From contig CAYHEC010000017.1 in the NCBI GenBank assembly GCA_964355675.1, positions 4,310 through 68,309 of the forward strand: a DNA stretch of 64,000 nt, in the 5' to 3' direction. Below are positions 1 to 64,000 of this stretch, piece by piece. The DNA is from an uncultured Caldithrix sp. (GTDB taxonomy: Bacteria; Electryoneota; AABM5-125-24; Hatepunaeales; Hatepunaeaceae). Under the pieces are notes generated by a model, which was not told the origin of the DNA, made no database searches, and saw only the letters and a program-made list of their open reading frames with translations. How positions within the stretch are numbered: the first letter of the stretch is position 1; each line of letters starts with the position of its first letter. The translations under genes and the position numbers were made by a program.

Positions 1-104
1 ACGATGGCCTTTAAATTCAAGAAGCAGAAATGTGTAGTCACGTTCATCGACGATAATCGTTTCTTCTTCATCACTCCAGGCGGCATTGCATTCATCTTCA
101 GAGT

Positions 105-1256
105 TCATGATTGGAATACTCGTTTTAGTTTGATGGCAAGTGCAGTTAAAGCTAATGATTGCATAGCGTTGGCGTCTATTGCTAATTTAGCCTCTTCGAG
201 TTCGCGCAGAGCTTCGAGGAGTTGTTCGGCGCTGTATCGTTCTGCCATTCTGGCAACGCTTGGTCCACTGTTCGAAATACGAAGGTTCGGCTGTTCGCCA
301 CCTGTTTTGGCGGCGATTGAATTCAGAGCGTCAAGAATCCAAAGGCTGGTGATGTCGAGTCGATCTTTGATCTCAGACCGCGTGGCATCCTCACCAACCC
401 AATTCTCTACCGTTTCGGTGATCTTGGCAACGTTTCCGACTGCCGCTGACCGGAGAAAATCAAGTCCCGCGGTGGTCATTTCATCAGTCTGACTATCAAG
501 AAGCTCCATAGCATGGGTGAAACTGCCATTGGCGAGTGAGGCGATAGTCCCTGCACGGTCTGCATTCACCCCGTTTCGGGCAATCAACGCACTGGCAATT
601 GTTTCCCGAGGCAGAGGTGAAAAGCGCACCTGCTGACAGCGGGACAAAATTGTTGGCAGGACATTGCGCGGGCTATCGGCTGTCAAAAGTAATAAACATC
701 TTTCCGGAGGTTCCTCAAGTAGTTTCAAGAGGGCATTCGCTGATTGTTCATTCATAGTCTCAGCCGGATGAATAAATAAAATCCGCATTCCAGAATTGTC
801 TGGAGCAAATGATATCTTGTCGCGGGCTTCGCGTATATGATCGATTAGGATTTGTCCGGTTCCTGTAAATCGTAGCGGAGAATAAGAACTAAGCCCTAAA
901 TTGGAAAGAATTTCATTATGTGCCGCATCACTCGCTACACCTTCGTCTTTGAGGTCCTTTTTGAGTGAAGGCAGAGGAAATACCGTCAAAAGATTAGGAT
1001 GATGCCATTTCAGCATGGAAACGCAGGAATGACATTGACAGCCGAGTGAGGCGATTTCTACCCCTTTCGGGCAGTTTAAGACTCGTGCCAGTTCTATGGC
1101 AAGGGCGCGTTTGCCGGTTCCTTCGGGACCAACGAATAGGTAAGCATGGGCAAGACGTCCGGACTTGAGTACCCGCATCAACAGATCGCGCGGTTCGATT
1201 TGCCCTATCACAGAAGGGAATGGCTGGTTTTCGAGATTGGTCAATGCTTCAACCAT
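105..1256 (-). CDS. holB: DNA polymerase III delta-prime subunit (AAA+ clamp-loader)
   Basis: Walker A GPEGTGKRA, clamp-loader-like layout, C4 zinc module CQCHSC; 383 aa. Confidence 0.8.
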   Translation of the reverse strand: MVEALTNLENQPFPSVIGQIEPRDLLMRVLKSGRLAHAYLFVGPEGTGKRALAIELARVLNCPKGVEIASLGCQCHSCVSMLKWHHPNLLTVFPLPSLKKDLKDEGVASDAAHNEILSNLGLSSYSPLRFTGTGQILIDHIREARDKISFAPDNSGMRILFIHPAETMNEQSANALLKLLEEPPERCLLLLTADSPRNVLPTILSRCQQVRFSPLPRETIASALIARNGVNADRAGTIASLANGSFTHAMELLDSQTDEMTTAGLDFLRSAAVGNVAKITETVENWVGEDATRSEIKDRLDITSLWILDALNSIAAKTGGEQPNLRISNSGPSVARMAERYSAEQLLEALRELEEAKLAIDANAMQSLALTALAIKLKRVFQS

Positions 1257-2494
1257 TTCAGCGGATCCTGTTTTTCGCGCTTCGACCAGACTTCAAAATG
1301 AAATTCACTCGCGCTCCCCGCATCAGCAACAAGGCCGAGCGGCTGTCCGGATCTGACTATTTGCCCTTCACCGGGGAAGACTTGCTCAAGTTTTGAGTAC
1401 ACCGTATAGTAACCTTGCCCGTGGGAGATGATAATGGTATTACTAAATCCTCTTAGCCAGGCAACTCTGGTTACCTGGCCGCTTGCGGCGGCATAAACCT
1501 GTTCGCCCGGATGCGCCTTAAAATCGACGCCGGGATTTATCGTAGTAGTGCCAAGCTTTGGATGGCGTGTTGGTCCAAACGGCTGTGCAACTGAAAGATT
1601 CTTCAGTGGTGGCGTCAGTCTTCCTGTGAGTTCACTAAAGGGTGTATCCGGGACAAATCCGGGCATTGCCTTCTTATTGTTTGCCTGTTCCTGGCGTGTA
1701 ATTTCTCGTTCGATTTCTTCGAGTGCCTGGCGACGTTCATCGAGCAATGACCTAAGGAGATTATTGTCATTTTCAATACTTGTGAGAAGCTTAGATTTTT
1801 CCGCTCGTTCAGCAAGTTGGGTCGATTCTTCTTGACGTTTGTCTTTTAAAAGAAGACGATAACGTTCGAGTTCGCTCAATCTTCTTGTCTGATCGCTGGA
1901 AAGATTTTGACGAAGACCTTCGCGCTGTTTTGTTTCTGTCTCTATTATGGCGAGCTGTGAAGCGATTTTTTCGAGGCTTCGTCGATCAAAACCTTCTATA
2001 GAAGCAAAGTACTTTCGGCGGCGAGCCAAATCGTTGAGATCCTGTACACCGGAAAGCAGAGCCAACCTCACACCCGTTATTCTTTTATAGAAATATACCA
2101 TGCGTTTCGACGCTCCAGCACGGAGTTCATCAAGATAGGACTCCGCGACTGAGAGATCGCTGGAAAGGGATTGAAGCTCGGCGCTGACATTTTCGATCTT
2201 CATTCCTAATTGCGCGACCTTCCGATTGGAAATTTCAGCATTACGTTCGAGTTCTATGATCAATCTTCTTCTAAGTTCGATCTTTCGGTCGATGTCTTGG
2301 AGCTGATCGATGGCGCTTCTTTGTCCAGCCTCTCCTTCCTTAATTCGCACTTCGAGATTTTCTATCTCAGCACGCAATTTCCGAGCAACTTGACCTTCGA
2401 CTTCCTCACATGGAGTAGTTATGGCTACGGTAAACAACAGGATAATTGTTGATAATCCTGAAGTCACGGGTTTGTTAAGCCGGTATGATCTCAA
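1241..2494 (-). CDS. M23 family metallopeptidase with N-terminal coiled coil (EnvC-like murein hydrolase activator)
   Basis: Signal/lipobox N-terminus, long heptad-rich coiled coil, C-terminal M23 motifs HPG...HFEV. Confidence 0.8.
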   Translation of the reverse strand: MRSYRLNKPVTSGLSTIILLFTVAITTPCEEVEGQVARKLRAEIENLEVRIKEGEAGQRSAIDQLQDIDRKIELRRRLIIELERNAEISNRKVAQLGMKIENVSAELQSLSSDLSVAESYLDELRAGASKRMVYFYKRITGVRLALLSGVQDLNDLARRRKYFASIEGFDRRSLEKIASQLAIIETETKQREGLRQNLSSDQTRRLSELERYRLLLKDKRQEESTQLAERAEKSKLLTSIENDNNLLRSLLDERRQALEEIEREITRQEQANNKKAMPGFVPDTPFSELTGRLTPPLKNLSVAQPFGPTRHPKLGTTTINPGVDFKAHPGEQVYAAASGQVTRVAWLRGFSNTIIISHGQGYYTVYSKLEQVFPGEGQIVRSGQPLGLVADAGSASEFHFEVWSKREKQDPLKWLKH

Positions 2495-2765
2495 CTAAGT
2501 CTCACTTGGACGGTCGGATCGTCAGGTGTTCCATGTTTGGCATATAACTTTCGGAGCAAGGGATAATTTATCTAACAGCGCTTGATAATAGGTTATCAAC
2601 TAAGTAAAATAGTCACTGCGGAGCAAAGATGCAAATATTCATTCATTATTGTTGGAATTAGCAGATGTCATAATTCCTCCCAAAAGTAATTTAAGTATTC
2701 ATCTTACCTTGACAGTTGAACGCCGAAGGATTATATTTACTGTTTCAATTTCGTTTGGAGTTTTT

Positions 2766-3188
2766 GTGAAAACATTTATACCAAGAGACCACGACATACA
2801 GCCTGAATGGTTGCTCATCGATGCGACAGGCGTACCTCTTGGGAGATTGGCAAGTCGCGTTGCCATATATTTACGCGGCAAACATCGGCCTATTTATACG
2901 CCTCACCTTGATACTGGTGATTTCGTTGTGATCGTAAATGCCGACAAGGTTGGTGTAAGCGGTAACAAATTGGATCAAAAATCTTATTTCCGGCATTCAA
3001 CACATCCAGGCGGCTGGACGATGGTTCCTATGCGCAAAGCGTTGAACGAAAAACCGGAATGGGTGGTGCGTAAGGCGATATGGGGAATGTTGCCTCATAA
3101 TCCGCTTGGTCGCAAAATGATAAAAAAGCTGAAAATATACAGCGGCACGGTTCACCCCCACGCCGCACAGAATCCAAAGACCGTCTGA
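2766..3188 (+). CDS. rplM: 50S ribosomal protein L13
   Basis: VKTFIPRDHDIQPEWLLIDATG...GKHRPIYTPH; the GTG at 2766 fits a conserved L13 N-terminus (the ORF-track start at 2649 is probably too long). Confidence 0.9.
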   Translation: MKTFIPRDHDIQPEWLLIDATGVPLGRLASRVAIYLRGKHRPIYTPHLDTGDFVVIVNADKVGVSGNKLDQKSYFRHSTHPGGWTMVPMRKALNEKPEWVVRKAIWGMLPHNPLGRKMIKKLKIYSGTVHPHAAQNPKTV

Positions 3189-3228
3189 TGACTCAAGGCG
3201 CTTTAAGTCAAGGAAGTGGGAGACAGGT

Positions 3229-3621
3229 TTGAAAGGTGAAAGTTTCTACGCGACCGGACGTCGGAAGACATCTGTTGCGCGAGTCTGGCTGCGACCTGGG
3301 AGTGGTCTGATTCTTGTCAATAAAGTTGACATGACCACATATTTCCACCGCGACAGTCTGACAATGATAATCGAACAGCCGCTTGCAGTTGCAGGTGGCG
3401 CGACCGTCTTTGACGTCGAAGTTTACGTTCATGGCGGTGGGAAAGCGGCTCAGGCCGGGGCGATGCGTTTGGGAATGTCTCGAGCGCTCATCAATTTCAA
3501 TCCCGAACTGAAGTCGGTGTTAAGGCAAGGCGGGTTTTTAACCCGAGATCCTCGTGAAAAAGAACGGAAGAAGTATGGACAACCCGGCGCCCGCAAGCGT
3601 TTCCAATACTCCAAGCGATAG
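3229..3621 (+). CDS. rpsI: 30S ribosomal protein S9
   Basis: YATGRRKTSVARVWL...GARKRFQYSKR, typical S9 ends. Confidence 0.9.
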   Translation: MKGESFYATGRRKTSVARVWLRPGSGLILVNKVDMTTYFHRDSLTMIIEQPLAVAGGATVFDVEVYVHGGGKAAQAGAMRLGMSRALINFNPELKSVLRQGGFLTRDPREKERKKYGQPGARKRFQYSKR

Positions 3622-3628
3622 TCTGAGT

Positions 3629-4819
3629 ATGAGCCAGGCACTCCCGATGAATGTCGGGCCGCGTGTCTCGGTCGATCAGCTACTGCTCGCTGGAGCCCAT
3701 TTCGGACATCTGACTCAACGTTGGAATCCGAAAATGAAGCGCTTTATTTTTATGGCGCGTAACGGTATCTACCTGATTGATCTTCAGAAAACACAGGTCA
3801 TGCTTGAGGCGGCCTGTGCTGCCATTGCCAAAATCGCCGCTACTGGTGAAGAAATTCTTTTCATCGGAACCAAGAAGCAGGCGAGAGATGTTATCGAAAC
3901 GGAAGCGAAGAGAGCTCGCTGCCCTTACATGACTTATCGATGGCTTGGCGGTACTCTGACGAATTATTCAACTATTCGCAAGTCACTCAAAACCTTAGAA
4001 GGTCACGAGAAGATGGGAACGGATGGTACCTACGAAAAGTTGAATAAGAAAGAACAGCTTACAATAGAGAAAGAGAAAGGCAAGCTGAACATGACGCTTG
4101 GTGGCATTCGCGAAATGCGGAGACTGCCGGGAGCGGTGTTTATTGTCGATACCAAACGAGAATCTATTGCAGTAGCCGAAGCACGCAAGCTAAAAATCCC
4201 AATTTTTGCCATCGTTGATACAAATGTAGATCCGGACCTGATCGATCACCCTGTACCGGCTAATGATGACGCCTTCAAATCAATCTGGTTGATCACACAC
4301 GCGATCACAGATGCGATTCTTGAGGGAAAACGTGCGGTGAGAGATGTGGCTCCGTCGTCGATGGATCACGAGGAACGCGATCGAGAACGGGACAATCAAC
4401 GCGGCGACCGAAATCAGCGTCGTCGTCGTCCCGCTGGGACAGGTCCAGGCGGATCAGCTGGTGGTCGCGAGCCTCAACAAGTCGATGGGGTCAGGAATGA
4501 AGGCGGCGACCGGGGGCGGAGCGAACACTCTGATCGTGGTGGCCAGTCCGGCGGTGGTGGTAGTCGGCCCGGTGGCGGCGGTGGTCGTCCAGGTGGCGGT
4601 GGCGGCGGTCGCCCAGGTGGCGGAGGTGGTGGTGGTAGTCGGCCCGGTGGCGGTGGTGGCGGCGGTCGCCCAGGCGGCAGTGGCGGTCGGCCTGCTGGCG
4701 GCGGTGGTAGCCGACCTGCTGGTGCGGGAAATAGTCGGCCGGGAGACAGCGCTAAGACCGGCGGAGAGACAAAGAAAGCTCCTCTCGAAAAAACTGAAAA
4801 GACGGGGTCATCAAATTGA
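3629..4819 (+). CDS. rpsB: 30S ribosomal protein S2 with ~150-aa Gly/Arg/Pro-rich C-terminal low-complexity tail
   Basis: LLAGAHFGHLTQRWNPKMKRFIF... S2 core; tail holds about ten GGGG(S)RPGG repeats; start taken at ATG 3629 (alternative 3647). Confidence 0.85.
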   Translation: MSQALPMNVGPRVSVDQLLLAGAHFGHLTQRWNPKMKRFIFMARNGIYLIDLQKTQVMLEAACAAIAKIAATGEEILFIGTKKQARDVIETEAKRARCPYMTYRWLGGTLTNYSTIRKSLKTLEGHEKMGTDGTYEKLNKKEQLTIEKEKGKLNMTLGGIREMRRLPGAVFIVDTKRESIAVAEARKLKIPIFAIVDTNVDPDLIDHPVPANDDAFKSIWLITHAITDAILEGKRAVRDVAPSSMDHEERDRERDNQRGDRNQRRRRPAGTGPGGSAGGREPQQVDGVRNEGGDRGRSEHSDRGGQSGGGGSRPGGGGGRPGGGGGGRPGGGGGGGSRPGGGGGGGRPGGSGGRPAGGGGSRPAGAGNSRPGDSAKTGGETKKAPLEKTEKTGSSN

Positions 4820-5421
4820 GTACGGTAACAAGCCAAGATGTAGCTACTCTGCGTGAAAAGACCGGCCTTGGAATGATGGATTGCAAACGGGCTCTTGAAG
4901 CGACGAATGGTGATTTTGAGCAAGCCATCGATTATCTTCGTAAAAAAGGTATTTCTAAAGGCGAAGCTCGTTCAGGAAGAACCGCCGGCCAAGGTGTGGT
5001 CGAGTCGTATATCCATCCTGGCGGGAGGATCGGCGTATTGATCGAAGTTTCCTGCGAGACCGATTTCGTTGCGCGAAATGAAGAATTTCTCGCGACGGTG
5101 CGTGATTTGGCGATGCAAGTTGCCGCGGCGGTGCCGACGGTTGCTTTAGCCCTGACCAAAGATGGAATACCGGCAGAAAAGGTTGCAAAGGAACTCGAAA
5201 TTTACAGAGCCCAGATCGAAGCTGAAGGCAAACCTGCGGCTATTGCAGATAAGATTGCTCAAGGAAAACTCGATAAGTTTTATCAGGATGTTTGCTTGCT
5301 GGAACAGCCCTTCATCAAGGATCCGAAAGTCAAGGTAGGGGATGTCGTTCTTATGCTTGCTGGAAAATTGAAGGAAAACATCCGAATTCGCCGTTTTTCC
5401 CGTTTCGCGCTTGGCGAGTAA
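4816..5421 (+). CDS. tsf: Elongation factor Ts
   Basis: LREKTGLGMMDCKRALEATNGDFEQAIDYLRKKG N-terminal UBA-like signature; short-form EF-Ts. Confidence 0.9.
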   Translation: MSTVTSQDVATLREKTGLGMMDCKRALEATNGDFEQAIDYLRKKGISKGEARSGRTAGQGVVESYIHPGGRIGVLIEVSCETDFVARNEEFLATVRDLAMQVAAAVPTVALALTKDGIPAEKVAKELEIYRAQIEAEGKPAAIADKIAQGKLDKFYQDVCLLEQPFIKDPKVKVGDVVLMLAGKLKENIRIRRFSRFALGE

Positions 5422-6150
5422 GTGTCTTCAGAACATAGATATAAACGAGTACTCCTTAAGTTGTCGGGCGATATCTTAAAGGGTCAGGAATCCAACGGGA
5501 TAGATTTTAATGTTGTGGGACGGATCGCCGGTGAAATAAAGGAAGTAATGAATGAGGGGTTGGAGCTTGCCATAGTTGTCGGGGGTGGAAACTTATTTCG
5601 TGGTTCTGAGGCAGAGAAAACCGGGTACGATCGGATCACTGCGGACAGTATGGGTATGTTGTCAACGGTGATCAACGCACTCGCATTACAAAATGCACTT
5701 GAAAAAATTCGAGTAGAAACAAGGGTTCAATCTGCTGTTTCGATTAACGAACTTGTTGAACCTTTTATTCGAAGACGAGCAATCCGGCACATCCTAAAGG
5801 GCCGGGTTGTTATTTTTGCGGCAGGAACAGGCAATCCACTATTCACGACAGATACTGCTGCGGCATTACGCGCCAGTCAGATCGATGCTGAGGTAATTCT
5901 CAAAGGTACCAAAGTCGATGGCATCTTTGACCGAGATCCCAAGTTATATCGTGACGCCATCAAATTTGATGAAGTCACCTATCTCGAAATTATCAAACGT
6001 GGGCTGAAAGTAATGGATATGACTGCCATTACATTTTGCCGCGATTATAAAATTCCTATCGCCGTTTTCAATATTCTCGGTCACGGTAATTTCCGGCACA
6101 TCATTTGCGGAAAACCAATCGGGACACTTGTTACAGAGGGAGAACATTGA
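5422..6150 (+). CDS. pyrH: Uridylate (UMP) kinase
   Basis: KRVLLKLSGDIL...VVGGGNLFRG; GTG start immediately after the tsf stop. Confidence 0.9.
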   Translation: MSSEHRYKRVLLKLSGDILKGQESNGIDFNVVGRIAGEIKEVMNEGLELAIVVGGGNLFRGSEAEKTGYDRITADSMGMLSTVINALALQNALEKIRVETRVQSAVSINELVEPFIRRRAIRHILKGRVVIFAAGTGNPLFTTDTAAALRASQIDAEVILKGTKVDGIFDRDPKLYRDAIKFDEVTYLEIIKRGLKVMDMTAITFCRDYKIPIAVFNILGHGNFRHIICGKPIGTLVTEGEH

Positions 6151-6704
6151 ACTCAGATATTGTCCGGGCAACCAAAGAGAAGATGAATAAATCGGTTGCC
6201 TTTACCCGGGATGAGATGTCGCACATTCGCACCGGAAAAGCTTCGCCGACGTTGCTGGATGTGGTCAAGGTCGATTATTATGGCAATCATGTGCCTTTGA
6301 AACAGATTGCCACGATTACCGCTCCTGAATCAAGACTTCTTTCGATTCAGCCCTTCGATAAAAATTCATTGCACGCCATCGAAAAGGCTATCATGGCGAG
6401 CGATCTGGGATTAACACCTCAAAACGACGGGCGGATCATCAGGTTGCCGATTCCAATTTTAACCGCCAATCGACGGGAGGAATTGGTGAAGGTTGTTCGT
6501 AAATTCGCCGAAGAAGGACGGATCTCGATTCGTAACTTGCGGCGTGACGCAAACGACCATATAAAGAAGATTGAGAAGTCACGCGAGATTTCCGAAGACG
6601 ACAGTAAGATAATGCTCGAACAAATTCAAAAAGATACCGATCACCATATTGCCGAGATTGATCAGCTCCTGAAAACACGGGAAGCCGACATCCGGGACGA
6701 ATAA
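6148..6704 (+). CDS. frr: Ribosome recycling factor
   Basis: HIRTGKASPTLLD...RIIRLPIPILT; start uncertain (TTG 6148 or ATG 6181). Confidence 0.85.
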
Positions 6705-6798
6705 TAAAAAGCAATGAATTTCACAGAGAAAATTCGAATTATCAGGTCAAAGTTCGACTTTCTTAATTGTGAATTCCTAAATAGTTTGGAGGATAATT

Positions 6799-6990
6799 TT
6801 GGCCCTTTACATTAATGAAGACTGTATCAATTGCGGTGCCTGCGAGCCCGAGTGTCCCACAACCTCAATCACTGAAGGTGAAGAAATCTATTTAATCGAT
6901 GCTGTCACCTGCATTGAGTGTGAAGGGCATTTCGATAAGCCGCGCTGTATTGAAGTTTGCCCGGTAGATTGTATTTTTAAAGTCGAATAA
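6799..6990 (+). CDS. 4Fe-4S ferredoxin (small, two-cluster)
   Basis: CINCGACEPECP and CIECEGHFDKPRCIEVCP motifs; 63 aa. Confidence 0.8.
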   Translation: MALYINEDCINCGACEPECPTTSITEGEEIYLIDAVTCIECEGHFDKPRCIEVCPVDCIFKVE

Positions 6991-7038
6991 ATAGCTTCGT
7001 TTTATCGACTTTTCTGAATGGCATGATTGCGAGATAAG

Positions 7039-7084
7039 CCGTCAACCTTAATAGTTTTGACGGCTTATTCTTTTTTGTGGATTT
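7039..7084 (+). terminator. Rho-independent terminator after ferredoxin (GTCAACC-hairpin family)
   Basis: ataagccgtcaacc...ggttgacggcttat stem followed by tctttttt. Confidence 0.7.
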
Positions 7085-7388
7085 GATCGAACGCGTATGC
7101 ATAAAACGAGTCTAATGGTATGGGTGTCAGCTTGTCTCACCGGTCACCATTAAAAACACTTAGCGGTCACGTGAGAGCACGCCGAGAGCACATCAGCTAT
7201 TACGTCCTGCTTTGTCGCACAACTCGATTTGACGACGACTTTAGTCGACGCACAGTAGGGTGAATGTCTCTGTTAGTTTACCGAGACACTGCAATAAATT
7301 TGTTGAAAATTAATAAGGGATTAAACAAGAAGATCGTCCGACCTGGCAGCCGGACGATCTTGTGAGGTAGGCAACCCGCATGAAGAAT

Positions 7389-8930
7389 CTATGGCAGAAA
7401 ATTAACAGATTTAGTCTGAATCGTACCCGGTAACTCGAAGCGAATTAAGTATTCGCCGGCTGGAAATCCCTCGGCAGACCAAACGAGGCGATTATTACCT
7501 GCACCCAATGGTCCGTTCCAAAGAGTGGCGAGTTGGCGGCCATTTACATCGAAGACGAATACGCTTGCCAGCCCGGGTGAGGCAAGGTTGAAAGAAAGCG
7601 TCGTCGAACGATTAAATGGATTTGGGAAAGCATTGACAATATTGTAAGTTATTGGAGCGGTTGCTCTCTCGTTTACAAAGACAGCCGGATTATAGATATG
7701 GGGGATTTTCCCAATATCCGATGGTGTATTGTATTGAGCATCATCACGTATGCTCGGGCTCCCGGCATCGATGCAAGGTGATTTTAATCGTTCGTCAGGG
7801 AAACCCTCCCAATTCAAACGATAGTCGCTACCGCCGATTGTTTCATCATGTGCGACGAATAGCGGATCGGCGTCGATTTCTCGATAGCCACGCCAGTCGC
7901 CTACGTGGTTGACTGAGTGCATATAATAGTCATTATATCCACTTGTCGCCAAATCAATTTGAGATGAATCAGCGCTGACGCCAACGCTCACTCCATTACC
8001 ATACAAAATGTTATTGGTTATTTGTGCGTCAGACGCTTGGTCAACATGAATGCAGATAGCCAAATGACTCGTAGTCATCAACAATAGATTGTTGCTGATA
8101 ATGCTGACGTTAGTCGCGTAGGTGAGCCAAATGTTTCGCATCTCGTATGTTGAACGGACGCGAATAATATTTTTTTCAATAACAATTTTAATTGTATGAA
8201 TTGCGTAAATACCCACAGCGTTGCCGCTTGGGGCAGTAACTTCGATCCAATTGTTTTGGACAAACGGTGTACTTTGATCAATCCACACGCCATAGGCGTT
8301 TCTTGTTTCACCGACCGCCTCAATCAGTTGATTGCCGGTAATCATCGGACTTGAGCCGCTTAGGAGACCAATTGCCCAAACGTCACCGATAATACCGGTT
8401 CCGGAAACGCGGATCAGTTTATTGTTAGATATGATCGGGCTGGATTGGGTGCATTTGATTCCGACTTTTTTCGCATTGATGGAACACGAGCGGATATTAA
8501 GGAACGCATTTAGACATTCGACGCCGATGTAGGCATTCTCAATCGTGCAATTTTCAAGCAGTGAATTTGCATTCGTTTCGGGATAGAAATAGATTCCGCG
8601 CCATTGATTCACACCATAGAAAGTTATCGGTTGGTCGATATCTCCCTGTGCGTGCAGAAGACCATGAACTCCGAACGAGAATTGGCCTTCGAATCGCACG
8701 ATAACTCCGGGATTTATTACAAGCGATTGGTGTTCATCAATGAATATGTTACCAATCACTGAATAAACGGAATCTTCCCATTCACCCGATACCGAGCCTT
8801 GCACGAAGGTTTGGGATTGTGCCGACGGAGCGGACAATACCAGACCACAAGCGAAGAGCGCAAGAAGGCAACTCTTGAGCAATCTACGCTTGAGTGTAGG
8901 CGAGGTAGTTAATAAAAGATGCGATGGCAT
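7389..8930 (-). CDS. Secreted right-handed beta-helix repeat protein with T9SS C-terminal sorting domain
   Basis: Signal peptide; repeated NxxIxxxG beta-helix-like units; C-terminal NPFNRSTTLSFNL...GEYLIRFE por-secretion CTD. Confidence 0.7.
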   Translation of the reverse strand: MPSHLLLTTSPTLKRRLLKSCLLALFACGLVLSAPSAQSQTFVQGSVSGEWEDSVYSVIGNIFIDEHQSLVINPGVIVRFEGQFSFGVHGLLHAQGDIDQPITFYGVNQWRGIYFYPETNANSLLENCTIENAYIGVECLNAFLNIRSCSINAKKVGIKCTQSSPIISNNKLIRVSGTGIIGDVWAIGLLSGSSPMITGNQLIEAVGETRNAYGVWIDQSTPFVQNNWIEVTAPSGNAVGIYAIHTIKIVIEKNIIRVRSTYEMRNIWLTYATNVSIISNNLLLMTTSHLAICIHVDQASDAQITNNILYGNGVSVGVSADSSQIDLATSGYNDYYMHSVNHVGDWRGYREIDADPLFVAHDETIGGSDYRLNWEGFPDERLKSPCIDAGSPSIRDDAQYNTPSDIGKIPHIYNPAVFVNERATAPITYNIVNAFPNPFNRSTTLSFNLASPGLASVFVFDVNGRQLATLWNGPLGAGNNRLVWSAEGFPAGEYLIRFELPGTIQTKSVNFLP

Positions 8931-9309
8931 GGTTAGGCTTTATTAAGTCTTGTTATGACCTATAGATTCGCATCAAAGTAAGCTCGGCAAGAAATTGCGA
9001 CATTGGTTGGAAGATGGTTGATGAGCACACACCATTCTTCGCTTGAACTAAGATAAGCAGGGCGAACCTGAATGTCAAGTGATTTATATCAATAATTTGA
9101 AAATTAATGCATGTATTGCAGATGGAGTGCAAATTCGGCATTATTCCTTGATAATCACTTCAATTCGAAATGGATTAGCTCTACAGTAAAGCCGTAATAA
9201 ACAGAAACCGTCAACCACACAGGGCTGACGGCTTCTGTTTATTAAATCTGAAAATTCACATCGTCAGATCCAAACATTGAACCTACTTGATTGAGGGTAG
9301 CAGTAACGA

Positions 9310-11418
9310 TCATAGATCGTTGGTTTCGGAATTGGTCTGCAAAGTAGGAACCTCTTGTTCCGTGGATGGTTCCGCGATGACAGAGTTATTTTCCACATCG
9401 ACCGGTTTGGCGACAGGCTTATTCGATTCCTTTGATTCAGTTGACTCCGCTGTTGACTCAGCACTTTCGGTTTCGATTTTCTTCTCTTTACGAGGGCGAC
9501 GGGGTTTCTTCGGAGCAGTCTCGGTCGTTTCCTCAGTTTCAGTTCCTTCAGTCGGAAGGAAATCACCCAAGGTGGTTTTGACTTCTTCGACTCCGTCCTG
9601 ATATGCACGATAGGCGGCTCGTTCCTTGGCTCGTTCAGGTAGCAAATGCGACAGAACAATTCGATGGTTTCCCTTATCGAATTCAATAACTTCCAGTTCG
9701 AGGTTATCGCCTTCCTTCATGTTCTTTTTATTGTCGCCGGAAACAGCTTTGCCGAGTTGTGAATTTGGAATGAATCCTTCGACTCCCAGCGGAAGCATCA
9801 CAACGATGCCTTTTTCCAACACCCGGATCACTGTTCCATCAGTGCGTGCACGAATTGGATATTCTTTTTCAAAGCGATCCCAGGGGTCATCCTCGATCTG
9901 CTTAAGTCCCAAAGCGATCCGTCGTTCATTCCTGTCGAAGCTCAGAACAACAACCTCGATCTCTTGTCCTTTCTTTACGATTTCGCCGGGATGACGAACT
10001 TTGCGGGTCCATGAAAGGTCAGAAATATGGATCAGTCCATCGATGCCGGGTTCAAGTTCAACAAAAGCGCCGAACGGAACTAAGTCGCGGACAGTTCCGG
10101 TTTGGCGGGTTCCAGGGGTGTAAGTCGATTCCAGGCGTTCCCACGGATCCTCCTCGACTTGCTTCATGCCGAGGCTGATTTTTCTTGTTTCACGGTCGAT
10201 GTTCAGAACGACAATTTCTACTTCGTCACCGACGGTAACCATTTGAGATGGGTGTTTGATGTGCTGAGTCCAGGACATCTCTGAAATATGGACAAGACCC
10301 TCAACTCCAGCTTCAAGTTCAATGAATGCACCATACTTGACTATCGAAACAACGCGACCTTTGACTCGGGCGTTGAGAGGATATTTGGCCTCGATTTCTT
10401 CCCAATGGTGTTCCTTGAGTTGTTTCAGACCGAGGCTGATGCGTTGACGTTCCTTGTCGTAGTGGAGCACCTTAACTTTGATCTTCTCGTCGAGTTTGAC
10501 GATGTCGGACGGGTGGGAAACTCTGCCCCAGGAGAGGTCAGTGATATGCAGAAGTCCATCGACTCCGCCGAGATCCACGAATACGCCGAAGTCGGTGATG
10601 TTTTTGACGGTACCTTCGACAATTTGGCCAACTTCCAATTCCGATAGAACCTTTTGGCGGATTTCACGAAGGGACTCTTCGACGAGAACCTTATGCGAGA
10701 GAACCACATTCTTGCGGGCGTGATTGACCTTGATGATGCGGAAGTCCATCATTGCACCGACGATTGCGTCAAAATCACGAACCGGATGAACATCGATCTG
10801 CGAACCGGGGAGGAAAGCTTCGATACCAAAGAGATCGACAACCATACCACCCTTGATGCGGCGAGAAATGCGGGCTTCGATCATCTCGCCAGAAGCGTAT
10901 AGGCTATTTATCTTCTCCCAAACGCGCATGAATTCGGCCTTATCCTTAGATAGGATAAGCGTGCCTTCGGTGTTTTCGATAGAGTCAATATAGACTTCAA
11001 TATCGTCGCCGATTCTAAGTTCAGAAAAATTAAGGAACTCAACTTTTTGGATTGAGCCTTCTGATTTGAAGCCGATGTCAACTTGTACGTCGCTGTCAGT
11101 AATAGCAACAATTCGACCCTTGACAATTTCTCCGGTACGGAAGACCTTCATCGTCTCGGTATAGCGTACTTCCCAAGCCGAGCGTTCCGCCGGGCTATAC
11201 TCATCAATCGCGGCGGCTTCAGAAATGTCGATAATCGTTTCTTCCTCTTCAGGACGCATTAAAGGCGTTTCTGGATGGAAGAGTTTGGATATAATAGGCT
11301 TGTCCGGTTCAATAACTGGCGTAGAGGCTATTTCTTCGATGATTTCCGGTGTTGTTTCTGCCGGATCTGTTTGGGTAGGTTCTGATAATTCAGGAGTAAG
11401 AATTTGATCGTCGCTCAA
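9310..11418 (-). CDS. rpsA: 30S ribosomal protein S1 with N- and C-terminal low-complexity acidic extensions
   Basis: Six S1-domain repeats (e.g. GEIVKGRIVAITDSDVQVDIG, GQIVEGTVKNITDFGVFVDLG); 702 aa. Confidence 0.85.
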   Translation of the reverse strand: MSDDQILTPELSEPTQTDPAETTPEIIEEIASTPVIEPDKPIISKLFHPETPLMRPEEEETIIDISEAAAIDEYSPAERSAWEVRYTETMKVFRTGEIVKGRIVAITDSDVQVDIGFKSEGSIQKVEFLNFSELRIGDDIEVYIDSIENTEGTLILSKDKAEFMRVWEKINSLYASGEMIEARISRRIKGGMVVDLFGIEAFLPGSQIDVHPVRDFDAIVGAMMDFRIIKVNHARKNVVLSHKVLVEESLREIRQKVLSELEVGQIVEGTVKNITDFGVFVDLGGVDGLLHITDLSWGRVSHPSDIVKLDEKIKVKVLHYDKERQRISLGLKQLKEHHWEEIEAKYPLNARVKGRVVSIVKYGAFIELEAGVEGLVHISEMSWTQHIKHPSQMVTVGDEVEIVVLNIDRETRKISLGMKQVEEDPWERLESTYTPGTRQTGTVRDLVPFGAFVELEPGIDGLIHISDLSWTRKVRHPGEIVKKGQEIEVVVLSFDRNERRIALGLKQIEDDPWDRFEKEYPIRARTDGTVIRVLEKGIVVMLPLGVEGFIPNSQLGKAVSGDNKKNMKEGDNLELEVIEFDKGNHRIVLSHLLPERAKERAAYRAYQDGVEEVKTTLGDFLPTEGTETEETTETAPKKPRRPRKEKKIETESAESTAESTESKESNKPVAKPVDVENNSVIAEPSTEQEVPTLQTNSETNDL

Positions 11419-11611
11419 AGCGGTCCTTTCGGAATGGGAGAGCCCGCAAAAGGAATTACGGGGTTAGATTAATAAATTTGGATTTTGTAACCCCATAATA
11501 TACGACGAATGGTAAAGGAAGGAAAGAAGAGAATGCGGATTATTTCTGTTAAGCCTCAATAAGTTGCGATGGTTCGAAAAAGCTGACTAACTTGATACCT
11601 ACCCAGGCGGA

Positions 11612-11667
11612 CGCCCTCATCCGCCGACTATATGTGCCTGCAAAAAAGCGGACGAGGGCGTCCGCCG
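11612..11667. repeat. Double-hairpin intergenic element (family B: GGCGGACGCCCTCGTCCGCC ... GGCGGACGAGGGCGTCCGCC)
   Basis: Two self-complementary 20-mers about 12 nt apart, downstream of plsC. Confidence 0.7.
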
Positions 11668-11672
11668 ATACT

Positions 11673-12344
11673 CTAAAGGGCTTTTTCAATAGACTCAAGT
11701 TGCGATGGTTCGATGCCTCCGACTTCGGCAATTCGCTTCATGACGTTATTAGCGACCATCTGGTAGCCATCCTTACCGGCGGGCAACTCGCCCAAGTCAC
11801 TTATAGTAAACGACTTGCCGTAGATGACTGTCAGATTTCGTTTGAATAGTTGGCGTCTTATCGAAGCGCTTCCAGAAATGTAAACAGGAACGATCGGTAC
11901 ATTGAACTTAATCGCCATCAAGCCAACGCCTGCCTTAGGCGGATGGAGCTTGTCATCGACGTAGCGGGTGCCTTCGGGGAAGATGATAATACCGCCTCCT
12001 TTCTCCAGAACTTCACCTAATCTGACAATAGCTTCACGCTCGAAACCCTTTCGTTTGACAGGAACCGAGTTGAGGTAGCGGATCAGCCTTCCAATCAAGG
12101 GAATCGCGAAGAGCTCCTTTTTTGCGGCAAAATGAATCTCACGCGGAGAGGTTGAACCAACGATAGGCGGATCGACAAATGATTTGTGATTGGAGGCGTA
12201 AATGAAGGGACCAGTTTCAGGTACATTCTCGCGCCCGTAGGCACGGAGCCCAAAGAGGAGCTTCAATAATCCTCGTGCAAACGCCTGTGTCCGCCGGAAA
12301 CCGGGGCGGATCTCACGGTAAGGGAATTGTGGAATTTCGGTCAA
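11673..12344 (-). CDS. plsC: 1-acyl-sn-glycerol-3-phosphate acyltransferase
   Basis: NHKSFVDP (HX4D) and PEGTR motifs. Confidence 0.8.
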   Translation of the reverse strand: MTEIPQFPYREIRPGFRRTQAFARGLLKLLFGLRAYGRENVPETGPFIYASNHKSFVDPPIVGSTSPREIHFAAKKELFAIPLIGRLIRYLNSVPVKRKGFEREAIVRLGEVLEKGGGIIIFPEGTRYVDDKLHPPKAGVGLMAIKFNVPIVPVYISGSASIRRQLFKRNLTVIYGKSFTISDLGELPAGKDGYQMVANNVMKRIAEVGGIEPSQLESIEKAL

Positions 12345-12442
12345 AATGCGTTGGGTTTTGTGGTGAAATGGACAAAATAGACAAAATGGACGAAATGGAC
12401 AAGTGGATGGTATTAAGCCAGATTTAGCTTAGATTCAGTGCT

Positions 12443-13255
12443 TTATTGGATCCACTCTCGCAGGAGTGCAATGTAATTGGCTTCCCCTAACTTCTGTGGT
12501 AGATCATTGTGATCGCCATTTTCAACCAGAACAAGTCGTTTGGGTCTGGGAGCATTCTCAAATATGACGCGTCCGTTATCCCGCCAGCGAACAAATTCGT
12601 CCTTTGCGCCGTGGATGAGTAGCAACGGAGTGGCAATGCGTTTGATATTTTCGGCATTATCGAATCCCCCGGTTGTGAGCCATCCGGCAGGGAGGTCAAG
12701 ACCGATACTGCCTTGGGTTAACGAATTTGATGATGCAAAAGGGGCTTCGCAAATCAAGCGGTATGGGTTTAATCGTTTGGCGGTAAGGTATATCGCCGGG
12801 ACATTTCCCAGCGAGTAGCCCATCACTACAATCGAATCTGAAACAAAGCCTCTTGTGAAGATAAAATCAAGAGCCGCATCCGCGTCACGGTAGATTCCCT
12901 GCTCGCTCGATTCTCCCTCAGATTTCCCATATCCACGGTAGTCAAAGATAAGAATATTTGCGCCCAGTTGATGCATCATCATTACACGATCCCAATATTC
13001 ATCAAGATTATGCTTGTTTCCATGACAGAAAATCAGGACCAACCCCGGTCGGGAGCCATCCGAAGCGATCCAGTATCCATACAATCGATTTGACTCGCTA
13101 AGGAACGAGACCTCATCCAAAAGAGAGTCGGGAATAGTGTTGTCAGGAAGTTGATAAGCCTCGATCTGCTTGGAGTTGAAGAGAAAGTTATCTAGATCGC
13201 ATCCGGTGAAGATCACCGAAACAGAGCAGATCATGAGGAGAATAATAATCTTCAT
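12443..13255 (-). CDS. Alpha/beta hydrolase lipoprotein
   Basis: Lipobox FTGC; nucleophile elbow GYSLGN; 270 aa. Confidence 0.65.
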   Translation of the reverse strand: MKIIILLMICSVSVIFTGCDLDNFLFNSKQIEAYQLPDNTIPDSLLDEVSFLSESNRLYGYWIASDGSRPGLVLIFCHGNKHNLDEYWDRVMMMHQLGANILIFDYRGYGKSEGESSEQGIYRDADAALDFIFTRGFVSDSIVVMGYSLGNVPAIYLTAKRLNPYRLICEAPFASSNSLTQGSIGLDLPAGWLTTGGFDNAENIKRIATPLLLIHGAKDEFVRWRDNGRVIFENAPRPKRLVLVENGDHNDLPQKLGEANYIALLREWIQ

Positions 13256-13920
13256 TGGAATTTTTCCAACGTGAAGAGCGGCGCCAATGCGCCACGGTTC
13301 CCGATCCCGGTGTATTCGACGGCGGTTTTGTGGCTTTCCAGATTAGCTCCCTGCCATTTCAGCTCGAATCCGAATGTGTAGTTTTTACCGAGCTTCCACT
13401 TGCATCCGACAAAGGGCGAAAAGATCGCGCCGCTTCTTTCAGGATCGTAATTCATCCCTGTCAAAGGAAGCGTGAGATCATTCCCGAGATAGTACTGACG
13501 GTTCCCCTGCCGCCAAGCAGATGTAAAGGATACAATGGGATAGATACGAAAACGATCGTTCACGCCCGATCTAAAACTGCCCATCATCAACAATCGTCCA
13601 CCGATTCCGACTGTTGGTACGCAACAATATTGGCTTATTGGGTACCAAGTAGCGCCTGCCTCTGCACCGGCGATCTTGTAGAAAATCGGCAATACGTGGA
13701 GGTCGCCACCAATATTCACCTTTTCGCTGACGCCGAACTCACTACCAACCACAGCGTATGGGACAGGAACATGCGTCCCGAAGGCGGCGACAATCGGCCC
13801 ACCGAGCGCGACACGGCTGGCTCTGTTTCCTTTACCGAGCGGCTCAAGGAAGGAATGGGCCGTGCATCCGGTGAGGAAGAGAAAGGATAGGACGATTACT
13901 AAAACGAATTTCTCATTCAA
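13252..13920 (-). CDS. Hypothetical lipoprotein / outer-membrane protein
   Basis: Probable TTG start at 13920 giving MNEKFVLVIVLSFLFLTGC lipoprotein signal; no recognisable family; the ORF track extends to 13977. Confidence 0.45.
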   Translation of the reverse strand: MNEKFVLVIVLSFLFLTGCTAHSFLEPLGKGNRASRVALGGPIVAAFGTHVPVPYAVVGSEFGVSEKVNIGGDLHVLPIFYKIAGAEAGATWYPISQYCCVPTVGIGGRLLMMGSFRSGVNDRFRIYPIVSFTSAWRQGNRQYYLGNDLTLPLTGMNYDPERSGAIFSPFVGCKWKLGKNYTFGFELKWQGANLESHKTAVEYTGIGNRGALAPLFTLEKFQ

Positions 13921-14434
13921 TCTGGATAACAATGTCTTGGTAGAAGAATTTCCAGCCGAGCGCAATACCTGCCGCACTGCCTATAATCGCGGCGACCGTC
14001 ACCTTACCGGGGTCAGCGTTAGTCGAAAGCGACACCGCCGCCGAAAGAAGACCTGCCCCCCCTAATCCCATTAATCCCACCAACATCAAATCCTGGGATT
14101 GTTTTTTTAGGGTGACGCTCTTCACATTGTGCGACGAGATATTCTTAATGCCTTCGGAAGTTTTCAATCTGAACTCACCCTGCTCGAAGATCATAAGACG
14201 ACCGCTTTCAACTTCTCCTGTATGGAGATAAACATCCATAGGCTGTTGGTACCACGTTACGGCAATCCGTTGGAGCTTAATTTCGCGAGCCTTCTGGATG
14301 TCAGTTTTGTTGGCGTTCGCTGGCGTCTCTTCCGATAATGCCGAAAGAGGCAGGCAAAAGATCCAAGCAATCAACAAGATGAATAACGTCTTCATCCAGC
14401 GAGGCTTTCTTCGAAGGTAAGTAGTATATATCAT
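13913..14434 (-). CDS. Hypothetical membrane-anchored protein
   Basis: N-terminal signal/TM and C-terminal glycine-rich TM helix; no family recognised. Confidence 0.4.
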   Translation of the reverse strand: MIYTTYLRRKPRWMKTLFILLIAWIFCLPLSALSEETPANANKTDIQKAREIKLQRIAVTWYQQPMDVYLHTGEVESGRLMIFEQGEFRLKTSEGIKNISSHNVKSVTLKKQSQDLMLVGLMGLGGAGLLSAAVSLSTNADPGKVTVAAIIGSAAGIALGWKFFYQDIVIQIE

Positions 14435-14456
14435 GGTTTCCTCGTATAGTGTAACA

Positions 14457-14488
14457 CTTGGAGGGTGGGATTAATCCCGCCCTCCAAG
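14457..14488. repeat. Palindromic element family A (cttGGAGGGYGGGATTAATCCCGCCCTCCaag)
   Basis: Near-perfect 13-bp inverted repeat around an ATTAAT core. Confidence 0.8.
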
Positions 14489-14527
14489 GTGGGATAACGG
14501 TACGGAATTGTGCAACTAAACACCGGC

Positions 14528-15913
14528 TCACCACCGCCAATAAAATGCGAGGTATGGCGACTGCCAATGGAAGCCGACACGGAACGTTTCACTCATCGTC
14601 CAAAGGAAACCGAAGTCAAAGTCAACCGGCTTATAGGTTCCCTCACCACTATCTAAGGTGAAAGGAGTGTCATCGAAATAGGTCCGGCGAGCCTGACTCA
14701 GGGTTAAAGCCTCGTAGCCATTGTCAGCGAAAATTTCCATCATGAATTTGATGCGCTTGCTCAGATCGTAGTCCCAAGCGCCCCAGATTCGGTAGGGTAT
14801 CGTGAAGTTCTTATCCCATATCCAACTGTTATTTGGGTCGTTGGGGTTGGATTTGAGTTCAGGTTTCTTGGCGCTGAGACCATTGGTTTCGACGCCGAGA
14901 TGAATCCCCCATTTCCCCCGGCCGTTGGCAAGGCTTGCCCGGCGGGTTAGAACGGCATAAGTCGCCCAGTGGAATGTCTTTTCGTCCGGATCTACAAGAA
15001 TATTTTTGGTTTCGATACCTTTTTCAATGATTTCCTCTTTAGAATAATCATCACGACGCACATTTGTATTCTTGTTGATAATCCAGTGACTGTATTTTTC
15101 AGCTTCATTCAGCGATTTGTGGTCACTAAAGAGACGCAGACCAAGGGCGAGACTCAGATCGGTCGAACCGATGGCGCGATGATAAAGGCGAAGATGAGGC
15201 TCAAGATTGAGATCTCCGCTGAAGTTACTCCCGAATCTTGTGGTGAGCGTGAAGTCCTCAGTAAAACCGTAGCCGAGCGAAAAGCCACTCACATAGAAAG
15301 AGTACGCAGGCAGAGGCGTAGCCGTCGGATCGAGGAAAATGCTGGTAAGTTCCTCGCCAGTAAAGAACCGCTGGCGCTCCTCCTGCCACGAGACTTTCGT
15401 GTCGCCGAAGTATCTATCCATTTTCTGGATGTCCTTCTTCAGAACAACTACGACTCCATAAGGCGTCTTCAAGGATACTGAGTACTCATCTTCGGAGAGC
15501 AACGGGCCTGAGTACTGTGTCTCGTCTATCTTGGAAATTTCAACGATTTCGGCAAGAATGTCTCTCGCCTGAATTTTGAGCTTTCCATCCACCGTTTCGA
15601 TGATGGCGATACTATCGCCGCGCAGTTCGAGAATTTTACCACTGATCACGTTTTTGTCACGCAAATGGAAAAGGCGTGACATCCCGACTTCGAGAACTGC
15701 CTCTTGCGGGGCGTGAGTGGAGCCTTGCTCCACAACAGGTGCAACCGGGATGCCCGGTTTTGGAAGTGTTGCACCACATTTAGTGCAATACTTGTAGCGT
15801 GCTTCGTTGGTGTAATTACATTTCAGGCAGACGATCGAGGAGCCGTCCGCAGCCTGAAGGATTACTGCTGTGCAAAGCAATACCAAAAGCGAGAGAATAA
15901 CGGAAGTTCTCAT
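14528..15913 (-). CDS. Predicted outer-membrane protein with N-terminal secreted zinc-ribbon module
   Basis: Signal peptide; CLKCN...CTKCG double CxxC; aromatic-rich C-terminus ending ...FYWRW typical of beta-barrel OMPs. Confidence 0.45.
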   Translation of the reverse strand: MRTSVILSLLVLLCTAVILQAADGSSIVCLKCNYTNEARYKYCTKCGATLPKPGIPVAPVVEQGSTHAPQEAVLEVGMSRLFHLRDKNVISGKILELRGDSIAIIETVDGKLKIQARDILAEIVEISKIDETQYSGPLLSEDEYSVSLKTPYGVVVVLKKDIQKMDRYFGDTKVSWQEERQRFFTGEELTSIFLDPTATPLPAYSFYVSGFSLGYGFTEDFTLTTRFGSNFSGDLNLEPHLRLYHRAIGSTDLSLALGLRLFSDHKSLNEAEKYSHWIINKNTNVRRDDYSKEEIIEKGIETKNILVDPDEKTFHWATYAVLTRRASLANGRGKWGIHLGVETNGLSAKKPELKSNPNDPNNSWIWDKNFTIPYRIWGAWDYDLSKRIKFMMEIFADNGYEALTLSQARRTYFDDTPFTLDSGEGTYKPVDFDFGFLWTMSETFRVGFHWQSPYLAFYWRW

Positions 15914-15931
15914 TGTTGTTTCTGCCTTTTC

Positions 15932-16432
15932 TTATAAACTGACGATGATTGAAATTGCAAGAATTATCAGCACTGTTCCGCCGACAAATTGGAGAAATCC
16001 AGCAAAACTGGAGGTCTTGGGAGCAATAGGTTTATTTGTGCTGTACCGTTGCAATAGATCCTCTAAATCTTGGCGCGACATCATTGCCACAGAGTTTGGG
16101 TCGGGAGCAAATCGATCCTGGCGAGCTTCGATCCGCTGAAGCATCAATGCGACAATCCGGCGCAAATCTTGATCTGAGAGCTGGCCGATTAGCTGTTGAA
16201 CCGATGGATCCAGAGCGCCTAAAGGGGGAATTTCAGTCTGGGCGTCCAATACCCGGAGATTTCGGGGAGGTTGAGTCTCCATTTGAAGCGTGCCTCCGCA
16301 CTGGCCGCAGAAGGCACCGCCCGATTCTTCGATTGCGCCGCACCTTGGGCAGGTGACTCCCGCCGCGTTTGCAAGGATGGGGATGATGAGAATAGTAAGG
16401 AAGATGATCCAGACAGCTGGTTTCAAGTTCAT
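15932..16432 (-). CDS. Small membrane-anchored protein with N-terminal zinc-ribbon module (paralogous module to the downstream gene)
   Basis: Signal peptide; CPRCG...CGQCG; C-terminal TM helix. Confidence 0.45.
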   Translation of the reverse strand: MNLKPAVWIIFLTILIIPILANAAGVTCPRCGAIEESGGAFCGQCGGTLQMETQPPRNLRVLDAQTEIPPLGALDPSVQQLIGQLSDQDLRRIVALMLQRIEARQDRFAPDPNSVAMMSRQDLEDLLQRYSTNKPIAPKTSSFAGFLQFVGGTVLIILAISIIVSL

Positions 16433-16604
16433 GATTCTGCCTTTCTGTTTCGATCTGTTTAATTCAGAATATCACAATTTTTATGCCAACTGGCATGTAT
16501 TTACAAATAGTATAATTAAGAATCAGCTTCGTCTCACACACTGTGACAAAAATGTTACAGGCTGTACGATTAGGTGAACATGCCTATCCTCCCCGCCACA
16601 GAAC

Positions 16605-19049
16605 TCAAATCTTTTCAGAAAGAATGCTCGGAATAAAAAATTCAAAACGCGCTCCGGATCCAGGCACGGACACGATCTTTAGAGTCCCTTGATGTAACTC
16701 AATGATCTGTTTGACAATGGCGAGCCCCAGCCCTGTTCCCTTGCCTTTGATTTTGGTGGTAAAGTACGGTTGAAGAATGCGATCCTGAATTTCAACAGGA
16801 ATACCCGGCCCATCATCGGCAACAAATCCAATAGCTCCTTGTCCGTTTTCGGCCTCGCGAACACCAACAATTATCGTACCTGAGCCGTGCTCTTCCAAAG
16901 CGTCTGCGGCATTCACTATGAGATTGAGATAGACTTGACCAAGTTGTTGACGGTCTCCCCAGACCAAAGTCCCTTTCTTTGAAAGGTCGCGTTTCAATTT
17001 GAAATTGGCGTTGGGATTGGATTCTGAGAAGTGCTTTATTCTACCGGCAGTTTCGCGGATTAAAACCAATGCTTCCTCTGCAATCGACTCGAGTGTCAAA
17101 CGTTCCGGTTCGAGAGTTGGAGGCTGAGACAACCTACTGAGATTGCTGGCGATGCGTTTAATGCGTTCGCTCATCTGGATAACAATATCGAGAGCGGGTA
17201 GAATAAGAGCGGAGCTGGTGAACTCGTTAGAGCGCACCTTCATCTCGGTCAATTGCGCCTGCCCCATCAGCGGGGCAAGTGAGTTATTGATCTCATGAGC
17301 AATTCCCCCTGCCATATCGATGACGAACGCTCGCTTTTCTTGTTCGACAAGCTGTCTTGTAAGTGAGATATTGGCAAGAGCCGAGGCGGTATGGTTTGAG
17401 AGCGCATTTAATAACACGAAGTCTTTTTCGCTGAAAACTGCACCGCTCTTCTTTCTGCCGATCAACAGCGCGCCTACCGGAAGACCTCCTTGACGGAGAG
17501 GTAGAAGCAGGTCGAATCCAAGATTGGGTGGGAGTGAATCGGAATTATTCGAATAAGATTTTCCTTGAACTTGATAGTTTCCTTCTAATGCAACATGCAC
17601 GAACTCCAATATCTCTTTATTTCTCGCCTGATCGTCACCCTCCGACTGTCCGGATACCTTCAGTCTGCCTTCGCTCCCATGAACGAGAGCAACTCTTTGA
17701 ACATGCAATATTTCTGGTAATTTGACTGTCAATATCTCGATTAACTCGCCATCGACCAACGCCTTCGAGAGTTCTTCCCCTAACTGCCTGACCGCTTCCT
17801 GCTCGTCAAACCAGTCACGATAATAAAGCCGGTCAATCACCCAGCGTATCGGCGCTGAAAGTCCTGAAGCGGTGACGAGGAGGAAAACAATACCGGTGAT
17901 GATTTGGGTCTTCAAGGTCAAGGTTCGTATTTCGGTGAAAGGCTCACCGAATATCAGGAGTAAAGTGAGAAGAAAAAACGATGAGAAAATGATAGCAATA
18001 GTGTATATGATAGTGCGTGAAAGCACCCATTCGACGTTGAGCATTCTAAATGAAGCGACCGCCATACCCCATCCGGTAGGGACGATTAGCATCAAGCTAA
18101 ACACCGTCCATAATGGAACCAAAGGTTCATACCCAAAGACCGGGGGCAAACGATAATAGAAAAAATAGGGTAGCAAACCCACAACTGTCACGATCAACAA
18201 CCACCGCATCTGGTCACGGTGGGCAGGCTCCTCGAGACCCAAATAATGCTTTATGACGAAAAAGAGAGCAATGACAAAATATATCGCCATAAATGCGCCG
18301 AGTAAGGCGCTGAACGTCCAAAGGAAAAGGGCTATTGACCCGGGCGATCCAGTTGTTTCTGAAAAAGTATAAGTTACGAGCAACATCCCGATGATGATGA
18401 TCGAAGGCAGATAGAGAATAACGCGTTTGATGGATCGCAGTCGCAGGTTACAAAATCGAAATAAAAAATCGACCAGCAACGGGGGGATAAGTCCTATAAA
18501 AGCGAGTCTCGAGAAGGCATGAAGAAAGTGAACAAAACCGTTTTGCCATGGATTTTCAAAGATGGAGAGTAAAATCGAACATCCGGCTACAAACGTCAGC
18601 CGGTAGTATGCCCGCCCGGTTGGGTCGCGACGTTTGCCCCAGCCGACAAGTATTCCGACAAAAATGAAGAGTAAACCGAGCAGGGTGTTGAGGAGAATGA
18701 AGAAAATTGTGCGTGAAGGCGTCGAATTGACGAGAATCGCTAAAGTGTGATCCGACCTTTTTACTACCAGTTTAAGTGGATTCCTGTGGAATAGATCGGT
18801 AGTAAGCTTAGTCGCCTGATAGTGATTGACGATCAGAATATCTCCAATGGAGAGAAGCGTATCGCCAACATGCAAGTTTGAAGGTAATGCGAGGTTGTCG
18901 CTGTCAATCCCGGAAATGACCACTCGGCCGTTTCGGTCAGCGAATGTCAGGTCGAGGTCATTTGACTTGTGGAGAGATAGTATGCCGCTCACGCATGAGG
19001 CCACTACAATCAGTATTAGTCCAATTCGCCCCAACCAGAGATTATTCAT
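16605..19049 (-). CDS. Multi-pass membrane sensor histidine kinase
   Basis: About 8 TM helices N-terminal; H-box HEINNSLAPL; HATPase G-boxes GTGLGLAIVKQ; 814 aa. Confidence 0.8.
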   Translation of the reverse strand: MNNLWLGRIGLILIVVASCVSGILSLHKSNDLDLTFADRNGRVVISGIDSDNLALPSNLHVGDTLLSIGDILIVNHYQATKLTTDLFHRNPLKLVVKRSDHTLAILVNSTPSRTIFFILLNTLLGLLFIFVGILVGWGKRRDPTGRAYYRLTFVAGCSILLSIFENPWQNGFVHFLHAFSRLAFIGLIPPLLVDFLFRFCNLRLRSIKRVILYLPSIIIIGMLLVTYTFSETTGSPGSIALFLWTFSALLGAFMAIYFVIALFFVIKHYLGLEEPAHRDQMRWLLIVTVVGLLPYFFYYRLPPVFGYEPLVPLWTVFSLMLIVPTGWGMAVASFRMLNVEWVLSRTIIYTIAIIFSSFFLLTLLLIFGEPFTEIRTLTLKTQIITGIVFLLVTASGLSAPIRWVIDRLYYRDWFDEQEAVRQLGEELSKALVDGELIEILTVKLPEILHVQRVALVHGSEGRLKVSGQSEGDDQARNKEILEFVHVALEGNYQVQGKSYSNNSDSLPPNLGFDLLLPLRQGGLPVGALLIGRKKSGAVFSEKDFVLLNALSNHTASALANISLTRQLVEQEKRAFVIDMAGGIAHEINNSLAPLMGQAQLTEMKVRSNEFTSSALILPALDIVIQMSERIKRIASNLSRLSQPPTLEPERLTLESIAEEALVLIRETAGRIKHFSESNPNANFKLKRDLSKKGTLVWGDRQQLGQVYLNLIVNAADALEEHGSGTIIVGVREAENGQGAIGFVADDGPGIPVEIQDRILQPYFTTKIKGKGTGLGLAIVKQIIELHQGTLKIVSVPGSGARFEFFIPSILSEKI

Positions 19050-20515
19050 TCGATGCTTCCACGGATTTTGACATTCAATATACGATTGAGATGACTGCGG
19101 CCAATGCCCAGCCGCTCAGCGGCGGCGGTCTGGTTGTCCACACACTCGCGGAGAACACGGAGGATGTGTTGCTGTTTGAATTGCTCAGTTGCTTGATGGA
19201 GGTCGTCAGTTTTGCCTGCTTCGACGTTCGAAGACGGTGAATTGACCGAGAGACCAGTTAACCACTGGTAGCGTGAGATGACCAGACTATCTGAAAGCAA
19301 CGCCGCCCTCTCAGTATGGAATTGAAGCTCTCTGACATTACCCGGCCAAGGGTATTTCTTCAATTCTTCAATGATCGATTCATCAGGCTGGGCGTAGTCG
19401 CGCCCGTGCCGTCTCCGGCAAGCTATGATCGCACGTTCAATATATATAGGGATGTCTTCAGGACGTTCGCATAGTGGGGGGATTTTTAGTCGCAGGCCCT
19501 TAAGACGATAGTAGAGATCGCGACGGAATCGCCCTTCTTCAACTTCTTTTTCGAGATCGCGATTGGTTGCGGCGATAATCCGACCGGAAAACTTGAGGGG
19601 ACGGTCGCCTCCGACACGTTCGTAGATGCGATCCTCAACCGCAGTAAGCAATTTCGCCTGAACCTGAAGTGGCAACTCACCGACTTCATCGAGGAAGAGC
19701 GTCCCTTTACCGACCAGCTCCAATTTGCCGGTGCGTCGCTGTTGCGCTCCGGTAAATGAACCACGCTCATGACCGAAAATCTCAGACTCGAAGAGTGTCG
19801 GGACAACAGCGGCGCAGTTCATCGCCACGAATGGTTCTCCGTCCCTGCCTGAACGATCAAGGATATGATGAGCCAGGACTTGCTTGCCTGTACCAGTCGC
19901 ACCCTCAAGCAGAATCGGCAAATCGCTTGGCGCGATGCGGTCAGCAGTGGCGATAAGATTGCGAATGGCTTGCGAATTGCCCAAAAACTCAGACTGTGGC
20001 TCTTTTGTTAATAGACGAAGCCTTCGATTTTCGTCTTTAAGACTGGCGATCTGGCAGGCTCGACGGTAAGCGGATTCGAGTTGAGCAATGCTTGCAGGCT
20101 TGACAAGGAAATCGATGGCGCCGAGCTGGATGGCAGTTACGGCGTCTTGAATTGTTGCTAAGCCTGAAATCATTACCACTGGGATTGTGATTTCAGCGGC
20201 TTGCATCTCACGAAGGAGGGTCAGCCCGTCACCATCCGGCAAACGCAGGTCGAGAAATGCCATATCGGGTGATTGGTGTTGGGCAAGCCTAAGACCTTCC
20301 TTGATGGTGTCCGTGGAAATCACCTTAGCGCCAAACGATTCCAGAAAATCGGTTTCTGTTTGACGTATTAGGGGATCGTCCTCGACCAGAAGAACCCGCT
20401 GACGGTCCAAAGATTGACTCCAATTGAAAGATTTCCAAATACTATTTGAGAAACGCTCGGTTAGCGAGTATGCAAGTGCGTGCATATAAGAATCGCGAGG
20501 CAAGAGACTACCCAC
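19046..20515 (-). CDS. Sigma-54-dependent response regulator (NtrC family)
   Basis: REC domain (VLLVEDDP), AAA+ Walker A GATGTGKQ, GAFTGA-like ESEIFGHERGSFTGA, C-terminal HTH; 4-bp overlap with the kinase. Confidence 0.85.
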   Translation of the reverse strand: MGSLLPRDSYMHALAYSLTERFSNSIWKSFNWSQSLDRQRVLLVEDDPLIRQTETDFLESFGAKVISTDTIKEGLRLAQHQSPDMAFLDLRLPDGDGLTLLREMQAAEITIPVVMISGLATIQDAVTAIQLGAIDFLVKPASIAQLESAYRRACQIASLKDENRRLRLLTKEPQSEFLGNSQAIRNLIATADRIAPSDLPILLEGATGTGKQVLAHHILDRSGRDGEPFVAMNCAAVVPTLFESEIFGHERGSFTGAQQRRTGKLELVGKGTLFLDEVGELPLQVQAKLLTAVEDRIYERVGGDRPLKFSGRIIAATNRDLEKEVEEGRFRRDLYYRLKGLRLKIPPLCERPEDIPIYIERAIIACRRRHGRDYAQPDESIIEELKKYPWPGNVRELQFHTERAALLSDSLVISRYQWLTGLSVNSPSSNVEAGKTDDLHQATEQFKQQHILRVLRECVDNQTAAAERLGIGRSHLNRILNVKIRGSIE

Positions 20516-20649
20516 GAATGTAATTTATAAACTTGAAGAGTGGGAAGCAAATCCAATACGCAAATTGTTCAAGGTATGATGAGGAGATTGTCCTTGCCAT
20601 TGTCAATTCACTTTCAGCGGAACAAAAGTAATTACAAAAACAGAGAAGC

Positions 20650-20681
20650 TGTCAACCCTCTGTGGTTGACAGCTTCTCTGC
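20650..20681. terminator. GTCAACC-family terminator hairpin downstream of gcvPB
   Basis: agctgtcaaccctctgtggttgacagct. Confidence 0.6.
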
Positions 20682-20696
20682 GAAGCAATTATCGCA

Positions 20697-20727
20697 CTTG
20701 AGGGCGGGTTAAAACCACGCCCTCCAT
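20697..20727. repeat. Palindromic element family A (variant copy)
   Basis: cttgagggcgggttaaaaccacgccctccatg. Confidence 0.6.
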
Positions 20728-20733
20728 GAGTTT

Positions 20734-22119
20734 TTAGGATTTATAGCAGATGTCGAGCGTCCGTGCCGCGGCCGCTTCATTGAAACGCGAAACTGGCGTT
20801 GTGATCGGAGCTTCGTGGAGCATTTCAGGATTCTCACGAGATTCACGATCAATCTGTAGCATGACGTCACAAAACGAGTCGAGTGTCTCAATCGTTTCTG
20901 TCTCGGTTGGTTCGATCATCAGTGCTTCATGTATAATATGGGGAAAGTTGATCGTAGGAGCATGAAATCCAAAGTCGAGAAGCCTTTTGGCGATATCGAC
21001 AGCTTTAATGCCACGTTCGACCTGATTGTCAGCCGAAAATACGACTTCGTGCGTACAGAATTGGTCGAATGGAAGTCGATACGCGCCCTTGAGCCGAGCC
21101 AGCAGGTAGTTGGCGTTGAGTATCGCCGTTTCTGTCATGTTCTTAAGACCATCTGATCCAAGAGATTTCATGTATGCCAAAGCCCGAATGAACATCCCAT
21201 AATTGCCGTACCAGCCATGCATCCTTCCTACCGAGTTGGGTCGATTGTAATCCCAGTCTAATGATCCGTCTGGCAATTCTTTGATACGGGGCACGGGCAG
21301 GAACTGTTCGAGATCACTGCGAACGGCGACAGGGCCAGAACCGGGACCGCCACCGCCGTGAGGCGTGGAAAATGTTTTGTGAAGGTTGATATGAAGGATG
21401 TCGAATCCCATTTCGCCAGGCTTGGCAAGACCGACAAGGCTGTTAAGGTTTGCGCCATCCATATAGAGCAGAGCCCCAGCGTCATGGACTGCTTTGGCCA
21501 CAAGGTCGATCTCATCTTCGAAGACGCCTGCGGTATTGGGATTGGTAACCATTAGGGCGGCGACGTCAGGTCCCAGCGCTTCTTTCAAGGTTTCGACATT
21601 AATTCTGCCACGGCTGTTCGAGGGAATCGAAACGACTTCATAACCTGCCATAGCAATCGATGCCGGGTTTGTTCCGTGCGCTGAGTCCGGGATGATAACT
21701 TTAGTACGCAGGTCATTGCGTGACTTGTGATAGTTTCGGACAATAAAAATACCGGTCAACTCACCATGCGATCCAGCCGCTGGTTGGAGCGTAACGGCTC
21801 CGAGCCCCGAAATTTCCATCAGCCAATATTCCAGCTCCTTCATGAGCCTCAAGGCTCCCTGAACCGTTGATACGGGTTGGGATGGATGAAGTCCGGCAAG
21901 TCCGGGGAGCGAAGCGAGGTTTTCGTTGACTTTCGGATTGTACTTCATCGTGCACGAGCCGAGAGGATAAAAACCTTTATCGACGTGGTGATTTAGTACC
22001 GATAGGTTTATGAAATGCCGAATGACCTCCGGTTCGGCAACCTGAGGAAGCGGTAGATCATTGCGAAGAAGATCGGGCGAAGGTCCGGGGATGTCGTCCG
22101 GGACATCTGAGACAGGCAT
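20734..22119 (-). CDS. gcvPB: Glycine dehydrogenase (decarboxylating) subunit 2
   Basis: FYPLGSCTMKYNP and PLP-region motifs; the ORF-track N-terminal extension to 22305 reads through a family A repeat and is rejected; start taken at MPVSDVPDD. Confidence 0.8.
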   Translation of the reverse strand: MPVSDVPDDIPGPSPDLLRNDLPLPQVAEPEVIRHFINLSVLNHHVDKGFYPLGSCTMKYNPKVNENLASLPGLAGLHPSQPVSTVQGALRLMKELEYWLMEISGLGAVTLQPAAGSHGELTGIFIVRNYHKSRNDLRTKVIIPDSAHGTNPASIAMAGYEVVSIPSNSRGRINVETLKEALGPDVAALMVTNPNTAGVFEDEIDLVAKAVHDAGALLYMDGANLNSLVGLAKPGEMGFDILHINLHKTFSTPHGGGGPGSGPVAVRSDLEQFLPVPRIKELPDGSLDWDYNRPNSVGRMHGWYGNYGMFIRALAYMKSLGSDGLKNMTETAILNANYLLARLKGAYRLPFDQFCTHEVVFSADNQVERGIKAVDIAKRLLDFGFHAPTINFPHIIHEALMIEPTETETIETLDSFCDVMLQIDRESRENPEMLHEAPITTPVSRFNEAAAARTLDICYKS

Positions 22120-22209
22120 ATAGCCGCAACGAATCGAGGGGCGACTTAGTTCAAAAATCAAAGGCGGTAGCGCCAAGAGAGACTCCAAAGAATATGTTAA
22201 TTGCTGGTG

Positions 22210-22240
22210 CTTGGAGGGCGGGATTAATCCCGCCCTCCAG
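22210..22240. repeat. Palindromic element family A
   Basis: cttggagggcgggattaatcccgccctccag. Confidence 0.8.
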
Positions 22241-22301
22241 AACGATATAATAGATTGGGTGATTATGGGATTGAACACTAAATAGTGCCCGATGAAAACT
22301 C

Positions 22302-22367
22302 TCAAAGAGCCCAGGCAGACGCCCTCGTCTGCCTATTTACGGTACTTAATCTAACGGCGGACAAGGG
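22302..22367. repeat. Double-hairpin element family B
   Basis: caggcagacgccctcgtctgcct ... ggcggacaagggcgtccgc. Confidence 0.7.
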
Positions 22368-22403
22368 CGTCCGCATGTACTTGGAAGGACTCTTCAGCAG
22401 ACC

Positions 22404-23354
22404 TTACTTCTCTCCGACCATCATGATCGAAAGTGCGAACGAATGGAGTATGTTTTCCGGGTTCTCACTCCGACTGGTAAGAATGATTGGAAATGGAGCT
22501 CCCACGACCACCGAGGCGGATTGTGCGCCGCAAAGAGTAATCAGCGATTTGAACAGCAGGTTGCCCACTTGAATCGAATCCATCACCAATACATCTGCTA
22601 CACCGGCGACAGCGCTATTCATTTTCTTCTTTTTGACGGCCGCCGGTGAAAGGCTCAGATCAAGTGATAACGGACCATCGACCGAGACTCCTTTGGGGAA
22701 CTGCCCTCGTTCGCTCATCTTGGCGATAACGGCTTCTTCCAGTGATACCGGCATACCGGGCGTTACAGTCTCGACTGCGGCAAGAAGAGATATTTTGGGT
22801 TCAGTCACACCAAGGAATTTCACAAATTCGGTAGCGTTCTGGATAAGTTTCAATCGTCCCGGCAGGTCGAGATCAACAGAAAGAGCGCAGTCGGTCAGAA
22901 GTACCAGTCGGTCAATTCCCTTAAGTTGTGTTACGACGATATTTGTCCAAAGTTCGCCAGAATCTCGCAGGCTGAGGTCACGCTCAAAAAGTGTGGCAAA
23001 AAAATCTCTTGCCAGCAATCTTCCACGCATCAGAACATCTGCCTCGTGATTCATTACCATCTTAGCCGCCAGACGCGTCGCGTCACGAGGGTCGCGTTCT
23101 TCGATAATGTCCCATCCGACAACAGATTCACCAGCTATTTCCAACTCATATCGCATGTGTCGAGAACGACCGATGAGTATTGGCGAAACCAGTCCCATCG
23201 CCTTGGCAAGAGCCAACCCTTTTATTGAAAGGACATCCTCCCCGACGGCAAGTGCAACTTTGTATGGTCCACACCGATTGGCGAGTCTATGGGCATTTTC
23301 ACGAATATCGTCGAATGATCTCTGAGGTTTATCAACTTTGTATTTGAAACGCAT
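22404..23354 (-). CDS. Phosphate acetyl/butyryl-transferase family protein (paralog 1)
   Basis: DGPLSLDLSLSPAAVKKKK...VAGVADVLVMDSIQVGNLLFK, typical PTA_PTB C-terminal motifs. Confidence 0.7.
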   Translation of the reverse strand: MRFKYKVDKPQRSFDDIRENAHRLANRCGPYKVALAVGEDVLSIKGLALAKAMGLVSPILIGRSRHMRYELEIAGESVVGWDIIEERDPRDATRLAAKMVMNHEADVLMRGRLLARDFFATLFERDLSLRDSGELWTNIVVTQLKGIDRLVLLTDCALSVDLDLPGRLKLIQNATEFVKFLGVTEPKISLLAAVETVTPGMPVSLEEAVIAKMSERGQFPKGVSVDGPLSLDLSLSPAAVKKKKMNSAVAGVADVLVMDSIQVGNLLFKSLITLCGAQSASVVVGAPFPIILTSRSENPENILHSFALSIMMVGEK

Positions 23355-23357
23355 GAC

Positions 23358-24308
23358 TTACCGCTCCTTCAGGAAATGCGCAAGAACGACAGCCAGTGCG
23401 ATTGAAGCGAGCTTGTTGAAAGCGTTATCGGCACGCGAAACGAGGCTGATTGGCGCTCCGGCTCCGACGATAACTCCCGCAAATGATGCACCACCGAAAA
23501 GAACCAACGATTTTGCCATCACGTTGGCTTCTTCGATGGATCCGGCAACGACTATGTCAGCCTGCCCTGCCACTTCGCTCTTCAACTTCTGGTACTCGAC
23601 TGCTTCAGGCCGAATGGCAGTATCGAAACCCATCGGGCCGTCGATGTGACAGTGTTTGATCTGACCTCGCTGAGCCATTTTTGAAAGAGCCGCCGCCTCG
23701 AACGTGTCCTTGAACGCTTCGACGATATAATCGATGGTGCTGAGGACTGCTACGCGGGGTACTTCTACGCCAAGCGCCCTAAGGACGAGCACGCTGTTGC
23801 GGATCATCTCGATCTTTTGCTCGAAATTGGGTTTTATAACCATTCCGCCATCGGTTACCCCTAACAATTTTGGATATCGTTCCGGTGAGAGTATTGCAGT
23901 ATGCGAGAGAAGACCTCGCCGACGAAGTCCGTATTGCTGTTTAAGGACGCACTTCAATAATTTGCCGGTAGGAAGAATTCCTTTCATTATAATATGTGCT
24001 TCTCCTGCTCCGACAGCTTGAGCTGTCAGATCGGCAGATTCGTCGTCGCTTTCGGTACCAACGACTCGAAAGTCAGCAGGGTTTCCGCCATGAGCTTCGA
24101 TGAGCGAGTTTATCTTGTTGGCGTCTCCGAAAAGAACACCCATGGCAATCCCTTCGGCTTGAGATCTGACGACTGCTTCTACGGCGGCATCGTCATGCGC
24201 CGCCGCAACGGCAACTTTGTGAGGCTCTCCTTCGCTCGAAATTTCCCGCGCCCTTCTGATGATATCCTCCATACTGGTGAGGAGCGGAATTTTTGGTCTT
24301 TGGGTCAT
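23358..24308 (-). CDS. Phosphate acetyl/butyryl-transferase family protein (paralog 2)
   Basis: IDGPMGFDTAIRPEAV...VAGQADIVVAGSIEEANVMAK; start probably at internal MTQRPK rather than the ORF-track start at 24362. Confidence 0.7.
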   Translation of the reverse strand: MTQRPKIPLLTSMEDIIRRAREISSEGEPHKVAVAAAHDDAAVEAVVRSQAEGIAMGVLFGDANKINSLIEAHGGNPADFRVVGTESDDESADLTAQAVGAGEAHIIMKGILPTGKLLKCVLKQQYGLRRRGLLSHTAILSPERYPKLLGVTDGGMVIKPNFEQKIEMIRNSVLVLRALGVEVPRVAVLSTIDYIVEAFKDTFEAAALSKMAQRGQIKHCHIDGPMGFDTAIRPEAVEYQKLKSEVAGQADIVVAGSIEEANVMAKSLVLFGGASFAGVIVGAGAPISLVSRADNAFNKLASIALAVVLAHFLKER

Positions 24309-24470
24309 ATTTGGTTGAATAATTTGATGAAAGCATATCCGCACATGTGCGAAATTACACAAATATAACGAGAATTAGTGAACATTGACAATCCTCGAGT
24401 GACAAGAGCGCGGCAGTCGGTAAAGATTCTCGTTTTGAGCCGAGACGTAGAACAAAGAAAAGAGAGTTGT

Positions 24471-24545
24471 GTAGTAGTGCCGATTTAAATCGGCGCTACC
24501 GGGAAAGAAATCAGATAGTAGGGTGGATTTAAATCCGCCCTACTA
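24471..24545. repeat. Two related ATTTAAAT-core palindromes followed by a T-run (family A variants)
   Basis: gtagtagtgccgatttaaatcggcgctac and tagtagggtggatttaaatccgccctacta, then aaattttttt. Confidence 0.6.
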
Positions 24546-24712
24546 TCAACAAATTTTTTTCACTATACCACAACTCCGCAGTGAACTCATGCGTTTGTTC
24601 CTAACAGATCGTCAGACGCTTGTAATTGATGATTGCAGGGATTATTTTCTAAAATGATTCAATACGGACTCCTAACATTCATTAAGGCAGACTTGACAGG
24701 GCTAATAATTTT

Positions 24713-27100
24713 ATGAACACGAAAAGGGCTACTGCGGGGATTTTTCTTCTTAGCGCATCTCTGCTGACTTTCGAATTGACTCTGATTAGAGTTTATTCAG
24801 CTACACTATTTTACCACTTTGCCTTCATGGCGATCTCGGTTGCAATGCTTGGCCTTTCAGCCGCGGCGCTGACCGTACATCGGCTTCCGCACAAGTTCCG
24901 TGCCGAAGACCTCCCGCGTTGGGGTTCGTTCTGGAGCGCCTGCTACGCAGTCTCTTTGATCGTGATACTCGAGATCACTTTCAGGATACCTGTCAATGCT
25001 TACCTGCCACCTGATGCGATTGCTGACAAGCTGGCGATCATCTACATACTGAGTGCGATACCGTTCTACTTTGCGGGATTGGTTTTCAGTGGATTATTTG
25101 CCGCCTTCACCAGTTATATTGGGAAACTTTATGCTTGGGATCTTATTGGCGCCGGTCTGGGTGCGGTGTTGATCATTCCTTTACTCAACTGGTCCGGGGG
25201 GGAGTCTGGCCCTTTTATCATTTCGGCGGCTGGTTTCGGTGCGGCGGCGATTTTTGGCTTGAGGAAACGCCAAAATCTCTTTATTGGACTTACCGTCGCG
25301 GCACTGATCTTAGCCTTAACCAATCATTCCTTCAACTGGCTGATGGTTAAATATAGCAAGGGGGCGCGGCTTGACCAGTTAGATATCAGGTACAACCGTT
25401 GGAACTCGATTTCTCGTATAATGGCGATTCCTTTCAGACCGGGTACTGACGCCGCCTACACCTGGTGTCCTTCGCCCAATTACCCGCTTCCGATCATGCC
25501 TCATTTAAGTTTATTGATCGATGATGGCGCCGCGACGCCGGTTTTGCCATTCGATGGCAGGAATCTCGAGCCGATCAATTACCTGAAGAACGACTTGACG
25601 TCGCTGTCACATCGATTGCATGGCAACGGCACTACTATGGTAATTGGCTGTGGAGGCGGGCGGGATGTTCTTACCGGACTTCTCTTTAATGCAGAAAGAG
25701 TCGATGCGGTCGATATAAATCCGTTGATGTTCGATGCAATGAATGGAAAACTTGCCGATTTCAATGGACATCTCTACACTCATCCCAAAGTGAGAGGCAT
25801 CGTGTCGGAGGGGCGTGCATTTGCGCGAAGAAATCCCGGCAAGTATGATTTACTGCAAGTTGCGATGATCGATACCTGGGCGGCAACGACAGCGGGTGCA
25901 TACAGCCTTTCAGAAAACAGTCTTTATACAGTTGAGGCTTTCGAGAATTACATCCGGGCATTGAAGCCCGGAGGAATATTCAGTTTTACCAGATTCTATT
26001 TTGAGCCTCCACAACAGGCATTGAGGCTCATCTCTCTTTATCTTGAAGCCGCCAAACGGATGGGGATTTCGGAACCGGACAAGTGTATTCTGGTTGCCTA
26101 TTATGAAAGCCTCGCCACAATTATCTTTAAAGCCGAGCCTTTTACCGCGCAGGAAATAGCAAAATTTAAGGGCGATGTTGCTGATCTCGGCTTCTACATC
26201 GTTTACACTCCAACCGATAGAGTAAACTCGTATTTTCGATCATTGATCGAATCGACAAACCGAGACGCATTTTACGCCCAGTATCCGTTTGACCTCCGAC
26301 CAAATACCGATGAGCGTCCATTCTTTTTCAATATGTTGAAAATGAAGGACTTCTTGCGTGTCTTTGAGATTCAGGAAGGGCAGAAATTTAATTTCTATGC
26401 GACTTATACCTTACTTGTGTTGCTTGGACTTTCTATCGTTGCGGTCGTTGTCGTACTGATTCTGCCGCAAATGTTCTGGGGAGAGAAGTTACTTCGCTTC
26501 CCAGGCCGCAAGGCTTTACTGCTATACTTTGTTGGATTGGGATTAGCGTATATTATGATTGAGACCGCGCTTTTGCAGAGATTTGTACTGCTCTTAGAGA
26601 ACCCGACCGTTTCTGCCAGTGCGGTGGTTGCCGGAATGTTGATCTCGAGTGGATTAGGGAGCTGGTTTTATGGGAGTCTTGCCGAAGAAGCGAAGCCGAC
26701 CTGGTTGCGGAGAGCGTTTGTCGTAATTGGGATCGGGCTGATGTTCCATATAATATTGGGTTATCAAATAATTCACTTGATGTTTGGACTACCTTTGCCG
26801 GTAAAAATCATCGCAACCGCTTTGCTTCTTTTGCCGCTTGGTTTCGCAATGGGAATGCCCCTTCCTGCCGGTTTGACTGCCGCCGGACTCAGGAGCGAGG
26901 GAACCGTTGCATGGTGTTGGGCCATCAACGGTGCGGCAAGCGTTGTCGCGTCGCCTTTGGCAGTGACTCTGGCGATGGCGAAGGGATTTAATTCGGTATT
27001 GGTTGTCTCATTATTGATCTATGCGAGTTCGTATGGATTTTTATTCATCTGGAAGCGCGGTGAATCATCAGGACTGGAAGCTATGGGAAAGGATTGTTGA
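24713..27100 (+). CDS. Polytopic membrane protein fused to a spermidine/spermine synthase-like methyltransferase-fold domain
   Basis: About 7 N-terminal TM helices, central VIGCGGGRD...DLLQVAMID aminopropyltransferase-like core, about 6 C-terminal TM helices; 795 aa. Confidence 0.65.
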   Translation: MNTKRATAGIFLLSASLLTFELTLIRVYSATLFYHFAFMAISVAMLGLSAAALTVHRLPHKFRAEDLPRWGSFWSACYAVSLIVILEITFRIPVNAYLPPDAIADKLAIIYILSAIPFYFAGLVFSGLFAAFTSYIGKLYAWDLIGAGLGAVLIIPLLNWSGGESGPFIISAAGFGAAAIFGLRKRQNLFIGLTVAALILALTNHSFNWLMVKYSKGARLDQLDIRYNRWNSISRIMAIPFRPGTDAAYTWCPSPNYPLPIMPHLSLLIDDGAATPVLPFDGRNLEPINYLKNDLTSLSHRLHGNGTTMVIGCGGGRDVLTGLLFNAERVDAVDINPLMFDAMNGKLADFNGHLYTHPKVRGIVSEGRAFARRNPGKYDLLQVAMIDTWAATTAGAYSLSENSLYTVEAFENYIRALKPGGIFSFTRFYFEPPQQALRLISLYLEAAKRMGISEPDKCILVAYYESLATIIFKAEPFTAQEIAKFKGDVADLGFYIVYTPTDRVNSYFRSLIESTNRDAFYAQYPFDLRPNTDERPFFFNMLKMKDFLRVFEIQEGQKFNFYATYTLLVLLGLSIVAVVVVLILPQMFWGEKLLRFPGRKALLLYFVGLGLAYIMIETALLQRFVLLLENPTVSASAVVAGMLISSGLGSWFYGSLAEEAKPTWLRRAFVVIGIGLMFHIILGYQIIHLMFGLPLPVKIIATALLLLPLGFAMGMPLPAGLTAAGLRSEGTVAWCWAINGAASVVASPLAVTLAMAKGFNSVLVVSLLIYASSYGFLFIWKRGESSGLEAMGKDC

Positions 27101-27249
27101 TCAGATGCAAAAAGCGTGTAGCACGCACAGCTTTGCTGGGCGGGTTCAGTCATTAATAATCAATACTATCCGCACGGATGAGCTCAGCGGACTCACGCTA
27201 CTATTCCAATCACAGCGGTATTTGAACGCCCGCTCGGAAAGGTAATATA

Positions 27250-28719
27250 ATGCTTCGAACATTGCGCAGTAAGATATTGACATCTTTAGCGCTTGCCTCT
27301 GTTGTCTCAATCGTCATTTCGACTCTCAGCATAAACTATCTCTTCATTCGTCAGGAAAAAAAATATATCGAACAACGTTTGAAGTTGGTCGCCGAGATGG
27401 CACATGCGACCTTACGCCACCAAATGATCCATTATCATCAGGGAGAACTTGGTGATATTATTAATCGAATTGCCGATCAACCTCCCATTGTCAGCATCAA
27501 AATCATGAATGCTGACGGAATAATCAAAATATCCAGCCTACCGGCAGAGAATAATGAGCCGTTTACAGAAAGCAAATTCCTAATACCGGACAGCATTTTA
27601 TCTCATTATAATCGAATTTTAAACGGACAGCGGGTTATTTCTTCGATTTCACCGATCTACCGCACACCCGACTGTGCATCATGCCATGCCGGACAAGAAA
27701 AGATCTTGGGCTATTTCGACGTCGATGTTACCGCAGAGGAAATCGATAGTGGCATAAGGAACGCTCAGACCTGGATGGTGGTATCTCTGATCTTCATAGT
27801 CATTATATTCTTGGGGACGGCATTCGGTGTTCACTTTCGATTTGTAAAGACCCGAACTCATCAGCTTGCGGTTGGGATTTCTCAGCTTGCCGAAGGGAAT
27901 TTCAACTATCGCATTGAATCAAACCAGCACGATGAGCTTGACGCTCTTGCTGTTCAAATTAACCGCCTCGGCGACCACCTGAACCAAATGAAACAAGAGC
28001 TTCAAAAATCGCACCGCTCAGAGCTTGAGAGAGCTGAGCGTATGGCTTCAGTGGGAGAACTTGCGGCATCGATAGCCCATGAAATCCGTAATCCTGTAGC
28101 AGGTATCTCGAGCGCCATGCAAGTTCTTTCTTCCGAACTTCCGGAAGGTGATGAACGGGCGGTGATTTTCGATGAAATTGTTAATCAAACTCAACGAGTC
28201 AATCGTGCCGTGAACGATCTGCTCAGTTACGCAAGACCATCGACGCCAGAATTGGCGGTTGGATCGATAAATGATCCGTTGACAAGAGCCCTGACATTGA
28301 TGGAGGCTCAGCAACATGCGGTAAAAGTTGTATTTATCAAGCAAATAGAACCGAATTTGCCTCCGGTGTTGTTGGATGTTGAGCAAATTAAACAGGTGTT
28401 TGTCAATCTTGTTATGAACGCTTTGCAGGCGATGAACCACGGCGGAACACTCACGCTTAAGACCTTTTCTGAAAATGAGGAAGTCATTGTTGAAATATCT
28501 GATACAGGACCGGGTGTAGCAGAAAATGTTCTTCAAGACATATTTAAGCCTTTCTTTACCACCAAGCATCAGGGGACAGGCCTGGGGCTTTCCATCTGTC
28601 GTTCGATTATCGAGAGTCACTGCGGAAGAATTGAAGTCGATTCTGTTCGCGGTTCGGGAGCAACTTTTCGCATTAGATTACCCATTCACCGTTTAGAGGA
28701 GGCAAACGAACCAATTTGA
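27250..28719 (+). CDS. Sensor histidine kinase with periplasmic CxxCH (c-type heme) motif and HAMP domain
   Basis: TM1, periplasmic domain containing DCASCHAG, TM2, HAMP, H-box SIAHEIRNP, HATPase GTGLGLSICR. Confidence 0.8.
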   Translation: MLRTLRSKILTSLALASVVSIVISTLSINYLFIRQEKKYIEQRLKLVAEMAHATLRHQMIHYHQGELGDIINRIADQPPIVSIKIMNADGIIKISSLPAENNEPFTESKFLIPDSILSHYNRILNGQRVISSISPIYRTPDCASCHAGQEKILGYFDVDVTAEEIDSGIRNAQTWMVVSLIFIVIIFLGTAFGVHFRFVKTRTHQLAVGISQLAEGNFNYRIESNQHDELDALAVQINRLGDHLNQMKQELQKSHRSELERAERMASVGELAASIAHEIRNPVAGISSAMQVLSSELPEGDERAVIFDEIVNQTQRVNRAVNDLLSYARPSTPELAVGSINDPLTRALTLMEAQQHAVKVVFIKQIEPNLPPVLLDVEQIKQVFVNLVMNALQAMNHGGTLTLKTFSENEEVIVEISDTGPGVAENVLQDIFKPFFTTKHQGTGLGLSICRSIIESHCGRIEVDSVRGSGATFRIRLPIHRLEEANEPI

Positions 28720-30107
28720 CAGGCGCAAAAATACTCATCGTAGATGATGAAAAGCTGATACGTTGGGCTTTGGAAAAAGGCCTGAAACAGATCGGTTTTC
28801 AAGTTGAAACTGCCGCAACCGGTGAGGAGGGACTTCAAAAATATGAGTCCTTCCTGCCCGACGCAGTTATTCTCGACAATAAGCTTCCCGGCATACAGGG
28901 TTTGGAGATTCTCAACGAGTTGAAGAGTCGTGACGCCCGGCTGATTATACTCTTTATGACCGCCTTCGGTACTATCGAAACTGCCGTCGAAGCAATGAAG
29001 CGCGGAGCTTATGATTATATCAATAAACCGTTTGTCTTCGAAGAAATTAGGCAACTGCTTGAAAAAGCCCTCTATGTTCAGCGATTGGATACTGAGGTCC
29101 AGACACTCAAGGCAGTGGTTCAGAAGCAGTTCGACACTGAGAATGTTATCTCACTTTCGCCAGCAATGCGCAATATACTGCAAATGGTGGATAAAATCGC
29201 GCGAAGTGAGGCTCCTACAGTATTGCTGACCGGCGAATCGGGAACAGGCAAGGACTTAATGGCGAGAGTCATCCATGAACGAGGTCCCCGCCGTCAACGT
29301 CCATTCGTTACTATCAATTGTTCAGCGCTTCCCGAGTCTCTTCTTGAAAGTGAATTGTTTGGCTACGAGAAAGGCGCCTTTACCGACGCAAAGCAGATGA
29401 AACGCGGTCAATTCGAACTCGCGTCTGGCGGGACGATCTACCTCGACGAAATTGGGGAAATCGCACTCGGACTTCAGGTCAAGCTCCTGCAGGTAATAGA
29501 AAACCGCATGTTCCGCCGGGTCGGAGGCGTTAAGGACATCCTTGTCGATTCTCTGATCATTGCCGCGACCAATATCAATCTGGCAAGCGCTGTCGAAGCC
29601 GGGATGTTCCGCCGCGATCTGTACTATAGACTTAACTTGATTCCAATTGAATTGCCGCCGTTAAAGTCGCGGCGGGAAGACATTGTTCCCATCGCTCTCT
29701 ATTTTGTGCGGAAATTCAACGATGAGTTTCATCGACATTTCAAGGGTATTACTGATGAAGTGAAGAAGATTCTCACCGAATATGATTGGCCTGGAAACAT
29801 TCGTGAATTACGCAACGTGGTCGAGCGAATTGTGATTCTCGAGAATGACGAAATGATCGAAGCCAACCATCTGCCCATCGAGTTGCGCCAATATGCGGAG
29901 GTTTCCTTGGATCAATCCCATTTCCTTTCAACCCAAGAATTGGGCATTGAAATTCCAGTAGAAGGACTCTCAATGGAAGCTGTCGAAAGGGAATTAGTAG
30001 TGAAAGCGCTGAACAAAACTGCCCAAAATCAAACCAAGGCAGCCAAGATGCTCGACATCACGCGAGACTCGCTTCGCTATAAGATGAAAAAGTTCGGGTT
30101 GCTGTAG
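28716..30107 (+). CDS. Sigma-54-dependent response regulator (NtrC family)
   Basis: REC (ILIVDDEK), AAA+ GESGTGKDL, ESELFGYEKGAFTDA, C-terminal Fis-type HTH. Confidence 0.85.
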   Translation: MTGAKILIVDDEKLIRWALEKGLKQIGFQVETAATGEEGLQKYESFLPDAVILDNKLPGIQGLEILNELKSRDARLIILFMTAFGTIETAVEAMKRGAYDYINKPFVFEEIRQLLEKALYVQRLDTEVQTLKAVVQKQFDTENVISLSPAMRNILQMVDKIARSEAPTVLLTGESGTGKDLMARVIHERGPRRQRPFVTINCSALPESLLESELFGYEKGAFTDAKQMKRGQFELASGGTIYLDEIGEIALGLQVKLLQVIENRMFRRVGGVKDILVDSLIIAATNINLASAVEAGMFRRDLYYRLNLIPIELPPLKSRREDIVPIALYFVRKFNDEFHRHFKGITDEVKKILTEYDWPGNIRELRNVVERIVILENDEMIEANHLPIELRQYAEVSLDQSHFLSTQELGIEIPVEGLSMEAVERELVVKALNKTAQNQTKAAKMLDITRDSLRYKMKKFGLL

Positions 30108-30115
30108 AACACCGT

Positions 30116-30355
30116 CTTGGAGGGCGGACTTCTCGCGTAGGATAAGCGTCCCGCTTGTCAAGAGCGGACTAAAAGAGTTCGTTGATTTATTCGTTCGAGT
30201 AGAGATTTGATCCTCTTGGAGGGGGGGCTTCAGCCCCCCCTAAAGGACGATCAAGCACAAACAAGGGCGGGCTGAAGCCCCCCCTCCAAGAGAATCTTGT
30301 CCGAATTGGCGTCTCAAGCGAATAAATCAACGAACTCTAAAAGTCCGCCCTCCAT
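30116..30355. repeat. Composite nested-palindrome element (~240 bp, MITE-like) built on family A ends
   Basis: Outer arms cttggagggcggact / agtccgccctccatg; inner perfect IR aaaagagttcgttgatttattcg / cgaataaatcaacgaactctaaaag; two central G8C/C8 hairpins. Confidence 0.75.
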
Positions 30356-30356
30356 G

Positions 30357-32102
30357 AATGAAATAACAAATTTAAATCACACCGTACCGGAGTTTCCAAT
30401 GGAAATTAAAGGCAAAAACATTCTCATCCTCGGAGGCTGGGGACTGGTCGGAACCGCGATTTGCCGTAAACTAATAGAATATGGACCTAAAAGTATAACA
30501 ATTGCCTCACTCACCAAAGCTCAAGCCGAAGAAGCCGTTGCCGAGTTAAAACCTATCGCCGCGAAGGTAAAACTGGCGGCGGAGTGGGGGAACATCTTCG
30601 TCCGAAACGAATTCAAAGATCTCTCACGCGATGAAATTCTTGGTAGCCGCGAACGGCGACTGATCCTTGCCGCAGATGTGCTTGAGAGAACGACTGCCAC
30701 CTCGTTCGGGCACTTTTTCCTCTACGACATGATCACCCGTTGCCAGCCCCACATCGTCATCGACTGCGTCAATACAGCAACCGGCGTAGCTTATCAAGAC
30801 ATCTACTCAGCAGGACTGCGCGTCCTTGAATTAGTAAAAGGAGTACAAGCCAACGAACCTGCCGAAGATTTCATTGTCGAAGTTGAGAAACTGCTCGATA
30901 CTCTTTATATACCGCAGATTGTGCGCCATGTGCAGGTGATCTATGCCGCAATGAAGGAAGCAAAAACGCACACATACGTCAAGGTTGGCACGTCTGGCAC
31001 TGGCGGGATGGGACTAAACATTCCTTACACTCACTCCGAAGACAAGCCGTCCCGAGTCTTACTATCTAAAAACTGTATTGCCGGAGCGCATTCGCTGTTG
31101 CTTTTCCTGATGGGAAGGACTCCGGATGCACCTTATGTCAAAGAGGTAAAACCTGCAACTGCCATAGCCTGGAAACGCATCGAGCGGGGAGACATCCTCA
31201 AAGGCGGCAAGCCGATCCCACTTTATGGCTGTCCGGCAGATAAATGTGTCAAGCTCGAGGGAACACTTGACACCGCCGCGAAACCTGCCGACTGCGAACC
31301 CCTCGGCAAGAACTTGCAAGGCGTCTTCATCGACACCGGTGAAAATGGGACATTTTCGCCCGGCGAGTTCACCGCCATTACTACTATTGGCCAGATGGAA
31401 TACATCACTCCTGAAGAGATCGCCAAGACAATCGCCTGGGAGATTGAAGGCGGTAACTCCGGGCACGACATCATCGGAGCCTTGGACGGCGCGGTGCTGA
31501 GTTCGACCTACCGTGCCGGTGTCATGCGGACTCTGGCCATCGACAAGATGAAAGCGATGCTAAAGGAAGAGTCAACCGACCCGGTGGCGTTTGAACTGCT
31601 TGGCCCGCCCCGCCTTTCCAAGCTACTGTACGAGGCGAACCTGTTGAAGCAGACATTCGGCTCAATCGACGCGGTGCTGAAAACAACTCCAAAGAAGCTC
31701 TCCGACGCCTGTATAAAATTGATCCAAAAAGATGACGGATTGCGGAGCAGAATAGTCTCCATCGGCATACCGATCCTGCTTGCCGACGGTAAATCTCTGT
31801 TGAAGGGACCCTTAGTCAAAGTCCCCGCCGATCCCCGTCGCACGAAGTTCACGATCACTCCCGATTCGATTGAGAACTGGTCACACAACGGCTGGGTTGA
31901 CTTAAGGGTTGCCAATATGGTGAAGTGGCAGGAAAGACTGATGTTGTTGAAGAATCAAGCCCTTGCCGTCACCACCGACGACACATCCTCGCATACGATC
32001 CGCGATGCGGCGTTTTGGAGCTTCGACAAACCTCTCGATGAAGGCGAGCTTGTCGGCTGGATCTTCATCGAAGAGGAAAAGGGTTTAAGGATGAAGAGTT
32101 AG
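30357..32102 (+). CDS. Hypothetical Rossmann-fold (NAD(P)-binding) protein, about 580 aa
   Basis: KNILILGGWGLVGTAI GxGxxG motif near the N-terminus; start set at ATG 30357 just outside the repeat (the ORF track starts inside the repeat at 30297). Confidence 0.5.
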   Translation, partial: NEITNLNHTVPEFPMEIKGKNILILGGWGLVGTAICRKLIEYGPKSITIASLTKAQAEEAVAELKPIAAKVKLAAEWGNIFVRNEFKDLSRDEILGSRERRLILAADVLERTTATSFGHFFLYDMITRCQPHIVIDCVNTATGVAYQDIYSAGLRVLELVKGVQANEPAEDFIVEVEKLLDTLYIPQIVRHVQVIYAAMKEAKTHTYVKVGTSGTGGMGLNIPYTHSEDKPSRVLLSKNCIAGAHSLLLFLMGRTPDAPYVKEVKPATAIAWKRIERGDILKGGKPIPLYGCPADKCVKLEGTLDTAAKPADCEPLGKNLQGVFIDTGENGTFSPGEFTAITTIGQMEYITPEEIAKTIAWEIEGGNSGHDIIGALDGAVLSSTYRAGVMRTLAIDKMKAMLKEESTDPVAFELLGPPRLSKLLYEANLLKQTFGSIDAVLKTTPKKLSDACIKLIQKDDGLRSRIVSIGIPILLADGKSLLKGPLVKVPADPRRTKFTITPDSIENWSHNGWVDLRVANMVKWQERLMLLKNQALAVTTDDTSSHTIRDAAFWSFDKPLDEGELVGWIFIEEEKGLRMKS

Positions 32103-32138
32103 GGAAGTGGGAAAGTGCGAAAGTAGGAAAGTGCGAAA

Positions 32139-32165
32139 GTGGGGCGGATTGCAATCCGCCCTACC
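32139..32165. repeat. Family A variant palindrome (ggggcggattgcaatccgcccta)
   Basis: Inverted repeat around a TTGCAA core. Confidence 0.55.
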
Positions 32166-32191
32166 GAATCGCCGCTGACGAAAAGCAAGGA

Positions 32192-32221
32192 CAGCCGTCA
32201 ATCCTCTGGGGTTGACGGTAT
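32192..32221 (+). terminator. GTCAACC-family terminator hairpin
   Basis: agccgtcaatcctctggggttgacggtatc. Confidence 0.6.
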
Positions 32222-32289
32222 CCGAAATGTCCTTCCAGCTTGTTTATCGGAGGATATTATATTAAATTGTAACAATCGCGGCAATTGAG

Positions 32290-32604
32290 ATGAACCTATT
32301 TCCGACTCCGCATCTTCTTGGTAACGCGTTACTTGATGAAGAACGAGAGAAGCATATTCTGATTCGTCATCCTGAATTATCCCGTGATCATCTTGAATTG
32401 ATTGGTGATGTACTTCTTAGACCAGACAACGTGAGAAGTAGCTCCCGCGATCATACAGCCTTGCTATTCTCAAGGTATTTCCCGGATTTTATGGGTGGCA
32501 AGCACATTGTTGTTGTCGTTGTTTCCAATTCCCTGACAGCCGCACATCGAATAATAACAGCCTATGTCACGAGGCGAATAATTGAAGGACACAAAAATGT
32601 CTAA
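32290..32604 (+). CDS. Small hypothetical protein, upstream partner of a DUF2283-like gene (possible toxin-like component)
   Basis: 104 aa; 8-bp overlap with the next small gene; no confident family. Confidence 0.4.
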   Translation: MNLFPTPHLLGNALLDEEREKHILIRHPELSRDHLELIGDVLLRPDNVRSSSRDHTALLFSRYFPDFMGGKHIVVVVVSNSLTAAHRIITAYVTRRIIEGHKNV

Positions 32605-32830
32605 CAGACTTACGATTACATACGACCGTGAAGGGGACATTCTTTACATAAATCGGATGGAACCTTATCCTGAGCAGGATTCAGAGGAAGTTGGCGACGA
32701 AGTCGTCGCACGATTGAATCCAATCACCCATGAAATTGAGAACCTTGAGTTGCTTTTCTTTTCGACGCGTCTCCTTAGAAAGGACGTCTTGGAATTGCCT
32801 ATTGAGGCAGAAATGCGGATGGCAGGATAA
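32597..32830 (+). CDS. DUF2283-like small protein (possible antitoxin-like partner)
   Basis: MSNRLTITYDREGDILYI...ITHEIENLELLF pattern typical of the DUF2283 family. Confidence 0.5.
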   Translation: MSNRLTITYDREGDILYINRMEPYPEQDSEEVGDEVVARLNPITHEIENLELLFFSTRLLRKDVLELPIEAEMRMAG

Positions 32831-32835
32831 GAAAG

Positions 32836-32863
32836 AGCCGTCAACCCTCCGGGGTTGACAGCG
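32836..32863 (+). terminator. GTCAACC-family terminator hairpin
   Basis: agccgtcaaccctccggggttgacagcgg. Confidence 0.6.
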
Positions 32864-32898
32864 GATCACTGGCTATTACTGATCGGTATCGGAGAAAG

Positions 32899-33783
32899 AT
32901 GAAACTTACATTGAAAAGCTTGGCTCAAAAAGTTCTTGAGGAAGCGAAAACCCCACTATCAGCAAATGAGATCTGGGAGGTTGCCAAAGAAAAAGGTTAT
33001 GATGGGGAATTACAGTCGATTGGGAAAACCCCATGGATGTCGATCTCAGCGCAAATCTATCGAGAACTCGTTTTGAAGCCTGAAAGTTCAATATTTGAAT
33101 TATTTGGAGAAAACCCTCGTCGCATCAAGCTTCGATCTTCCACAATTGTAACATCCAATGTACTTACTGAAACCTTCTCTACACCTGATTCAGTCAGTGA
33201 ACGAGACTCTTATCCCGAAGTCGCGAGGTTCATTCGGCGTCAATTCGGCGCATACTCAAAGATTATTGATGATCGAAAATCAAAGAAGGGTAAAAAAGGT
33301 GAGAATGAGTGGATGCATCCCGATATAGTTGCGTGTTACTTTCCATTCGAAGATTGGAATACTGAAGTGTATGATTTAGCACGACAACTTACAGGAACTC
33401 CTCAGAGGCTTTATGCATTCGAAGTTAAAAAGGAGATTCGATACGGGGATTTACGACAATCCTATTTTCAAGCTGTCTCAAACTCTTCATGGGCTAATGA
33501 AGCATACTTAGTAGCAGCCAATTTTCCAGATAAAGATGAGGATTTTATCGAAGAACTAAGAAGATTATCTGCTGCGTTTGGTATCGGAATTATCGAGCTT
33601 GATAAGAAAGACCCAGAAGCATCCTTGATTATTGTTGGTGCTCGCTACAACGAACAGCTTGACTGGATTACGATCAACAAAATTGCTGGATTGAATCCTG
33701 ATTTTAAGGACTTTATTACAAAAGTTGGGAAGGATTCTTCAACCAAAAACGTTAGCAAAGAGTGGTACCAGAAGGTTGAGTAG
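32899..33783 (+). CDS. HARE-HTH domain fused to a PD-(D/E)xK restriction-endonuclease-like domain
   Basis: N-terminus KVLEEAKTPLSANEIWEVAKEKGY...GKTPWMSISAQIYREL (HARE-HTH-like); C-terminus HPDIVACYF ... YAFEVKKE (D...ExK). Confidence 0.55.
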   Translation: MKLTLKSLAQKVLEEAKTPLSANEIWEVAKEKGYDGELQSIGKTPWMSISAQIYRELVLKPESSIFELFGENPRRIKLRSSTIVTSNVLTETFSTPDSVSERDSYPEVARFIRRQFGAYSKIIDDRKSKKGKKGENEWMHPDIVACYFPFEDWNTEVYDLARQLTGTPQRLYAFEVKKEIRYGDLRQSYFQAVSNSSWANEAYLVAANFPDKDEDFIEELRRLSAAFGIGIIELDKKDPEASLIIVGARYNEQLDWITINKIAGLNPDFKDFITKVGKDSSTKNVSKEWYQKVE

Positions 33784-33940
33784 TTGACGTTGCTTATTCC
33801 CACTTGACTTTTGCCTTCCATTTGCTTAGATTAGTGCTCACGAGGGTGGGCTTGCCTCAAGGGCAAACCTCCAACTTTGCGGGGACGGAATTAGGGGTGC
33901 GCAACTCTGAGTTTACCGTCCCCGCTTCTTTTGTAGGACA

Positions 33941-34018
33941 GCACCCCGGTAGCTCAATAGGATAGAGTCCCACCCTCGTAAGTTGGAGGTTGCGGGTTCG
34001 AATCCAACGTGGGGTGCG
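33941..34018 (+). tRNA. tRNA-like gene (candidate tRNA-Thr, anticodon CGT), irregular
   Basis: 7-bp acceptor GCACCCC/GGGGTGC, D-arm GCTCAATAGGATAGAGT, T-loop GGTTCGAATCC, anticodon loop CTCGTAA; spacing irregular (4 nt between acceptor and D-stem, weak T-stem). Confidence 0.5.
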
Positions 34019-34069
34019 ACCTTTTGATTGTGCGTTATTGAAAATATCTTTCCAAAATCCAAAATCTAT

Positions 34070-34766
34070 GTTACCACTAATCGCCATCGACGGCCCCGCC
34101 GGGGCCGGAAAATCATCCACTGCTCGTCAGGTCGCCTGGCGGCTCGGACTGCCTTATCTCGACACCGGAGGTCTCTACCGCGCCGCCGCTTGGGCGGTGC
34201 TGAAACAGCGAGTCGATCTCAAGGACCCGACCGCTATCTTCCACACTGTCGATAAAGCTGTCATCACTTTTGCCCAAGCCCAACGTGGCGTAAAATTTTG
34301 GGTCGATGGCGTTGACGTCACTATAGCCATCCGTCAGCCCGATGTGAATGTCGCTGTTTCGCCGGTCTGCGAAGTAGGAAATGTTCGTAAGAAACTCGTC
34401 GCCATGCAGAGAGGCTGGGCGGCGAGAGGTTTCGGTGTCCTTGAAGGTCGCGACATCGGTACGGTCGTCTGTCCCGAAGCAGGACTTAAGGTCTTTATGA
34501 CGGCACGACCCGAAATTCGCTCCATGCGTCGTGGAAAAGAGCTCGGCATCGATCAAGACCCCGAGTCCCTGACTCGTCTTACGACCGAGATTGCGGAACG
34601 CGACCGCCGGGATACAGAACGCACAGATTCCCCACTGAGACCTGGTGACGAGGCGGTTATTCTCGACACATCAGACATGACTTTTAACGAACAGGTGGAT
34701 ACTATTGTCAGGCTGGCGGCGGAGCGATTCGGTACGCGGCTCTACGCGGCTTCGACAAGACCTTGA
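34070..34766 (+). CDS. cmk: Cytidylate kinase
   Basis: IAIDGPAGAGKSSTARQVA...LDTGGLYR; start set at ATG 34070 (the ORF-track start at 33990 overlaps the tRNA). Confidence 0.85.
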
Positions 34767-34785
34767 TGGCTGTTAACTAAATAAT

Positions 34786-34940
34786 TTGGTAGCGCGTAGG
34801 GGCCGAAGCCACCGAAGGTGGCTTCGTGCCTGCCTCGGCCAGAAAAGCACGATCCCGACAAGTCGGGATCGGCTTCTACGCGGTTGTTAGCTTCTCGACA
34901 TGAACAAAGCTGTCAACCCTCCGGGATTGACAGCTTTGTC
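34786..34940. repeat. Structured intergenic element: nested palindromes plus a GTCAACC-family terminator
   Basis: gcgtaggggccgaagccaccgaaggtggcttcg..., cgatcccgacaagtcgggatcg, then agctgtcaaccctccgggattgacagctt. Confidence 0.6.
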
Positions 34941-35152
34941 ACTTAAAGAAATCCATTATTTTTGATTAACCTGCAAACAATTCACTTTCAATCTATAGAA
35001 CCATTGACTAATCCATAAAGGTATATTAATATGAAAGACTGAAGGTTTAAAACCAGAAGTCTCAAAATAACCGCAAAGATCGGAATGCCGTATGTTGAAT
35101 AGCGCCGGCGTTCTGTATCGACTCCATCCATTTAGGTATAACTGAGGTCGCT

Positions 35153-37252
35153 GTGAAGGAAGCACACCCCGAAAATATCCGCAATATTGCCTTGATTTCG
35201 CATCAAGGAGCCGGAAAAACAACTCTGACCGAGACCATGCTTCATCGCATGGGCGTCATCACACGTATGGGTTCTATCGAAGAAGGAAACACCCAGAGTG
35301 ACTATCATCATGACGAAATTACTCGAAAAATCTCGATTACTACGACTCTACTCGTCGGATACCATAACGGTATTAAATTGAATATACTTGACACGCCGGG
35401 ATTTACAGACTTTCAAGGTGACGTCATCAGTGCGGTTCGCGCCGCTGATTGTGCCTGTCTGCTGATAAATGCCACGTCAGGTATCGAGGTTGGGACCGAG
35501 TTGGTTTGGGGGATTGCTTCTGAAGTAAAATTACCGAAATTTTTCTTCGTAAATCATCTCGACAAAGAGCATGTCAATTTCGAGAAAATCTTCAATGAGT
35601 TGATCGAAGAATTTAGTGGCGCTGTACTTACTCAATTCCCAGTCAATCCGGGATCAGACGCCTTCAACCAGATCGTCGATTTGATCTCAATGAAGCTGAT
35701 CACTTATAATCCCGACGGGACAGAAAAATCACGCACCGATATTCCAGCGGAACTAAAGTCAAAAGCTGACGAATTACATCTTAAGCTGATTGAGCGATCC
35801 GCCGAAGCTGACGACGCGTTAATGGAGAAGTTCTTCGAGGAAGATACCCTTTCCCACGAGGACATGCTCGCCGGTTTAAGAAAAGGTCTTCGGGAAGGGA
35901 CATTGAATCCGGTTCTCTGCGGATCTGCCAAGAAACAGGTTGGTACCTCACTTCTTCTTGAATTCGTAAATTCTGCGGTCCCTTCACCGGCAGATATACC
36001 GTCATTCAAAGCGACTTTAGAAGGAAGCGAAAAGACGGTTATGCTGTCTTGTAACCCCACCGGCCTGCTGGCGGCATTGGTATTTAAGACTATCTCGGAA
36101 CAGCATGTTGGTGATCTTTCATTTTTTCGGGTTTTTTCCGGCACGATTGCCGCCGCATCGGAAGCCAGGAATTCGAAAAGAGCGTCATCCGAAAAAATCG
36201 GGCAAATTTTTACCGTCTCCTCGAAGACACGCAAATCAGCCGACGAAGTATCGGCCGGAGACATTGGCGCACTGGTAAAACTCCATAATACCCACTCTGG
36301 CGATACATTAACAGCAACCAAAGATGGAGTCATTCTTCCGACCATTCATTATCCTGATCCGGTCACTCGTACAGCGATGGTTCCGCGCCATCGAGGCGAG
36401 GAAGAGAAAATTTCGAACGGGTTGCACATACTCACCGAAGAAGATCCGACGATCAAATTCCATTATGACTCGGAGCTTGCACAACTAATCGTGGAAGCCC
36501 AGGGCGAACTCCATCTGAATAGCATGATCGACAAACTTAAAGACCGATTTGGAGTAGATGTAGATCAAGTTGAACCCCATATACCTTATCGCGAAGCTAT
36601 ACGCGGTCATGCCGAAGGTCAAGGAAAGTACAAAAAACAGTCTGGAGGCCGCGGACAGTTCGGTGACTGCTGGTTAAAGCTTGAGTCCATTCCCCGCGAT
36701 CACGAATTTGAATTCGTTGACGCCATCGTCGGCGGAGTCATTCCGGGCAAGTTTATCCCGGCTATCGAAAAAGGCGTAAAATCCGCGATGGTTGACGGCG
36801 TGATCGCTGGATTTACGGTTGTAGGTGTACGTTGCACGGTTTACGATGGGTCTTACCATACTGTTGACTCCTCAGAAAACTCCTTCAAAATTGCCGCCTC
36901 TATGGGATTTAAGAAAATATTCAAAGAGGCCAAACCGGTTGTTCTGGAACCAATCTACAACCTTGAATTGCGAGTCCCCGAGGAGTTCATGGGTGACGTC
37001 ATGGGGGACATATCTTCAAAACGAGGCAAGATCAGCGGAATGGATCGAGAGGGCAGATTCCAATTGATCAAAGCAAAAATTCCACTGGCCGAGTTGCACA
37101 AATACTCAAGTACGTTACGTTCGCTTACCGGCGGTCGAGGTAATCATCGCCAAAGCTTCTCTCATTATGAAGAAACGCCTGGAGACATTCAACAGAAACT
37201 GATGACCGCCTATGAAGAACGTCGTGCCAAAGGCGGCGCTGAAGAGGAGTAA
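35153..37252 (+). CDS. EF-G-family translational GTPase paralog with degenerate G motifs
   Basis: G1 SHQGAGKTT (canonical AHIDAGKTT), switch II DTPGFTDF (canonical DTPGHVDF), EF-G domains II-V present; 699 aa. Confidence 0.75.
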   Translation: MKEAHPENIRNIALISHQGAGKTTLTETMLHRMGVITRMGSIEEGNTQSDYHHDEITRKISITTTLLVGYHNGIKLNILDTPGFTDFQGDVISAVRAADCACLLINATSGIEVGTELVWGIASEVKLPKFFFVNHLDKEHVNFEKIFNELIEEFSGAVLTQFPVNPGSDAFNQIVDLISMKLITYNPDGTEKSRTDIPAELKSKADELHLKLIERSAEADDALMEKFFEEDTLSHEDMLAGLRKGLREGTLNPVLCGSAKKQVGTSLLLEFVNSAVPSPADIPSFKATLEGSEKTVMLSCNPTGLLAALVFKTISEQHVGDLSFFRVFSGTIAAASEARNSKRASSEKIGQIFTVSSKTRKSADEVSAGDIGALVKLHNTHSGDTLTATKDGVILPTIHYPDPVTRTAMVPRHRGEEEKISNGLHILTEEDPTIKFHYDSELAQLIVEAQGELHLNSMIDKLKDRFGVDVDQVEPHIPYREAIRGHAEGQGKYKKQSGGRGQFGDCWLKLESIPRDHEFEFVDAIVGGVIPGKFIPAIEKGVKSAMVDGVIAGFTVVGVRCTVYDGSYHTVDSSENSFKIAASMGFKKIFKEAKPVVLEPIYNLELRVPEEFMGDVMGDISSKRGKISGMDREGRFQLIKAKIPLAELHKYSSTLRSLTGGRGNHRQSFSHYEETPGDIQQKLMTAYEERRAKGGAEEE

Positions 37253-37253
37253 T

Positions 37254-37760
37254 TTGGAACGAATTTGGGCGCCTTGGAGACTTAAATACATCGAATCGAC
37301 ACTGATACCATCATCTGACTGCTTTCTCTGTGACGCTTCGCTTCAAGAAGTATGCTATGAGACGCTGACAGTCTGGCAAGACGAGACCACGCTCGTTATT
37401 ATGAACAGGTTCCCCTATAATAACGGGCACTTACTCATCGCTCCCAGGAAGCATGTCGGCGACATCTCAGATCTTACCATCTTAGAAGGCTCGGCATTGT
37501 TTGCATCATTGCAACGGGCAACCGGTTGGTTAACCGCGGTATATTCGCCGCATGGTTTCAATATCGGGATGAACCTTGGACGCGTTGCCGGAGCCGGCCT
37601 GCCGGGACATCTCCATATCCATCTCGTGCCAAGGTGGAGCGGAGATGTCAACTTTATGACAGTTGTTGGCGAAGTAAAGGTGATTTCGGAAAGTCTTGAG
37701 GTCGGGTGGGAGCGTATCCGGGCGGTGGTAGTGAAAAATAATGATCCGGTCGGTTCATAA
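37254..37760 (+). CDS. HIT-family nucleotide hydrolase/transferase
   Basis: Histidine triad GHLHIHLVPR; probable TTG start right after the EF-G stop. Confidence 0.65.
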   Translation: MERIWAPWRLKYIESTLIPSSDCFLCDASLQEVCYETLTVWQDETTLVIMNRFPYNNGHLLIAPRKHVGDISDLTILEGSALFASLQRATGWLTAVYSPHGFNIGMNLGRVAGAGLPGHLHIHLVPRWSGDVNFMTVVGEVKVISESLEVGWERIRAVVVKNNDPVGS

Positions 37761-37767
37761 TGTTCTT

Positions 37768-37860
37768 GGAGGGCGGACTTTCAGTCCGCTCTCGTCCGGG
37801 CAGGACAGGTTTCCAAACCTGTCAGAGCGGACTAAAAGTCCGCCCTCCAAGTATCAATTG
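37768..37860. repeat. Composite nested-palindrome element (family A ends, ~93 bp)
   Basis: cttggagggcggact...gacaggtttccaaacctgtc...agagcggactaaaagtccgccctccaag. Confidence 0.75.
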
Positions 37861-37934
37861 TTTCTACAAAATAATACTCTTATCATTACAACTTATCTCC
37901 ACAAAATATCAATATCATTCAAACCGAGATCGAA

Positions 37935-38498
37935 ATGCGGAACGAAACTATTGAAATCAAGTTACCTATCACAGATGATACAGCGCGAGCCCTCGTAGCT
38001 GGAGATGCAGTCAGCCTAAGTGGCGTTATGTTCTCAGCGCGTGACGCCGCTCATAAAAAGCTGGTCGATCTGCTCGACGCCGGAGAGCCTTTGCCAATCG
38101 AGATTGCCGGGCAGACTATCTATTATATGGGGCCTTCACCCGCCAAACCGGGATCCGTTATTGGATCAGCCGGCCCAACTACCAGTTACCGGATGGACGC
38201 TTATGCTCCGACTTTGATCGCTATCGGATTGAGGGGGATGGTCGGCAAAGGTGAGCGAGGTTCCAATGTTGTTGAGGCTATGAAACAACATGGTGCAGTT
38301 TACTTCGCCGCAACTGGTGGAGCCGCGGCTCTGATCTCTCAGTCCATTATCGAAGCCGAGGTCGTAGCTTTTCCAGAGCTTGGGCCGGAAGCGGTACGTA
38401 GGCTCGTCGTTAAAGGCTTTCAAGTCATTGTCGCACAAGATTCGCACGGCGGGAATCTCTATAAGGACGGGGTGGAACGATATCGTGATGCATCGTGA
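37935..38498 (+). CDS. Fe-S hydro-lyase beta subunit (class I fumarate hydratase / tartrate dehydratase C-terminal domain)
   Basis: GQTIYYMGPSPAKPG...GLRGMVGKGERG...VYFAATGGAAAL; 187 aa; no alpha subunit adjacent. Confidence 0.7.
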   Translation: MRNETIEIKLPITDDTARALVAGDAVSLSGVMFSARDAAHKKLVDLLDAGEPLPIEIAGQTIYYMGPSPAKPGSVIGSAGPTTSYRMDAYAPTLIAIGLRGMVGKGERGSNVVEAMKQHGAVYFAATGGAAALISQSIIEAEVVAFPELGPEAVRRLVVKGFQVIVAQDSHGGNLYKDGVERYRDAS

Positions 38499-38517
38499 AG
38501 GAAATTAAGGAGTTGAA

Positions 38518-39585
38518 ATGATTGAATATATTCGACTTAAAAACCTGACAGCATTCAAAAACTTTGAATGGAAGGCCACCGGCGCTTTGAATGGTAAAGA
38601 CGCAGGTGCGTTGAATGTTATTGTTGGGATAAATGATACAGGCAAAACCCACCTTCTAAAATTCCTCTATGCTTTTGCAAAAAGTTATGAGGGACATTCG
38701 AAGGGTGGGATTGGCTCAGGCTCATGGGCGAAACTTCTTGCAGACAAGCTTCTAAAGGTATTTTTGCCTCACGCGGACGCATTGAATTCCTTGATAAGTA
38801 ATGGTGCACCTCGTTTGGATTCATATATCCGTTTCAATGATGAAAATTTGCATTTTTCCTTTGGCAAAGATACGACCTCGACTATTACTGATTGCGAGAG
38901 TTATATCAAACCTGATAAAGAGCTACGGGTTCTTTTCTTTCCTCCAAAAGAAGTGCTTACAACACATCAGGCACTCACGGCGCTATTGCAAGACTCCGAT
39001 TATCAATCATGGGGATTCGATGCAACCTATTACGACTTGATTGATGCACTTAGGAGACCAGGGGCGAAAGGTAATGTTAATAAGAGTCTTACAGATTCTA
39101 AAGTTAAGCTTGAAGAGTTATTGAACGGACACTTCGAGTACATAAATGACAATGAGTTCCTGTTCTATCGAACTGGAGCTAAAGAGCCATCAAGGATGTG
39201 GCAAACTGCAGAAGGATATAAGCGTATCGGTATTCTTACTCTCCTCGTGAATAGCCGTTGGATTCGTAAGGGTTCAATCCTATTTTTCGATGAACCGGAA
39301 GCCAACCTACATCCGATGGCAGCGAGGGTAATGGCACAAATTCTATTCAATTTTGCACAAGCGGGCGTTCAGATCTTCCTTTCAACGCATAGCTATTTCA
39401 TTCTCAAACAACTTGAGTTGTTGGCACGTAAAGAGGATTTCAGTATCCCCACATGTTCGCTTGTCAAAGGAGCTTCAGGTATTGAGGCAATTTTCGCTAA
39501 CCTCAAGAATGGAATGCCTGAGAATTCTATTGTAGATGAATCGGTTGCTATGTTCGAGGAAGATCTTCAACTTGAATTGGAGTAA
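38518..39585 (+). CDS. ABC/AAA_21-type ATPase (defence-system-like)
   Basis: Walker A GINDTGKT, Walker B ILFFDEPEANLHP, H-loop LSTHS; 355 aa; AT-rich relative to flanks. Confidence 0.7.
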   Translation: MIEYIRLKNLTAFKNFEWKATGALNGKDAGALNVIVGINDTGKTHLLKFLYAFAKSYEGHSKGGIGSGSWAKLLADKLLKVFLPHADALNSLISNGAPRLDSYIRFNDENLHFSFGKDTTSTITDCESYIKPDKELRVLFFPPKEVLTTHQALTALLQDSDYQSWGFDATYYDLIDALRRPGAKGNVNKSLTDSKVKLEELLNGHFEYINDNEFLFYRTGAKEPSRMWQTAEGYKRIGILTLLVNSRWIRKGSILFFDEPEANLHPMAARVMAQILFNFAQAGVQIFLSTHSYFILKQLELLARKEDFSIPTCSLVKGASGIEAIFANLKNGMPENSIVDESVAMFEEDLQLELE

Positions 39586-39590
39586 CAACT

Positions 39591-40127
39591 TTGAATCTTA
39601 AATGGCACGACGATGAGTCAGGTGTAGAATTAGGTCTCCCCGACAAGGATCATTTTCGATTTCAGGACTGTGAAGCCTATAATAAGGTGAAAGGAATGGG
39701 AATCAAGGAGATGGATTTCTGCTGGTGGAATCAAACGAAGGATTCTATCTATTTACTAGAAGCATTAGACACCAAGAAGGATTCATCTCAGGAAATATTA
39801 CTCAAAATTGTTGTAAAGGGTTTGGACAGCTTACTGTTATTGTTAGCTGTTTGGATGGATACAAGGTTCGGTGAAAGTTTGGGTTCGGAATTACCCAAAT
39901 CCTTTCCAACAGCAATTCCAACGAAATTCATATTTATTTTCATTTTACGGACTCGATCAGGCCATGCGGTAAGTTCGGATAAAAAAGGGCAATTTGCACC
40001 TTATCAAGATAAAGCAAGGTCCAGACTCCGTAGTCGATTAGGTCTCTTTTCTGGGAATCCAAGATTAGTAATTGATGATAAAGAATCAATTATAAGAATC
40101 GCTCTTGGTGATGCTGTGATTAGATGA
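39591..40127 (+). CDS. Hypothetical 178-aa protein, partner of the ATPase
   Basis: 5-nt gap after the ATPase gene; same AT-rich composition; no recognisable family. Confidence 0.45.
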   Translation: MNLKWHDDESGVELGLPDKDHFRFQDCEAYNKVKGMGIKEMDFCWWNQTKDSIYLLEALDTKKDSSQEILLKIVVKGLDSLLLLLAVWMDTRFGESLGSELPKSFPTAIPTKFIFIFILRTRSGHAVSSDKKGQFAPYQDKARSRLRSRLGLFSGNPRLVIDDKESIIRIALGDAVIR

Positions 40128-41197
40128 CTAATAAGACACCCGTTCGCGCCCTCGCCCTCCTTTCCGGCGGTCTCGACTCGACTCTTGCCCTTCGCTTGAT
40201 CCACGATCAGGGGATCGAGGTGACAGCCCTGAATTTTCACACCGGATTCTGCTTCACCGACGCACGGCGCGCCACCCGAAAACCCACCCAGTCAGCCACC
40301 GATGGTGATACTCGCGAATCTGGTGGACCATCCGACGCGCTCTCCGCCGCGGCGAAATTAGGCATTCCCATCGAGGTGATCGACATCTCGAAGGGTTACC
40401 TCGAAGTCCTTCACCACCCACAATATGGCTATGGAAAGAACGTCAACCCCTGTGTCGATTGCCGTATTCACATGTTCAAGCAGGCGCGGGAGCTTATGTT
40501 GGAGGTCGGCGCCGAGTTCATTTTCACCGGTGAAGTGCTCGGTCAGCGCCCAAAATCACAACATCTTCAAGCATTACATCTAATTTCCGACCAATCAGGT
40601 CTTTCAGATAGGCTTCTGCGACCGCTTTCGGCTCTACTTTTGCCACCGACACTCCCCGAACGGGAGGGATGGATCGATCGCTCCAAGCTGATGGGCTTTC
40701 ACGGCCGGACGCGCAAACCGCAGATGGCGCTTGCCGCTGAGCTTGGCATCGAGGGTTATCCGCAACCTGCGGGCGGATGTTGTTTTCTCACCGATCCTCA
40801 GTACGGTCGAAAAGTCCGGGATATGTGGGAGCATTCGATTAAGGATGAAATGGAGTGGGAGGATTACCTCATGCTTAAGGTTGGCAGGCACATTCGGTTG
40901 AGCGACGCCGCTAAAGTCGTCGTCGGTCGTGATGAAGGCGAGAATCTGTTTCTCGAACAATTCCCGGGCAATAATATCCGCCTCGAAGTAGCCGATTTTC
41001 CCGGTCCGGTAGCGCTCTTTGTCGGCGAACATTCTGATGATCTTCTCTTTAAGGCGGCAAGAGTAGTCGGAAGGTATTCTGATGGCCGAGACAAGGGAGT
41101 CGATCTAAACGTTTTGGTACAGAACGGAAAAGACTTGAAAAAGATAGTTGTCAGGCCTTTTCAAGCTGAGGAGGTACAGGATTGGGTGATAAGTTAG
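40124..41197 (+). CDS. PP-loop tRNA thiolase, MnmA/ThiI superfamily
   Basis: PP-loop LLSGGLDST; NPCVDCRIHMFK (compare MnmA NPDILCNKEIKFK); TGEVLGQRPKSQ (ThiI-like); CCFLTD; 357 aa. Confidence 0.6.
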   Translation: MTNKTPVRALALLSGGLDSTLALRLIHDQGIEVTALNFHTGFCFTDARRATRKPTQSATDGDTRESGGPSDALSAAAKLGIPIEVIDISKGYLEVLHHPQYGYGKNVNPCVDCRIHMFKQARELMLEVGAEFIFTGEVLGQRPKSQHLQALHLISDQSGLSDRLLRPLSALLLPPTLPEREGWIDRSKLMGFHGRTRKPQMALAAELGIEGYPQPAGGCCFLTDPQYGRKVRDMWEHSIKDEMEWEDYLMLKVGRHIRLSDAAKVVVGRDEGENLFLEQFPGNNIRLEVADFPGPVALFVGEHSDDLLFKAARVVGRYSDGRDKGVDLNVLVQNGKDLKKIVVRPFQAEEVQDWVIS

Positions 41198-41472
41198 GGC
41201 GCTTGAATCGTGATCGAGCGCTATTTGAGCCAAATGCCCGCCGGAAATTGGTGGAGACTCTTTCTCAAGCCAATCCGGAAATTATTGCCAGAGTTATCAT
41301 CAAGGCATTGGAGATGCAAATTCTAACTGAGGATTATAGTCGAGACTGCGGCGTCGATTTTTCCCCTGAAAGTCTGTCCCGCTTCCAGAGAGAGAATTTT
41401 GCAGAAATCGAACAACACCTTGAAAGAGCTATCGGTGGTTTTGTTGGGGGTATCGTCTCGCAAGAGGGTTAA
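41182..41472 (+). CDS. Small hypothetical protein (96 aa)
   Basis: TTG start with upstream GAGGAGG; overlaps the PP-loop gene end; no family. Confidence 0.35.
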   Translation: MGDKLGRLNRDRALFEPNARRKLVETLSQANPEIIARVIIKALEMQILTEDYSRDCGVDFSPESLSRFQRENFAEIEQHLERAIGGFVGGIVSQEG

Positions 41473-41564
41473 TTCCAAGTCTCCGAATACCCGCTACCGC
41501 CCCGCCATAGTCGGCAGAGAAAAAAGCCCACTGCCGACCCGCCGTGGTCGGCAGGAAGCTTAAG

Positions 41565-41660
41565 AGAGCCGCTGTCACACGTCCCGGGTTAATAAAGTGC
41601 TGCTGTCACACGTCCCGGGTTAATAAAGTGTTGCTGTCACACGTCCCGTGTGACAGCCCT
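41565..41660. repeat. Tandem ~31-bp direct repeats (2.6 copies) ending in a palindrome
   Basis: (c)tgctgtcacacgtcccgggttaataaagtg x2, then gctgtcacacgtcccgtgtgacagc. Confidence 0.8.
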
Positions 41661-41700
41661 AATAGCAGGCAGACGAAGGCGTCTGCCTGCAGGCTGATTA

Positions 41701-42282
41701 TTGCAAAAGTTATTATTACATATCTGCTGCGCGCCAGATGCGTCGGTTGCCGTCGAAAGACTGCGCGACCGCTATGATCTGACCGGTTATTTCTATAATC
41801 CCAATATAGAGCCACTTACCGAATATGCTCTTCGGGAAGCAGAGGCTCGACTGCTCTCAGCAGTACTCCATTTCAAGTACCTTGAGACTCAACCACTTCG
41901 TGACGAGTGGTTTGAACTCTGCTCTCCCTTTTCCTCCGAACCCGAACGAGGTGAGCGTTGCCGCGTTTGCATTTCTCACCGTCTTAAAACAACAGCCCAA
42001 TGCGCTGTTGTTCATGGAATTACCCATTTCACAACAACTCTTACTACTTCTCCACATAAAGACGTTGACTTCATCCACGAAACTGGCGAAATTTTGGCAA
42101 ATGAATTCGGACTGATCTATCTTCCCGAGACATTTCGCGCGCGCGATGGATTTCGGCGCAGTCTCGAGCTTTGTCGGGAATACAATTTATACCGCCAGAA
42201 CTACTGCGGATGTCGCTGGAGTCAGAGAAATGGCGAACGTGTACTGCCCAAAGAGTCTGATATCATCGTTCGCAGATCATGA
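41701..42282 (+). CDS. queH: Epoxyqueuosine reductase QueH-like (DUF208)
   Basis: LLLHICCAP...YFYNPNIEP...QNYCGC; TTG start. Confidence 0.65.
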   Translation: MQKLLLHICCAPDASVAVERLRDRYDLTGYFYNPNIEPLTEYALREAEARLLSAVLHFKYLETQPLRDEWFELCSPFSSEPERGERCRVCISHRLKTTAQCAVVHGITHFTTTLTTSPHKDVDFIHETGEILANEFGLIYLPETFRARDGFRRSLELCREYNLYRQNYCGCRWSQRNGERVLPKESDIIVRRS

Positions 42283-43508
42283 ATTCGCTTCCGATCATCC
42301 TCGACGGCAGACCGGAGACATACTCCGATCTAGTTAACAAGGCCATCGCGGGGGCAATGGAAATCACTCGCGCCTGGCGTGAGGGCCGGGGGGATGAGGA
42401 AGCGGTCAACCAGATTGAGTCCGACGCTCGCCAAGCTGTCCGTCGAGCGTTCGATCTGCCGAATGATTGCCGGATTATATTCACTTCTTCAATTGAGGAA
42501 GCTCGGAATAGTGCCATCAAGGGGCTTGCATGGGGAGCCGGAACCAGCAGGAACGGGATAATTACCGTCGAAGGCGATCCAGCGGGGTTTGAGGAGTCGG
42601 CGATCTGGCTGGAGCGGTTTGGCTTCCGTTCGATACGGCTTCCAGTCGGAAAAGCCGGAGGGATACCTTTTCCATTGCTTGACAAGTCGGTCGATGACCG
42701 GACGGCTGTGGTGGCGTTACTCTCCACGACTCCCGAAATGTACCGCTGGCGGATACCTGAGATTCGCAAGCTGATAGCCTCGTGCGAAAGGCATGGGGCT
42801 GAATTAGTTATCGACGTTTCGGTTGAAGTGCAAGTGAAACGAATGGAATACGACTCCTCAAAAATGACACTGCTTTGCGATGGAGTTACTCTTGGCGCGC
42901 CGATTGGCGTGGCGTTTGTGGCGCTGAGACCCGGAGCCCGTTTCGGCCCATTGGTCAGCGGAGGCCTTGAGCAGGACGGTTTGCGAGCTGGAAGACTTAA
43001 CCCAGCGCTGGTTGCGGGACTTGCCGCCGCGGTGATGGAGAACGTTTCTTCTGCCGACCCCCTGCGGTCGGCAGCCAGTGGCGTTTCTTCTGCCACCCCC
43101 CCGTGGGTGGCAGCGAGTGGCGGTTCTTCTGCCACCCCCCCGTGGGTGGCAGCACTTTCCACCCTCCGCCAAACCGCCCTTCGTGAGCTTCGCCGCCGTA
43201 TTCCCTCCGCGAGGCTTGTCCATGGCGAAGCCCCCCTGCCGGTCGGGATCACCTTCGTCGTCCCCGGCGTCGAAGGCGAGGCGGTAGTGATGCTCTGCGC
43301 ACAAGAGAACGTCTTCGTCTCGACGGGATCGACCTGTTCGAAGAAGGCGGGCAAACCCTCGCCGGTACTCCTCGCCGCAGGTTTCACGACCGAGGAGGCT
43401 TCCGGGGCGATAGGGTTGACATTCCGCGCCGGGCAGACGGTTGAAGATGTGAAAATGGCGATGGAAGTTATTGGGAAGGCGGTATTAAAACTGATGGAAA
43501 TAGGATGA
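42279..43508 (+). CDS. Cysteine desulfurase-like (class V aminotransferase fold) paralog lacking the PLP lysine, with in-frame hairpin-repeat insertion
   Basis: C-terminal VSTGSTCS active-Cys loop present, but the SxHK PLP motif is replaced by LLCDGV; two 39-bp tandem palindromic units encode SGVSSATPPWVAA x2. Confidence 0.6.
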   Translation: MNSLPIILDGRPETYSDLVNKAIAGAMEITRAWREGRGDEEAVNQIESDARQAVRRAFDLPNDCRIIFTSSIEEARNSAIKGLAWGAGTSRNGIITVEGDPAGFEESAIWLERFGFRSIRLPVGKAGGIPFPLLDKSVDDRTAVVALLSTTPEMYRWRIPEIRKLIASCERHGAELVIDVSVEVQVKRMEYDSSKMTLLCDGVTLGAPIGVAFVALRPGARFGPLVSGGLEQDGLRAGRLNPALVAGLAAAVMENVSSADPLRSAASGVSSATPPWVAASGGSSATPPWVAALSTLRQTALRELRRRIPSARLVHGEAPLPVGITFVVPGVEGEAVVMLCAQENVFVSTGSTCSKKAGKPSPVLLAAGFTTEEASGAIGLTFRAGQTVEDVKMAMEVIGKAVLKLMEIG

Positions 43509-43525
43509 CTGAAATAGATTTTTCA

Positions 43526-43590
43526 GGCGGGCGTCCTCGTCCGCCGAAGACTAAAGCACGAATTAGACGCAGACGAAGACGTCCGCGTGA
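43526..43590. repeat. Family B element (first hairpin intact, second degenerate)
   Basis: ggcgggcgtcctcgtccgcc ... gacgaagacgtccgcg. Confidence 0.55.
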
Positions 43591-43760
43591 ATTATTCAAA
43601 GAAATCTTGTGGTGACTGAAGCAATCGGTCACTATATACGATCACAAATCGATCACGCCTGAATCCCTTGTCTGTCAGGCTTTCCCGGGCTTCGGTGACT
43701 CAGTGATCGATTTTTGACCCCTCCGTCCTCTCATTAATCATCAATCATTAGTCATTATAA

Positions 43761-45029
43761 ATGATCTACTTCGACAATAACGACACTACGCCTCTCCACC
43801 CTGAGGCACTCGCGGCGATGATGCCCTACTTCACCGACAAATTCGGCAACCCCTCATCACTGCACACACTCGGTCTTGAAGCTGAGACCGCTCTCGACGA
43901 GGCGCGCGAGACCATTGCCTCCGCAATCAGCGCTTCGCCCAAAGAGATTGTCTTCACATCCGGCGCGACCGAAGCTAACAACCTTGCCATCCTCGGCGCG
44001 GCTCGCGCTCGCCCTGACCGCAAGCACCTCATCATCTCTGCCGTCGAGCACGCCTCTGTCCTGCAGATCGCCAAACGGCTCGAAGGCGAGGGCATCCGCG
44101 TTACGAAGTTGCCCGTCGATGGGCAGGGGTTCGTTTCGTCAGACACACTCCGCGATGCGCTTGACGACGACACCTTCCTCGTCAGTATAATTTACGCCAA
44201 TCACGAGATTGGCACGATTCAGGACTTAAAAACCCTCGCGGCGATTGCTCACGAAAAGGGAGCCTGGGTCCACACCGACGCCGCGCAAGCGCTTGGCAAG
44301 ATCCCTTGCGACGTGAAGGAGCTTGGCGTTGACCTTGCTTCGTTCAATGGGCACAAACTGCACGGGCCTAAAGGAGTCGGAGCGCTATACTTCAGTCGCA
44401 AATGCCGCCCGAAACGGCTGATGGAAGGCGCGGCTCAGGAGAACGACCTCCGCCCGGGGACTGAGAACGTCCCGGCGATTATAGGATTTGCCAAGGCCGC
44501 TGAAATCGCCGTTCGGGACAGGGAAGAAGTGACCAATCACGTCAATCGGCTGGTGAAACGGCTGGCAGATGGACTTTCGGAGTTGCCACACACGCGTCTT
44601 AATGGGCCACCGCCGGGGACACCCCCCGACACCTTGGAGGGCGGACTTCAGTCCGCCCCACTGCATGTTCCTCAAATGACTCGTCTTCCCGGTAATCTCA
44701 ATGTCACCTACCTTTACATCGAGGGCGAAGCAATACTAATGCACCTCTCTAACCGTGAGATAGCCGTCTCTTCGGGGAGCGCCTGCTCGTCGAAGTCGCT
44801 CGTGCCGTCATCAGTGTTGACGTCCATCGGCTTGATCCATGAGGAAGCTCATGGCGCGATACGGTATTCCCTCTCAAGGTTCAATACGATAGAAGAAGTC
44901 GAGACGGTCATCGTGAAATCTCGTGAGGTGGTGGAACTGCTTAGAGCGATGACGGCATTCGTGCCAGAGCTTCACTCTGAGCGTGAGGGGGGGGAAGGCT
45001 TCTATCGCAGTCGCGATAAAACGACTTGA
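43761..45029 (+). CDS. nifS: Cysteine desulfurase (NifS/IscS family) with an in-frame family A palindrome insertion
   Basis: SFNGHKLHGPKGVGALY (PLP Lys) and SSGSACSS (active Cys); insertion at 44633-44660 encodes DTLEGGLQSAPL. Confidence 0.8.
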   Translation: MIYFDNNDTTPLHPEALAAMMPYFTDKFGNPSSLHTLGLEAETALDEARETIASAISASPKEIVFTSGATEANNLAILGAARARPDRKHLIISAVEHASVLQIAKRLEGEGIRVTKLPVDGQGFVSSDTLRDALDDDTFLVSIIYANHEIGTIQDLKTLAAIAHEKGAWVHTDAAQALGKIPCDVKELGVDLASFNGHKLHGPKGVGALYFSRKCRPKRLMEGAAQENDLRPGTENVPAIIGFAKAAEIAVRDREEVTNHVNRLVKRLADGLSELPHTRLNGPPPGTPPDTLEGGLQSAPLHVPQMTRLPGNLNVTYLYIEGEAILMHLSNREIAVSSGSACSSKSLVPSSVLTSIGLIHEEAHGAIRYSLSRFNTIEEVETVIVKSREVVELLRAMTAFVPELHSEREGGEGFYRSRDKTT

Positions 45030-45096
45030 AATTTCGATTAGTTTTTTGTAAATTAATATTAACATTCGAAAGTGCTGAACATTACCGGAGACAATA

Positions 45097-47067
45097 ATGA
45101 ATTTTTACTGGAGTTCTCGGTTCCATTTTGCAGTACTGATCGTGTCGTCGAATCTCGGCGCCGCTCTACTGCAGGATGGCCATGCAACAATCCCTGCCAA
45201 TCTTCCGGAACACCCCTTTATTAGAGAGCTCAGACCGGTCAATTGCCAAGGATCGAGCCTTCCTTCCCAGAGCCTGATCCGGACTAACCCTGCCCGTCTT
45301 CCTGCCAGAGATGATTCCGATGAAGATATTTCCTACTGCAACGAAGAGGATATCGAATATCTATGGACTCTTCCCGATGCATTTGGCGACCATAGTTATT
45401 TCGAACGATTCACGCCAGCGGAAGCTCCTTTTCGCCTCATCGGCTTAAGAATCGTCCTGCATAATTTATTCGGTAATGCGGGGCATCCTGACATGCGCGT
45501 TTCTATTGCTACCAGTGACCGCAATCTGCCTGATGATGAGATCGAATCATTTGTAGTGCCAACCGAGGACCTCGTCTTAAGTCCGAATGGAGATTGGTTT
45601 TGGAATGAATATCTTTTCGACGAATATGGTGTCGGTGCGATAAGGTTTGAGGAAGCGGTGGATTTCCATCTGATTATCAACATTGCACCTAATAATGACG
45701 AAGACACTCTCGCTCTCGTCACCGATGATGGTCGCCGTCGTATCGACAGGAGCGGCCTTTTCGATGGGATGGACTCAACGTATGTGCTATTCAGAAATCT
45801 TCAGGGCGTTCGTATTTCGGTGAATTTTGCGCTGGTCGCCATCGTAGAGTACGGAGACGCTCCGGTAAGACAGGTGATTTCACTCCGGGAAGGCTGGAAC
45901 ACAATCTCGCTCAATGTTTCTCCTACTGCCATCGACTGGATAGAAGATTTAGGTCCCGACCCAAGAGGTATGATACAGCAATTCCGTATCGATGATGAAC
46001 ACCACCATGTGATTATGTTGAAGGACAGATTCGGGCAATTTTGCTCTCCTCAAGACGATGTGTGGGACATTCCGTATTGGAATTTATCAGACGGTTACCA
46101 GATCAAGGTCGATGAACCCCTCCGGGGTTCGTGGACTGGAACAGCCATAGATCCACAAAGTCCGCTTCCGCTTGCCCCGGGATGGAACATGGTTCCTTAT
46201 TACCCTGAATACGAGCTATCCGCGGCTTCGCCGGAATTTGAGGTTGTGAGTTCTATTCTCGACCAACTAATCGTTGTTAAAGACGATGCTGGAAACTTCA
46301 TGCTCCCTTCGCTGAACTTTTCTAACATGGCTGATTGGCAGCCGGGGAAGGGCTACCAGATCAAAGTTGACGCCGATTGCGATCTTACCTATCCAGGCGA
46401 CGAGGGCCGGACAAATTCCCCAAGATCTGCTGACGCCCCCAAGCCAATTCATTGGTCATTAGAAGCCCCGAGTTCTGACAATATGTTGCTTTTGATAAAC
46501 TCATTCGGGGAGTCACTATTCGTGGACGGTGATGAGATTGGCGCATTTGACTCACAGGGGAGTCTCGTTGGATCTGGCGTTATTGTTGAGGGGAGGTGCG
46601 GGCTTGCTTTATGGGGCGAAGATCCATCAGGAACCGTTAAGGATGGACTTACAGTAGGCGAAGAGCCATCATTCAGGCTTTGGCGCTCAGAGAGGTCGGA
46701 AGAATCTTCACTGCTGATAAAAGATTCGCAACATGGTAAGCCTATCCGGTATGCTCGCAATGATGTTGTTGTTGGTAGCGCTGTCATCGTCGAAGCACTT
46801 CCTGAGAGGTCATCGCTTACTTCTGTTCATCCAAATCCGTTCAACAGTTTTACCCTTATTGAATATTTACTTGCCGAGTCTGGCATTGTTACTATTGTTC
46901 TCTGCGATACGCAAGGGAGAATTGTCGCCCAAATATTCGAGGGGAACAGAGAAGCTGGCAGATACATGGAAAGAGTCGATGGCGGTGAGCTTGCGGCAGG
47001 TCTCTATTTCCTTAGGATGAATGCGGGAAAATATTTAAGTATGACGAGGATTGTATTGTTGAAATGA
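45097..47067 (+). CDS. Large secreted hypothetical protein with T9SS C-terminal sorting domain
   Basis: C-terminus VHPNPFNSFTLIEYLL...GLYFLRMNAGKYLSMTRIVLLK; 656 aa. Confidence 0.65.
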   Translation: MNFYWSSRFHFAVLIVSSNLGAALLQDGHATIPANLPEHPFIRELRPVNCQGSSLPSQSLIRTNPARLPARDDSDEDISYCNEEDIEYLWTLPDAFGDHSYFERFTPAEAPFRLIGLRIVLHNLFGNAGHPDMRVSIATSDRNLPDDEIESFVVPTEDLVLSPNGDWFWNEYLFDEYGVGAIRFEEAVDFHLIINIAPNNDEDTLALVTDDGRRRIDRSGLFDGMDSTYVLFRNLQGVRISVNFALVAIVEYGDAPVRQVISLREGWNTISLNVSPTAIDWIEDLGPDPRGMIQQFRIDDEHHHVIMLKDRFGQFCSPQDDVWDIPYWNLSDGYQIKVDEPLRGSWTGTAIDPQSPLPLAPGWNMVPYYPEYELSAASPEFEVVSSILDQLIVVKDDAGNFMLPSLNFSNMADWQPGKGYQIKVDADCDLTYPGDEGRTNSPRSADAPKPIHWSLEAPSSDNMLLLINSFGESLFVDGDEIGAFDSQGSLVGSGVIVEGRCGLALWGEDPSGTVKDGLTVGEEPSFRLWRSERSEESSLLIKDSQHGKPIRYARNDVVVGSAVIVEALPERSSLTSVHPNPFNSFTLIEYLLAESGIVTIVLCDTQGRIVAQIFEGNREAGRYMERVDGGELAAGLYFLRMNAGKYLSMTRIVLLK

Positions 47068-47111
47068 TCCCACTTTGAATTAGAACCTATTCTAAGCTTG
47101 CCTGAACTTCG

Positions 47112-47160
47112 AGACCAAGCTGTCATTTCTGCCGGAATGACAGCTTGGTCTTGATTTTAA
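47112..47160 (+). terminator. Rho-independent terminator
   Basis: gagaccaagctgtcatttctgccggaatgacagcttggtcttgatttt. Confidence 0.75.
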
Positions 47161-47293
47161 CACCCCTGATAGCCTAAGCAATCAGGGCTTTCTCGCTATA
47201 TACATTCACTAAAGTGGGTTATTTTACGCAAGAGGTTATGAAAAGATGAAATAATTAACACGAAATACCTCGCCTGGTGTGTCAACAAAGGAA

Positions 47294-47308
47294 TGGCACG
47301 CCGATTGC
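47294..47308 (+). promoter_or_regulatory. Candidate sigma-54 (-24/-12) promoter TGGCAC-N5-TTGC
   Basis: Exact match tggcacgccgattgc about 300 bp upstream of the multiheme cytochrome operon, oriented toward it. Confidence 0.5.
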
Positions 47309-47615
47309 GAAAGGTTTCAAGAGAAATTGTTTCAAATATGAAATCTATTTCAATATAGACCGCACTGCTTCCTTTAAAATATTCCTTCACTTTCGTCTAT
47401 TATACTGAAATTTGTCCCTTATAAGACAAATCACATCTTCGAACAAATTACAGTGAAATCCTCCCAATAGTTGGAGTCACATTATTTTGTGCCATGTTCG
47501 TAAGGCATTTCTCAGCTGGTTTCCTGCCCAATTCTGCCAGCTAATCTTACTGTCAGACAAGGGAGCCCGGTTGGCGGGTATTATTTGCTCTTCTCAGTCA
47601 ATAGAATGAAAGCAT

Positions 47616-48350
47616 ATGCCAGATCAAATTAAACGTCTGTTGGTAGTAATCGCGATCATAGCGGTTTGCTTCCTGGTTGTTCGAACCTTCTTCATTCCGG
47701 ATAGTTTTGGTAAGTTCGGTCATTACCGTGCCGTGTCGCTTGATTCGGTTGCGGCTCTCCCGACCAGCTATGCCGGTCACAATGCCTGTCTCGAATGTCA
47801 CGATGATATCGATCAGATCAAGAAAGCGTCTTATCATCGTACTGTAAGCTGTGAAGCATGTCATGGACCGGGTCGCGGGCATATAGAAAGTATGGGAGAC
47901 AGCGTACTGGCGGCTCCTCGCGACCGTGATTACTGCGTTTTATGTCATGGTTACAGCTCCGCCAAACCGACCGGTTTCCCACAGATAGATCCGATAGTTC
48001 ACAATCCAGTGAAACCTTGCATCACGTGTCACAATCCGCACGCCCCGGATCCACCAAGAATTCCGGGTGATTGCAGTGCCTGTCACGCCGTTATTGCACG
48101 AACCAAGGCGGTATCTCCTCACGCCCTGCTTGAATGCACTCAATGCCACATGACGCCGGAAGAACATAAGGTAAATCCCCGCATGGTCAAACCCGGGAAG
48201 CCTATCGTGCGAGCCGACTGCGGGACATGCCATGCAAAAGAGGCCGCGAGTGACAAATCGATTCCGAGGATCGATATCGAACGCCATGGTGACGGCTTCC
48301 TATGTTGGAATTGCCACTACCCCCATAATCCGGAGTCAAATAAGAAATGA
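47616..48350 (+). CDS. Membrane-anchored octaheme c-type cytochrome (NrfB/DsrJ-position electron carrier)
   Basis: N-terminal TM helix; eight CxxCH motifs in 244 aa. Confidence 0.8.
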   Translation: MPDQIKRLLVVIAIIAVCFLVVRTFFIPDSFGKFGHYRAVSLDSVAALPTSYAGHNACLECHDDIDQIKKASYHRTVSCEACHGPGRGHIESMGDSVLAAPRDRDYCVLCHGYSSAKPTGFPQIDPIVHNPVKPCITCHNPHAPDPPRIPGDCSACHAVIARTKAVSPHALLECTQCHMTPEEHKVNPRMVKPGKPIVRADCGTCHAKEAASDKSIPRIDIERHGDGFLCWNCHYPHNPESNKK

Positions 48351-49117
48351 TTGAAAATATAGATGAACGAAGGAAATTCGTAAAGACGCTTGTCGGGCTT
48401 GTCGCGACGGCAGGAGCCATCCCTTTACTTTCGACCTTCGATAAAATATATGCCAACGCCAACGATACTGAGAATGAGTTGATCGGTGGAAAAAAGTATG
48501 GTATGGGCATTAATATCAAGTCGTGTATCGGTTGCGGTAGGTGCGTCGAAGCCTGCAAGAACGAAAATCAAGTCCCCAAGGATCCCTATCACTTCCGAAC
48601 GTGGGTCGAGCGGTATGCGATTTTAATGACTGGCGAGACCAAGGTCGATAGTCCCAATGGCGGAATGGAAGGATTTCCGGTCGATGCAAGCGAAGGCGAA
48701 ATCTTGCGTAGTTTTTTTGCTCCAAAGCTCTGCAACCATTGCAGTAATGCGCCTTGCGTTCAGGTCTGCCCAGTCGGCGCTACCTACACCACTCCTGATG
48801 GTGTTGTATTAGTCGATAAAGACTACTGCATAGGCTGTCGATATTGCATTCAGGCATGTCCTTACGGTGCGAGGTTTTTCGATCCTGCCACCAGAGTTGC
48901 GTCCAAATGCACGTTCTGTTATCATCGGTTAGCCAAGGGTCTGTTGCCAGCTTGTGTCGAAGTTTGCCCAACTCAGGCGAGAATATTTGGCGATACGCTT
49001 GCACGAGCCAGCCAATTGACGCGATTCTTCCGTTTCAATGAAATACAGGTTCTAAAACCGGACCTAAATACCAGACCACAAGTCTTCTATGCCGGTCTTG
49101 ATGGGGTGGTTCGATAA
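48347..49117 (+). CDS. Tat-exported 4x[4Fe-4S] ferredoxin-type subunit (NrfC/DsrO/PsrB-like)
   Basis: RRKFVK Tat-like N-terminus; four Cys clusters CIGCGRCVEAC, CNHCSNAPCVQVCP, CIGCRYCIQACP, CTFC...CVEVCP. Confidence 0.8.
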   Translation: MIENIDERRKFVKTLVGLVATAGAIPLLSTFDKIYANANDTENELIGGKKYGMGINIKSCIGCGRCVEACKNENQVPKDPYHFRTWVERYAILMTGETKVDSPNGGMEGFPVDASEGEILRSFFAPKLCNHCSNAPCVQVCPVGATYTTPDGVVLVDKDYCIGCRYCIQACPYGARFFDPATRVASKCTFCYHRLAKGLLPACVEVCPTQARIFGDTLARASQLTRFFRFNEIQVLKPDLNTRPQVFYAGLDGVVR

Positions 49118-50325
49118 TGGATAGACTAACCGAACAATTAGCACATGCCCTTAAAAGCATCACTGGATATATCTATCCCAACGAGATTGAACTGCATTGG
49201 GGTATTCTGATCGTTATTTACCCCTACCTCACCGGACTCGTTGCGGGAGCGTTTATCCTTGCGTCTCTGGTTAAGGTATTCAAAGTCAAAGCCCTCGAAC
49301 CGACATACAGACTGTCATTACTGACAGCTCTCTCCTTTCTTATCATTGCCCCTGTACCGCTTCTTTCGCACTTGGGTCACCCGGAACGATTTTACGAAAT
49401 ATTGTTCACGCCTAATTCCAAGTCAGCGATGGCAATGTTCGGATTTGTGTACGCTTGGTATTTGATGATGGTGTTACTACTCGAAATCTGGTTTGATTAC
49501 CGTGCGGAGTTTGTAAGATGGGCTTCGGAATCCACTGGGATTAAAAAACTTGCCTACCGAGCGTTTGCGTTGTGGTCATCAGATATCTCAGAAAAAGCAA
49601 TAGCTTTCGATAAACGGGCTGTCCGATATATCACACTTATCGGTATCCCTTCAGCATTTCTACTGCATGGGTATGTCGGCTTTATCTTCGGTTCGATCAA
49701 AGCCAATCCTTGGTGGAGCAGTGTGCTGATCCCCGTAGTGTTTCTGTTTTCTGCTATCGTTTCCGGAATTGCACTGATGTTGGTCATCTACCTTGTGACG
49801 ACACTGTGGCGTGGGAAAAAACTTGATATGCCGTGTCTTGACAAAATGTCAGAGTTTCTTCTATACGCGTTGATTATCGATTTCTCGCTTGAGCTTCTCG
49901 ATTTTGTCCATCGACTGTACCAGTCAGAGGAGTCGATAGAGATTCTTGGGAATATGATTTCAAGCCGACTTTTCATAAGCTTGATCATCGTGCAGATGTT
50001 GATGGGGACGATACTTCCGTTAATCGCACTGGGAATTACAAGAGTGCGTCGTCGAGTTTTGCCTGAGGAACTCAGAAGAATGATCTACCTGCTCGCGGCG
50101 ATCTTAATTCAGGCGGGAATCTTCAGCACTCGTTGGAATGTCGTGATTGGTGGGCAGTTATTTTCGAAGAGCCTTCGTGGGCTGACCATTTACAAAATGG
50201 AAGTTCTCGGGATTGAGGGCTTGCTGGTATCAATCGTGTTGCTGGTTCTGCCATTCATAGTACTGGGTATTATCGTGAAAATTCTACCGCCGTGGGAAGA
50301 AGAAGTTCACACTCCAGCCGCTTGA
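49117..50325 (+). CDS. NrfD/PsrC-family integral membrane quinol-interacting subunit
   Basis: About 10 TM helices; 402 aa; operon position after the NrfC-like gene. Confidence 0.7.
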   Translation: MDRLTEQLAHALKSITGYIYPNEIELHWGILIVIYPYLTGLVAGAFILASLVKVFKVKALEPTYRLSLLTALSFLIIAPVPLLSHLGHPERFYEILFTPNSKSAMAMFGFVYAWYLMMVLLLEIWFDYRAEFVRWASESTGIKKLAYRAFALWSSDISEKAIAFDKRAVRYITLIGIPSAFLLHGYVGFIFGSIKANPWWSSVLIPVVFLFSAIVSGIALMLVIYLVTTLWRGKKLDMPCLDKMSEFLLYALIIDFSLELLDFVHRLYQSEESIEILGNMISSRLFISLIIVQMLMGTILPLIALGITRVRRRVLPEELRRMIYLLAAILIQAGIFSTRWNVVIGGQLFSKSLRGLTIYKMEVLGIEGLLVSIVLLVLPFIVLGIIVKILPPWEEEVHTPAA

Positions 50326-50450
50326 TCGGAAAGGGTGGGGATAGTTCCGTTTAACTGCGTATTCTAATTTGTGTTCGAGTAGTCACTTAGGTGGCGAAAG
50401 ACTTATATCTGTCGCAACTAACAACACTTCGAGGTTATTAGAGGAATAAA

Positions 50451-50708
50451 ATGACGGAAAACAGTGAACAAAGGTCAAATTGGCAGGCTCATCTGACTGG
50501 GATACTCGCTTGGCTAATTCTGGTAGGAGGAATTCTCTACGGAGTAATCGAGATGATATTTGTTGGATTTTGGTCTGGATTTCTGCTTGCGGCGGGAGTA
50601 TCTACGGTCTGCGTTTTATTTGCGGTTGGTTTGCTGACTTTAAGCCATGTTTTATTTAGAATTGGCGCGGTCGAAGATGAACTTAACAAATTGCAGAAGA
50701 AGGAATGA
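50451..50708 (+). CDS. Small 2-TM membrane protein
   Basis: Good RBS (gaggaataaaATG); two hydrophobic helices. Confidence 0.45.
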   Translation: MTENSEQRSNWQAHLTGILAWLILVGGILYGVIEMIFVGFWSGFLLAAGVSTVCVLFAVGLLTLSHVLFRIGAVEDELNKLQKKE

Positions 50709-50752
50709 CGGGAAGAATCAAACTGTCAACCACCTGATGCAAAAGATATTGA

Positions 50753-50800
50753 AACAGAAAGAAGTCAGCCATCACGGCTGACTTCTTTCTGTTTTGAATT
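50753..50800. terminator. Bidirectional terminator between convergent genes
   Basis: cagaaagaagtcagccatcacggctgacttctttctg followed by ttttg. Confidence 0.75.
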
Positions 50801-50830
50801 AAACTATCTGATTGAGCTTAGGCGCCCGGA

Positions 50831-52228
50831 CTAATGCGCATACCGTTTCTTAAATTCTTCAGTAGCTTTTGCGCGCTTAACCTTTTCGTCATCCGGCATT
50901 TTGCCGATAAACCAGCGGTGATCTGGAGAGGAGAGAATTTCATCGATCTTCTTGTTGACTTTCTCTGCCGAGTTCTTGTTGCCTGCCAGGTCTGCCTTAT
51001 GCGCCAGCTCTTTTGCCTGCGGGATCAACTCGGTGTAAAAGCGATGGCTGACTTCGAAGAATCCGTGCCATTGTGTATAGTCGGGTGCAAACATAGCGGC
51101 TCCCATACGGGCACGACGACCTTCGTGATGCCAGAGGAAGTACCATGTCCACTCGATCTCATCGTCGAATTGAATATCGGTTGTGATTAACTTCTCGTTA
51201 GTTAAGACACCCATCAACTCACGACCAGGGATGGCGAATTTGGTGTTGTACAATTCAACAACGTTATCGAACTGGTGGTAAAAGGATTGAACATAGTCCG
51301 GCGTGTGACAGACTCCACAGACCTGTTTCATATCGTTCCGGCGAGCCTCCCAAGATTTCACCTGCTTTCCCGCCTTCTTTGCCGATTCATCCACTTTTTC
51401 CGATACTGCGGGTCGTAACGTCCAACTGATTCGCGCTCCGACGTCATGCGTCAGCGGGAGCGCGGGCGTGGCGGACATGTGGCATGTCGCGCATGTCGGA
51501 GCGGCGCTATAGTCTTCTCCCAATACCCATTTGGAGGAGTTGAGATTCATCTTGTCTTTATTGCCGTAATAGGCGATTCCGTGCTTTGACTCCTCGTAAA
51601 TTTCCTTCTGAGGATGGTCGGGGCCAAGATGGCAGCGTCCGCAGTTCTCCGGCTGACGTGCCTGCGCAACCGAAAAGCTATGTCGGGTGTGGCACGCTGA
51701 ACAAGACCCTGTCGATCCGTCCGGATTAATACGTCCCATACCGGTATTGGGCCAGGTGTCAGGATCAAGCTTTCCCGGACCGGTCACCTTTACTTCAGAT
51801 CCGTGGCATTGGCGACAACCAGAGACGGCGGCGGCGGGACCTTCGACAATTTCGCCAAGAATATTGTCAAGTGAGCCGAGTATTTGTGCCGCTCGTGAAT
51901 GATGGCTATTAAGGAATTCAGTAGTTTCTTCCTTATGGCATTTTGCGCAATCGAGCGGCGAGACGATAATGCTGATTGTGTAGCCGTTGTGGTCGAAAGC
52001 GTCGGGATCGCCCTTGGTTGCCTGGTGGCATTCGTAACAGCCGACGTTGGCGCCATAATGCTTTGAACTGCCCCACTGATCGTAAATGCCGGGATTATCG
52101 ACTCTATGGCATTCGATACAGGCTTGGGTTTCGTCTGATAGTTTGGTGATGTACGTTTGATTTTGAATTGCTTGCGGTGGTGACGCTGAAATCAGACAGG
52201 CGGTAATAACGGCAAGGACATCTGTCAT
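50831..52228 (-). CDS. Periplasmic octaheme c-type cytochrome, HAO/ONR-like
   Basis: Signal peptide; eight CxxCH motifs in 465 aa, consistent in size and heme count with the hydroxylamine-oxidoreductase/octaheme reductase family. Confidence 0.65.
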   Translation of the reverse strand: MTDVLAVITACLISASPPQAIQNQTYITKLSDETQACIECHRVDNPGIYDQWGSSKHYGANVGCYECHQATKGDPDAFDHNGYTISIIVSPLDCAKCHKEETTEFLNSHHSRAAQILGSLDNILGEIVEGPAAAVSGCRQCHGSEVKVTGPGKLDPDTWPNTGMGRINPDGSTGSCSACHTRHSFSVAQARQPENCGRCHLGPDHPQKEIYEESKHGIAYYGNKDKMNLNSSKWVLGEDYSAAPTCATCHMSATPALPLTHDVGARISWTLRPAVSEKVDESAKKAGKQVKSWEARRNDMKQVCGVCHTPDYVQSFYHQFDNVVELYNTKFAIPGRELMGVLTNEKLITTDIQFDDEIEWTWYFLWHHEGRRARMGAAMFAPDYTQWHGFFEVSHRFYTELIPQAKELAHKADLAGNKNSAEKVNKKIDEILSSPDHRWFIGKMPDDEKVKRAKATEEFKKRYAH

Positions 52229-52512
52229 TTTGGTTCCTTATAATTATTGAGTGTTTGAGGTGCCTCAACTATATTTGAATATATAAATATGAAACAGATC
52301 GAGCAATTTCTTTTTGATATTAAATTCTAACTCATAAAAGATGGCTGAAACCTGCCTCCGAGTAAATCATTGTCAGGTTACCACACTACAAGGGAATTTG
52401 GGACAAGTTAATTCTCTATACCTGAACGAGTCTCGTTTTTACTTGCAAGAAGGGGGAGTTTGGAGTTAAAATTATAGGTTATAAACAAAACTAACCATGA
52501 CTGATTCAATAT

Positions 52513-53913
52513 ATGACACAAAACCAAAAAACAATAAAGCAAGCAGGCACGATCTCCGGGATAGGTCTTCATACTGGCAACGAATGCAAGCTGACTTTCG
52601 TGCCCGCGCCTGCTAATTACGGCTATAAATTCGTTCGTACCGACGTTGATTTATCTCCGGAAATACCTGCGTTATTGGAAAACGTCGTCGATGTTATGCG
52701 TGGCACAACCATCGGTATCGGCGGAGTCCGGGTGCATACGGTTGAGCACGTTTTGTCGGCGATGGCAGGGCTGGGAATCGACAATGTGCGCATCGAGCTT
52801 ACTGCTGACGAACCGCCAGTTATGGATGGTTCCTCAAAGCCATTCGTCGATATATTACTGGATTGCGGCATCGAAGAGCAGTCCGAAACCAGACAGGTTT
52901 TGATAATCGATGAAGTGATTTCCTACCGAGATGAAGCAAAGTCGATCGACATCGTTGTTATGCCATCCGATCGGTTCCGGGTGACATATCTGATCGACTA
53001 CGATCATCCGGGAATCGGCACCCAATATACATCGATGTACAGCCTCGAAGATGAATACGTTTCAGAATTTTCTTCAGCCAGAACCTTCTGTCTCTTGTCA
53101 GAACTTCAGCATCTTCACCACGCGGGACTCATCAAAGGAGGATCGCTCAGCACGGCGCTGGTGGTCATCGATCATAAGATGACTTTGGATGAGCAGAATG
53201 AACTGCGCGAGATGCTGAACTTTAGGGATGAGATTCCGCCTTCCACAACTGGAATACTGGGCAATGTTGAGCAACGTTTTCCAAATGAGCTGGTAAGGCA
53301 TAAAACACTCGATCTTGTTGGCGACCTTGCTTTGTTAGGTGTGCCTTTGAAGGCGCATGTCTTATGCGCTCGTGCCGGTCATGGAGCGCATGTCGAATTA
53401 GTGAAATTATTGCGCAAGGAATTGACCAAACAGCAGTTGAAGAAGAAGTACCAAGGAAAGAGTAAAGAGAACTTCGTCTTCGACATTAACGCCATCCAGA
53501 GAATATTGCCGCACCGTTTTCCATTTCTTTTCGTTGACAGGATCACCGAATTGGTTCCCGGTGAACGAGTTGTCGGGATTAAAAATGTCACCGGCGGAGA
53601 GCCTTTTTTTCAGGGACATTTCCCCGGACACCCAATCATGCCTGGAGTATTGGTTGTCGAAGCTCTTGGGCAGTGTGGGGGGGTATTGTTGTTGAACACT
53701 CAAGCCAAGCCCGAAGAAAAACTCGTTTTCTTCACCGGTCTCGACGGAGTAAAATTCCGTAAGCCTGTTCTGCCAGGAGATCAGCTTCGTCTCGAGGTTG
53801 AAATGATATTTTTCAAACGAGGTATCTGCCGAATGCGCGGCCGTGCGTTCGTAGGCGATCAGTTGGCTGTTGAGGCAGATTTGCAGGCGGCGGTAATTGA
53901 CCGGGAAAGATAG
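52513..53913 (+). CDS. lpxC-fabZ: Bifunctional UDP-3-O-acyl-GlcNAc deacetylase / 3-hydroxyacyl-ACP dehydratase (LpxC-FabZ fusion)
   Basis: N-terminus GIGLHTGNECKLTF (LpxC); C-terminus FPFLFVDRI...GHFPGHPIMPGVL (FabZ hot-dog). Confidence 0.85.
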   Translation: MTQNQKTIKQAGTISGIGLHTGNECKLTFVPAPANYGYKFVRTDVDLSPEIPALLENVVDVMRGTTIGIGGVRVHTVEHVLSAMAGLGIDNVRIELTADEPPVMDGSSKPFVDILLDCGIEEQSETRQVLIIDEVISYRDEAKSIDIVVMPSDRFRVTYLIDYDHPGIGTQYTSMYSLEDEYVSEFSSARTFCLLSELQHLHHAGLIKGGSLSTALVVIDHKMTLDEQNELREMLNFRDEIPPSTTGILGNVEQRFPNELVRHKTLDLVGDLALLGVPLKAHVLCARAGHGAHVELVKLLRKELTKQQLKKKYQGKSKENFVFDINAIQRILPHRFPFLFVDRITELVPGERVVGIKNVTGGEPFFQGHFPGHPIMPGVLVVEALGQCGGVLLLNTQAKPEEKLVFFTGLDGVKFRKPVLPGDQLRLEVEMIFFKRGICRMRGRAFVGDQLAVEADLQAAVIDRER

Positions 53914-54730
53914 GTTAATTAGCAATAGTATATTGACAGATCATCAACAAATAGAACCGGATACAAAACTCATCCTCATCACCAATGATGACGGCATCAA
54001 CGCCCCCGGAATATGGGCGCTTGCTGAGGCTGTGAGAGATCTTGGCGAAGTCTGGATAGTTGCTCCTGATCGTGAAAGGTCGGGAGTAAGCAATGCGTTT
54101 ACCCTGATGACGCCCTTGCGCTATTTCCACCAGCCACGAAACGGATTTGAGAATGTCTATGCCGTGACTGGGACGCCAGTTGACGCGGCAAAATTTGCTC
54201 TGCATGGATTGATGCCTAAAATGCCGGATCTGGTTTTTTCAGGGATTAATCGTGGCGAGAATACCGGTATTAATCTGCTCTATTCCGGGACGGTCGCCGG
54301 CGCAATGGAGGGAGCAATCATTGGGATTCCTTCCATCGCCGTTTCTATTGTCTGGCCAAAGCATTCTGACAAAAGTACTGAGTATTCCCTTGCTTCAAGC
54401 TTTGCGCGGCGTTTGGCGGAAAGAGTATTGGAGGAGGGGCTTCCCTTTGGGACAATGTTGAACGTCAATGTTCCGAATATTCCTGAAAGCGATCTGAAGG
54501 GAATACTGATAACGCCCCAAGCTGAATCTCATTACGAGGAGATCATCGATAAACGAAGCGATCCCCGTGGTAACGAGTACTTCTGGATCAGTGGAGTCAA
54601 CAAATTAATCGATGAGAATGCCGATAGCGATATGAAGGCAGTTCGTGAGAAATATATCGCCGTGACGCCAGTCTGCGCGCGACTAACCAATGAAGGATTT
54701 TTAAAAGAACTGAAAGGTTGGAACCTTTGA
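53897..54730 (+). CDS. surE: 5'/3'-nucleotidase SurE
   Basis: ILITNDDGINAPGI...APDRERSG; exact start uncertain (overlaps the fabZ end). Confidence 0.8.
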   Translation: MTGKDRLISNSILTDHQQIEPDTKLILITNDDGINAPGIWALAEAVRDLGEVWIVAPDRERSGVSNAFTLMTPLRYFHQPRNGFENVYAVTGTPVDAAKFALHGLMPKMPDLVFSGINRGENTGINLLYSGTVAGAMEGAIIGIPSIAVSIVWPKHSDKSTEYSLASSFARRLAERVLEEGLPFGTMLNVNVPNIPESDLKGILITPQAESHYEEIIDKRSDPRGNEYFWISGVNKLIDENADSDMKAVREKYIAVTPVCARLTNEGFLKELKGWNL

Positions 54731-56268
54731 GTAGCCGTGAGACCATACTGATCCTTGATTTTGGATCACAATATACCCAACTCATTGCCAGGCGCTGTCG
54801 GGAAGAAGGGGTCTTCAGTCGTATCGAGTCGTGGGATTGGGCGCTTGAAGAGATCAAGAACCTGAAGCCTGTAGGGATAATCCTTTCGGGAGGCCCCAAC
54901 AGTGTCTATGAAGAAGGATCGCCGGTCAGGTGGGATGATCTTATCGGGCTCGGCATCCCGATTCTCGGTATCTGCTATGGCCTGCAGGTGATGATGTTGC
55001 GGGAAGGAGGGGTCATCGAAGCGGCTCACAAGCGGGAATATGGTCGCGCCCGAATCACCATACATTCTCAATCACGTTTGTTTCAGGGCGTCGAAGCGCT
55101 TCAACCGGTCTGGATGAGTCATGGCGATCATACCACAAAACTTGCCGACGGTTGGGTTCAGCTCGCCACCAGCGATTCCGGGATTATTGCCGCGGTCGAA
55201 GACGCCAAAAGGAACTTCTATGGAGTTCAATTCCACCCTGAGGTCAGCCACACTCCTGCGGGTGATAAAATTCTCCGCAACTTTCTCTACGATATCTGTC
55301 AAGCCAAAGGCGGATGGAGTATGCGCTCCTACAGTGATGAGGCAACCGACCAGATCGCTCGCAGTATCGGTTCCAATGGCGTTATTTGCGCCTTATCCGG
55401 AGGAGTTGATTCTTCGGTAGCCGCAACTCTGGTGCATAAGGTCGCCGGAGATCGCTTGCGCTGTGTTTTTGTCAATAACGGCGTTCTACGCAAGAATGAA
55501 GCCGCTGAAGTGGAGTCGATTTTCAAGCCCCGTTTCAACGACTCATTGATCACGATTGACGCCTCCGACGACTTTTTCGCCGATCTTGCTGGAATAACTG
55601 ATCCTGAGCTGAAACGGAAGACGATCGGCGGAAGATTCATCCAGGTGTTTGAGAAAGAGGCAAAACAATTTGCAGATGCTAAATTCCTCGTTCAAGGCAC
55701 TATTTACCCCGACGTAGTTGAATCTTCCTCTTCAAAAGGTCCGGCAAAAATCATAAAAACTCATCATAATGTTGGGGGTCTGCCTGAGAAGCTGGGGTTG
55801 AAACTGGTCGAGCCGTTGCGTGACCTTTTCAAGGATGAGGTGCGCCAGCTTGGGCGCGAATTGGGCTTGCCAGAGTCTATGCTGATGCGGCATCCTTTCC
55901 CGGGGCCCGGGCTTGCCGTGCGTATTCTTGGCGAGGTTACTCGCGAGTCAGTTCACATACTACAACAGGCAGACGCAATTTTTATCGAAGAGCTTCGAGA
56001 AGCGGACTGGTATTCAAAGGTTTCGCAGGCATTCGCTGTACTTTTACCGATCAAGGCGGTCGGGGTAATGGGCGATAATCGAACCTACGAACAGGTCATT
56101 GCGCTCAGATCCGTCGATACTCGCGATTTCATGACCGCAGACTTCTCGCCTTTGCCACACGAACTTCTTGCCAGAGTAGCTTCGCGGATTGCCAACACGG
56201 TGCGGGGCGTCAACCGCGTCGTCTATGACGTGACGTCGAAACCGCCCGCCACGGTGGAGTGGGAGTAA
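54718..56268 (+). CDS. guaA: GMP synthase (glutamine-hydrolysing)
   Basis: GATase ILILDFGSQYTQLIARR, PP-loop SGGVDSSV, C-terminal dimerisation domain. Confidence 0.9.
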   Translation: MEPLSSRETILILDFGSQYTQLIARRCREEGVFSRIESWDWALEEIKNLKPVGIILSGGPNSVYEEGSPVRWDDLIGLGIPILGICYGLQVMMLREGGVIEAAHKREYGRARITIHSQSRLFQGVEALQPVWMSHGDHTTKLADGWVQLATSDSGIIAAVEDAKRNFYGVQFHPEVSHTPAGDKILRNFLYDICQAKGGWSMRSYSDEATDQIARSIGSNGVICALSGGVDSSVAATLVHKVAGDRLRCVFVNNGVLRKNEAAEVESIFKPRFNDSLITIDASDDFFADLAGITDPELKRKTIGGRFIQVFEKEAKQFADAKFLVQGTIYPDVVESSSSKGPAKIIKTHHNVGGLPEKLGLKLVEPLRDLFKDEVRQLGRELGLPESMLMRHPFPGPGLAVRILGEVTRESVHILQQADAIFIEELREADWYSKVSQAFAVLLPIKAVGVMGDNRTYEQVIALRSVDTRDFMTADFSPLPHELLARVASRIANTVRGVNRVVYDVTSKPPATVEWE

Positions 56269-56289
56269 TTTTGAAAAGAGGCAAAGGTT

Positions 56290-56406
56290 TTCAGCAGGGT
56301 GAGGACACCCTGCCGCATCACGAAAGACAACCTGTTGCAGGGTGTCTTCACCATGCAAAAATTCCAATCAATCGACTGGTTGCAGGGTGTCTTCACCCTG
56401 CAACAG
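56290..56406. repeat. Array of three related palindromes (GCAGGGTG-N-CACCCTGC)
   Basis: cagggtgaggacaccctg; ttgcagggtgtcttcaccatgcaa; ttgcagggtgtcttcaccctgcaa. Confidence 0.75.
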
Positions 56407-56420
56407 TTGCAATTCTAATT

Positions 56421-58172
56421 GTGATTCTTTCAGCTAGTTCTCTCACTGTTTTTGCCGCCAAACCCGATCCAGAACGAGAAGCCGCATTCGATTTGGTAGT
56501 CAAATCCTATGAAGCCAAAAACTGGGAAGAGACGACATTATTGATCGACCGGTTTCTGAACAAATACCCTCACTCAGATCACGAAGCAAGTCTTTTAATG
56601 TTGTCTGCTGAAAGTAATGTCAAGTTGCGTAAGTTAGAGAAAGCAGACGCGCTGGCTTCTCAAGTTATTCTTCAGTTTCCTGAAATGAAACATATCGGTC
56701 GGGCAAGACTGACTCTTGGCGAGAGCGCGCTTTTGGCAGGTGATTGGGAAAAGGGAGAACTCAATCTTTCTTGGGTAGTAAGTTTCAGCGATGACCAGAG
56801 CGCTATCGCCGTCGCTCGTGAACGATTGGGCGAACTTCATGCTTTCCTGAAGATGCAAGAGAAAGCCAGTCAACCATTCGGTGTGGCGGACAGCTGTCCC
56901 CCTAACCTGAAGGTAGCGCTAATTTTGCCGATGACAGGCGCGTTGGCGAACGATGCACAGAATTTTTTAACCGGATTTCGCTCTTGTTGGAATACATCAT
57001 CGCTTCCTGATCCACTTCTATTTGATAGCGAAAATAATTCGGTAAAAGCGGTCAGACTTTTTGGCGAAGTCGCGCGTGAGTACCATCCTTGGGTAGTAGT
57101 GGGGGGATTTTCTGTTTCTGATGCTACCGGACTCGCGGCATACTCGCAATCTATCCGGGTACCGTTCCTGACAACAACCTGCGGCGATGACGGGCTGGCA
57201 TCGGTAAGTTCATTTGCCATACAAGGTCGAGCGGATTATGGCGGCTTGGGAGCGGCGCTGGGGAGATTTGCAGCATTGAATATGGGACTGCATAACCTTG
57301 CCATATTCTACGTCGATAATATTAGCGGTCGTCGGATGGCAGTAGAGTTTCGTGAGCAAGCTGAATTGAATGGAAGCAAGATTCAGGCGGAAGTTGCGTT
57401 TTATCCGGGCACGATTGACTATTCGAAGAATCTTCTTCAGCTTAAAAGCTCTTTTCTTCGACAAAATTTTGATGATTCTTTAAATGCCGAATATACAACT
57501 TACGGACGACTCTTCTTGAGTGACGCAATTTATGTTCCGCAAGGGAAGGATGTTAATCGTCAGGAAATTCCATCGAATGACGATGGTGCAATGGCAGGAG
57601 GCGTCAGTCTATCCAGTAAATTCCTTGATTCTCTTTGGTTTTCTGATCATCGGACGCGCCGCTGGACAAATGAGAGCTCGCAAGATATTGACTCAGCGGC
57701 GATTGAGCTACCAAACCTTGATGGGATTTTCGTGGTTATCGAGCCGGGGACAATCGAAATGATTGCGCCACAGCTTACCCGTTACAGGCTTAACCATCAG
57801 TTATTTGGCAACGAATGTTGGGATGATCGTGATGCTCTTAGGAAAGTTCAATCTTACATCAATGGCATCGTATTTGTCAATCCTCTTGCCTCGGCGAACG
57901 ATTCCGCGCTTTTGACTATGACTTCGATTGCCATATCTCAAGGTGAGAAAAGTGCCAGCCGGTACCACTTTGCAGGCGAGCGCGCCGCAAGGATCGTGGA
58001 GGAGGCTGTAAAACGATCAAAATCTCCTGAGGGATTTCGTGATGCTATCACCACGTTGAATGCGATTCCTACTATGTCGGGCAAGGTGACATTTGTGAAG
58101 GAAGAGAGAGTTGCGCGCTCTCAATCGCTTATATTATTTAAAGATGGCAGTTTCATCACGGTCGGAGAGTGA
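56421..58172 (+). CDS. Periplasmic substrate-binding protein (type I PBP / Leu-Ile-Val-binding-like) with N-terminal TPR-like region
   Basis: VALILPMTGALANDAQNFLTGF typical of Peripla_BP_6; start ambiguous (GTG 56421 versus ATG 56259, which would read through the palindrome array). Confidence 0.55.
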   Translation: MILSASSLTVFAAKPDPEREAAFDLVVKSYEAKNWEETTLLIDRFLNKYPHSDHEASLLMLSAESNVKLRKLEKADALASQVILQFPEMKHIGRARLTLGESALLAGDWEKGELNLSWVVSFSDDQSAIAVARERLGELHAFLKMQEKASQPFGVADSCPPNLKVALILPMTGALANDAQNFLTGFRSCWNTSSLPDPLLFDSENNSVKAVRLFGEVAREYHPWVVVGGFSVSDATGLAAYSQSIRVPFLTTTCGDDGLASVSSFAIQGRADYGGLGAALGRFAALNMGLHNLAIFYVDNISGRRMAVEFREQAELNGSKIQAEVAFYPGTIDYSKNLLQLKSSFLRQNFDDSLNAEYTTYGRLFLSDAIYVPQGKDVNRQEIPSNDDGAMAGGVSLSSKFLDSLWFSDHRTRRWTNESSQDIDSAAIELPNLDGIFVVIEPGTIEMIAPQLTRYRLNHQLFGNECWDDRDALRKVQSYINGIVFVNPLASANDSALLTMTSIAISQGEKSASRYHFAGERAARIVEEAVKRSKSPEGFRDAITTLNAIPTMSGKVTFVKEERVARSQSLILFKDGSFITVGE

Positions 58173-58249
58173 TTTCCTTTGCAATCGCATCTGATACCGA
58201 ATCGTTGCATGAGCCTATAATATGAGTCTGTTGAAAAAGTCCATGCGAG

Positions 58250-58316
58250 GCCAAGCGGACGCCCTCGTCCGCTCTTTCACTGTGCTTGATATAACGGCGG
58301 ACGAGGGCGTCCGCCT
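58250..58316. repeat. Double-hairpin element family B
   Basis: agcggacgccctcgtccgct ... ggcggacgagggcgtccgcc. Confidence 0.75.
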
Positions 58317-58358
58317 GGACATTTTCGCATATTATTTGACTTTTTCAACAGACTCAAT

Positions 58359-59187
58359 ATGACAATTCTCCAGAGCGTTACACTGGGCATCGTCCAAGGT
58401 TTGACAGAGTTTCTGCCAATCAGCAGTACCGCTCATCTGCGAATTATGCCTGCCCTTTTCGGCTGGGACGATCCGGGCGCCGCATTTACTGCTGTGATCC
58501 AGCTCGGAACGCTTGTCGCAGTGTTACTTTACTTCTGGAGAGACATCGTTAGAATTTGCCTGAGCGTTGGTAAATGCCTTGTTTCTGGAAATCCTCTAAA
58601 GGAATTCGATGCCCGTCTGGGCTGGATGATAGCAGTCGGAACTGTGCCAATCGTAATTTTTGGCATAATGTTTAAGGATTTAATCTCAACCTCACTTCGT
58701 TCGCTGTACGTCATATCCGGTTCGATGATACTGTTGGCATTACTTCTTAATATTGCCGAGCTTGTGATGAAGAATCGACTGCGCAAGGGTGTTCCACTCA
58801 AAACGATGGAAGGCCTGTCCTGGTGGGATGCTATTTTGATCGGACTGGCGCAGGCGGTTGCATTAATACCTGGATCTTCAAGGTCTGGGACGACGATCAC
58901 CGGTGGGCTTTTTTTAGGAATGGATCGCGAGACAGCCGCTCGTTTTTCCTTTTTGCTCTCTTTGCCTTCAGTCTTTGCCGCAGGAATATATGAAATTATT
59001 AAAGAGCACGAGGCTTTGCTGTCGATGCAGATAGGATTGCCGAGTATTATTGTTGCGTCGCTGGTGTCCGGAATTGTTGGATATGCTTCAATTTCCTTTC
59101 TACTTAGCTATTTAAAAAAGCATTCTACTTATTTGTTTATAATTTACCGGATTGTTGCCGGGATCGTTTTACTCATTTTGTTGACTA

Positions 59188-59210
<23 letters not shown>
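58359..59210 (+). CDS. uppP: Undecaprenyl-diphosphate phosphatase
   Basis: GIVQGLTEFLPISSTAHL and 8-TM topology. Confidence 0.85.
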
Positions 59211-60336
<1,126 letters not shown>

Positions 60337-61756
60337 AAATGGGGAAGAGCCTGCTTTGGTTGGGAGCTTTTGCGATGGTCGTCGATGGAATTGCTCTTTT
60401 CGGTGGGACGATCATTGCCTATTACCTTCGATTCAACTCCCCGGTCACCGAGATAATTCCTATAGTAACAGCTCTTCCACCGTTTGGGTGGTATTTTCGA
60501 CTGGCCATAATATTTACTATATTAACTTTGATCCTCTTGACTTCGGCAGGGTTCTATCGGTTTCCTCGCGCGGAAAGTAACTTGGATGATCTGTTTGGGG
60601 TGGGGAAGAGATTTTTTGTCTCGTTTACGTTGTTACTTGCCGGGCTTTTCTTTTACCGCGGAGCCTCCTTTTCTCGATTAACAATGACGACACTGTTCTT
60701 GATCAGCGGTCTTGGCCTTATTCTATCAAGACTTTTAGGAAGATCGATTCGGGTTCGTCTTTATCAAAGCGGAAAGGTCTGCCGCCGGGCCGCGCTGGTG
60801 GGAACTGGAGGGCAGGTTGAAGGAATGATTCACCGGATCAAAACGCATCCCGAATATGGTTTGAAGATCACCGGTTTTATTGGTTCCAGACCAAATTCTG
60901 ATGGAAGCCACCAAATTGAGTTGCCAGATCTTGGATCATTGGAAAATGCTGGGCGTATAATAAATGATCACTCTCTCGACGTCCTTGTCATATCCAGTTC
61001 TGCGCAAGGTATAGACCCTCTACCGATCCTTGCTCGAGCATGTTACGGAGTAAATGTAGAATTTCTTTATCTTCCCGATCTTGAAGGAGATCGACCACTT
61101 CCCAGGCGGGTGGTCGATATTGGCGGCGTACCTCTCTGGTTACTTCGAGACGTTCCTTTCACCGGCTGGGAAGGGATGGTGAAAAGAACCTTCGACATTA
61201 TATTCTCAGGTGGGATGTTAGTAGTAATTTCTCCTGTCATGTTACTACTTGCTCTGATTGTCAAAATGAACAGCCACGGCCCAATATTTTACCGGCAAAG
61301 GCGGGTTGGTCTGGATGGAGCTGTTTTTGAATGCATTAAATTCCGTTCGATGCGCCTCGACGCCGAAAGCGCATCAGGTCCAATTTGGGCAAGTGAAGGC
61401 GACTCGCGAGTTACGAGCGTCGGAAAATTTCTGCGTCGCTGGAGCCTTGATGAACTGCCCCAGCTCTGGAACATCATCAAGGGCGATATGAGCCTTGTTG
61501 GACCAAGGCCTGAGCGCCCGGAATTTGTGAAACAGTTTGCCGAACGGATCGAAGGCTATCACGAGCGCCACAGGGTTCGATCCGGATTAACCGGCTGGGC
61601 GCAAGTGAATGGTTTGCGAGGAAATGTTCCGATTGAGGAGAGAACTCAATATGACCGACATTATGTCGAGAATTGGTCCTTGGGACTTGATCTGAAAATT
61701 TTGATTATGACCTTCGTGGCTGTGATCAAAGGCGAAAATTCCTATTAGATTGATAT

Positions 61757-61786
61757 CTTGGCGGGCGGGTTAAAGCCCCCTCCATG
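61757..61786. repeat. Family A palindrome (variant)
   Basis: cttggcgggcgggttaaagccccctccatg. Confidence 0.6.
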
Positions 61787-61817
61787 AACACAATAAAATG
61801 AATAACTTGATACTACT

Positions 61818-62609
61818 ATGAGACCAATTATTTCCGGGAAGGGATGGATAAGCATCTACCGAATTCTTTCCATTATTTTGACCATTACTATCATTCCACT
61901 CAACACCTTCGCCGAATCGGCGACTAAACTTCCGTTCAAGGTTGGCGAAAGACTGAAATTCAAGATATATTTTGAATTTGTTCTCGGTGGCGAAGCGAGA
62001 ATGGAAGTCGAGGGAGTTGAGAAAATCGACGGACATGATTGTCTTAGGATAGTTTCAGAAGCGAAATCAACCCGGACTGTCGATAATTTTTATAAGGTTC
62101 GCGACAAGATATCGTCTTGGCGGGACATAAAAAGTGGATTCTCGAGACTATACACCAAAACGACTCGCGAGGGAAAATACAAAGACGATAAGAAAGTCGA
62201 GTATTTTCCTGAAAAAAATCGTCTTGTCCTGACTCGAAAAGCCGATGCGCTTCCGGAAACTCTTGAGCTTGATCAACCTGTTTACGACGTACTTGCGGCA
62301 TTCTACCAGGTAAGGCTTCTTAATCTGGAGGTTGGCAAGTCTGTCTTTATCGAAATGCACGACATCGACAAACGCTATCCTTTGGAGGTTAAGGTAATTG
62401 GTCTGGAACATGTTGAAGTCCCTGCCGGGAATTTCGACTGTGTCGTGATTGAACCGATGTTACAATCATCTGGTATTTTTCGAAAGGAAGGATCATTGCA
62501 GATCTGGCTGACGGATGATGAATATCACATGCCCGTTCTGATGAAAAGCAAGCTGTACTTCGGACGGGTTTGGGCGAAGCTGTCTGATTATAAAAGGGGC
62601 GGCGAATGA
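61818..62609 (+). CDS. Secreted hypothetical protein (possibly DUF3108-like)
   Basis: Signal peptide; beta-rich; weak resemblance only. Confidence 0.4.
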   Translation: MRPIISGKGWISIYRILSIILTITIIPLNTFAESATKLPFKVGERLKFKIYFEFVLGGEARMEVEGVEKIDGHDCLRIVSEAKSTRTVDNFYKVRDKISSWRDIKSGFSRLYTKTTREGKYKDDKKVEYFPEKNRLVLTRKADALPETLELDQPVYDVLAAFYQVRLLNLEVGKSVFIEMHDIDKRYPLEVKVIGLEHVEVPAGNFDCVVIEPMLQSSGIFRKEGSLQIWLTDDEYHMPVLMKSKLYFGRVWAKLSDYKRGGE

Positions 62610-62637
62610 GAGAGATTTCCTTCAGGCTGATGGCAAA

Positions 62638-63609
62638 ATGAACGAACGATTCATTGTCACGGGAGGAGCCGGTTTTATCGGAAGCAATCTTGTTAAAGCG
62701 TTGAATGAACGGGGTTGCGAGGAGATAATTGTCGTCGATCATCTAAATCATCCGAAGAAACAACAAAACCTCGATCAACTCCGATATGGCGATTACTTCG
62801 ATAAGACAGAATTCATGGCGATGATTTGCTCGAATAAGGTTTCACCTGTGAGCGGCGTCTTTCACATGGGGGCATGTAGTTCGACTACCGAAACGGATTC
62901 TTCATATCTTGACAAAAATAACTTTCTCTATACGAAGGAGTTATGTGATTGGGCTCTGAAAGCCGGAGCTCGCTTTGTTTATGCTTCAAGTGCCGCAACT
63001 TATGGTGATGGTTCGAGGGGATATAGCGATGACGATAATCTTACACCTTCGCTCGAACCTCTAAACCTCTATGGTAAATCGAAGCAGAAATTCGATCTGT
63101 GGGCGCTGGAAACCGGTGTAGTGCGTCAAATCGCCGGGTTGAAGTATTTCAATGTATATGGGCCGGGTGAAGATCATAAAGGTGAGATGCGTTCACTGGT
63201 AAACAAAGCCTATGCGCAAGTTATAAGCGAAGGTAAAATCAAACTTTTCAAATCCTATCGCCCCAATTTCGGTAATGGTGAACAGACGCGCGATTTTGTG
63301 TATGTCGATGACGCCGTCGCCGCAACTCTCTATTTCTACTACAATCCTGGTCGCTCAGGCATTTTCAACTGCGGAACTGGGAAGGCTCGGAGCTGGATCG
63401 ACCTTGCCAAGGCGCTCTTTGATGCAATGAGGAAGCCTACCCGGATAGAATTTATTGATATGCCAGAGTATATTCGAGAGAAATACCAATACCATACTCA
63501 AGCAGACACCTCAAAACTTCGCAACTGCGGATTCACTACCCCATTTCAATCGATTGAGGCTGGCGTCAGAAAATATGTTGTTGATTATCTGAGTCACCAA
63601 GATATTTAG
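62638..63609 (+). CDS. hldD: ADP-L-glycero-D-manno-heptose 6-epimerase
   Basis: FIVTGGAGFIGSNLVKALNERG...VVDHL...DYFDK, characteristic of HldD/RfaD. Confidence 0.8.
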   Translation: MNERFIVTGGAGFIGSNLVKALNERGCEEIIVVDHLNHPKKQQNLDQLRYGDYFDKTEFMAMICSNKVSPVSGVFHMGACSSTTETDSSYLDKNNFLYTKELCDWALKAGARFVYASSAATYGDGSRGYSDDDNLTPSLEPLNLYGKSKQKFDLWALETGVVRQIAGLKYFNVYGPGEDHKGEMRSLVNKAYAQVISEGKIKLFKSYRPNFGNGEQTRDFVYVDDAVAATLYFYYNPGRSGIFNCGTGKARSWIDLAKALFDAMRKPTRIEFIDMPEYIREKYQYHTQADTSKLRNCGFTTPFQSIEAGVRKYVVDYLSHQDI

Positions 63610-63614
63610 ATATG

Positions 63615-63646
63615 CTTGGAGGGCGGGATTAATCCCGCCCTCCATG
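63615..63646. repeat. Family A palindrome
   Basis: cttggagggcgggattaatcccgccctccatg. Confidence 0.8.
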
Positions 63647-63782
63647 TACCATAATCTTAGCATACGCCTAAAAATTCAGTGTTCATTAGTTATATTATTC
63701 ACTTATTCACTCCGCTTGCTTTTTTGCCTATTCATGGCTACGTTATTATAATGAGAGATATTCCAAAACGGATCAATTCCCA

Positions 63783-64000
63783 ATGAAGAGTCCCCGCATC
63801 CTTTCGGCGGTCATTATCGCCGCCTTTTCGATAATTATTCCATTGTTTTCACAAGCTGATGAAGTGAACTCGATGCCCGAGATCAAGGACTTTACCGGAG
63901 AATCCAATCCCGGGGTTATGACTCAGGTCGAGTTAAAGTGGAACCTGTCCGGAATTGCTCCCGAGCGAGCCCAACTCAAGCTCTATCGCATCGGAGTTGT
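63783..64000 (+). CDS. Secreted hypothetical protein (5' partial, runs off the window)
   Basis: Signal peptide MKSPRILSAVIIAAFSIIIPLFSQA. Confidence 0.4.
   Translation, partial: MKSPRILSAVIIAAFSIIIPLFSQADEVNSMPEIKDFTGESNPGVMTQVELKWNLSGIAPERAQLKLYRIGV

Follow-up and report, generated by a model that had tools for sequence, protein, structure and literature searches.

Two intergenic palindromes, probably clusters of GGAG-tagged REP hairpins, in a Calditrichota-like bacterium

Introduction

Nearly all of the 291-bp gap between a sigma-54 response-regulator gene and an SDR-like gene is occupied here by a single palindromic composite (30116-30356), which raises two questions: what kind of element is it, and how was it put together? 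The original prediction held that this composite and a shorter relative nearby were made from the ends of one repeat family (family A), and took them for MITE-like mobile elements or large structured RNAs, as opposed to simple REPs. We examined both elements within the whole 64-kb stretch of DNA that was analysed (hereafter the window), in related genomes and in metagenomes.

REPs and REPINs are non-autonomous repeats whose hairpins, on single-stranded DNA, are cut and rejoined in trans by a RAYT. This enzyme is a single-copy HUH/Y1 transposase encoded elsewhere in the genome, and it leaves no target-site duplication. We conclude that both elements are very probably clusters of REP units from a branch of the GTAG REP superfamily that has GGAG as its tag, in a Calditrichota-like host. 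REPs, REPINs, BIMEs and REPtrons are already well known, several phyla included, and the cluster is a familiar kind of element; new here are the GGAG tag, the occurrence in Calditrichota, a phylum that has been little studied, and the clear nesting of one palindrome within a split REP.

Layout of the composite

The composite begins 8 nt past the stop codon of the response-regulator gene and forms a layered imperfect palindrome, with one symmetry centre (~30253) serving nearly the whole region. Its outer arms, GGAGGGCGGACT, were located at 30119-30130 on the forward strand and 30342-30353 on the reverse strand. Folded as single-stranded DNA, it reaches -82.7 kcal/mol, compared with -32.8 +/- 3.5 kcal/mol in shuffles (z = -14.3); both strands are alike in this respect, the opposite strand folding at -82.8 kcal/mol. 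The nested imperfect palindrome predicted at 30116-30355 is thus present, although several of its details need amending. GAGCGGACTAAAAG, expected in each arm, occurs in the left arm (30162) but not in the right, and recurs just once in the window, at 37825. The supposedly perfect 23-bp inverted repeat is a perfect 20-bp one (AGAGTTCGTTGATTTATTCG / CGAATAAATCAACGAACTCT), as the adjoining AAAAG is direct rather than inverted, and the two central hairpins described as G8/C8 are actually G7/C7 and GGGCGGG/C7.

The building block of this composite, as of the shorter element, is a hairpin of the form CTTGGAG-GGCGGRMT-loop-AKYCCGCC, or, written in full, CTTGGAG-GGCGG(GAT or ACT)-loop-(ATC or AGT)CCGCC(CTCCAAG). 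The two elements are related, and the proposal that they are non-autonomous repeats with family-A ends stands. The features of both, together with the other hairpins of the window, are listed in Table 1.

Table 1. Positions of the REP units, the two elements and neighbouring genes in the 64-kb window.
Feature	Position	Strand	Remarks
Single family-A REP (GAT type)	14457-14488		CTTGGAGGGTGGGATTAATCCCGCCCTCCAAG; intergenic
Single family-A REP (GAT type)	22210-22241		Intergenic
Sibling REP, canonical GTAG tag	24514-24547		Similar stem base: GTAG-GGTGGATT..AATCCGCC-CTAC
Sigma-54 response-regulator gene	28716-30107	+	Upstream neighbour of composite
REP unit 1 (ACT stem type)	30116-30160		Tag and left arm CTTGGAG-GGCGGACT
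REP unit 2, left part	30161-30175		AGAGCGGA-CTAAAAG; identical to first 15 nt of intact REP 37824-37851
Direct repeat CTAAAAG, left copy (7 bp)	30169-30175	+	Flanks 161-bp insert
161-bp palindromic segment	30176-30336		Breaks up loop of REP unit 2
Central REP doublet (GCT stem type, REPIN-like)	30209-30296		33-nt arms, 94% complementary
Direct repeat, right copy, and REP unit 2, right part	30337-30356		Repeat at 30337-30343, then TCCGCCCTCCATG
SDR-like gene	ATG at 30399	+	Downstream neighbour of composite
Sibling REP, GTGG and GTAG tags	32136-32166		Stem base shared with family A: GTGG-GGCGGATT..AATCCGCC-CTAC
Intact 87-bp REPIN	37765-37851		Two inverted REPs, tags outward
Single family-A REP (ACT type)	44633-44661		GGAG tag at one end, GTGG at the other; in frame within cysteine desulfurase gene
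Single family-A REP (GAT type)	63615-63646		5 nt past a stop codon

Read from the left, the composite opens with REP unit 1, in which a 17-nt loop is followed by a degenerate right arm, GTCCCGCTTGTCA. Nothing on the right side mirrors this unit, which forms a left-only extra layer. The next layer consists of arms of 39 nt each (30161-30199 and 30313-30351), which are 85% complementary, and the 161-bp segment within it ends in perfect 18-bp terminal inverted repeats, AGTTCGTTGATTTATTCG at 30176-30193 and its complement at 30319-30336. Between these arms and the central doublet come unrelated stretches, of 8 nt in the left half and 15 nt in the right half. The doublet itself comprises a left unit (~30212-30241, the G7/C7 hairpin), a spacer (30242-30263) and a right unit (~30264-30293), each half being a local hairpin (GGAGGGGGGGCT-TC-AGCCCCCCCT and AGGGCGGGCT-GA-AGCCCCCCCTCC).

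The shorter element

The predicted shorter relative also exists, and has the central palindrome ascribed to it (GACAGGTTTCCAAACCTGTC, 37804-37823, within the spacer), but it is an 87-bp element at 37765-37851 rather than at 37768-37860. It begins 4 nt past the stop codon of a HIT-family gene and consists of a left REP (37765-37793), a 30-nt spacer and an inverted right REP (37824-37851), folding at -40.6 kcal/mol (z = -12.6). Between its inner arms, AGTCCGCTCT and AGAGCGGACT, pairing is perfect, while each local hairpin contains a G-T or A-C mismatch. This is a REPIN, a head-to-head REP dimer around a structured spacer, and the same arrangement is found in the central doublet of the composite (30209-30296). 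The spacers of the two are unrelated, as are the interiors of the 240-bp and 87-bp elements in general.

A split REP and the origin of the inner segment

The 28-mer AGAGCGGACTAAAAGTCCGCCCTCCAAG, contiguous at 37824-37851 in the shorter element, is split at 30175/30337 by 161 bp in the composite. Joining 30161-30175 to the right part of the unit within 30337-30356, that is, taking out the 161 bp and one copy of CTAAAAG, yields AGAGCGGACTAAAAGTCCGCCCTCCATG, which agrees with the intact REP at 27 of 28 positions. The length of the direct repeat depends on how the termini are read: with 20-bp terminal repeats only AAA is left, so the duplication ranges from 3 to 7 bp, and the 3-bp reading would by itself be weak evidence. 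Judged from the sequence, the split 28-mer, the terminal inverted repeats and CTAAAAG together have the signature of an insertion in the loop of a REP.

Such an insertion could mean that the inner segment (30176-30336) is an independent MITE with terminal inverted repeats, moved into the REP loop by a DDE transposase with a 3-7 bp target-site duplication, as when IS1397 and ISKpn1 enter REP loops in enterobacteria, with the central REP pair having arrived separately. The perfect 18-20 bp terminal repeats, the CTAAAAG repeat and the restoration of a REP matching its paralogue on excision all fit this, and insertion sequences are documented to target REPs (Tobes and Pareja 2006, PMC1525189). However, we found no second copy of the segment in the window, in JGI metagenomes or in ~1.1 Mb of collected loci. 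Its ends (as an 18-mer and a 24-mer) do not recur in the window at up to 3 mismatches or in the JGI metagenomes, and the non-REP pieces (the 161-bp arms and the spacers) gave no significant short-BLAST match in the collected loci. Nor was any transposase with these ends seen, and just ~65-70 bp are left once the central REP pair is taken away. HUH enzymes can also mimic a direct repeat if the end of the element resembles the target, and REP dimers within longer palindromes that move as one unit have already been described (PMC3733652). An independent MITE is possible, then, but we consider it somewhat unlikely. The suggested MITE-like character suits this inner segment at most: neither 30116-30356 nor 37765-37851 is flanked by a target-site duplication, as expected for HUH transposition, and it is the inner segment alone, in a single copy, that has the direct repeat.

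The layers might also have grown in place without transposition of the inner segment, through template switching at a replication hairpin or through hairpin-primed fold-back synthesis that copied the flank in inverted form. The symmetry of nearly the whole region about ~30253 suits this idea, as do the non-REP arms, which were unique in everything searched, and the imperfection of the arms (85-94%), which an old event would predict. Yet AAAAG stands on both sides of the inner segment as a direct repeat, which inverted duplication does not predict; unrelated 8- and 15-nt stretches separate the layers; and the arms do not significantly resemble the ancestral spacer seen in relatives. Growth in place is on these grounds improbable. 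The 161-bp unit may be a DDE-type MITE, a composite moved by an HUH enzyme or a local product.

Support from a second assembly

Could the palindrome be an assembly artefact, either a fold-back chimera or a mis-join at repeats? In a separate metagenome assembly in ENA, contig L001 matches at 100% identity up to 30199, and contig L095 matches from 30288 on, with 2 mismatches in 11.8 kb, both of them within a gene. Both contigs end within the composite, so that its centre (30200-30287) is read only in the window's own assembly; look-ups by the response-regulator and SDR proteins for same-strain contigs reading through the composite returned just these two. Breaks on both sides of the centre are what an artefact might leave, and other contigs likewise break at family-A hairpins, a Logan contig (L002) starting at 22214, within the REP at 22210-22241. 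Against this, the second assembly reproduces both arms identically, along with both junctions of the 161-bp segment, and L095 covers the 87-bp element in full. The arms are also imperfect and carry the unrelated 8- and 15-nt inserts, unlike a fold-back chimera, and we think an artefact extremely unlikely. Family-A hairpins, inside which three contigs terminate, explain why short-read assemblies break at these places.

Family A in the window

Family A occurs at six sites in the 64 kb, five intergenic and one intragenic, and three of the intergenic sites start 4-8 nt past a stop codon. With up to 2 mismatches allowed, a 12-mer motif was counted 17 times in the window, where 4.35 would be expected; none of 100 shuffles reached that count. 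The REP units are short GC-rich palindromes of 29-32 bp, with stems of 8-16 bp and loops of at most 3 nt, and within the window their copies are dispersed and mostly extragenic. Besides the six family-A sites, the window has three hairpins tagged GTAG or GTGG, so that one stem base bears GGAG, GTGG or GTAG tags here. No RAYT gene was found within the window with E. coli RayT (phmmer) or a clade HMM, and none of the 120 RAYT protein matches listed, most of which carry no taxonomy, is named as Calditrichota.

Several other identities were considered for the hairpins and set aside. The main family-A hairpins lack the T tract of an intrinsic terminator, and a terminator scan of the window gave 10 sites against 9.0 +/- 3.0 in shuffles; the promoter and terminator scan as a whole gave nothing above shuffles. 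The consensus patterns for an origin from a tRNA anticodon arm or T arm, for integron attC sites and for sigma-54 promoters did not fit either.

Gain of the composite in this lineage

Most of the named homologues that share 52-68% identity with the SDR protein come from Calditrichota or Caldithrix, and we refer to the host as Calditrichota-like. Three relatives, with SDR proteins 90, 88 and 86% identical to that in the window, keep the gene order, and their orthologous intergenic regions of 142, 91 and 93 bp (against 291 bp in the window) contain no family-A hairpin. In local alignments to these three spacers, only the ~25-35 nt before the ATG (RBS-proximal) aligned above shuffles, with no ancestral-spacer remnants above shuffles elsewhere in the composite. 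Going by this comparison, the composite was gained in this lineage; the empty sites belong to different species with diverged intergenic DNA, and they show presence versus absence rather than a clean insertion boundary. A relative at 82% identity carries an unrelated family of palindromic doublets upstream of its SDR gene and after its HIT gene, and a more distant relative has family-A-like hairpins at other places. On this showing the intergenic slots turn over, being colonised repeatedly.

This distribution also bears on the idea that the region encodes a large structured RNA with a selected fold, whether as an sRNA, as a leader resembling a riboswitch or as an element processed from a 3' UTR. 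As RNA, it is predicted to fold very stably (-146.6 kcal/mol, z = -14.8), and the region, lying between two same-strand genes, is probably transcribed. However, both strands fold equally well, the region is missing from the orthologous loci of close relatives, and its modules are dispersed around this genome and many others. There is no Rfam family at threshold either: searching the whole window at the gathering score, and 29900-30600 at E <= 1, returned only a tRNA and sub-threshold generic microRNA-hairpin matches. An RNA with a selected fold, as originally offered, can hardly be upheld, and we rate it as exceedingly improbable.

Family A and RAYT genes in other genomes

We scanned genomes, one per species, with the pattern TTGGAGGGCGGRMT-N2-5-AKYCCGCC, for which a rough estimate gives ~17 chance matches. 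Among the matches listed, the family-A hairpin was present on more than 90 stretches, including more than 20 in one Saprospirales MAG, at least nine in one Acidobacteriota MAG, at least four in a Calditrichota MAG and at least three in a Bdellovibrionota MAG. Multiple copies of the hairpin occur in Bacteroidota (Saprospiraceae), Acidobacteriota, Calditrichota and Bdellovibrionota, and it turns up again in several genomes of Verrucomicrobiota; some single matches in high-GC genomes are probably due to chance. Three variable positions at the top of the stem are nearly always complementary even though the pattern left them free, which is covariation. The usual form in Saprospiraceae is an inverted doublet, TTGGAGGGCGGAATTTATTCCGCC-N8-12-GGCGGAATAAATTCCGCCCTCCAA, and one locus (L066) contains a tandem array with a 134-bp period. 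In a census by stem only, a GGAGG tag was found on exactly one end of 133 of the 151 hairpins.

When the ORFs of 90 loci were clustered, one small family recurrently adjoined the hairpins, a RAYT cluster found in four loci; no other gene family was recurrently linked to the hairpin in these 90 loci. Of the four loci, one belongs to a WOR-3 MAG, two to Bacteroidota MAGs and one (L092) to an Acidobacteriota MAG; three phyla are represented, and the host of the window is not among these genomes. Against the NCBIfam REP_Tyr_transpos model (cutoff 80), the ORFs scored 99.8 (L058), 79.6 (L092), 68.7 (L042) and 26.6 (L066, truncated) bits. They are also matched by Pfam Y1_Tnp and by E. coli RayT (phmmer 2.8e-9), and they have an HUH motif and the catalytic Tyr-x3-NP motif. 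Arrays of family-A doublets flank these RAYT genes, on both sides in L058, and in L058 and L042 the REP supplies the last codons of the RAYT gene. A RAYT flanked by the same REPs, as in a REPtron, is thus seen at all four loci (L058, L042, L066 and L092) and nowhere in the 64-kb window; the Acidobacteriota genome of L092 carries the same REP at at least eight other loci. As RAYT genes normally occur about once per genome (PMC5581495), four RAYT-adjacent cases in 664 kb are far above chance.

Another 80 RAYT loci were taken from metagenomes, of which 60 were screened for flanking hairpins. Tagged hairpins flank the RAYT in 46 of the 60, with GTGG (52), GTAG (38) and GGAG (11) as tags. Their stems often start with GGCGG(A/G), as in GTGG-GGCGGGAT, GTAG-GGCGGACA and GGAG-GGGCGGACG, and dimers with hairpins in their spacers, like the 87-bp element, also flank RAYTs at two of these loci (L110 and L130). 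Family A carries a tetranucleotide tag as the GTAG REP superfamily does, and since GGAG, GTAG and GTGG tags occur on similar stems beside RAYTs, we place it in that superfamily as a GGAG-tagged member. The contrast with REPs drawn in the original prediction accordingly falls away, family A being a REP family itself: a tagged GC-rich hairpin, mostly intergenic, that flanks RAYTs elsewhere.

The RAYT link also weighs on the idea that each element, the 240-bp and the 87-bp one alike, is in its entirety a classical MITE, mobilised by a DDE transposase with the family-A CTTGGAGGGCGGACT ends as terminal inverted repeats. Like Correia and ERIC, the elements are small, non-coding, palindromic and intergenic, and their ends are inverted copies of one ~15-nt sequence. 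But those ends also stand alone as complete, self-contained hairpins of 29-32 bp and flank genes for RAYTs (HUH) instead of DDE transposases, the interiors of the two elements are unrelated, and neither whole element has the target-site duplication of a classical MITE. We therefore regard this as very unlikely.

Comparison with known systems

The closest parallels come from REP systems already described. As in the REPINs and RAYTs of P. fluorescens SBW25 (Bertels and Rainey 2011, PMC3116915), inverted REP hairpins and a spacer, ~90-100 bp in total, can form one long hairpin, target-site duplications are missing, single REPs occur beside doublets, and RAYTs are flanked by the same REPs, here in other genomes carrying family A. 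Our family differs in having a GGAG tag rather than GTAG, in the phylum of its host (Calditrichota) and in that its hairpin base occurs in several phyla beside RAYTs sharing only ~33% identity among themselves. The GTAG REPs, REP dimers and REPtrons surveyed by Di Nocera et al. (2013, PMC3733652) share the tagged stem-loop (6-13 bp stem, short loop), the head-to-head dimers with structured spacers, the clusters and the intragenic copies. For REPs, that survey also describes tandem arrays, doublets whose spacers are structured and dimers nested in longer palindromes, and its REP dimers of this last kind (GTAG-15 of A. variabilis and CGTC-1 of H. neapolitanus) closely match the central doublet within the 161-bp palindrome. 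However, the tag variants listed there (GYAG, GYRG, GTRG, GTMG, GTGG) do not include GGAG, the phyla surveyed do not include Calditrichota, and in our composite the long palindrome in turn occupies the loop of a further REP.

E. coli BIMEs are likewise mosaic clusters of inverted REPs between same-strand genes, and the tandem array of L066 recalls them in a related genome. In our elements, the orientation alternates as in BIMEs but the linkers are unique sequences instead of conserved motifs, the stem sequence is unrelated and the units are nested rather than simply alternating. The split REP can be compared with the insertion sequences that target REPs (IS1397, ISKpn1 and the IS110 family; PMC1525189), where foreign DNA bounded by terminal inverted repeats, together with a short direct repeat, is likewise seated exactly in the REP loop; here, though, the insert is 161 bp long, non-coding, palindromic throughout and without a known parent insertion sequence.

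A proposed sequence of events

A REP cluster of this kind could have been built in at least three layers, an order that we infer from the nesting. A REP pair would first have come to rest 8 nt past the stop codon of the sigma-54 response-regulator gene. A 161-bp palindrome would then have entered the loop of the second REP, splitting it, with CTAAAAG at the junctions. This palindrome would bear the third layer at its centre, a second REP pair with a different stem variant. In this host, mobilisation is presumably the work of a RAYT, with hairpins, as in the systems of RAYTs and IS200/IS605-type HUH enzymes, recognised on single-stranded DNA, cut beside the tag and copied or moved in trans without duplication. 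Clusters would grow by nesting, existing REPs being favoured landing sites.

A wider reading is that the GGAG-GGCGG hairpin marks a single REP lineage across at least five phyla, and that REP loops are in addition the targets of a second class of palindromic elements; we offer this as speculation that is unlikely to be correct. The putative shared lineage may span Calditrichota, Bacteroidota, Acidobacteriota, WOR-3 and Bdellovibrionota, and the second class may leave a short duplication in REP loops, giving rise to self-nesting palindromes. The RAYTs beside the family-A hairpin base are, as noted, highly diverse, and other RAYTs, which share 55-68% identity with the one of L058, use quite different stems. 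If the reading were true, either REPtrons cross phyla or very diverse RAYTs converge on one hairpin base. The prevailing view is that REPIN-RAYT systems are strictly vertically inherited, and transfer of REPtrons between phyla, if true, would bear on the debate over vertical-only inheritance. Without such transfer, this is an ordinary REP cluster. For annotation, it accounts for conspicuous palindromes between genes in environmental genomes, Calditrichota-like ones and many others; it also adds a GGAG-tagged, RAYT-associated branch to REP biology in phyla beyond the well-studied Gammaproteobacteria and provides a clean example of one palindromic element seated in the loop of a REP.

Position relative to stop codons

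The hairpins that lie 4-8 nt past stop codons probably act as stabilisers of transcript 3' ends or as attenuators. E. coli REPs found up to 15 nt from a stop codon reportedly dampen translation of the upstream gene (Liang, Rudd and Deutscher 2015), and by analogy family-A hairpins near stop codons may reduce translation of the genes that they follow. The sibling REP with GTGG and GTAG tags begins somewhat farther out, 36 nt past the stop codon of the gene downstream of the composite.

Palindromic repeat families and assembly breaks

Several palindromic repeat families are present in this Caldithrix sp. genome. Besides family A (the GGAG-tagged REP hairpin), the window holds a second and a third hairpin family, whose positions are in the table below. 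The two adjoining GTAG-tagged hairpins differ in their stems (GTAGTGCCGATTTAAATCGGCGCTAC and GTAGGGTGGATTTAAATCCGCCCTAC). Apart from the tRNA-Thr gene, no part of the window matched an Rfam family at gathering score.

Palindromic repeats and the tRNA gene, with window positions unless a locus is named
Feature	Position	Strand	Motif or context
tRNA-Thr (CGT) gene	33943-34017	+	between HARE-HTH and cytidylate kinase genes
Second intergenic hairpin family, unrelated	20641-20680, 32195-32218, 32837-32862, 34904-34939, 47109-47154		(A)GCTGTCAACCC-TCYG-GGGTTGACAGC(T)
Third hairpin family	22313, 41665		GCAGGCAGACG..
Two adjoining GTAG-tagged hairpins	24474-24499, 24514-24547		between divergent genes
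Long palindromic doublets of the relative with 82% SDR identity	L181 557-640 and 9640-9790; L182		

Metagenome assemblies are fragmented by REP repeats. Three independent short-read contigs from the same strain as the window, L002, L001 and L095, begin or break off within family-A hairpins (at 22214, 30199 and 30288, respectively), and among the matches listed, contigs with homologues of the REP-associated tyrosine transposase (RAYT) are mostly just 1-2 kb long.

RAYT genes and their flanking REPs

At two loci, L058 (~1015-1230) and L042 (~2080-2110), the RAYT reading frames extend into the adjoining REP, which encodes the final residues of the protein together with the stop codon. In a Saprospiraceae MAG (locus L066, 3282-3680), family-A doublets form a tandem array with a 134-bp period directly upstream of the RAYT gene.

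Intergenic slots in a relative

The relative with 82% SDR identity carries a different family of long palindromic doublets (CCGCCGTCRCYGCCCCGTCGGTGACGG ... inverted copy). One copy precedes the SDR gene and another follows the HIT gene; in the window, these two slots are occupied by family-A elements.

Hairpins within coding sequences

An in-frame family-A REP (44633-44661) lies inside an IscS/NifS-like cysteine desulfurase gene (43761-45029, + strand), where it translates as ..TLEGGLQSAPL.. Solved structures align to two segments of the protein (query 2-275 and 307-404), between which it has ~20 additional residues. The neighbouring paralogue, a class-V aminotransferase gene (42279-43508, + strand), contains three in-frame tandem 39-bp hairpin units (CTGCCRMCCCC..GGGKYGGCAG; 43051-43152), which occupy the loop equivalent to the one holding the REP in the cysteine desulfurase. 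Hairpins related to these units also occur at 41531.

Follow-up and report, generated by a model that had tools for sequence, protein, structure and literature searches.

A variable chromosomal slot beside a tRNA-Thr gene of an uncultured Caldithrix sp. probably carries two independent conflict modules, a PBECR2-type/DUF2283 pair and a stand-alone HrgA-family protein

Proteins of the HrgA family (DUF511/COG2958) join a HARE-HTH DNA-binding domain to a PD-(D/E)xK domain, an architecture already predicted in papers from 2010–2012, and the PD-(D/E)XK assignment of DUF511/COG2958 is itself published (Laganeckas 2010). In Helicobacter pylori, hrgA and hpyIIIR exclude one another as alleles and are swapped by recombination (Laganeckas 2010). 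HpyIIIM is inactive in several hrgA-carrying strains and no methylase neighbour is conserved (Laganeckas 2010), so a classical Type II role is unlikely. Modification-dependent cleavage by HARE-HTH–REase fusions is a published prediction, and the publications conflict on the mark that HARE-HTH would read, with adenine modifications suggested in some and cytosine modifications in others. The literature searched yielded neither an experimental demonstration of that mark nor a functional or biochemical study of the HrgA family.

Other described systems resemble parts of the locus reported here. [quoted passage not shown] 2017). DUF4258 proteins (Ntox49-like, colicin-like BECR) are type II toxins whose modules have the order antitoxin–toxin and whose target is given as unknown (Gerdes 2025), and DUF2283 is mentioned for FseA/QseM (Ramsay 2015). 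Type IV enzymes, including the winged-helix–PD-(D/E)xK enzymes DpnI and HhiV4I and the SRA–HNH enzyme TagI, fuse a mark reader to a nuclease without a cognate methylase, and MmcB is an SOS-regulated repair factor and a PD-(D/E)XK endonuclease.

The locus lies in a contig of an uncultured Caldithrix sp., of which a 64,000-nt stretch (the window) was analysed. Three co-oriented ORFs of 104, 77 and 294 aa (32290–33783), located 5' of a tRNA-Thr(CGT) gene, are the only ones between a conserved 601-aa oxidoreductase-like gene and cmk (Table 1). We interpret the 1.6-kb stretch from the terminator of the 601-aa gene to the tRNA-Thr promoter and leader as an accessory slot of variable content in the chromosome of a member of the Calditrichota, filled by two independent, horizontally mobile conflict modules, i.e., a toxin–antitoxin (TA)/immunity pair and a stand-alone HrgA nuclease, and assign this interpretation a probability of roughly 0.7. 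The ORFs, domains and tRNA described in an earlier sequence-only reading of this DNA were all recovered at the positions given there. That reading had also described the region as AT-richer than its flanks, and the GC content of the island is indeed 42.2%, compared with 48.4% on average across the window (sd 2.8%), which falls within the lowest 0.9% of same-size windows.

Table 1. Positions of the features of the locus within the window
Feature	Position	Strand	Basis or remark
GC-rich palindrome GGGGCGGATTGCAATCCGCCC	32139..32164	+	3' of the 601-aa gene; delimits the slot on its left
REP-like dispersed hairpin, copy 1, AGCCGTCAATCCTCTGGGGTTGACGGT	32193..32219		Repeat and palindrome search
ORF1, 104 aa, probable solo PBECR2-type BECR-fold RNase, predicted toxin	32290..32604	+	Family profile matches
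ORF2, 77 aa, DUF2283, predicted cognate antitoxin/immunity protein	32597..32830	+	Pfam DUF2283
REP-like dispersed hairpin, copy 2	32836..32862		Between the TA pair and ORF3
ORF3, 294 aa, HrgA/DUF511/COG2958 family	32899..33783	+	Homology to annotated HrgA
HARE-HTH (winged-helix) DNA-binding domain, ORF3 aa 4-66	32908..33096	+	Pfam PF05066, E=1.3e-11
PD-(D/E)xK nuclease domain, ORF3 aa 97-294 (E101, D142, E175-x-K177, Q191)	33187..33780	+	Motifs, model
Promoter-like box, leader and GC hairpin with T-run of the tRNA-Thr locus	33802..33940	+	Conserved with L091; right slot border
tRNA-Thr (anticodon CGT)	33943..34017	+	ARAGORN; Rfam RF00005, 34.2 bits, above the gathering score

Both borders of the slot are visible in comparison with relatives. 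The closest genome locus, L005, is homologous to the window at the DNA level from 21785 to 32160, with a collinear left flank; the homology ends at the palindrome, where synteny is lost. A second locus, L091, retains the 601-aa gene, the slot, tRNA-Thr and cmk, and its slot holds an HNH endonuclease gene; the promoter and leader of tRNA-Thr, which in the window include a promoter-like site TTGACT-17-TAGATT at 33804–33832 ahead of the tRNA, are kept in L091 despite the different upstream gene. The synteny comparison that the sequence-only reading had proposed as a check of island variability therefore reveals a slot of variable content. Inside the slot, the TA pair is flanked by two copies of a 27-nt hairpin, which were considered as att sites and rejected because the same element occurs at three other intergenic sites in the window. 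All five copies, against none expected by chance, are intergenic, and the repeat was not found in the loci of the relatives. Copy 2 resembles a terminator when read on the minus strand but not when read on the plus strand.

The first small ORF had been given its correct size and position in the sequence-only reading, which nevertheless left it unassigned and missed its PBECR2-type identity. The ORF1 family comprises 913 cluster representatives, of which 47 members were aligned; among these, 39 match PBECR2 (best E=1.3e-6), 10 match PBECR3, and three give weak matches to DUF4258, whereas the window ORF1 on its own reaches only E=0.03 on PBECR2/3, below the Pfam threshold. One family member (P0324) is named “PBECR2 nuclease fold domain-containing protein” by NCBI, the UniRef name of another agrees, and precomputed PF18810 matches are in accord with the public names of family members. 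ORF1 carries conserved R19, H22, H27 and T90; across the family H22 and H27 are nearly invariant and T90 is invariant, and H22 together with T90 fits the PBECR active-site description of Iyer 2017. ORF1 is thus probably a PBECR2-type BECR RNase and a likely toxin. Two nearly invariant residues of the family, C6 and a C-terminal W, are missing from the window protein, which could therefore be attenuated. Unlike the phage domains, ORF1 is a solo chromosomal protein of 104 aa with a dedicated downstream DUF2283 partner and without a match in PHROGs. With the DUF4258 toxins it has in common the small BECR-fold toxin and the two-gene module; however, in the window pair the predicted toxin gene comes first and is followed by DUF2283, and the ORF1 family is nearer to PBECR2.

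ORF2 may start at a TTG at 32582 (82 aa) or at an ATG at 32597 (77 aa; the choice of the gene callers). With the latter start, which is preceded by an AAGGA ribosome-binding site, ORF2 and the end of ORF1 share 8 nt, confirming the overlap of the two small ORFs noted earlier. The DUF2283-like pattern seen in the second of them, ITYDREGDILYI, lies in a protein that matches Pfam DUF2283 with E=8e-7 and 29.5 bits against a cutoff of 23 bits. The domain number given elsewhere for FseA reportedly differs from DUF2283. In all five contexts of ORF1-family genes in relatives, a gene of 77–79 aa directly follows with a 16-nt overlap, and in one protein (P0383) PBECR2 and DUF2283 are fused (PF18810+PF10049), its C-terminal half being 55% identical to ORF2. 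The overlapping pair being kept in five of five relatives, it is best regarded as a toxin–antitoxin (immunity) module, and overlapping co-oriented small genes, BECR homology at the family level, catalytic residues and linkage across unrelated genomes all accord with a PBECR2-like/DUF2283 TA system. ORF1 and ORF2 would form a bicistronic, translationally coupled toxin–antitoxin/immunity pair, in which the DUF2283 protein would most likely neutralise ORF1 via direct binding; we infer both the RNase toxicity of ORF1 and its neutralisation from family membership, residues and linkage.

The sequence-only reading had recognised a HARE-HTH module at the N-terminus of the 294-aa protein, which the Pfam match bears out, and this domain is also matched in 41 of 41 full-length homologs aligned with the ORF3 C-domain. 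Its second proposal, a D...ExK nuclease signature, is likewise upheld by family-wide PD-(D/E)xK motifs on the expected secondary-structure elements, by MmcB-like fold matches and by the published assignments. The segments HPDIV and FEVKKE map to the invariant columns D142, E175 and K177, and in family alignments of 26 and 42 sequences E101, P141-D142, E175-x-K177 and Q191 are invariant. The AF2 model of the C-domain (pLDDT 89.8) has the topology alpha(E)-beta-beta(D)-beta(ExK)-alpha(Q)-beta, the canonical core, with E101 on alpha1, P141-D142 at the N-terminus of beta2 and E175-x-K177 on beta3. A Foldseek search of BFVD with the C-domain gave nine matches at E<=1e-3, and the best named ones include MmcB-like proteins (DUF1052, PF06319; E=1e-4 to 8e-4, probability 1.0), which share the PD-(D/E)XK assignment but have 12–13% identity to ORF3 and lack a HARE-HTH. 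Foldseek searches of the PDB with the full-length and C-domain models returned only sub-threshold matches, in which proteins of the restriction-endonuclease fold (FokI, EcoT38I, Cap4, YaeQ and MUS81) were mixed with APOBEC noise. The motifs, the modelled topology and the MmcB-like fold matches support a nuclease fold for ORF3. Sequence searches of the PDB with all three proteins and with the ORF1- and ORF3-family profiles yielded nothing significant. For the three ORFs, no match was obtained in NCBIfam, PHROGs or, at E<=1, the defence models of PADLOC-DB 2.0, and when 42 members of the ORF3 family were scanned against Pfam, no recurrent C-domain family emerged, PF04373/DUF511 not being among the matches in the Pfam copy used.

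ORF3 is no orphan oddity but belongs to a named family (HrgA/DUF511/COG2958) with thousands of members and an architecture already predicted. Its homologs number more than 3500, with identities of about 45%, and are spread over many phyla, some of them named “COG2958 family protein”; tblastn of ORF3 against plasmids matches genes annotated “HrgA protein”, whereas 50,697 phage records gave no tblastn match. ORF3 is 32% identical to H. heilmannii HrgA over 269 aa (BLASTP, E=2e-50) and resembles HrgA in its full-length homology to named members, similar length, N-terminal winged helix, C-terminal PD-(D/E)xK domain with three motifs, and lack of a conserved methylase partner. It differs in belonging to a large environmental “COG2958” branch (~45% to Chlorobium, Thermosipho and Synechococcus proteins), not to the Helicobacter/Campylobacter branch, and in adjoining a TA pair and a tRNA instead of an R-M locus. 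Elsewhere, HrgA-family genes often lie in or beside restriction-modification operons: the order hsdM-hsdS-HrgA-hsdR occurs in two contexts and HsdR-SprT-HrgA in one, another context contains two methyltransferases and a restriction endonuclease, and a further one a PLD–SNF2 helicase and an Eco57I-type methylase. For about half of the sampled genes, the neighbours are housekeeping genes or transposases and not R-M genes.

How ORF3 may act can be proposed from this architecture. As a stand-alone HrgA/DUF511/COG2958 nuclease, it would recognise DNA, possibly in a modified or otherwise marked state, via its HARE-HTH winged helix, and its PD-(D/E)xK domain (E101, D142, E175, K177) would cleave the recognised DNA; with this combination it would work as a restriction nuclease, Type IV-like or accessory, that needs no methylase. 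The fusion of a reader to a nuclease, with no methylase at the window locus and none conserved in the family, is the architecture of Type IV enzymes. However, no sequence relationship between those enzymes and ORF3 was detected, and HARE-HTH has an extra helix in its HTH. The restriction role of the HrgA family is a hypothesis.

Two readings of the locus as a whole compete with that of independent modules in a variable slot. The tRNA-like gene of the sequence-only reading is a genuine tRNA-Thr(CGT) according to ARAGORN and Rfam, and its adjoining position, together with the low GC and the content that varies among relatives, is what a classical genomic island put into the tRNA-Thr gene by a site-specific integrase would display, variable presence and atypical composition being both observed. 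The classic integration context claimed on this ground does not hold, however: neither the slot nor the adjacent genes contain an integrase or recombinase gene, and the 3' end of the tRNA has no convincing direct repeat, the sole candidate being a 19-mer of 74% identity inside ORF2. Moreover, the cargo precedes the 5' end of the tRNA, from which it is separated by the conserved promoter and leader belonging to that tRNA, and the hairpins that recur here are REP-like elements dispersed genome-wide. Such an island is thus already largely refuted and scarcely credible. A single co-transcribed and co-inherited system of all three genes, e.g., one in which the TA pair would control the nuclease or serve as its backup, would fit their adjacency, common strand and shared low GC, the gap of only 68 nt between ORF2 and ORF3, and the lack of a classical plus-strand terminator between them. 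Nevertheless, a REP-like hairpin intervenes between the pair and ORF3, the ORF1 and ORF3 families are each widespread alone, and the two modules never occur together in the 16 other contexts sampled: the PBECR2/DUF2283 pair is found in 0/11 HrgA-family contexts and an HrgA-family gene in 0/5 ORF1-family contexts. An integrated three-component system is therefore very improbable, and the genes are better described as two independent modules.

The role of ORF3 is open to two further interpretations. A DNA-repair or processing nuclease comparable to MmcB in its role, or a regulator that binds DNA through its HTH, in place of a restriction or defence protein, would agree with the MmcB-like repair proteins as best significant fold matches, with the many family members among housekeeping genes, with the lack of a PADLOC model, and with the NCBI label “HTH domain-containing protein, regulation of transcription” and the GO transcription labels in neighbourhood records. 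We nonetheless consider it unlikely. The fold likeness to MmcB at such low identity reflects a shared superfamily and not orthology, the invariant catalytic residues speak against a purely regulatory role, and ORF3 is patchily distributed accessory cargo, missing from close relatives at this locus, whose family is plasmid-borne and lies in several cases inside Type I R-M operons. That ORF3 is a selfish homing-type nuclease gene, spreading by replacement of resident genes without benefit to the host, is suggested by the hrgA/hpyIIIR replacement in H. pylori, by family members that adjoin transposases and by the different nuclease (HNH endonuclease) occupying the L091 slot. This, too, appears quite improbable: no homing-endonuclease family signature and no intron or intein context is seen, the presence of family members inside hsd operons suggests that they cooperate with R-M systems, and ~45% identity across phyla with ~50 invariant residues implies long-term selection on function.

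Taken together, the locus is an ordinary instance of defence-type accessory cargo rather than a new system. It adds no new principle, being one more variable chromosomal slot with accessory conflict genes, and the two gene families had been catalogued and interpreted by computation before. A wider reading, which we offer tentatively and hold to be possible though not likely, is that HrgA/COG2958 proteins are very widespread, unrecognised stand-alone restriction nucleases of bacteria and archaea, whose HARE-HTH tells a specific DNA modification state apart and, separately, that solo PBECR2+DUF2283 pairs are a toxin-first TA family undiscussed in the BECR and TA surveys searched. The HrgA/COG2958 family has thousands of members in bacteria and archaea, recurs in Type I R-M operons and shares its HARE-HTH with the human ASXL proteins; if the wider reading is true, a single characterised member would provide the first biochemical read-out of HARE-HTH recognition and would be relevant to ASXL as well. 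The PBECR2–DUF2283 pair represents a conserved putative TA/immunity module, and either family would be tractable for wet-lab work.

Three ORFs lie between a 601-aa gene and tRNA-Thr(CGT), with the end of ORF1 overlapping the ATG of ORF2 by 8 nt (Table). The sequence-only reading had placed a small-gene pair and a third gene here, AT-rich and beside a "tRNA-like gene". The ORFs sit where it placed them, the tRNA is genuine, and with 42.2% GC, where the window averages 48.4% (sd 2.8%), the three-gene stretch falls within the lowest 0.9% of same-size windows; therefore, the original observation is confirmed. Just one further part of the window matches it in AT-richness, and that part holds a two-gene candidate defence system, HEC-02, with a 355-aa AAA_15/AAA_21 ATPase matching PADLOC HEC-02A (E=4e-94) and a 178-aa partner matching HEC-02B (E=6.5e-28).

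Table. Features of the slot, its borders and related elements (window positions unless stated)
Feature	Position	Length or sequence	Remark
601-aa gene	30297-32102	601 aa	Mechanical start probably too far upstream (homologs start MEIKGK, residue 35); C-terminus recorded as Pfam Beta_methylindole_red_C
Tandem repeat	32105-32144	~5 copies of 8-nt AAGTGNGA	Directly after the 601-aa gene stop codon, just ahead of its terminator-like palindrome; degenerate in L005
ORF1	32290-32604	104 aa	Predicted toxin
ORF2	32597-32830	77 aa from ATG; 82 aa from upstream TTG	Gene predictions for identical metagenome contigs begin at the ATG
ORF3	32899-33783	294 aa	HrgA family
tRNA-Thr leader	33802-33940; L091 3250-3388	ACGAGGGTGGG, CCTCCAACT	
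tRNA-Thr(CGT)	33943-34017		ARAGORN and Rfam
cmk	33990-34766	232 aa from ATG 34068 (gene callers)	Mechanical TTG start 33990 overlaps the tRNA, probably too far upstream
REP-like element	9210-9231(-), 20649-20670, 32193-32219, 32836-32862, 34908-34934	AGCYGTCAAYCCTCYGGGRTTGACRG (consensus)	
HEC-02 candidate	38518-40127	355 aa, 178 aa	
HNH gene	L091 2446-3240	264 aa	

As proposed from the sequence, ORF3 begins with a HARE-HTH domain (Pfam E=1.3e-11, residues 4-66), and its C-terminal two-thirds has no Pfam match. More than 3,500 homologs turned up in a database search; the best of them show about 45% identity along their whole length and belong to widely separated phyla (Chlorobium, Thermosipho, Synechococcus, Acidobacteriota, Chloroflexota and one Heimdallarchaeote). 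Some homologs carry the name "COG2958 family protein". Family alignments of 26 and 42 members contain about 50 invariant columns, including E101, H140-P141-D142, F174-E175-x-K177, Q191 and an SNSSW block, so that the suspected D...ExK nuclease signature falls on the invariant D142, E175 and K177. Modelled by itself with AlphaFold, the C-terminal domain is predicted with confidence (pLDDT 89.8, pTM 0.87). Its elements follow the order alpha(E101)-beta-beta(D142, N-terminal end)-beta(E175, K177)-alpha(Q191)-beta-alpha-beta, the topology of a canonical PD-(D/E)xK core, and each motif falls on the element where it would be expected. Foldseek matches in the PDB were all sub-threshold, with the restriction-endonuclease-fold proteins FokI, EcoT38I, Cap4, YaeQ, MUS81 and AF2093 recurring among them. 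Against the viral structures of BFVD, nine matches reached E<=1e-3 with probability 1.0, three of which are annotated "MmcB-like DNA repair protein"; MmcB is a PD-(D/E)XK endonuclease, and the published PD-(D/E)XK catalogue includes DUF1052/PF06319. The motif set, the C-domain model and the MmcB-like matches therefore speak against the absence of a PD-(D/E)xK fold, the outcome that would have undone the nuclease proposal.

A tblastn search of plasmids with ORF3 gave 30 records, in which the matched genes are labelled either "HrgA protein" or "HTH domain-containing protein", and ORF3 is 32% identical to Helicobacter heilmannii HrgA over 269 residues (E=2e-50), with all motif blocks kept. HrgA typifies Pfam DUF511, for which an N-terminal winged helix and a C-terminal PD-(D/E)XK domain were predicted (Laganeckas et al. 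2010); DUF511/COG2958 was later listed in the PD-(D/E)XK superfamily with function unknown (Steczkiewicz et al. 2012). HARE-HTH-REase fusions are predicted to discriminate modified DNA, as papers citing the Aravind group's work relate. No biochemical characterisation of the HrgA/DUF511/COG2958 family was found in the literature searched. Thus, by homology, ORF3 adds a further member to a known, computationally interpreted family with a predicted nuclease role.

In some H. pylori strains the restriction gene hpyIIIR is replaced by hrgA, which has no conserved methylase neighbour, and several of the strains that carry hrgA have an inactive HpyIIIM (Laganeckas et al. 2010). Among 11 other HrgA-family neighbourhoods sampled, no conserved partner gene was found and restriction-modification (R-M) surroundings recur: hsdM-hsdS-HrgA-hsdR on one Vibrio and one Proteus plasmid, HsdR-SprT-HrgA on a second Vibrio plasmid, two methyltransferases plus a restriction endonuclease in the vicinity on a Clostridium megaplasmid, and a PLD-SNF2 helicase with an Eco57I-type methylase in Thermosipho. 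The remaining copies adjoin transposases or sit amid housekeeping genes, and no homolog was found in phage records. We do not favour a selfish replacing nuclease, nor a repair or regulatory role; the family pattern appears to fit a mobile, methylase-independent nuclease that acts by itself or assists R-M systems.

The DUF2283-like pattern noticed in ORF2 is borne out by a Pfam DUF2283 match above cutoff (E=8e-7). ORF1, previously unassigned, gives weak PBECR2/PBECR3 matches on its own (Pfam E ~0.03). A word-indexed search found just two homologs; an exhaustive profile search yielded a family of 913 cluster representatives, almost all of 100-112 aa. Among 47 aligned members, 39 match PBECR2 (best E=1.3e-6), 10 PBECR3 and three DUF4258; NCBI names one member (P0324) "PBECR2 nuclease fold domain-containing protein", and UniRef names another alike. 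The family keeps R19, H22 and H27 in a predicted N-terminal helix together with an invariant T90, a pattern that matches the His plus C-terminal Thr/Ser active site described for PBECR/colicin-D-like RNases of the BECR fold. A caveat is that C6 and a C-terminal W, both almost invariant in the family, are missing from the window ORF1, whose short C-terminus also occurs in a 60%-identical relative.

In 5/5 other genomic contexts, an ORF1-family gene is followed, with a 16-nt overlap, by a gene of 77-79 aa, for which a DUF2283 match is recorded in three; no HrgA-family gene was found nearby in any of the five. This linkage, together with the missing HrgA neighbour, argues for a self-contained, toxin-first BECR RNase/DUF2283 module of predicted toxicity, and the alternative of a single three-gene system is not favoured. 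An ENA metagenome protein of 189 aa (P0383) joins a PBECR2-like N-terminal half to a DUF2283 C-terminal half, the latter 55% identical to ORF2, and the conserved TAY motif is replaced at the junction. Such a protein could be the product of a frameshift or misassembly instead of a genuine toxin-antitoxin fusion, and because of this it counts only weakly for the pairing.

The host is a Calditrichota bacterium, and the synteny comparison that the sequence-only reading proposed indicates a variable slot. At the closest genome locus (L005), flanking proteins are 87-92% identical and window 21785-32160 is collinear; beyond, L005 diverges into an S1-domain gene, and no ORF1, ORF2, ORF3, tRNA-Thr or cmk was found past that point. 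In a related Calditrichota metagenome contig (L091), the 601-aa gene (82% identical) is followed by the slot, tRNA-Thr(CGT), cmk and, at a greater distance, EF-G (75% identical); the slot measures 0.9 kb and holds a single different gene. The product of that gene ends in an HNH domain (Pfam E=7e-5), and its N-terminal region is uncharacterised. Nuclease-type cargo is thus predicted in both slots. The 140 nt 5' of tRNA-Thr are conserved between the window and L091 despite different upstream genes, so they belong to the tRNA locus and put the right border near 33800. The suspected integration context stood in part: the slot is AT-rich, variable and upstream of a tRNA. A classical, integrase-mediated tRNA island is not favoured, as neither an integrase nor a tRNA-derived direct repeat was found in or at the slot and the cargo lies 5' of tRNA-Thr.

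The leader, conserved in two sequences (window and L091), starts with a sigma70-like TTGACT-17-TAGATT box. Two conserved blocks, ACGAGGGTGGG and CCTCCAACT, could each pair with one half of the anticodon arm of this tRNA, though in permuted order, and a GC hairpin with a T-run comes next, immediately 5' of the tRNA. An Rfam search gave no match in the leader. Separately, the toxin-antitoxin pair lies between two 27-nt hairpins, at 32193 and 32836. They were considered as att sites and rejected, since the same element recurs at 9210, 20649 and 34910. Its five copies (0 expected by chance), all intergenic, mark it as a palindromic, dispersed REP-like element, which was not found in the relatives' loci.

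Mechanistically, on the reading with the best support, ORF1 would act as a metal-independent endoRNase that the co-translated ORF2 keeps inactive by binding it stoichiometrically; if the locus were lost, or the antitoxin decayed under stress, the RNase would be released, and the module would work by addiction or in the manner of abortive infection. ORF3 would bind DNA via its HARE-HTH and cleave via the PD-(D/E)xK domain with no cognate methylase, most plausibly serving restriction, either Type IV-like or in an accessory role. The analysis itself shows the family assignments, motifs, fold, gene linkage and slot variability; the RNase and the DNA-cleaving activities of these genes we infer. The slot is an ordinary accessory slot, and both modules belong to already known kinds; its remaining value lies in the HrgA/COG2958 family and the PBECR2-DUF2283 pair, both widespread, whose functions are still predictions.

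Follow-up and report, generated by a model that had tools for sequence, protein, structure and literature searches.

A two-gene cassette inserted between fumB and a PP-loop gene in an uncultured bacterium is likely a HEC-02-type anti-phage system

Introduction

Two adjacent genes in a 64-kb stretch of DNA from an uncultured bacterium (hereafter the window, that is the whole 64,000 nucleotides analysed) raise the question of what an ATPase gene and a small partner gene are doing between fumarate hydratase and a gene related to tRNA thiolation, and whether they form a defence system that nobody has described. A sequence-only reading of the window had proposed exactly this: an undescribed, horizontally inserted pair made of an ABC-type ATPase and a partner of no known effector fold. 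The basic observations behind that proposal are sound, as the open reading frames of 355 and 178 aa, their 5-nt spacing and the GINDTGKT and LSTHS motifs are all present at the positions given for them. The present analysis confirms the insertion and the defence-type character of the cassette and leads to a different answer on its novelty.

The system that has to be considered is HEC-02, a "Hma-embedded candidate" system that consists of an ABC ATPase and a NERD-like PD-(D/E)xK protein. One representative of HEC-02 was shown to defend E. coli against phages, with both of its genes needed for protection, while the way in which the ATPase senses infection is called undetermined by the authors of that work (Payne et al. 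2024, bioRxiv 10.1101/2024.01.29.577857).

Organization and composition of the cassette

Gene A (38518..39585, plus strand) starts with ATG and encodes a 355-aa ABC ATPase of the HEC-02A type. It is followed on the same strand, after the 5 nt read directly from the sequence, by gene B (39591..40127, plus strand), which starts with TTG and encodes a 178-aa protein of the HEC-02B type, a predicted PD-(D/E)xK (restriction-endonuclease-like) nuclease. The stop codon of fumB (38496-38498) is separated from gene A by 19 nt, and a Shine-Dalgarno-like AAGGAG (38507..38512, plus strand) is found there, 9 nt past the fumB stop and 5 nt before the ATG. The ribosome-binding site of gene B, a GGAG at 39579..39582 (plus strand), is embedded in the final codons of gene A, 8 nt upstream of the TTG. 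At the other end, the TGA of gene B and the ATG of the PP-loop gene overlap as ATGA. Synteny and junction alignments place the whole inserted cassette, which has a GC content of 0.406, at 38499..40123 (plus strand). Both open reading frames are intact and the pair is identical on contigs from three other sequencing runs.

The AT-richness noted by eye in the earlier reading holds once it is computed. The reference set comprised 50 long non-overlapping open reading frames of the window, with a mean GC of 0.486 (sd 0.040) and a mean GC3 of 0.489 (sd 0.064). Gene A has a GC of 0.416 and a GC3 of 0.388, and gene B, with 0.387 and 0.341, is the lowest of the 50; both measures are thus atypical. The GC of 0.406 measured over 38499-40123 is the minimum of all 1625-nt sliding windows in the 64 kb, only 0.08% of these windows are as GC-poor as the cassette, and the 3-kb flanks reach 0.487 and 0.536. 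The composition of the cassette is foreign relative to the window.

Insertion between fumB and the PP-loop gene

The genes that precede the pair, in its own orientation, encode an EF-G paralogue, a HIT protein and the fumarate hydratase beta subunit FumB (Fumerase_C, 3.6e-56). Those that follow it, also on the plus strand, encode a PP-loop protein of the tRNA-thiolation type (tRNA_Me_trans and NFACT-R_2), a protein of 96 aa, QueH and a pair of class-V aminotransferases. The same succession from fumB to queH was found in three related metagenomic genomes, L115, L094 and L093, whose FumB proteins are respectively 89%, 85% and 84% identical to that of the window. In all three, the PP-loop gene lies 43-103 nt past fumB and the 96-aa gene and queH come next, the aminotransferase genes being also visible in L093 and L094, and no ATPase or partner gene is present between fumB and the PP-loop gene. 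DNA alignments to these empty sites run up to the fumB stop codon and pick up again near codon 9 in the PP-loop gene. The segment 38499-40123 is an insertion relative to these genomes. The proposed placement between housekeeping genes is therefore correct, since relatives with empty sites exist, and the cassette was acquired horizontally.

The insert itself bears few traces of how it arrived. It contains no integrase, and searches around it for target-site duplications and for direct or inverted repeats returned chance-level short matches only. In the same way, no promoter or terminator signal above background was found around the insert, and the cassette is probably read through as part of the same-strand gene array. 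When GTDB species genomes were scanned with FumB, the best matches were 62-64% identical, and neither a close relative nor an empty site was found among them.

The neighbourhood is not a defence island: no other defence system was detectable within about ten genes on either side of the pair, and the PP-loop and 96-aa proteins have no match in PADLOC. The match of an NtrC-like regulator to RtcR/PspF is a generic family resemblance. Rfam models run over the whole window found one tRNA only and no non-coding RNA near the pair, and no retron is therefore placed there. A larger Dnd/Ssp-like or Qat-like defence module, made of the pair together with the PP-loop, 96-aa, QueH and cysteine-desulfurase genes, was considered and rejected. 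The PP-loop and 96-aa proteins, as noted, match no PADLOC model, the DndA/SspA matches of the two aminotransferases are generic IscS/NifS homology, and relatives without the pair have kept the whole downstream block.

The ATPase

Gene A matches the HEC-02A model PDLC04214 of PADLOC-DB with an E-value of 4.3e-94, residues 1-354 being aligned to positions 1-337 of the 338 of the model, and a second HEC-02A model, PDLC04213, at 3e-66. Pfam assigns it to AAA_15 (2e-19) and AAA_21 (1.7e-15), and NCBIfam yields sub-threshold ABC-type matches only. Its closest homolog is 52% identical.

The motifs of the ATP-binding site were followed in an alignment of 94 homologs. The Walker A or P-loop GINDTGKT covers residues 37-44 (38626..38649, plus strand), and its G37, N39, T41, G42 and K43 are each retained in at least 90% of the homologs. 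In the Walker B motif ILFFDEP (39277..39297, plus strand; also quoted as ILFFDEPE), D258 and E259 are invariant, as are H291 of the H-loop FLSTHS (39376..39393, plus strand) and G233 of the ABC signature, which reads A-E-G in gene A.

The AlphaFold model of the protein (pLDDT 91.6, pTM 0.92) was compared with the PDB by Foldseek, and the top matches were the retron I-A and Septu PtuA proteins together with SMC, cohesin and Rad50 heads (E 2e-12 to 4e-10, TM about 0.5). A profile search of PDB sequences with gene A returned a similar set, with retron Ec78/Eco8 ATPases, PtuA, OLD nuclease, AriA, Rad50 and GajA; no HEC-02 structure was found by sequence among the solved entries. The gene A product is a compact ABC ATPase, similar to SMC, Rad50 and PtuA and without a long coiled coil.

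The partner protein and its active site

Gene B matches the HEC-02B model PDLC04224 at an E-value of 6.5e-28 over residues 8-163 of its 178. Three further HEC-02B models match it more weakly, and PADLOC families outside HEC-02B do not match it at all. Five other PDLC04224-class partners were scanned; four of them match the model more strongly (1e-38 to 1e-52), and only the partner from L007 is weaker, at 1.8e-24. No family was found for gene B in Pfam or NCBIfam. Pfam NERD (PF08378) does not match it at E-values up to 1 and matches only two of its 112 relatives, weakly (E 0.03), so that the "NERD" label of this family is not reproduced at the sequence level. A word-index homolog search recovered gene B alone, and an exhaustive HMMER search (E <= 1e-3) recovered 181 cluster representatives, none of them more than 39% identical. 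PDB sequences gave nothing meaningful with the family profile (an OHCU decarboxylase at E 0.63).

The fold was nevertheless recognisable at the structural level. The AlphaFold model, built on 112 relatives (pLDDT 88, pTM 0.85), resembles the PD-(D/E)xK nucleases N.BspD6I, FokI, CdiA-CT and Can2, and the next structural matches were EcoT38I, Bse634I, NucS, the R.BspD6I small subunit, Cfr10I, Hachiman HamA and Avs4. Foldseek against viral structures (BFVD) gave none at E <= 0.001. The predicted fold is a restriction-endonuclease-like PD-(D/E)xK fold, and the partner is not a protein without a known effector fold, as it had been described. It is not a housekeeping protein either.

Residue conservation was counted over 113 family sequences. 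The predicted active-site strands, which were placed from family conservation and the AlphaFold strands, carry D42, E57 and position 59 (39714..39767, plus strand). In the model and the alignment, D42 opens one strand and E57-x-K59 lies on the next. Conservation further points to K76 and D79, on the helix after strand 3 (39816..39827, plus strand). D42 is kept in 113/113 sequences, E57 in 112/113, F22 in 111/113, E9 in 108/113, K76 in 107/113, E40 in 104/113, R23 in 103/113, D79 in 97/113 and K59 in 89/113. Gene B retains all of these residues but K59: it reads E57-A-L59, with a leucine in place of the ExK lysine. Tested for the (D/E/Q)xK signature, it lacks it, D42, E57 and K76 being present.

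This replacement is not an isolated case. Position 59 holds a residue other than lysine (E, T, R, F, W, I, S, G, Y or L) in 24 of the 113 sequences (about 21%), the partner from L004 for instance reading ELE at the ExK site, and all 24 retain K76. PD-(D/E)xK enzymes tolerate the replacement or relocation of the motif lysine; BamHI (ExE) and BglII (ExQ) are active enzymes of this kind without it. Because all 24 members that lack K59 keep K76, we read L59 from the alignment as a recurrent and tolerated active-site variant rather than as a sign of decay. ExK is typical but not universal in the family, and membership of HEC-02, which is based on homology, stands. Still, the activity of this predicted nuclease is not assured, since a leucine occupies the place of the canonical lysine.

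Conserved pairing and variable slots around fumB

The ATPase gene is followed by a gene for a protein of 168-180 aa, with a spacing of -4 to +13 nt, in each of the five distinct close loci (L004, L005/6, L007/8, L009/10 and L114). These partners match HEC-02B at 1.8e-24 to 7.8e-52 or else the in-house HMM of the gene B family. The conjugative plasmid pPSE7367.01 of Pseudanabaena (NC_019690) carries a 42%-identical ATPase with a gene for a 175-aa hypothetical protein 2 nt downstream. A HEC-02B gene comes immediately after the ATPase gene in 10 of the 13 IMG/VR loci that match gene A strongly, and at least three of these ten pairs come after a gene for a protein of roughly 1200 aa, which we take to be BrxC-like from its N-terminal sequence. 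With a HEC-02B gene in 5/5 close loci, on this cyanobacterial plasmid and in 10/13 viral-database loci, the pairing of this ATPase with its partner is conserved.

One of the close loci concerns the same chromosomal region. In L004, whose EF-G, FumB and HIT proteins are respectively 91%, 82% and 63% identical to those of the window, an ATPase-partner pair sits one slot to the left, between the HIT gene and fumB. It has a GC of 0.47-0.50 against 0.59-0.61 for its genome, and its proteins are 51% (A) and 31-33% (B) identical to those of the window. The window pair is no closer to it than to the pairs of L114 (52% and 38%), where no shared flanking gene is seen on the 2.1 kb available, and of L005 (48% and 36%), which has other gene neighbours. 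The HIT-fumB gap contains a Macro-domain gene in L092 and a gene for a T9SS-tail protein in L091 and L115. Since relatives hold different genes there, the spaces on either side of fumB vary within this lineage. The HEC-02 alleles of the window and of L004 seem either to have been acquired separately or to be very old residents that evolve fast.

Comparison with known defence systems

The view that the two genes form a defence-type cassette around an ABC ATPase is upheld, and both proteins match HEC-02 models. On this basis the pair is very likely a HEC-02 homolog. It shares with HEC-02 the gene order, an ATPase of about 340-355 aa and then a PD-(D/E)xK or NERD-like protein of about 170-180 aa, and the folds and ATPase motifs agree. 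On the contrary, the window copy lies outside Hma, BREX or any other defence system, between fumB and the PP-loop gene; its nuclease reads E-A-L at the ExK site; and it is very divergent, its best homologs being 52% (A) and 39% (B) identical.

Several other systems resemble the pair in part. Septu and the retron I-A PtuAB modules contain the ATPases closest to gene A in sequence and solved structure, and they likewise combine an ABC ATPase scaffold with a small nuclease encoded just downstream. However, PtuB of Septu is an HNH nuclease, while gene B has a predicted PD-(D/E)xK fold and no HNH match; gene A falls short of PtuA by about 100-200 aa and matches the PADLOC PtuA models at 9e-10 to 7e-8 with partial coverage; and neither a retron reverse transcriptase nor a non-coding RNA accompanies the window pair. 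PARIS is also a pair of ABC ATPase and nuclease. The best AriA model matches gene A at 7e-20, best over residues 230-295, where the C-terminal ABC motifs lie, and a second one (PDLC02980, built on Pfam AAA_21) at 4.3e-17 over residues 32-296; but a Toprim/DUF4435 partner is missing and gene B matches no AriB or Toprim model.

Gabija and the OLD nucleases share an N-terminal ABC ATPase region with gene A (GajA 4e-8, Old 1.6e-10), which lacks their fused Toprim domain and, as regards Gabija, an adjacent UvrD-like helicase gene. AbiL combines an ATPase with a small partner, and AbiLi matches gene A almost over its full length (5e-13, residues 1-316), but with a score far under that of HEC-02A, and gene B matches no AbiLii model. 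Other PADLOC ATPase models also detect gene A, such as PD-T4-4_A (2e-19) and NsnB (4e-18), and all models other than HEC-02A give a far lower score or a partial match. Finally, the FokI and N.BspD6I cleavage domains, CdiA-CT (EC869-type) and the nuclease domain of Can2 are 6-12% identical to gene B, which differs from this group in having no DNA-recognition, CARF or toxin-delivery domain and in the absence of the motif lysine.

The pair is thus not an undescribed system, because both of its proteins match the PADLOC HEC-02A and HEC-02B models (4.3e-94 and 6.5e-28). The type to which they belong has already been described, has experimental support from laboratory tests and can be searched for with a standard tool.

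Alternative explanations

Taken as a whole, the cassette is likely a horizontally acquired anti-phage defence system of the HEC-02 type, made of an ABC ATPase and a small PD-(D/E)xK nuclease, and we consider it probable, with slightly more reserve, that the pair serves defence in its host. The alternative that deserves most attention is that this particular copy is catalytically impaired or decaying, the K59L replacement having inactivated the nuclease, so that the pair no longer provides defence or gene B has become a nucleic-acid binder or adaptor that does not cleave. The E57-A-L59 sequence, set against ExK in 79% of the family, speaks for it, as does a HEC-02B score that is weakest but one among the PDLC04224-class partners scanned. 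A decaying pair, however, fits poorly with two intact reading frames and identical copies from three other sequencing runs, with ATPase motifs that are all preserved and with the retention of D42, E57, K76, D79, E9, F22, R23 and E40. The 24 family members of 113 without lysine at position 59, all with K76, and the activity of BamHI (ExE) and BglII (ExQ) lower its weight further, and we regard impairment as improbable.

An addiction role, with a nuclease toxin and an ATPase antidote that ensure chiefly their own maintenance, was also weighed. The Pfam description of AAA_21 mentions "AbiEii / type IV TA", genes A and B are tightly coupled, and pairs of this family occur on plasmids and in variable regions beside genes that resemble toxin-antitoxin genes, examples being the small genes downstream of fumB in L004 and the HEPN/DUF433 genes in L091. 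This is nonetheless a minor possibility, given that the HEC-02 representative provided phage-specific protection that needed both genes. It differs from the HEC-02 defence reading mostly in emphasis, because addiction and abortive infection are not mutually exclusive. Least probable of all, and close to negligible, is a core-genome housekeeping role as a Rad50/SbcC-like ATPase-nuclease in DNA repair. The fold of gene A does resemble Rad50 and SMC heads and the pair does sit in a same-strand housekeeping array without a promoter or terminator of its own. Yet three close relatives lack the pair at this locus, and its GC is the lowest in the window; the nearest gene A homologs are 52% identical against 82-91% for the flanking core proteins; a coiled-coil insertion and a Mre11/SbcD partner are lacking; and the best family match of gene A is a defence model, at 4e-94.

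Proposed mechanism

Gene B is tightly coupled to gene A in translation. By analogy with related systems, the ATPase may oligomerise, bind the nuclease and act as a sensor or regulator of infection, restraining the nuclease until a cue from the phage or a shift in ATP state licenses it to cut nucleic acid. Such cleavage would stop phage replication and possibly harm the cell. The scheme of an ATPase-gated nuclease is borrowed from Septu, PARIS, Gabija and retron I-A, since no solved ATPases are more closely related to gene A than theirs, and we give it about an even chance of being right.

Conclusions

As unknown biology the pair has low priority, because current PADLOC models would annotate it automatically. 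A bolder view, which we hold as speculative and rather unlikely, is that HEC-02B proteins without K59 have moved their catalytic lysine to the helix, as K76, or cleave in a non-canonical way, and that the slots around fumB form an integrase-free hotspot. If this were true, these slots would exchange HEC-02 alleles as well as accessory genes of the Macro-domain and T9SS-tail kind by recombination between conserved core genes.

For the family, the locus extends HEC-02 to a deep lineage without cultivated members that probably belongs to the FCB group, and indicates that a HEC-02 cassette can stand alone in an array of housekeeping genes and not only within Hma or BREX. In addition, the natural variation of the active site, in which K59 appears dispensable and K76 is invariant among the members that lack K59, offers a target for mutagenesis on the cleavage reaction of HEC-02.

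Variable cargo around fumB

In the lineage of the window's organism, the region around the fumarate hydratase beta gene (fumB) is a variable spot. The gap between the upstream HIT gene and fumB holds different cargo from one relative's contig to the next: another HEC-02 allele in L004 (1121-2677), a Por_Secre_tail protein in both L091 (3021-5936) and L115 (1-582), and a Macro-domain protein in L092 (5455-5976). In addition, two small ORFs lie 3' of fumB in L004, which we take, judging by eye from their sequences, to be a putative DUF4258/DUF2283 toxin-antitoxin pair, and HEPN_LA2681 and DUF433 genes are found in the vicinity in L091.

Other features of the window and its host

Two further low-GC genes are located immediately 5' of tRNA-Thr(CGT), the sole tRNA of the 64-kb window (genes and tRNA at window 32290-33783 and 33943-34017). 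One (104 aa, GC 0.43) gave no Pfam match, and the other (294 aa, GC 0.40) encodes a protein with an N-terminal HARE-HTH domain (PF05066, 1.3e-11); neither product was matched by PADLOC. These genes may form a second small accessory islet at the tRNA.

Tandem repeats were observed at two places. The 96-aa DUF2018-like gene and queH are separated by 228 nt, within which a 31-nt unit, GCTGTCACACGTCCCGGGTTAATAAAGTGCT, is present in 2.5 copies with 97% matches (window 41571-41648). A 39-nt repeat of 2.8 copies (window 43043-43153) lies in frame within the first class-V aminotransferase-like gene (ORF 42279-43508). This stretch is very rich in GC (0.61-0.64), and the repeat encodes recurring peptide units of the ATPPWVAA type.

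The window also contains genes for a T9SS C-terminal sorting domain (Por_Secre_tail) protein and a multi-haem cytochrome c (window 45097-47067 and 47616-48350). The best named relatives of FumB belong to Calditrichaeota (70%), KSB1 and Zixibacteria, and a search of GTDB species genomes found none above 64%. Taken together, these features suggest an FCB-group host that has not been cultivated.

HEC-02 models and genomic neighbourhoods

The PADLOC model PDLC04146 carries the label HEC-02B. Nevertheless, it matches the ATPase encoded by gene A (E 2e-43, residues 1-309) as well as the ATPase of L004 (E 2e-47), and does not match the nuclease. It appears to be mislabelled in PADLOC-DB v2.

In some contigs classed as viral, among them the IMG/VR contigs L098 (438-4004) and L103 (354-4004), HEC-02 pairs are found immediately 3' of genes of about 1200 aa, the N-termini of which, as judged by eye, presumably resemble BrxC/PglY. 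The plasmid match H8 overlaps an annotated brxC. Both observations agree with the published pattern of HEC-02 being 'embedded in BREX'.

Follow-up and report, generated by a model that had tools for sequence, protein, structure and literature searches.

A tRNA-modification operon within the 64-kb stretch of DNA analysed here (the window) encodes a NifS/IscS-fold protein without the PLP lysine. For this protein and its relatives it is directly observed that the PLP site is lost, the Cys loop is kept, selection is purifying, the subfamily is monophyletic and synteny is conserved. Judged by sequence, this PLP-less protein appears to be a conserved, selected and repurposed pseudo-enzyme as opposed to a dying copy. 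At slightly less than even odds (roughly 45%), we propose that it serves as a non-catalytic Cys-loop adaptor, involved in Fe-S or sulfur handling for the tRNA-modifying enzymes of the operon.

The gene cluster and its products

Five genes, all on the + strand, occupy positions 40124-45029, and the open reading frames lie exactly where the original prediction of a co-directional cluster had placed them. The first gene (40124-41197, + strand) encodes a ThiI-type PP-loop ATPase of 357 aa with an RNA-binding NFACT-R (DUF814) domain at its C-terminus; Pfam matches were found to NFACT-R_2 (1.4e-23), tRNA_Me_trans (5.6e-11) and ThiI (1.6e-9). The protein contains the PP-loop motif SGGxDS (SGGLDS, aa 14-19), Cys43, C110xxC113, C219C220 and the GRxRxxQ motif (HGRTRKPQ, aa 193-200), with neither a THUMP nor a rhodanese domain. 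Five Cys residues, including the CxxC, are invariant in 7 orthologues. The earlier assignment as a MnmA/ThiI-type PP-loop protein was correct regarding the PP-loop and the MnmA/ThiI HUP domain but incomplete, as the protein belongs specifically to the ThiI+NFACT-R (DUF814) family. It is predicted to be a tRNA thiouridine synthetase. TusA, the conserved neighbour of this family, was not found at the window locus.

The second gene (41182-41472, + strand) overlaps the end of thiI by 16 nt and encodes an all-helical protein of 96 aa, whose C-terminal IVSQEG is invariant and in which no Cys is conserved across a 26-sequence alignment. Previously listed as an unknown, it indeed has no Pfam match at the default threshold, scoring 15.2 bits against PF09442 (cutoff 25). 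However, 4/4 relatives match PF09442 (best 9.7e-7), and some of its 42 homologues are titled 'DUF2018 family protein [Calditrichota]', hence we refer to it as DUF2018-like. The AF2 model (pLDDT 87) consists of five helices; Foldseek found nothing in the PDB at E <1, and a sequence profile search of the PDB gave chance-level matches only.

An expanded, unstranded spacer of 228 nt follows (41473-41700; 0-74 nt in relatives), and contains a REP-like hairpin (41531-41554), a 31-bp x2.5 tandem repeat (41571-41648) and two more hairpins. No credible match to a riboswitch or other known RNA was obtained for the spacers. Downstream of it lies the gene for the epoxyqueuosine reductase QueH (41701-42282, + strand; PF02677, 2.1e-56, 191 bits against a cutoff of 23.5), a [4Fe-4S]+Fe enzyme. 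Its HICCAPDAS motif had been considered atypical, but the metal-ligand set is canonical: HICCAPD (aa 7-13), CxxC (aa 87-90) and CGC (aa 169-171) align with the solved Thermotoga maritima QueH (7lc5, 5.8e-31), which has HVCCAPD at the same place.

The ATG of the fourth gene, which encodes the PLP-less protein (42279-43508, + strand, 409 aa), overlaps the queH stop (ATGA). The fifth gene (43761-45029, + strand, 422 aa) encodes a canonical class-I cysteine desulfurase that is NifS/MisS-like (Aminotran_5, 1e-78; TIGR03402, 445 bits, under the equivalog cutoff of 530). It has the full catalytic set of Thr, His97, Asp173, Gln176, Ser194, His198, Lys199, Thr234, Cys342 and Arg368. IscU is not encoded in the 64-kb window, as determined by tblastn.

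Loss of the PLP site and descent of the subfamily

Thr204 of the PLP-less protein (nt 42888-42890, within LLCDGVTLGAP) aligns with the PLP lysine of the neighbouring NifS (SFNGHK199). Three independent alignments (BLASTP against the neighbouring NifS, phmmer against PDB chains and MAFFT/hmmalign) agree on this position and confirm the predicted loss of the lysine. The Cys loop, STGSTC353S (nt 43320-43340), is retained as anticipated. The losses extend beyond the lysine to the stacking His, the Gln, the two phosphate-binding Thr and the substrate Arg. Contacts to PLP and substrate are assigned after the E. coli IscS structure: the stacking His, the Gln, Thr/Ser/His at the phosphate, the trans-subunit Thr and the substrate Arg. 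The resulting residue signature is E-P-D-V-(gap)-V-T-R-C-G, compared with T-H-D-Q-S-H-K-T-C-R for the neighbouring NifS, with only the Asp and Cys in common, and GDPAGF (aa 99-104) stands in place of the EH motif. Because the lysine and five other contacts are gone, the protein would be unable to form the usual internal aldimine, as the original prediction had it.

The Aminotran_5 (PF00266) match of the PLP-less protein is only 1.4e-12, and scores of 120 bits against the TIGR03402 NifS equivalog (cutoff 530) and 84 bits against the IscS family model (cutoff 643) were obtained. Considering the lysine, the remaining contacts and the family score, the sequence is not that of a catalytically competent class-I cysteine desulfurase. 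Both the PF00266 match and an AF2 model (pLDDT 75.7) indicate that the fold-type I, aminotransferase class V architecture is retained, the model giving Foldseek TM scores of 0.76-0.84 to NFS1, Archaeoglobus fulgidus IscS and E. coli IscS. PADLOC matches to DndA/SspA reflect general desulfurase homology; with no Dnd/Ssp partners nearby, a role in Dnd/Ssp defence was rejected.

The PLP-less protein is a member of a rare subfamily that comprises about 15-20 sequence clusters. The subfamily is monophyletic in 40/40 NJ bootstraps (78 taxa) and set apart by a gap in scores (452 versus 202 bits in one search, 234-602 versus about 176 in another). The PLP lysine is missing from 15/15 members, and in every one the other five lost contacts (His, Gln, both Thr and Arg) are replaced as well. 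The active-site Cys is kept in 14/15, the exception (P0059) having Tyr. Across these 15 members 21 columns are invariant. Subfamily-specific motifs (GDPxGFxE, DG, Q232, R236 and K359) are invariant or nearly so exactly at the former PLP contacts, as might be expected of a neofunctionalised ligand or metal binder or regulator, in which the remodelled pocket would bind a new ligand or sense sulfur or iron with no direct sulfur or cluster transfer. We regard such a role as improbable: the ancestral element most strongly retained by the subfamily is the Cys loop with the adjoining GKPSxVL segment, which points to thiol chemistry.

The PLP-less protein had been described as a NifS paralog, but an origin from the adjacent NifS is not supported: the two share 28% identity (BLASTP), and in 30/40 NJ bootstraps the subfamily groups most closely with other Lys-less IscS-like proteins, on long branches. 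A recent tandem duplication of the adjacent NifS was likewise rejected, given this identity and because the window NifS does not branch as sister of the subfamily. As to a possible shared ancestry with the archaeal Lys-less clade, HMM scores of the subfamily against the Lys-less set exceed those against Lys-containing sets by just 10-40 bits. The nearest relative of the subfamily is P0087, which comes from short contigs. Approximately one quarter of the NifS-like sequences retrieved with the profile lack the lysine, in a set biased towards Lys-less proteins.

Among PLP-less orthologues dN ranges from 0.28 to 0.69, and the dN/dS values of at most 0.13-0.25 are upper bounds only, since dS is saturated in all pairs. 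The gene is the fastest evolving of the cassette, with a dN 2.5-4.4 times that of its operon neighbours, and constraint on the protein is therefore weaker than on an enzyme. This rapid evolution could be read as the mark of a duplicate in decay or a pseudogene about to be lost, which the original prediction had considered, and so could the expansion of a REP-like tandem repeat within the ORF. However, this 39-bp x2.8 repeat (43043-43153, + strand; identified with TRF) is in frame, encoding VSSADPLRSAASG / VSSATPPWVAASG / GSSATPPWVAA, and falls in a disordered interdomain loop (pLDDT <50 over aa 259-286 in the AF2 model). Each 39-bp unit bears a hairpin with a 9-bp stem (chance expectation of hairpin matches, 0), and the MFE for the repeat region is -67 kcal/mol. 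The PLP-less ORF has zero frameshifts and zero internal stops, which speaks against simple pseudogenisation by frameshift. The gene is not decaying: every lineage has an intact ORF, even at 30% identity, and dN is much smaller than dS. Moreover, it is retained across 11 lineages while the neighbouring ThiI falls to about 56% identity, the overlap of the QueH stop and PLP-less start that couples translation is conserved, and the invariant columns and monophyly described above also count against decay, which we judge highly improbable.

Gene context and possible roles

In all 11 lineages with context, which are Calditrichota-like, ThiI-NFACT-R and DUF2018-like genes are found upstream of the PLP-less gene; the suggested co-occurrence with the PP-loop gene thus extends to other genomes. 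QueH lies between the DUF2018-like and PLP-less genes in 8/11. Only 4/11 (the window, L034/35, L040 and L041) have a canonical NifS directly after the gene; a fifth (L006) has one about 3 kb further downstream, and there is none near the gene in L001, L036, L004, L048 and L118. The constant partners of the PLP-less gene are the ThiI-NFACT-R and DUF2018-like genes rather than canonical NifS. The proposal of a regulatory or scaffolding partner of NifS survives in part: a non-catalytic partner or scaffold is reasonable.

A possible, though doubtful, alternative is a persulfide relay or heterodimer, whereby the PLP-less protein would pair with or dock on NifS, take up persulfide on Cys353 and pass it to ThiI-NFACT-R, the PLP-less and DUF2018-like proteins together filling the part of TusA in other lineages. 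IscS is on record as handing persulfide to both TusA and ThiI, according to passages of a paper on the ThiI+DUF814 family (PMC4075521). The five lineages with a nearby NifS and the conserved Cys loop of the subfamily agree with such a relay, as does the distribution of TusA: over 73 metagenome loci, no ThiI-NFACT-R gene is followed by both TusA and the DUF2018-like gene. TusA accompanies ThiI-NFACT-R only in loci whose identity does not exceed 53%, and the DUF2018-like gene takes its place in every locus of at least 56% identity that extends past the thiI stop, as well as in L076 (46%). Against the relay stand the five lineages without a nearby canonical NifS and the lack of a conserved Cys in the DUF2018-like protein. 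Furthermore, the more distant ThiI-NFACT-R loci contain TusA, often IscU and sometimes other Lys-less IscS-like genes. The latter adjoin ThiI-NFACT-R in L064, L098 and L117, in each case with TusA and in the first two also with IscU; since TusA coexists with them, they do not replace it there.

In the adaptor reading that we prefer, the protein would be a pseudo-desulfurase, an IscS/NifS fold that binds neither PLP nor cysteine and keeps the mobile Cys loop and C-terminal domain. Cys353 may hold or hand over a nascent Fe-S cluster or sulfur, as in A. fulgidus IscS. The putative clients, matured or supplied by the PLP-less protein, would be the Cys-rich ThiI-NFACT-R (a predicted [4Fe-4S] enzyme) and QueH, and either the active NifS encoded next to it or ambient sulfide could be the sulfur source. 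IscU is present beside the PLP-less gene only in L004/L005/L045, and in L004/L045 (one lineage) it overlaps the stop codon of the gene. This overlap and the Lys-less IscS-like genes of L064, L098 and L117 are consistent with an adaptor, as are the retained fold, the replaced PLP contacts with Cys kept in 14/15, the score gap, monophyly, low dN/dS and intact ORFs, the upstream partners in 11/11 lineages, the conserved QueH/PLP-less overlap and the five invariant Cys of ThiI-NFACT-R. The absence of IscU from the window and from beside the gene in most lineages argues the other way, together with the fast evolution (dN 2.5-4.4x that of the neighbours), the Cys-to-Tyr change of P0059 and a PLP pocket remodelled unlike that of A. 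fulgidus IscS, in which GDPxGF and DGxxLGxP may indicate a different function.

A further, speculative extension is that the PLP-less IscS-fold and DUF2018-like proteins are dedicated partners of ThiI-NFACT-R, forming an unrecognised module that delivers sulfur or Fe-S for the thiolation of tRNA and the maturation of QueH. If so, this module would replace, in anaerobes, the TusA/IscU arrangement of other lineages, and the desulfurase fold would have been reused purely as a Cys-loop carrier, the window subfamily being its most degenerate form. A bacterial subfamily without the whole PLP site, yet under selection and physically tied to two tRNA-modifying metalloenzymes, offers a clean genetic context for testing how the desulfurase fold is used without desulfurase chemistry. 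The annotation 'cysteine desulfurase' is clearly over-applied, even allowing for the Lys-less bias of the sequence set.

Comparison with known systems

Passages of the paper by Burroughs and Aravind (2014; PMC4075521) describe a predicted 4-thiouridine pathway for ThiI+DUF814 (NFACT-R) proteins along with the family motifs, and gene neighbourhoods that include TusA and, for certain lineages, genes for IscS-like proteins and IscU. The window PP-loop gene shows every hallmark described in those passages. In contrast to the neighbourhoods reported there, the operon described here lacks TusA, with the DUF2018-like gene standing in its position, has a PLP-less protein as its IscS-like neighbour and contains an inserted queH. 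These passages make no mention of a Lys-less state of the IscS-like neighbours (PMC4075521). DUF2018-like and PLP-less IscS-like proteins would be partners added to the predicted thiouridine pathway of ThiI-NFACT-R.

Canonical NifS/IscS/MisS proteins share full-length homology with the PLP-less protein, the Cys loop and C-terminal domain being alignable, but differ in that the latter is without all residues needed for PLP chemistry. Lys-less IscS proteins are known from a small number of anaerobic archaea, where their role is a matter of debate. Methanosarcina acetivorans IscS1 is grouped with A. fulgidus IscS among these PLP-lysine-less IscS/MisS proteins of anaerobic archaea.

By sequence and fold comparison, the closest precedent for the PLP-less protein is A. 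fulgidus IscS (AF0564; PDB 4eb5, 4hvk, 4r5f), which gave the top matches (best PDB sequence match 7.8e-25; Foldseek TM 0.82-0.84 to the class-I desulfurase fold of the model), albeit at only about 23% identity. In A. fulgidus IscS the lysine is replaced by Asp, desulfurase activity is absent and the Cys is a ligand to the IscU [2Fe-2S] cluster (PMC7585200; PMC13066941). Both proteins have the PLP lysine replaced and the active-site Cys loop kept, and the likeness extends to an IscU gene directly after the PLP-less gene in one lineage only (L004/L045). However, in A. fulgidus IscS and similar proteins the PLP constellation is otherwise intact (T-H-D ... S-N-D, e.g. P0128), whereas the window subfamily has lost the His, Gln, both Thr and Arg and gained new motifs. 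Unlike the archaeal protein, the window subfamily is bacterial (Calditrichota-like) and fixed in a tRNA-modification operon, usually without an adjacent IscU.

Operon layout and loss of the PLP site

ORF and family searches recovered the five predicted co-directional (+ strand) genes between 40124 and 45029. The first (40124-41197) encodes the 357-residue ThiI-NFACT-R, in which a MnmA/ThiI-type HUP domain at the N-terminus is followed by NFACT-R_2 (1.4e-23) at the C-terminus. The gene for a 96-residue protein (41182-41472), which matches no family at default thresholds, starts inside its end with a 16-nt overlap. The epoxyqueuosine reductase QueH (41701-42282) has a family match of 2e-56, and the queH stop codon overlaps the start of the PLP-less gene (42279-43508) as ATGA. 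The 409-residue product of the latter has a class-V aminotransferase fold and matches NifS models weakly (120 bits for TIGR03402, cutoff 530). A canonical NifS-like desulfurase (43761-45029; strong match, 445 bits) follows after 252 nt; it carries a 25-residue Pro-rich insertion (PPPGTPPDTLEGGLQSAPLHVPQMT, 44607-44681) and a C-terminal extension (44960-45029), neither seen in reference desulfurases. The PLP-less gene is overlapped by a 374-residue antisense ORF (42263-43387, - strand) with many S, A, R and P residues, whose most likely origin is the high GC content (55.6%) of the sense gene. The HICCAPDAS motif of QueH, thought to be atypical, is in fact canonical: the T. maritima QueH structure (7lc5) shows HVCCAPD there, deposited variants alter precisely its Asp, and the window protein retains CxxC and CGC as well.

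The PLP-less protein and the canonical NifS share 28% identity (BLASTP). Four methods (BLASTP, phmmer against PDB chains, MAFFT and hmmalign) align Thr204 (LLCDGVTLGAP) with Lys199 of SFNGHKLHGPKG in the canonical enzyme. We tabulated ten positions that, going by the E. coli IscS structure, contact PLP or substrate. These read T-H-D-Q-S-H-K-T-C-R in the canonical NifS and E-P-D-V-(gap)-V-T-R-C-G in the PLP-less protein. The original prediction of a missing PLP lysine and a retained Cys loop was thus right and even understated, because the PLP and substrate site is lost in its entirety, leaving just the Asp and the loop Cys (STGSTC353S). The desulfurase fold is nevertheless predicted to be kept, with an AF2 model (pLDDT 75.7) giving TM scores of 0.76-0.84 against NFS1, A. 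fulgidus IscS and E. coli IscS.

Descent, constraint and inserted elements

A search of 5.8 billion proteins returned six relatives at 42-63% identity, followed by a fall to ≤28%. In an exhaustive profile search, some twelve clusters at 50% identity scored well over the ordinary-desulfurase plateau (234-602 versus ~176 bits), and a later search found a score gap from 452 to 202 bits between the subfamily and the rest. The PLP Lys is absent, and GD[PHQS]xG[FWI] substitutes for the EH motif, in all 15 aligned members, 14 of which keep the loop Cys (Tyr in P0059). With the ten diagnostic columns masked, the subfamily was monophyletic in 40/40 NJ bootstraps. Other Lys-less proteins (P0087, P0069, P0070 and others) formed the sister group in 30/40 replicates; because the branches are long, we treat this as weak evidence that Lys loss may be older than the subfamily. 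The Lys is missing from 56 of the 219 NifS-like sequences collected, a set biased by retrieval with a Lys-less profile (further examples include P0008, P0010, P0012, P0027, P0128, L064:4125-5363 and L098:2052-3239). Many Lys-less sequences are annotated 'cysteine desulfurase', and P0128 also has the S-N-D of A. fulgidus IscS.

Among subfamily pairs dN is 0.28-0.69 and dS is saturated throughout, making the dN/dS values of ≤0.13-0.25 upper bounds. The PLP-less protein evolves faster than its operon neighbours: window and L001 orthologues are 42% identical, versus 83% for ThiI-NFACT-R and 70% for QueH. These bounds and the lower identity therefore indicate constraint that is relaxed relative to the operon enzymes, yet clearly present. 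The suggestion of a decaying duplicate did not withstand the monophyly of the Lys-less subfamily and the dN/dS bounds; we regard decay as very improbable, ranking it below both the adaptor and relay roles considered below.

Within the PLP-less gene, a 39-bp, 2.8-copy in-frame tandem repeat (43043-43153) encodes a loop that is disordered in the AF2 model (pLDDT <50). Each unit holds a perfect 9-bp-stem hairpin, CTGCCGACC-N6-GGTCGGCAG (43051-43074, 43090-43113 and 43129-43152, in tandem and in frame), and in copies 2 and 3 the stem carries two changes that compensate each other. The hairpin, with a chance expectation of 0 matches, recurs in the DUF2018-queH spacer (41531-41554), in an intergenic region of a relative (L034:3174-3197) and, in two copies (L037, 866-889 and 902-925), within the corresponding loop of the orthologue P0007, which is only 46% identical. 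Judging by these copies, the hairpin resembles a REP-like element that entered the disordered loop on more than one occasion. The spacer measures 228 nt versus 0-74 nt in relatives, inflated by a 31-bp, 2.5-copy tandem repeat (41571-41648; 97% matches) and two further hairpins reaching 41694; Rfam gave no match for the spacer repeat or hairpins.

The single Rfam match in the window is a tRNA (33943-34016, 34 bits) upstream of the EF-G / HIT / fumC / thiI syntenic block. Between fumC (fumarase-C-like) and thiI lie an AAA_15/AAA_21 ATPase (38518-39585) and its 178-residue partner (39591-40127), matching PADLOC candidate defence models HEC-02A (4.3e-94) and HEC-02B (6.5e-28). This pair, with a local GC of ~44%, is an insertion relative to L036 and L040, where fumC and thiI are adjacent. 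A second accessory insertion into the operon, a HEPN_LA2681 gene with small ORFs, separates the PLP-less gene from canonical nifS in L006 (9439-11004). T9SS sorting domains are encoded near the operon; together with the database names of relatives of the 96-residue protein, they assign the window to Calditrichota-like bacteria.

Constant partners and proposed role

The 96-residue protein scores under the PF09442 gathering score, a model matched by 4/4 of its first relatives (best 9.7e-7); NCBI labels some homologues 'DUF2018 family protein [Calditrichota]', and the window protein is by sequence probably DUF2018-like. Its AF2 model is helical. An alignment of it with 25 homologues contains proteins nearly all exactly 96 residues long, with ALELQI common, Glu44 and Gln46 invariant and a C-terminal IVSQEG (24/26) or IVSQES (2/26); no Cys is conserved across the 26 sequences.

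Eleven lineages had usable flanks (window, L034/35/42, L006/7/44, L036, L001, L040, L004/45, L041, L047, L048/49 and L118). ThiI-NFACT-R and then the 96-residue gene lie immediately upstream in 11/11, extending the co-occurrence with the PP-loop gene to other genomes. QueH intervenes in eight, where its start/stop overlap with the PLP-less gene is conserved. Canonical NifS lies directly downstream in four (window, L034/35, L040, L041) and 3 kb away in L006, and was not found nearby in L001, L036, L048 or L118; an IscU gene, not NifS, overlaps the stop codon in L004/L045. The constant partners are therefore ThiI-NFACT-R and the 96-residue protein, not an active NifS.

We tentatively favour, at a probability of roughly 0.45, a non-catalytic Cys-loop adaptor that would serve ThiI-NFACT-R and QueH by handling Fe-S clusters or sulfur, with the adjacent NifS or sulfide as the sulfur source. 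QueH is established as a [4Fe-4S]+Fe enzyme. Five Cys, a CxxC among them, are invariant in ThiI-NFACT-R, and the analogy to archaeal ThiI and TtuA-type enzymes suggests that it may depend on [4Fe-4S].

A profile scan of metagenomes yielded 73 ThiI-NFACT-R loci (L042-L114), annotated with home-made profiles. All loci at ≥56% identity that reach past the thiI stop have the DUF2018-like gene downstream, as does L076 (46%). Those on longer contigs also contain the PLP-less gene, except L051 (QueH, Lys-containing NifS and IscU). At ≤53% identity TusA lies downstream and IscU is a common upstream gene, an arrangement described by Burroughs and Aravind (PMC4075521). TusA and the DUF2018-like gene never occur together downstream among the 73 loci. 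This exclusivity, and the NifS that often adjoins the PLP-less gene, would suit a persulfide relay or a heterodimer with NifS substituting for TusA. We consider this main rival less likely than the adaptor, as some lineages have no NifS nearby and Lys-less IscS-like genes occur together with TusA at other loci. Such genes, with the His retained, adjoin ThiI-NFACT-R in L064 and L098, where IscU accompanies TusA, and in L117, a locus with TusA where P0069 overlaps thiI. P0069 has V-T at the H-K position, as has the PLP-less protein. Lys-containing NifS neighbours were seen in L051, L079/83 and L080. A neofunctionalised pocket ranks under both the adaptor and the relay, and appears improbable.

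Comparison with known PLP-less IscS

The best PDB sequence match of the PLP-less protein is A. fulgidus IscS, which naturally has Asp for Lys and shows no desulfurase activity. When it is bound to IscU, its loop Cys completes the coordination of the [2Fe-2S] cluster as fourth ligand; M. acetivorans IscS1 likewise lacks the Lys (PMC7585200; PMC13066941). The window protein shares the same premise, a lost Lys. In contrast to A. fulgidus IscS, it has no adjacent IscU and the remainder of its PLP pocket is remodelled. Because several features differ in this way, we regard it, leaving common descent aside, as a new form of the PLP-less IscS already known, one that is bacterial and more degenerate.
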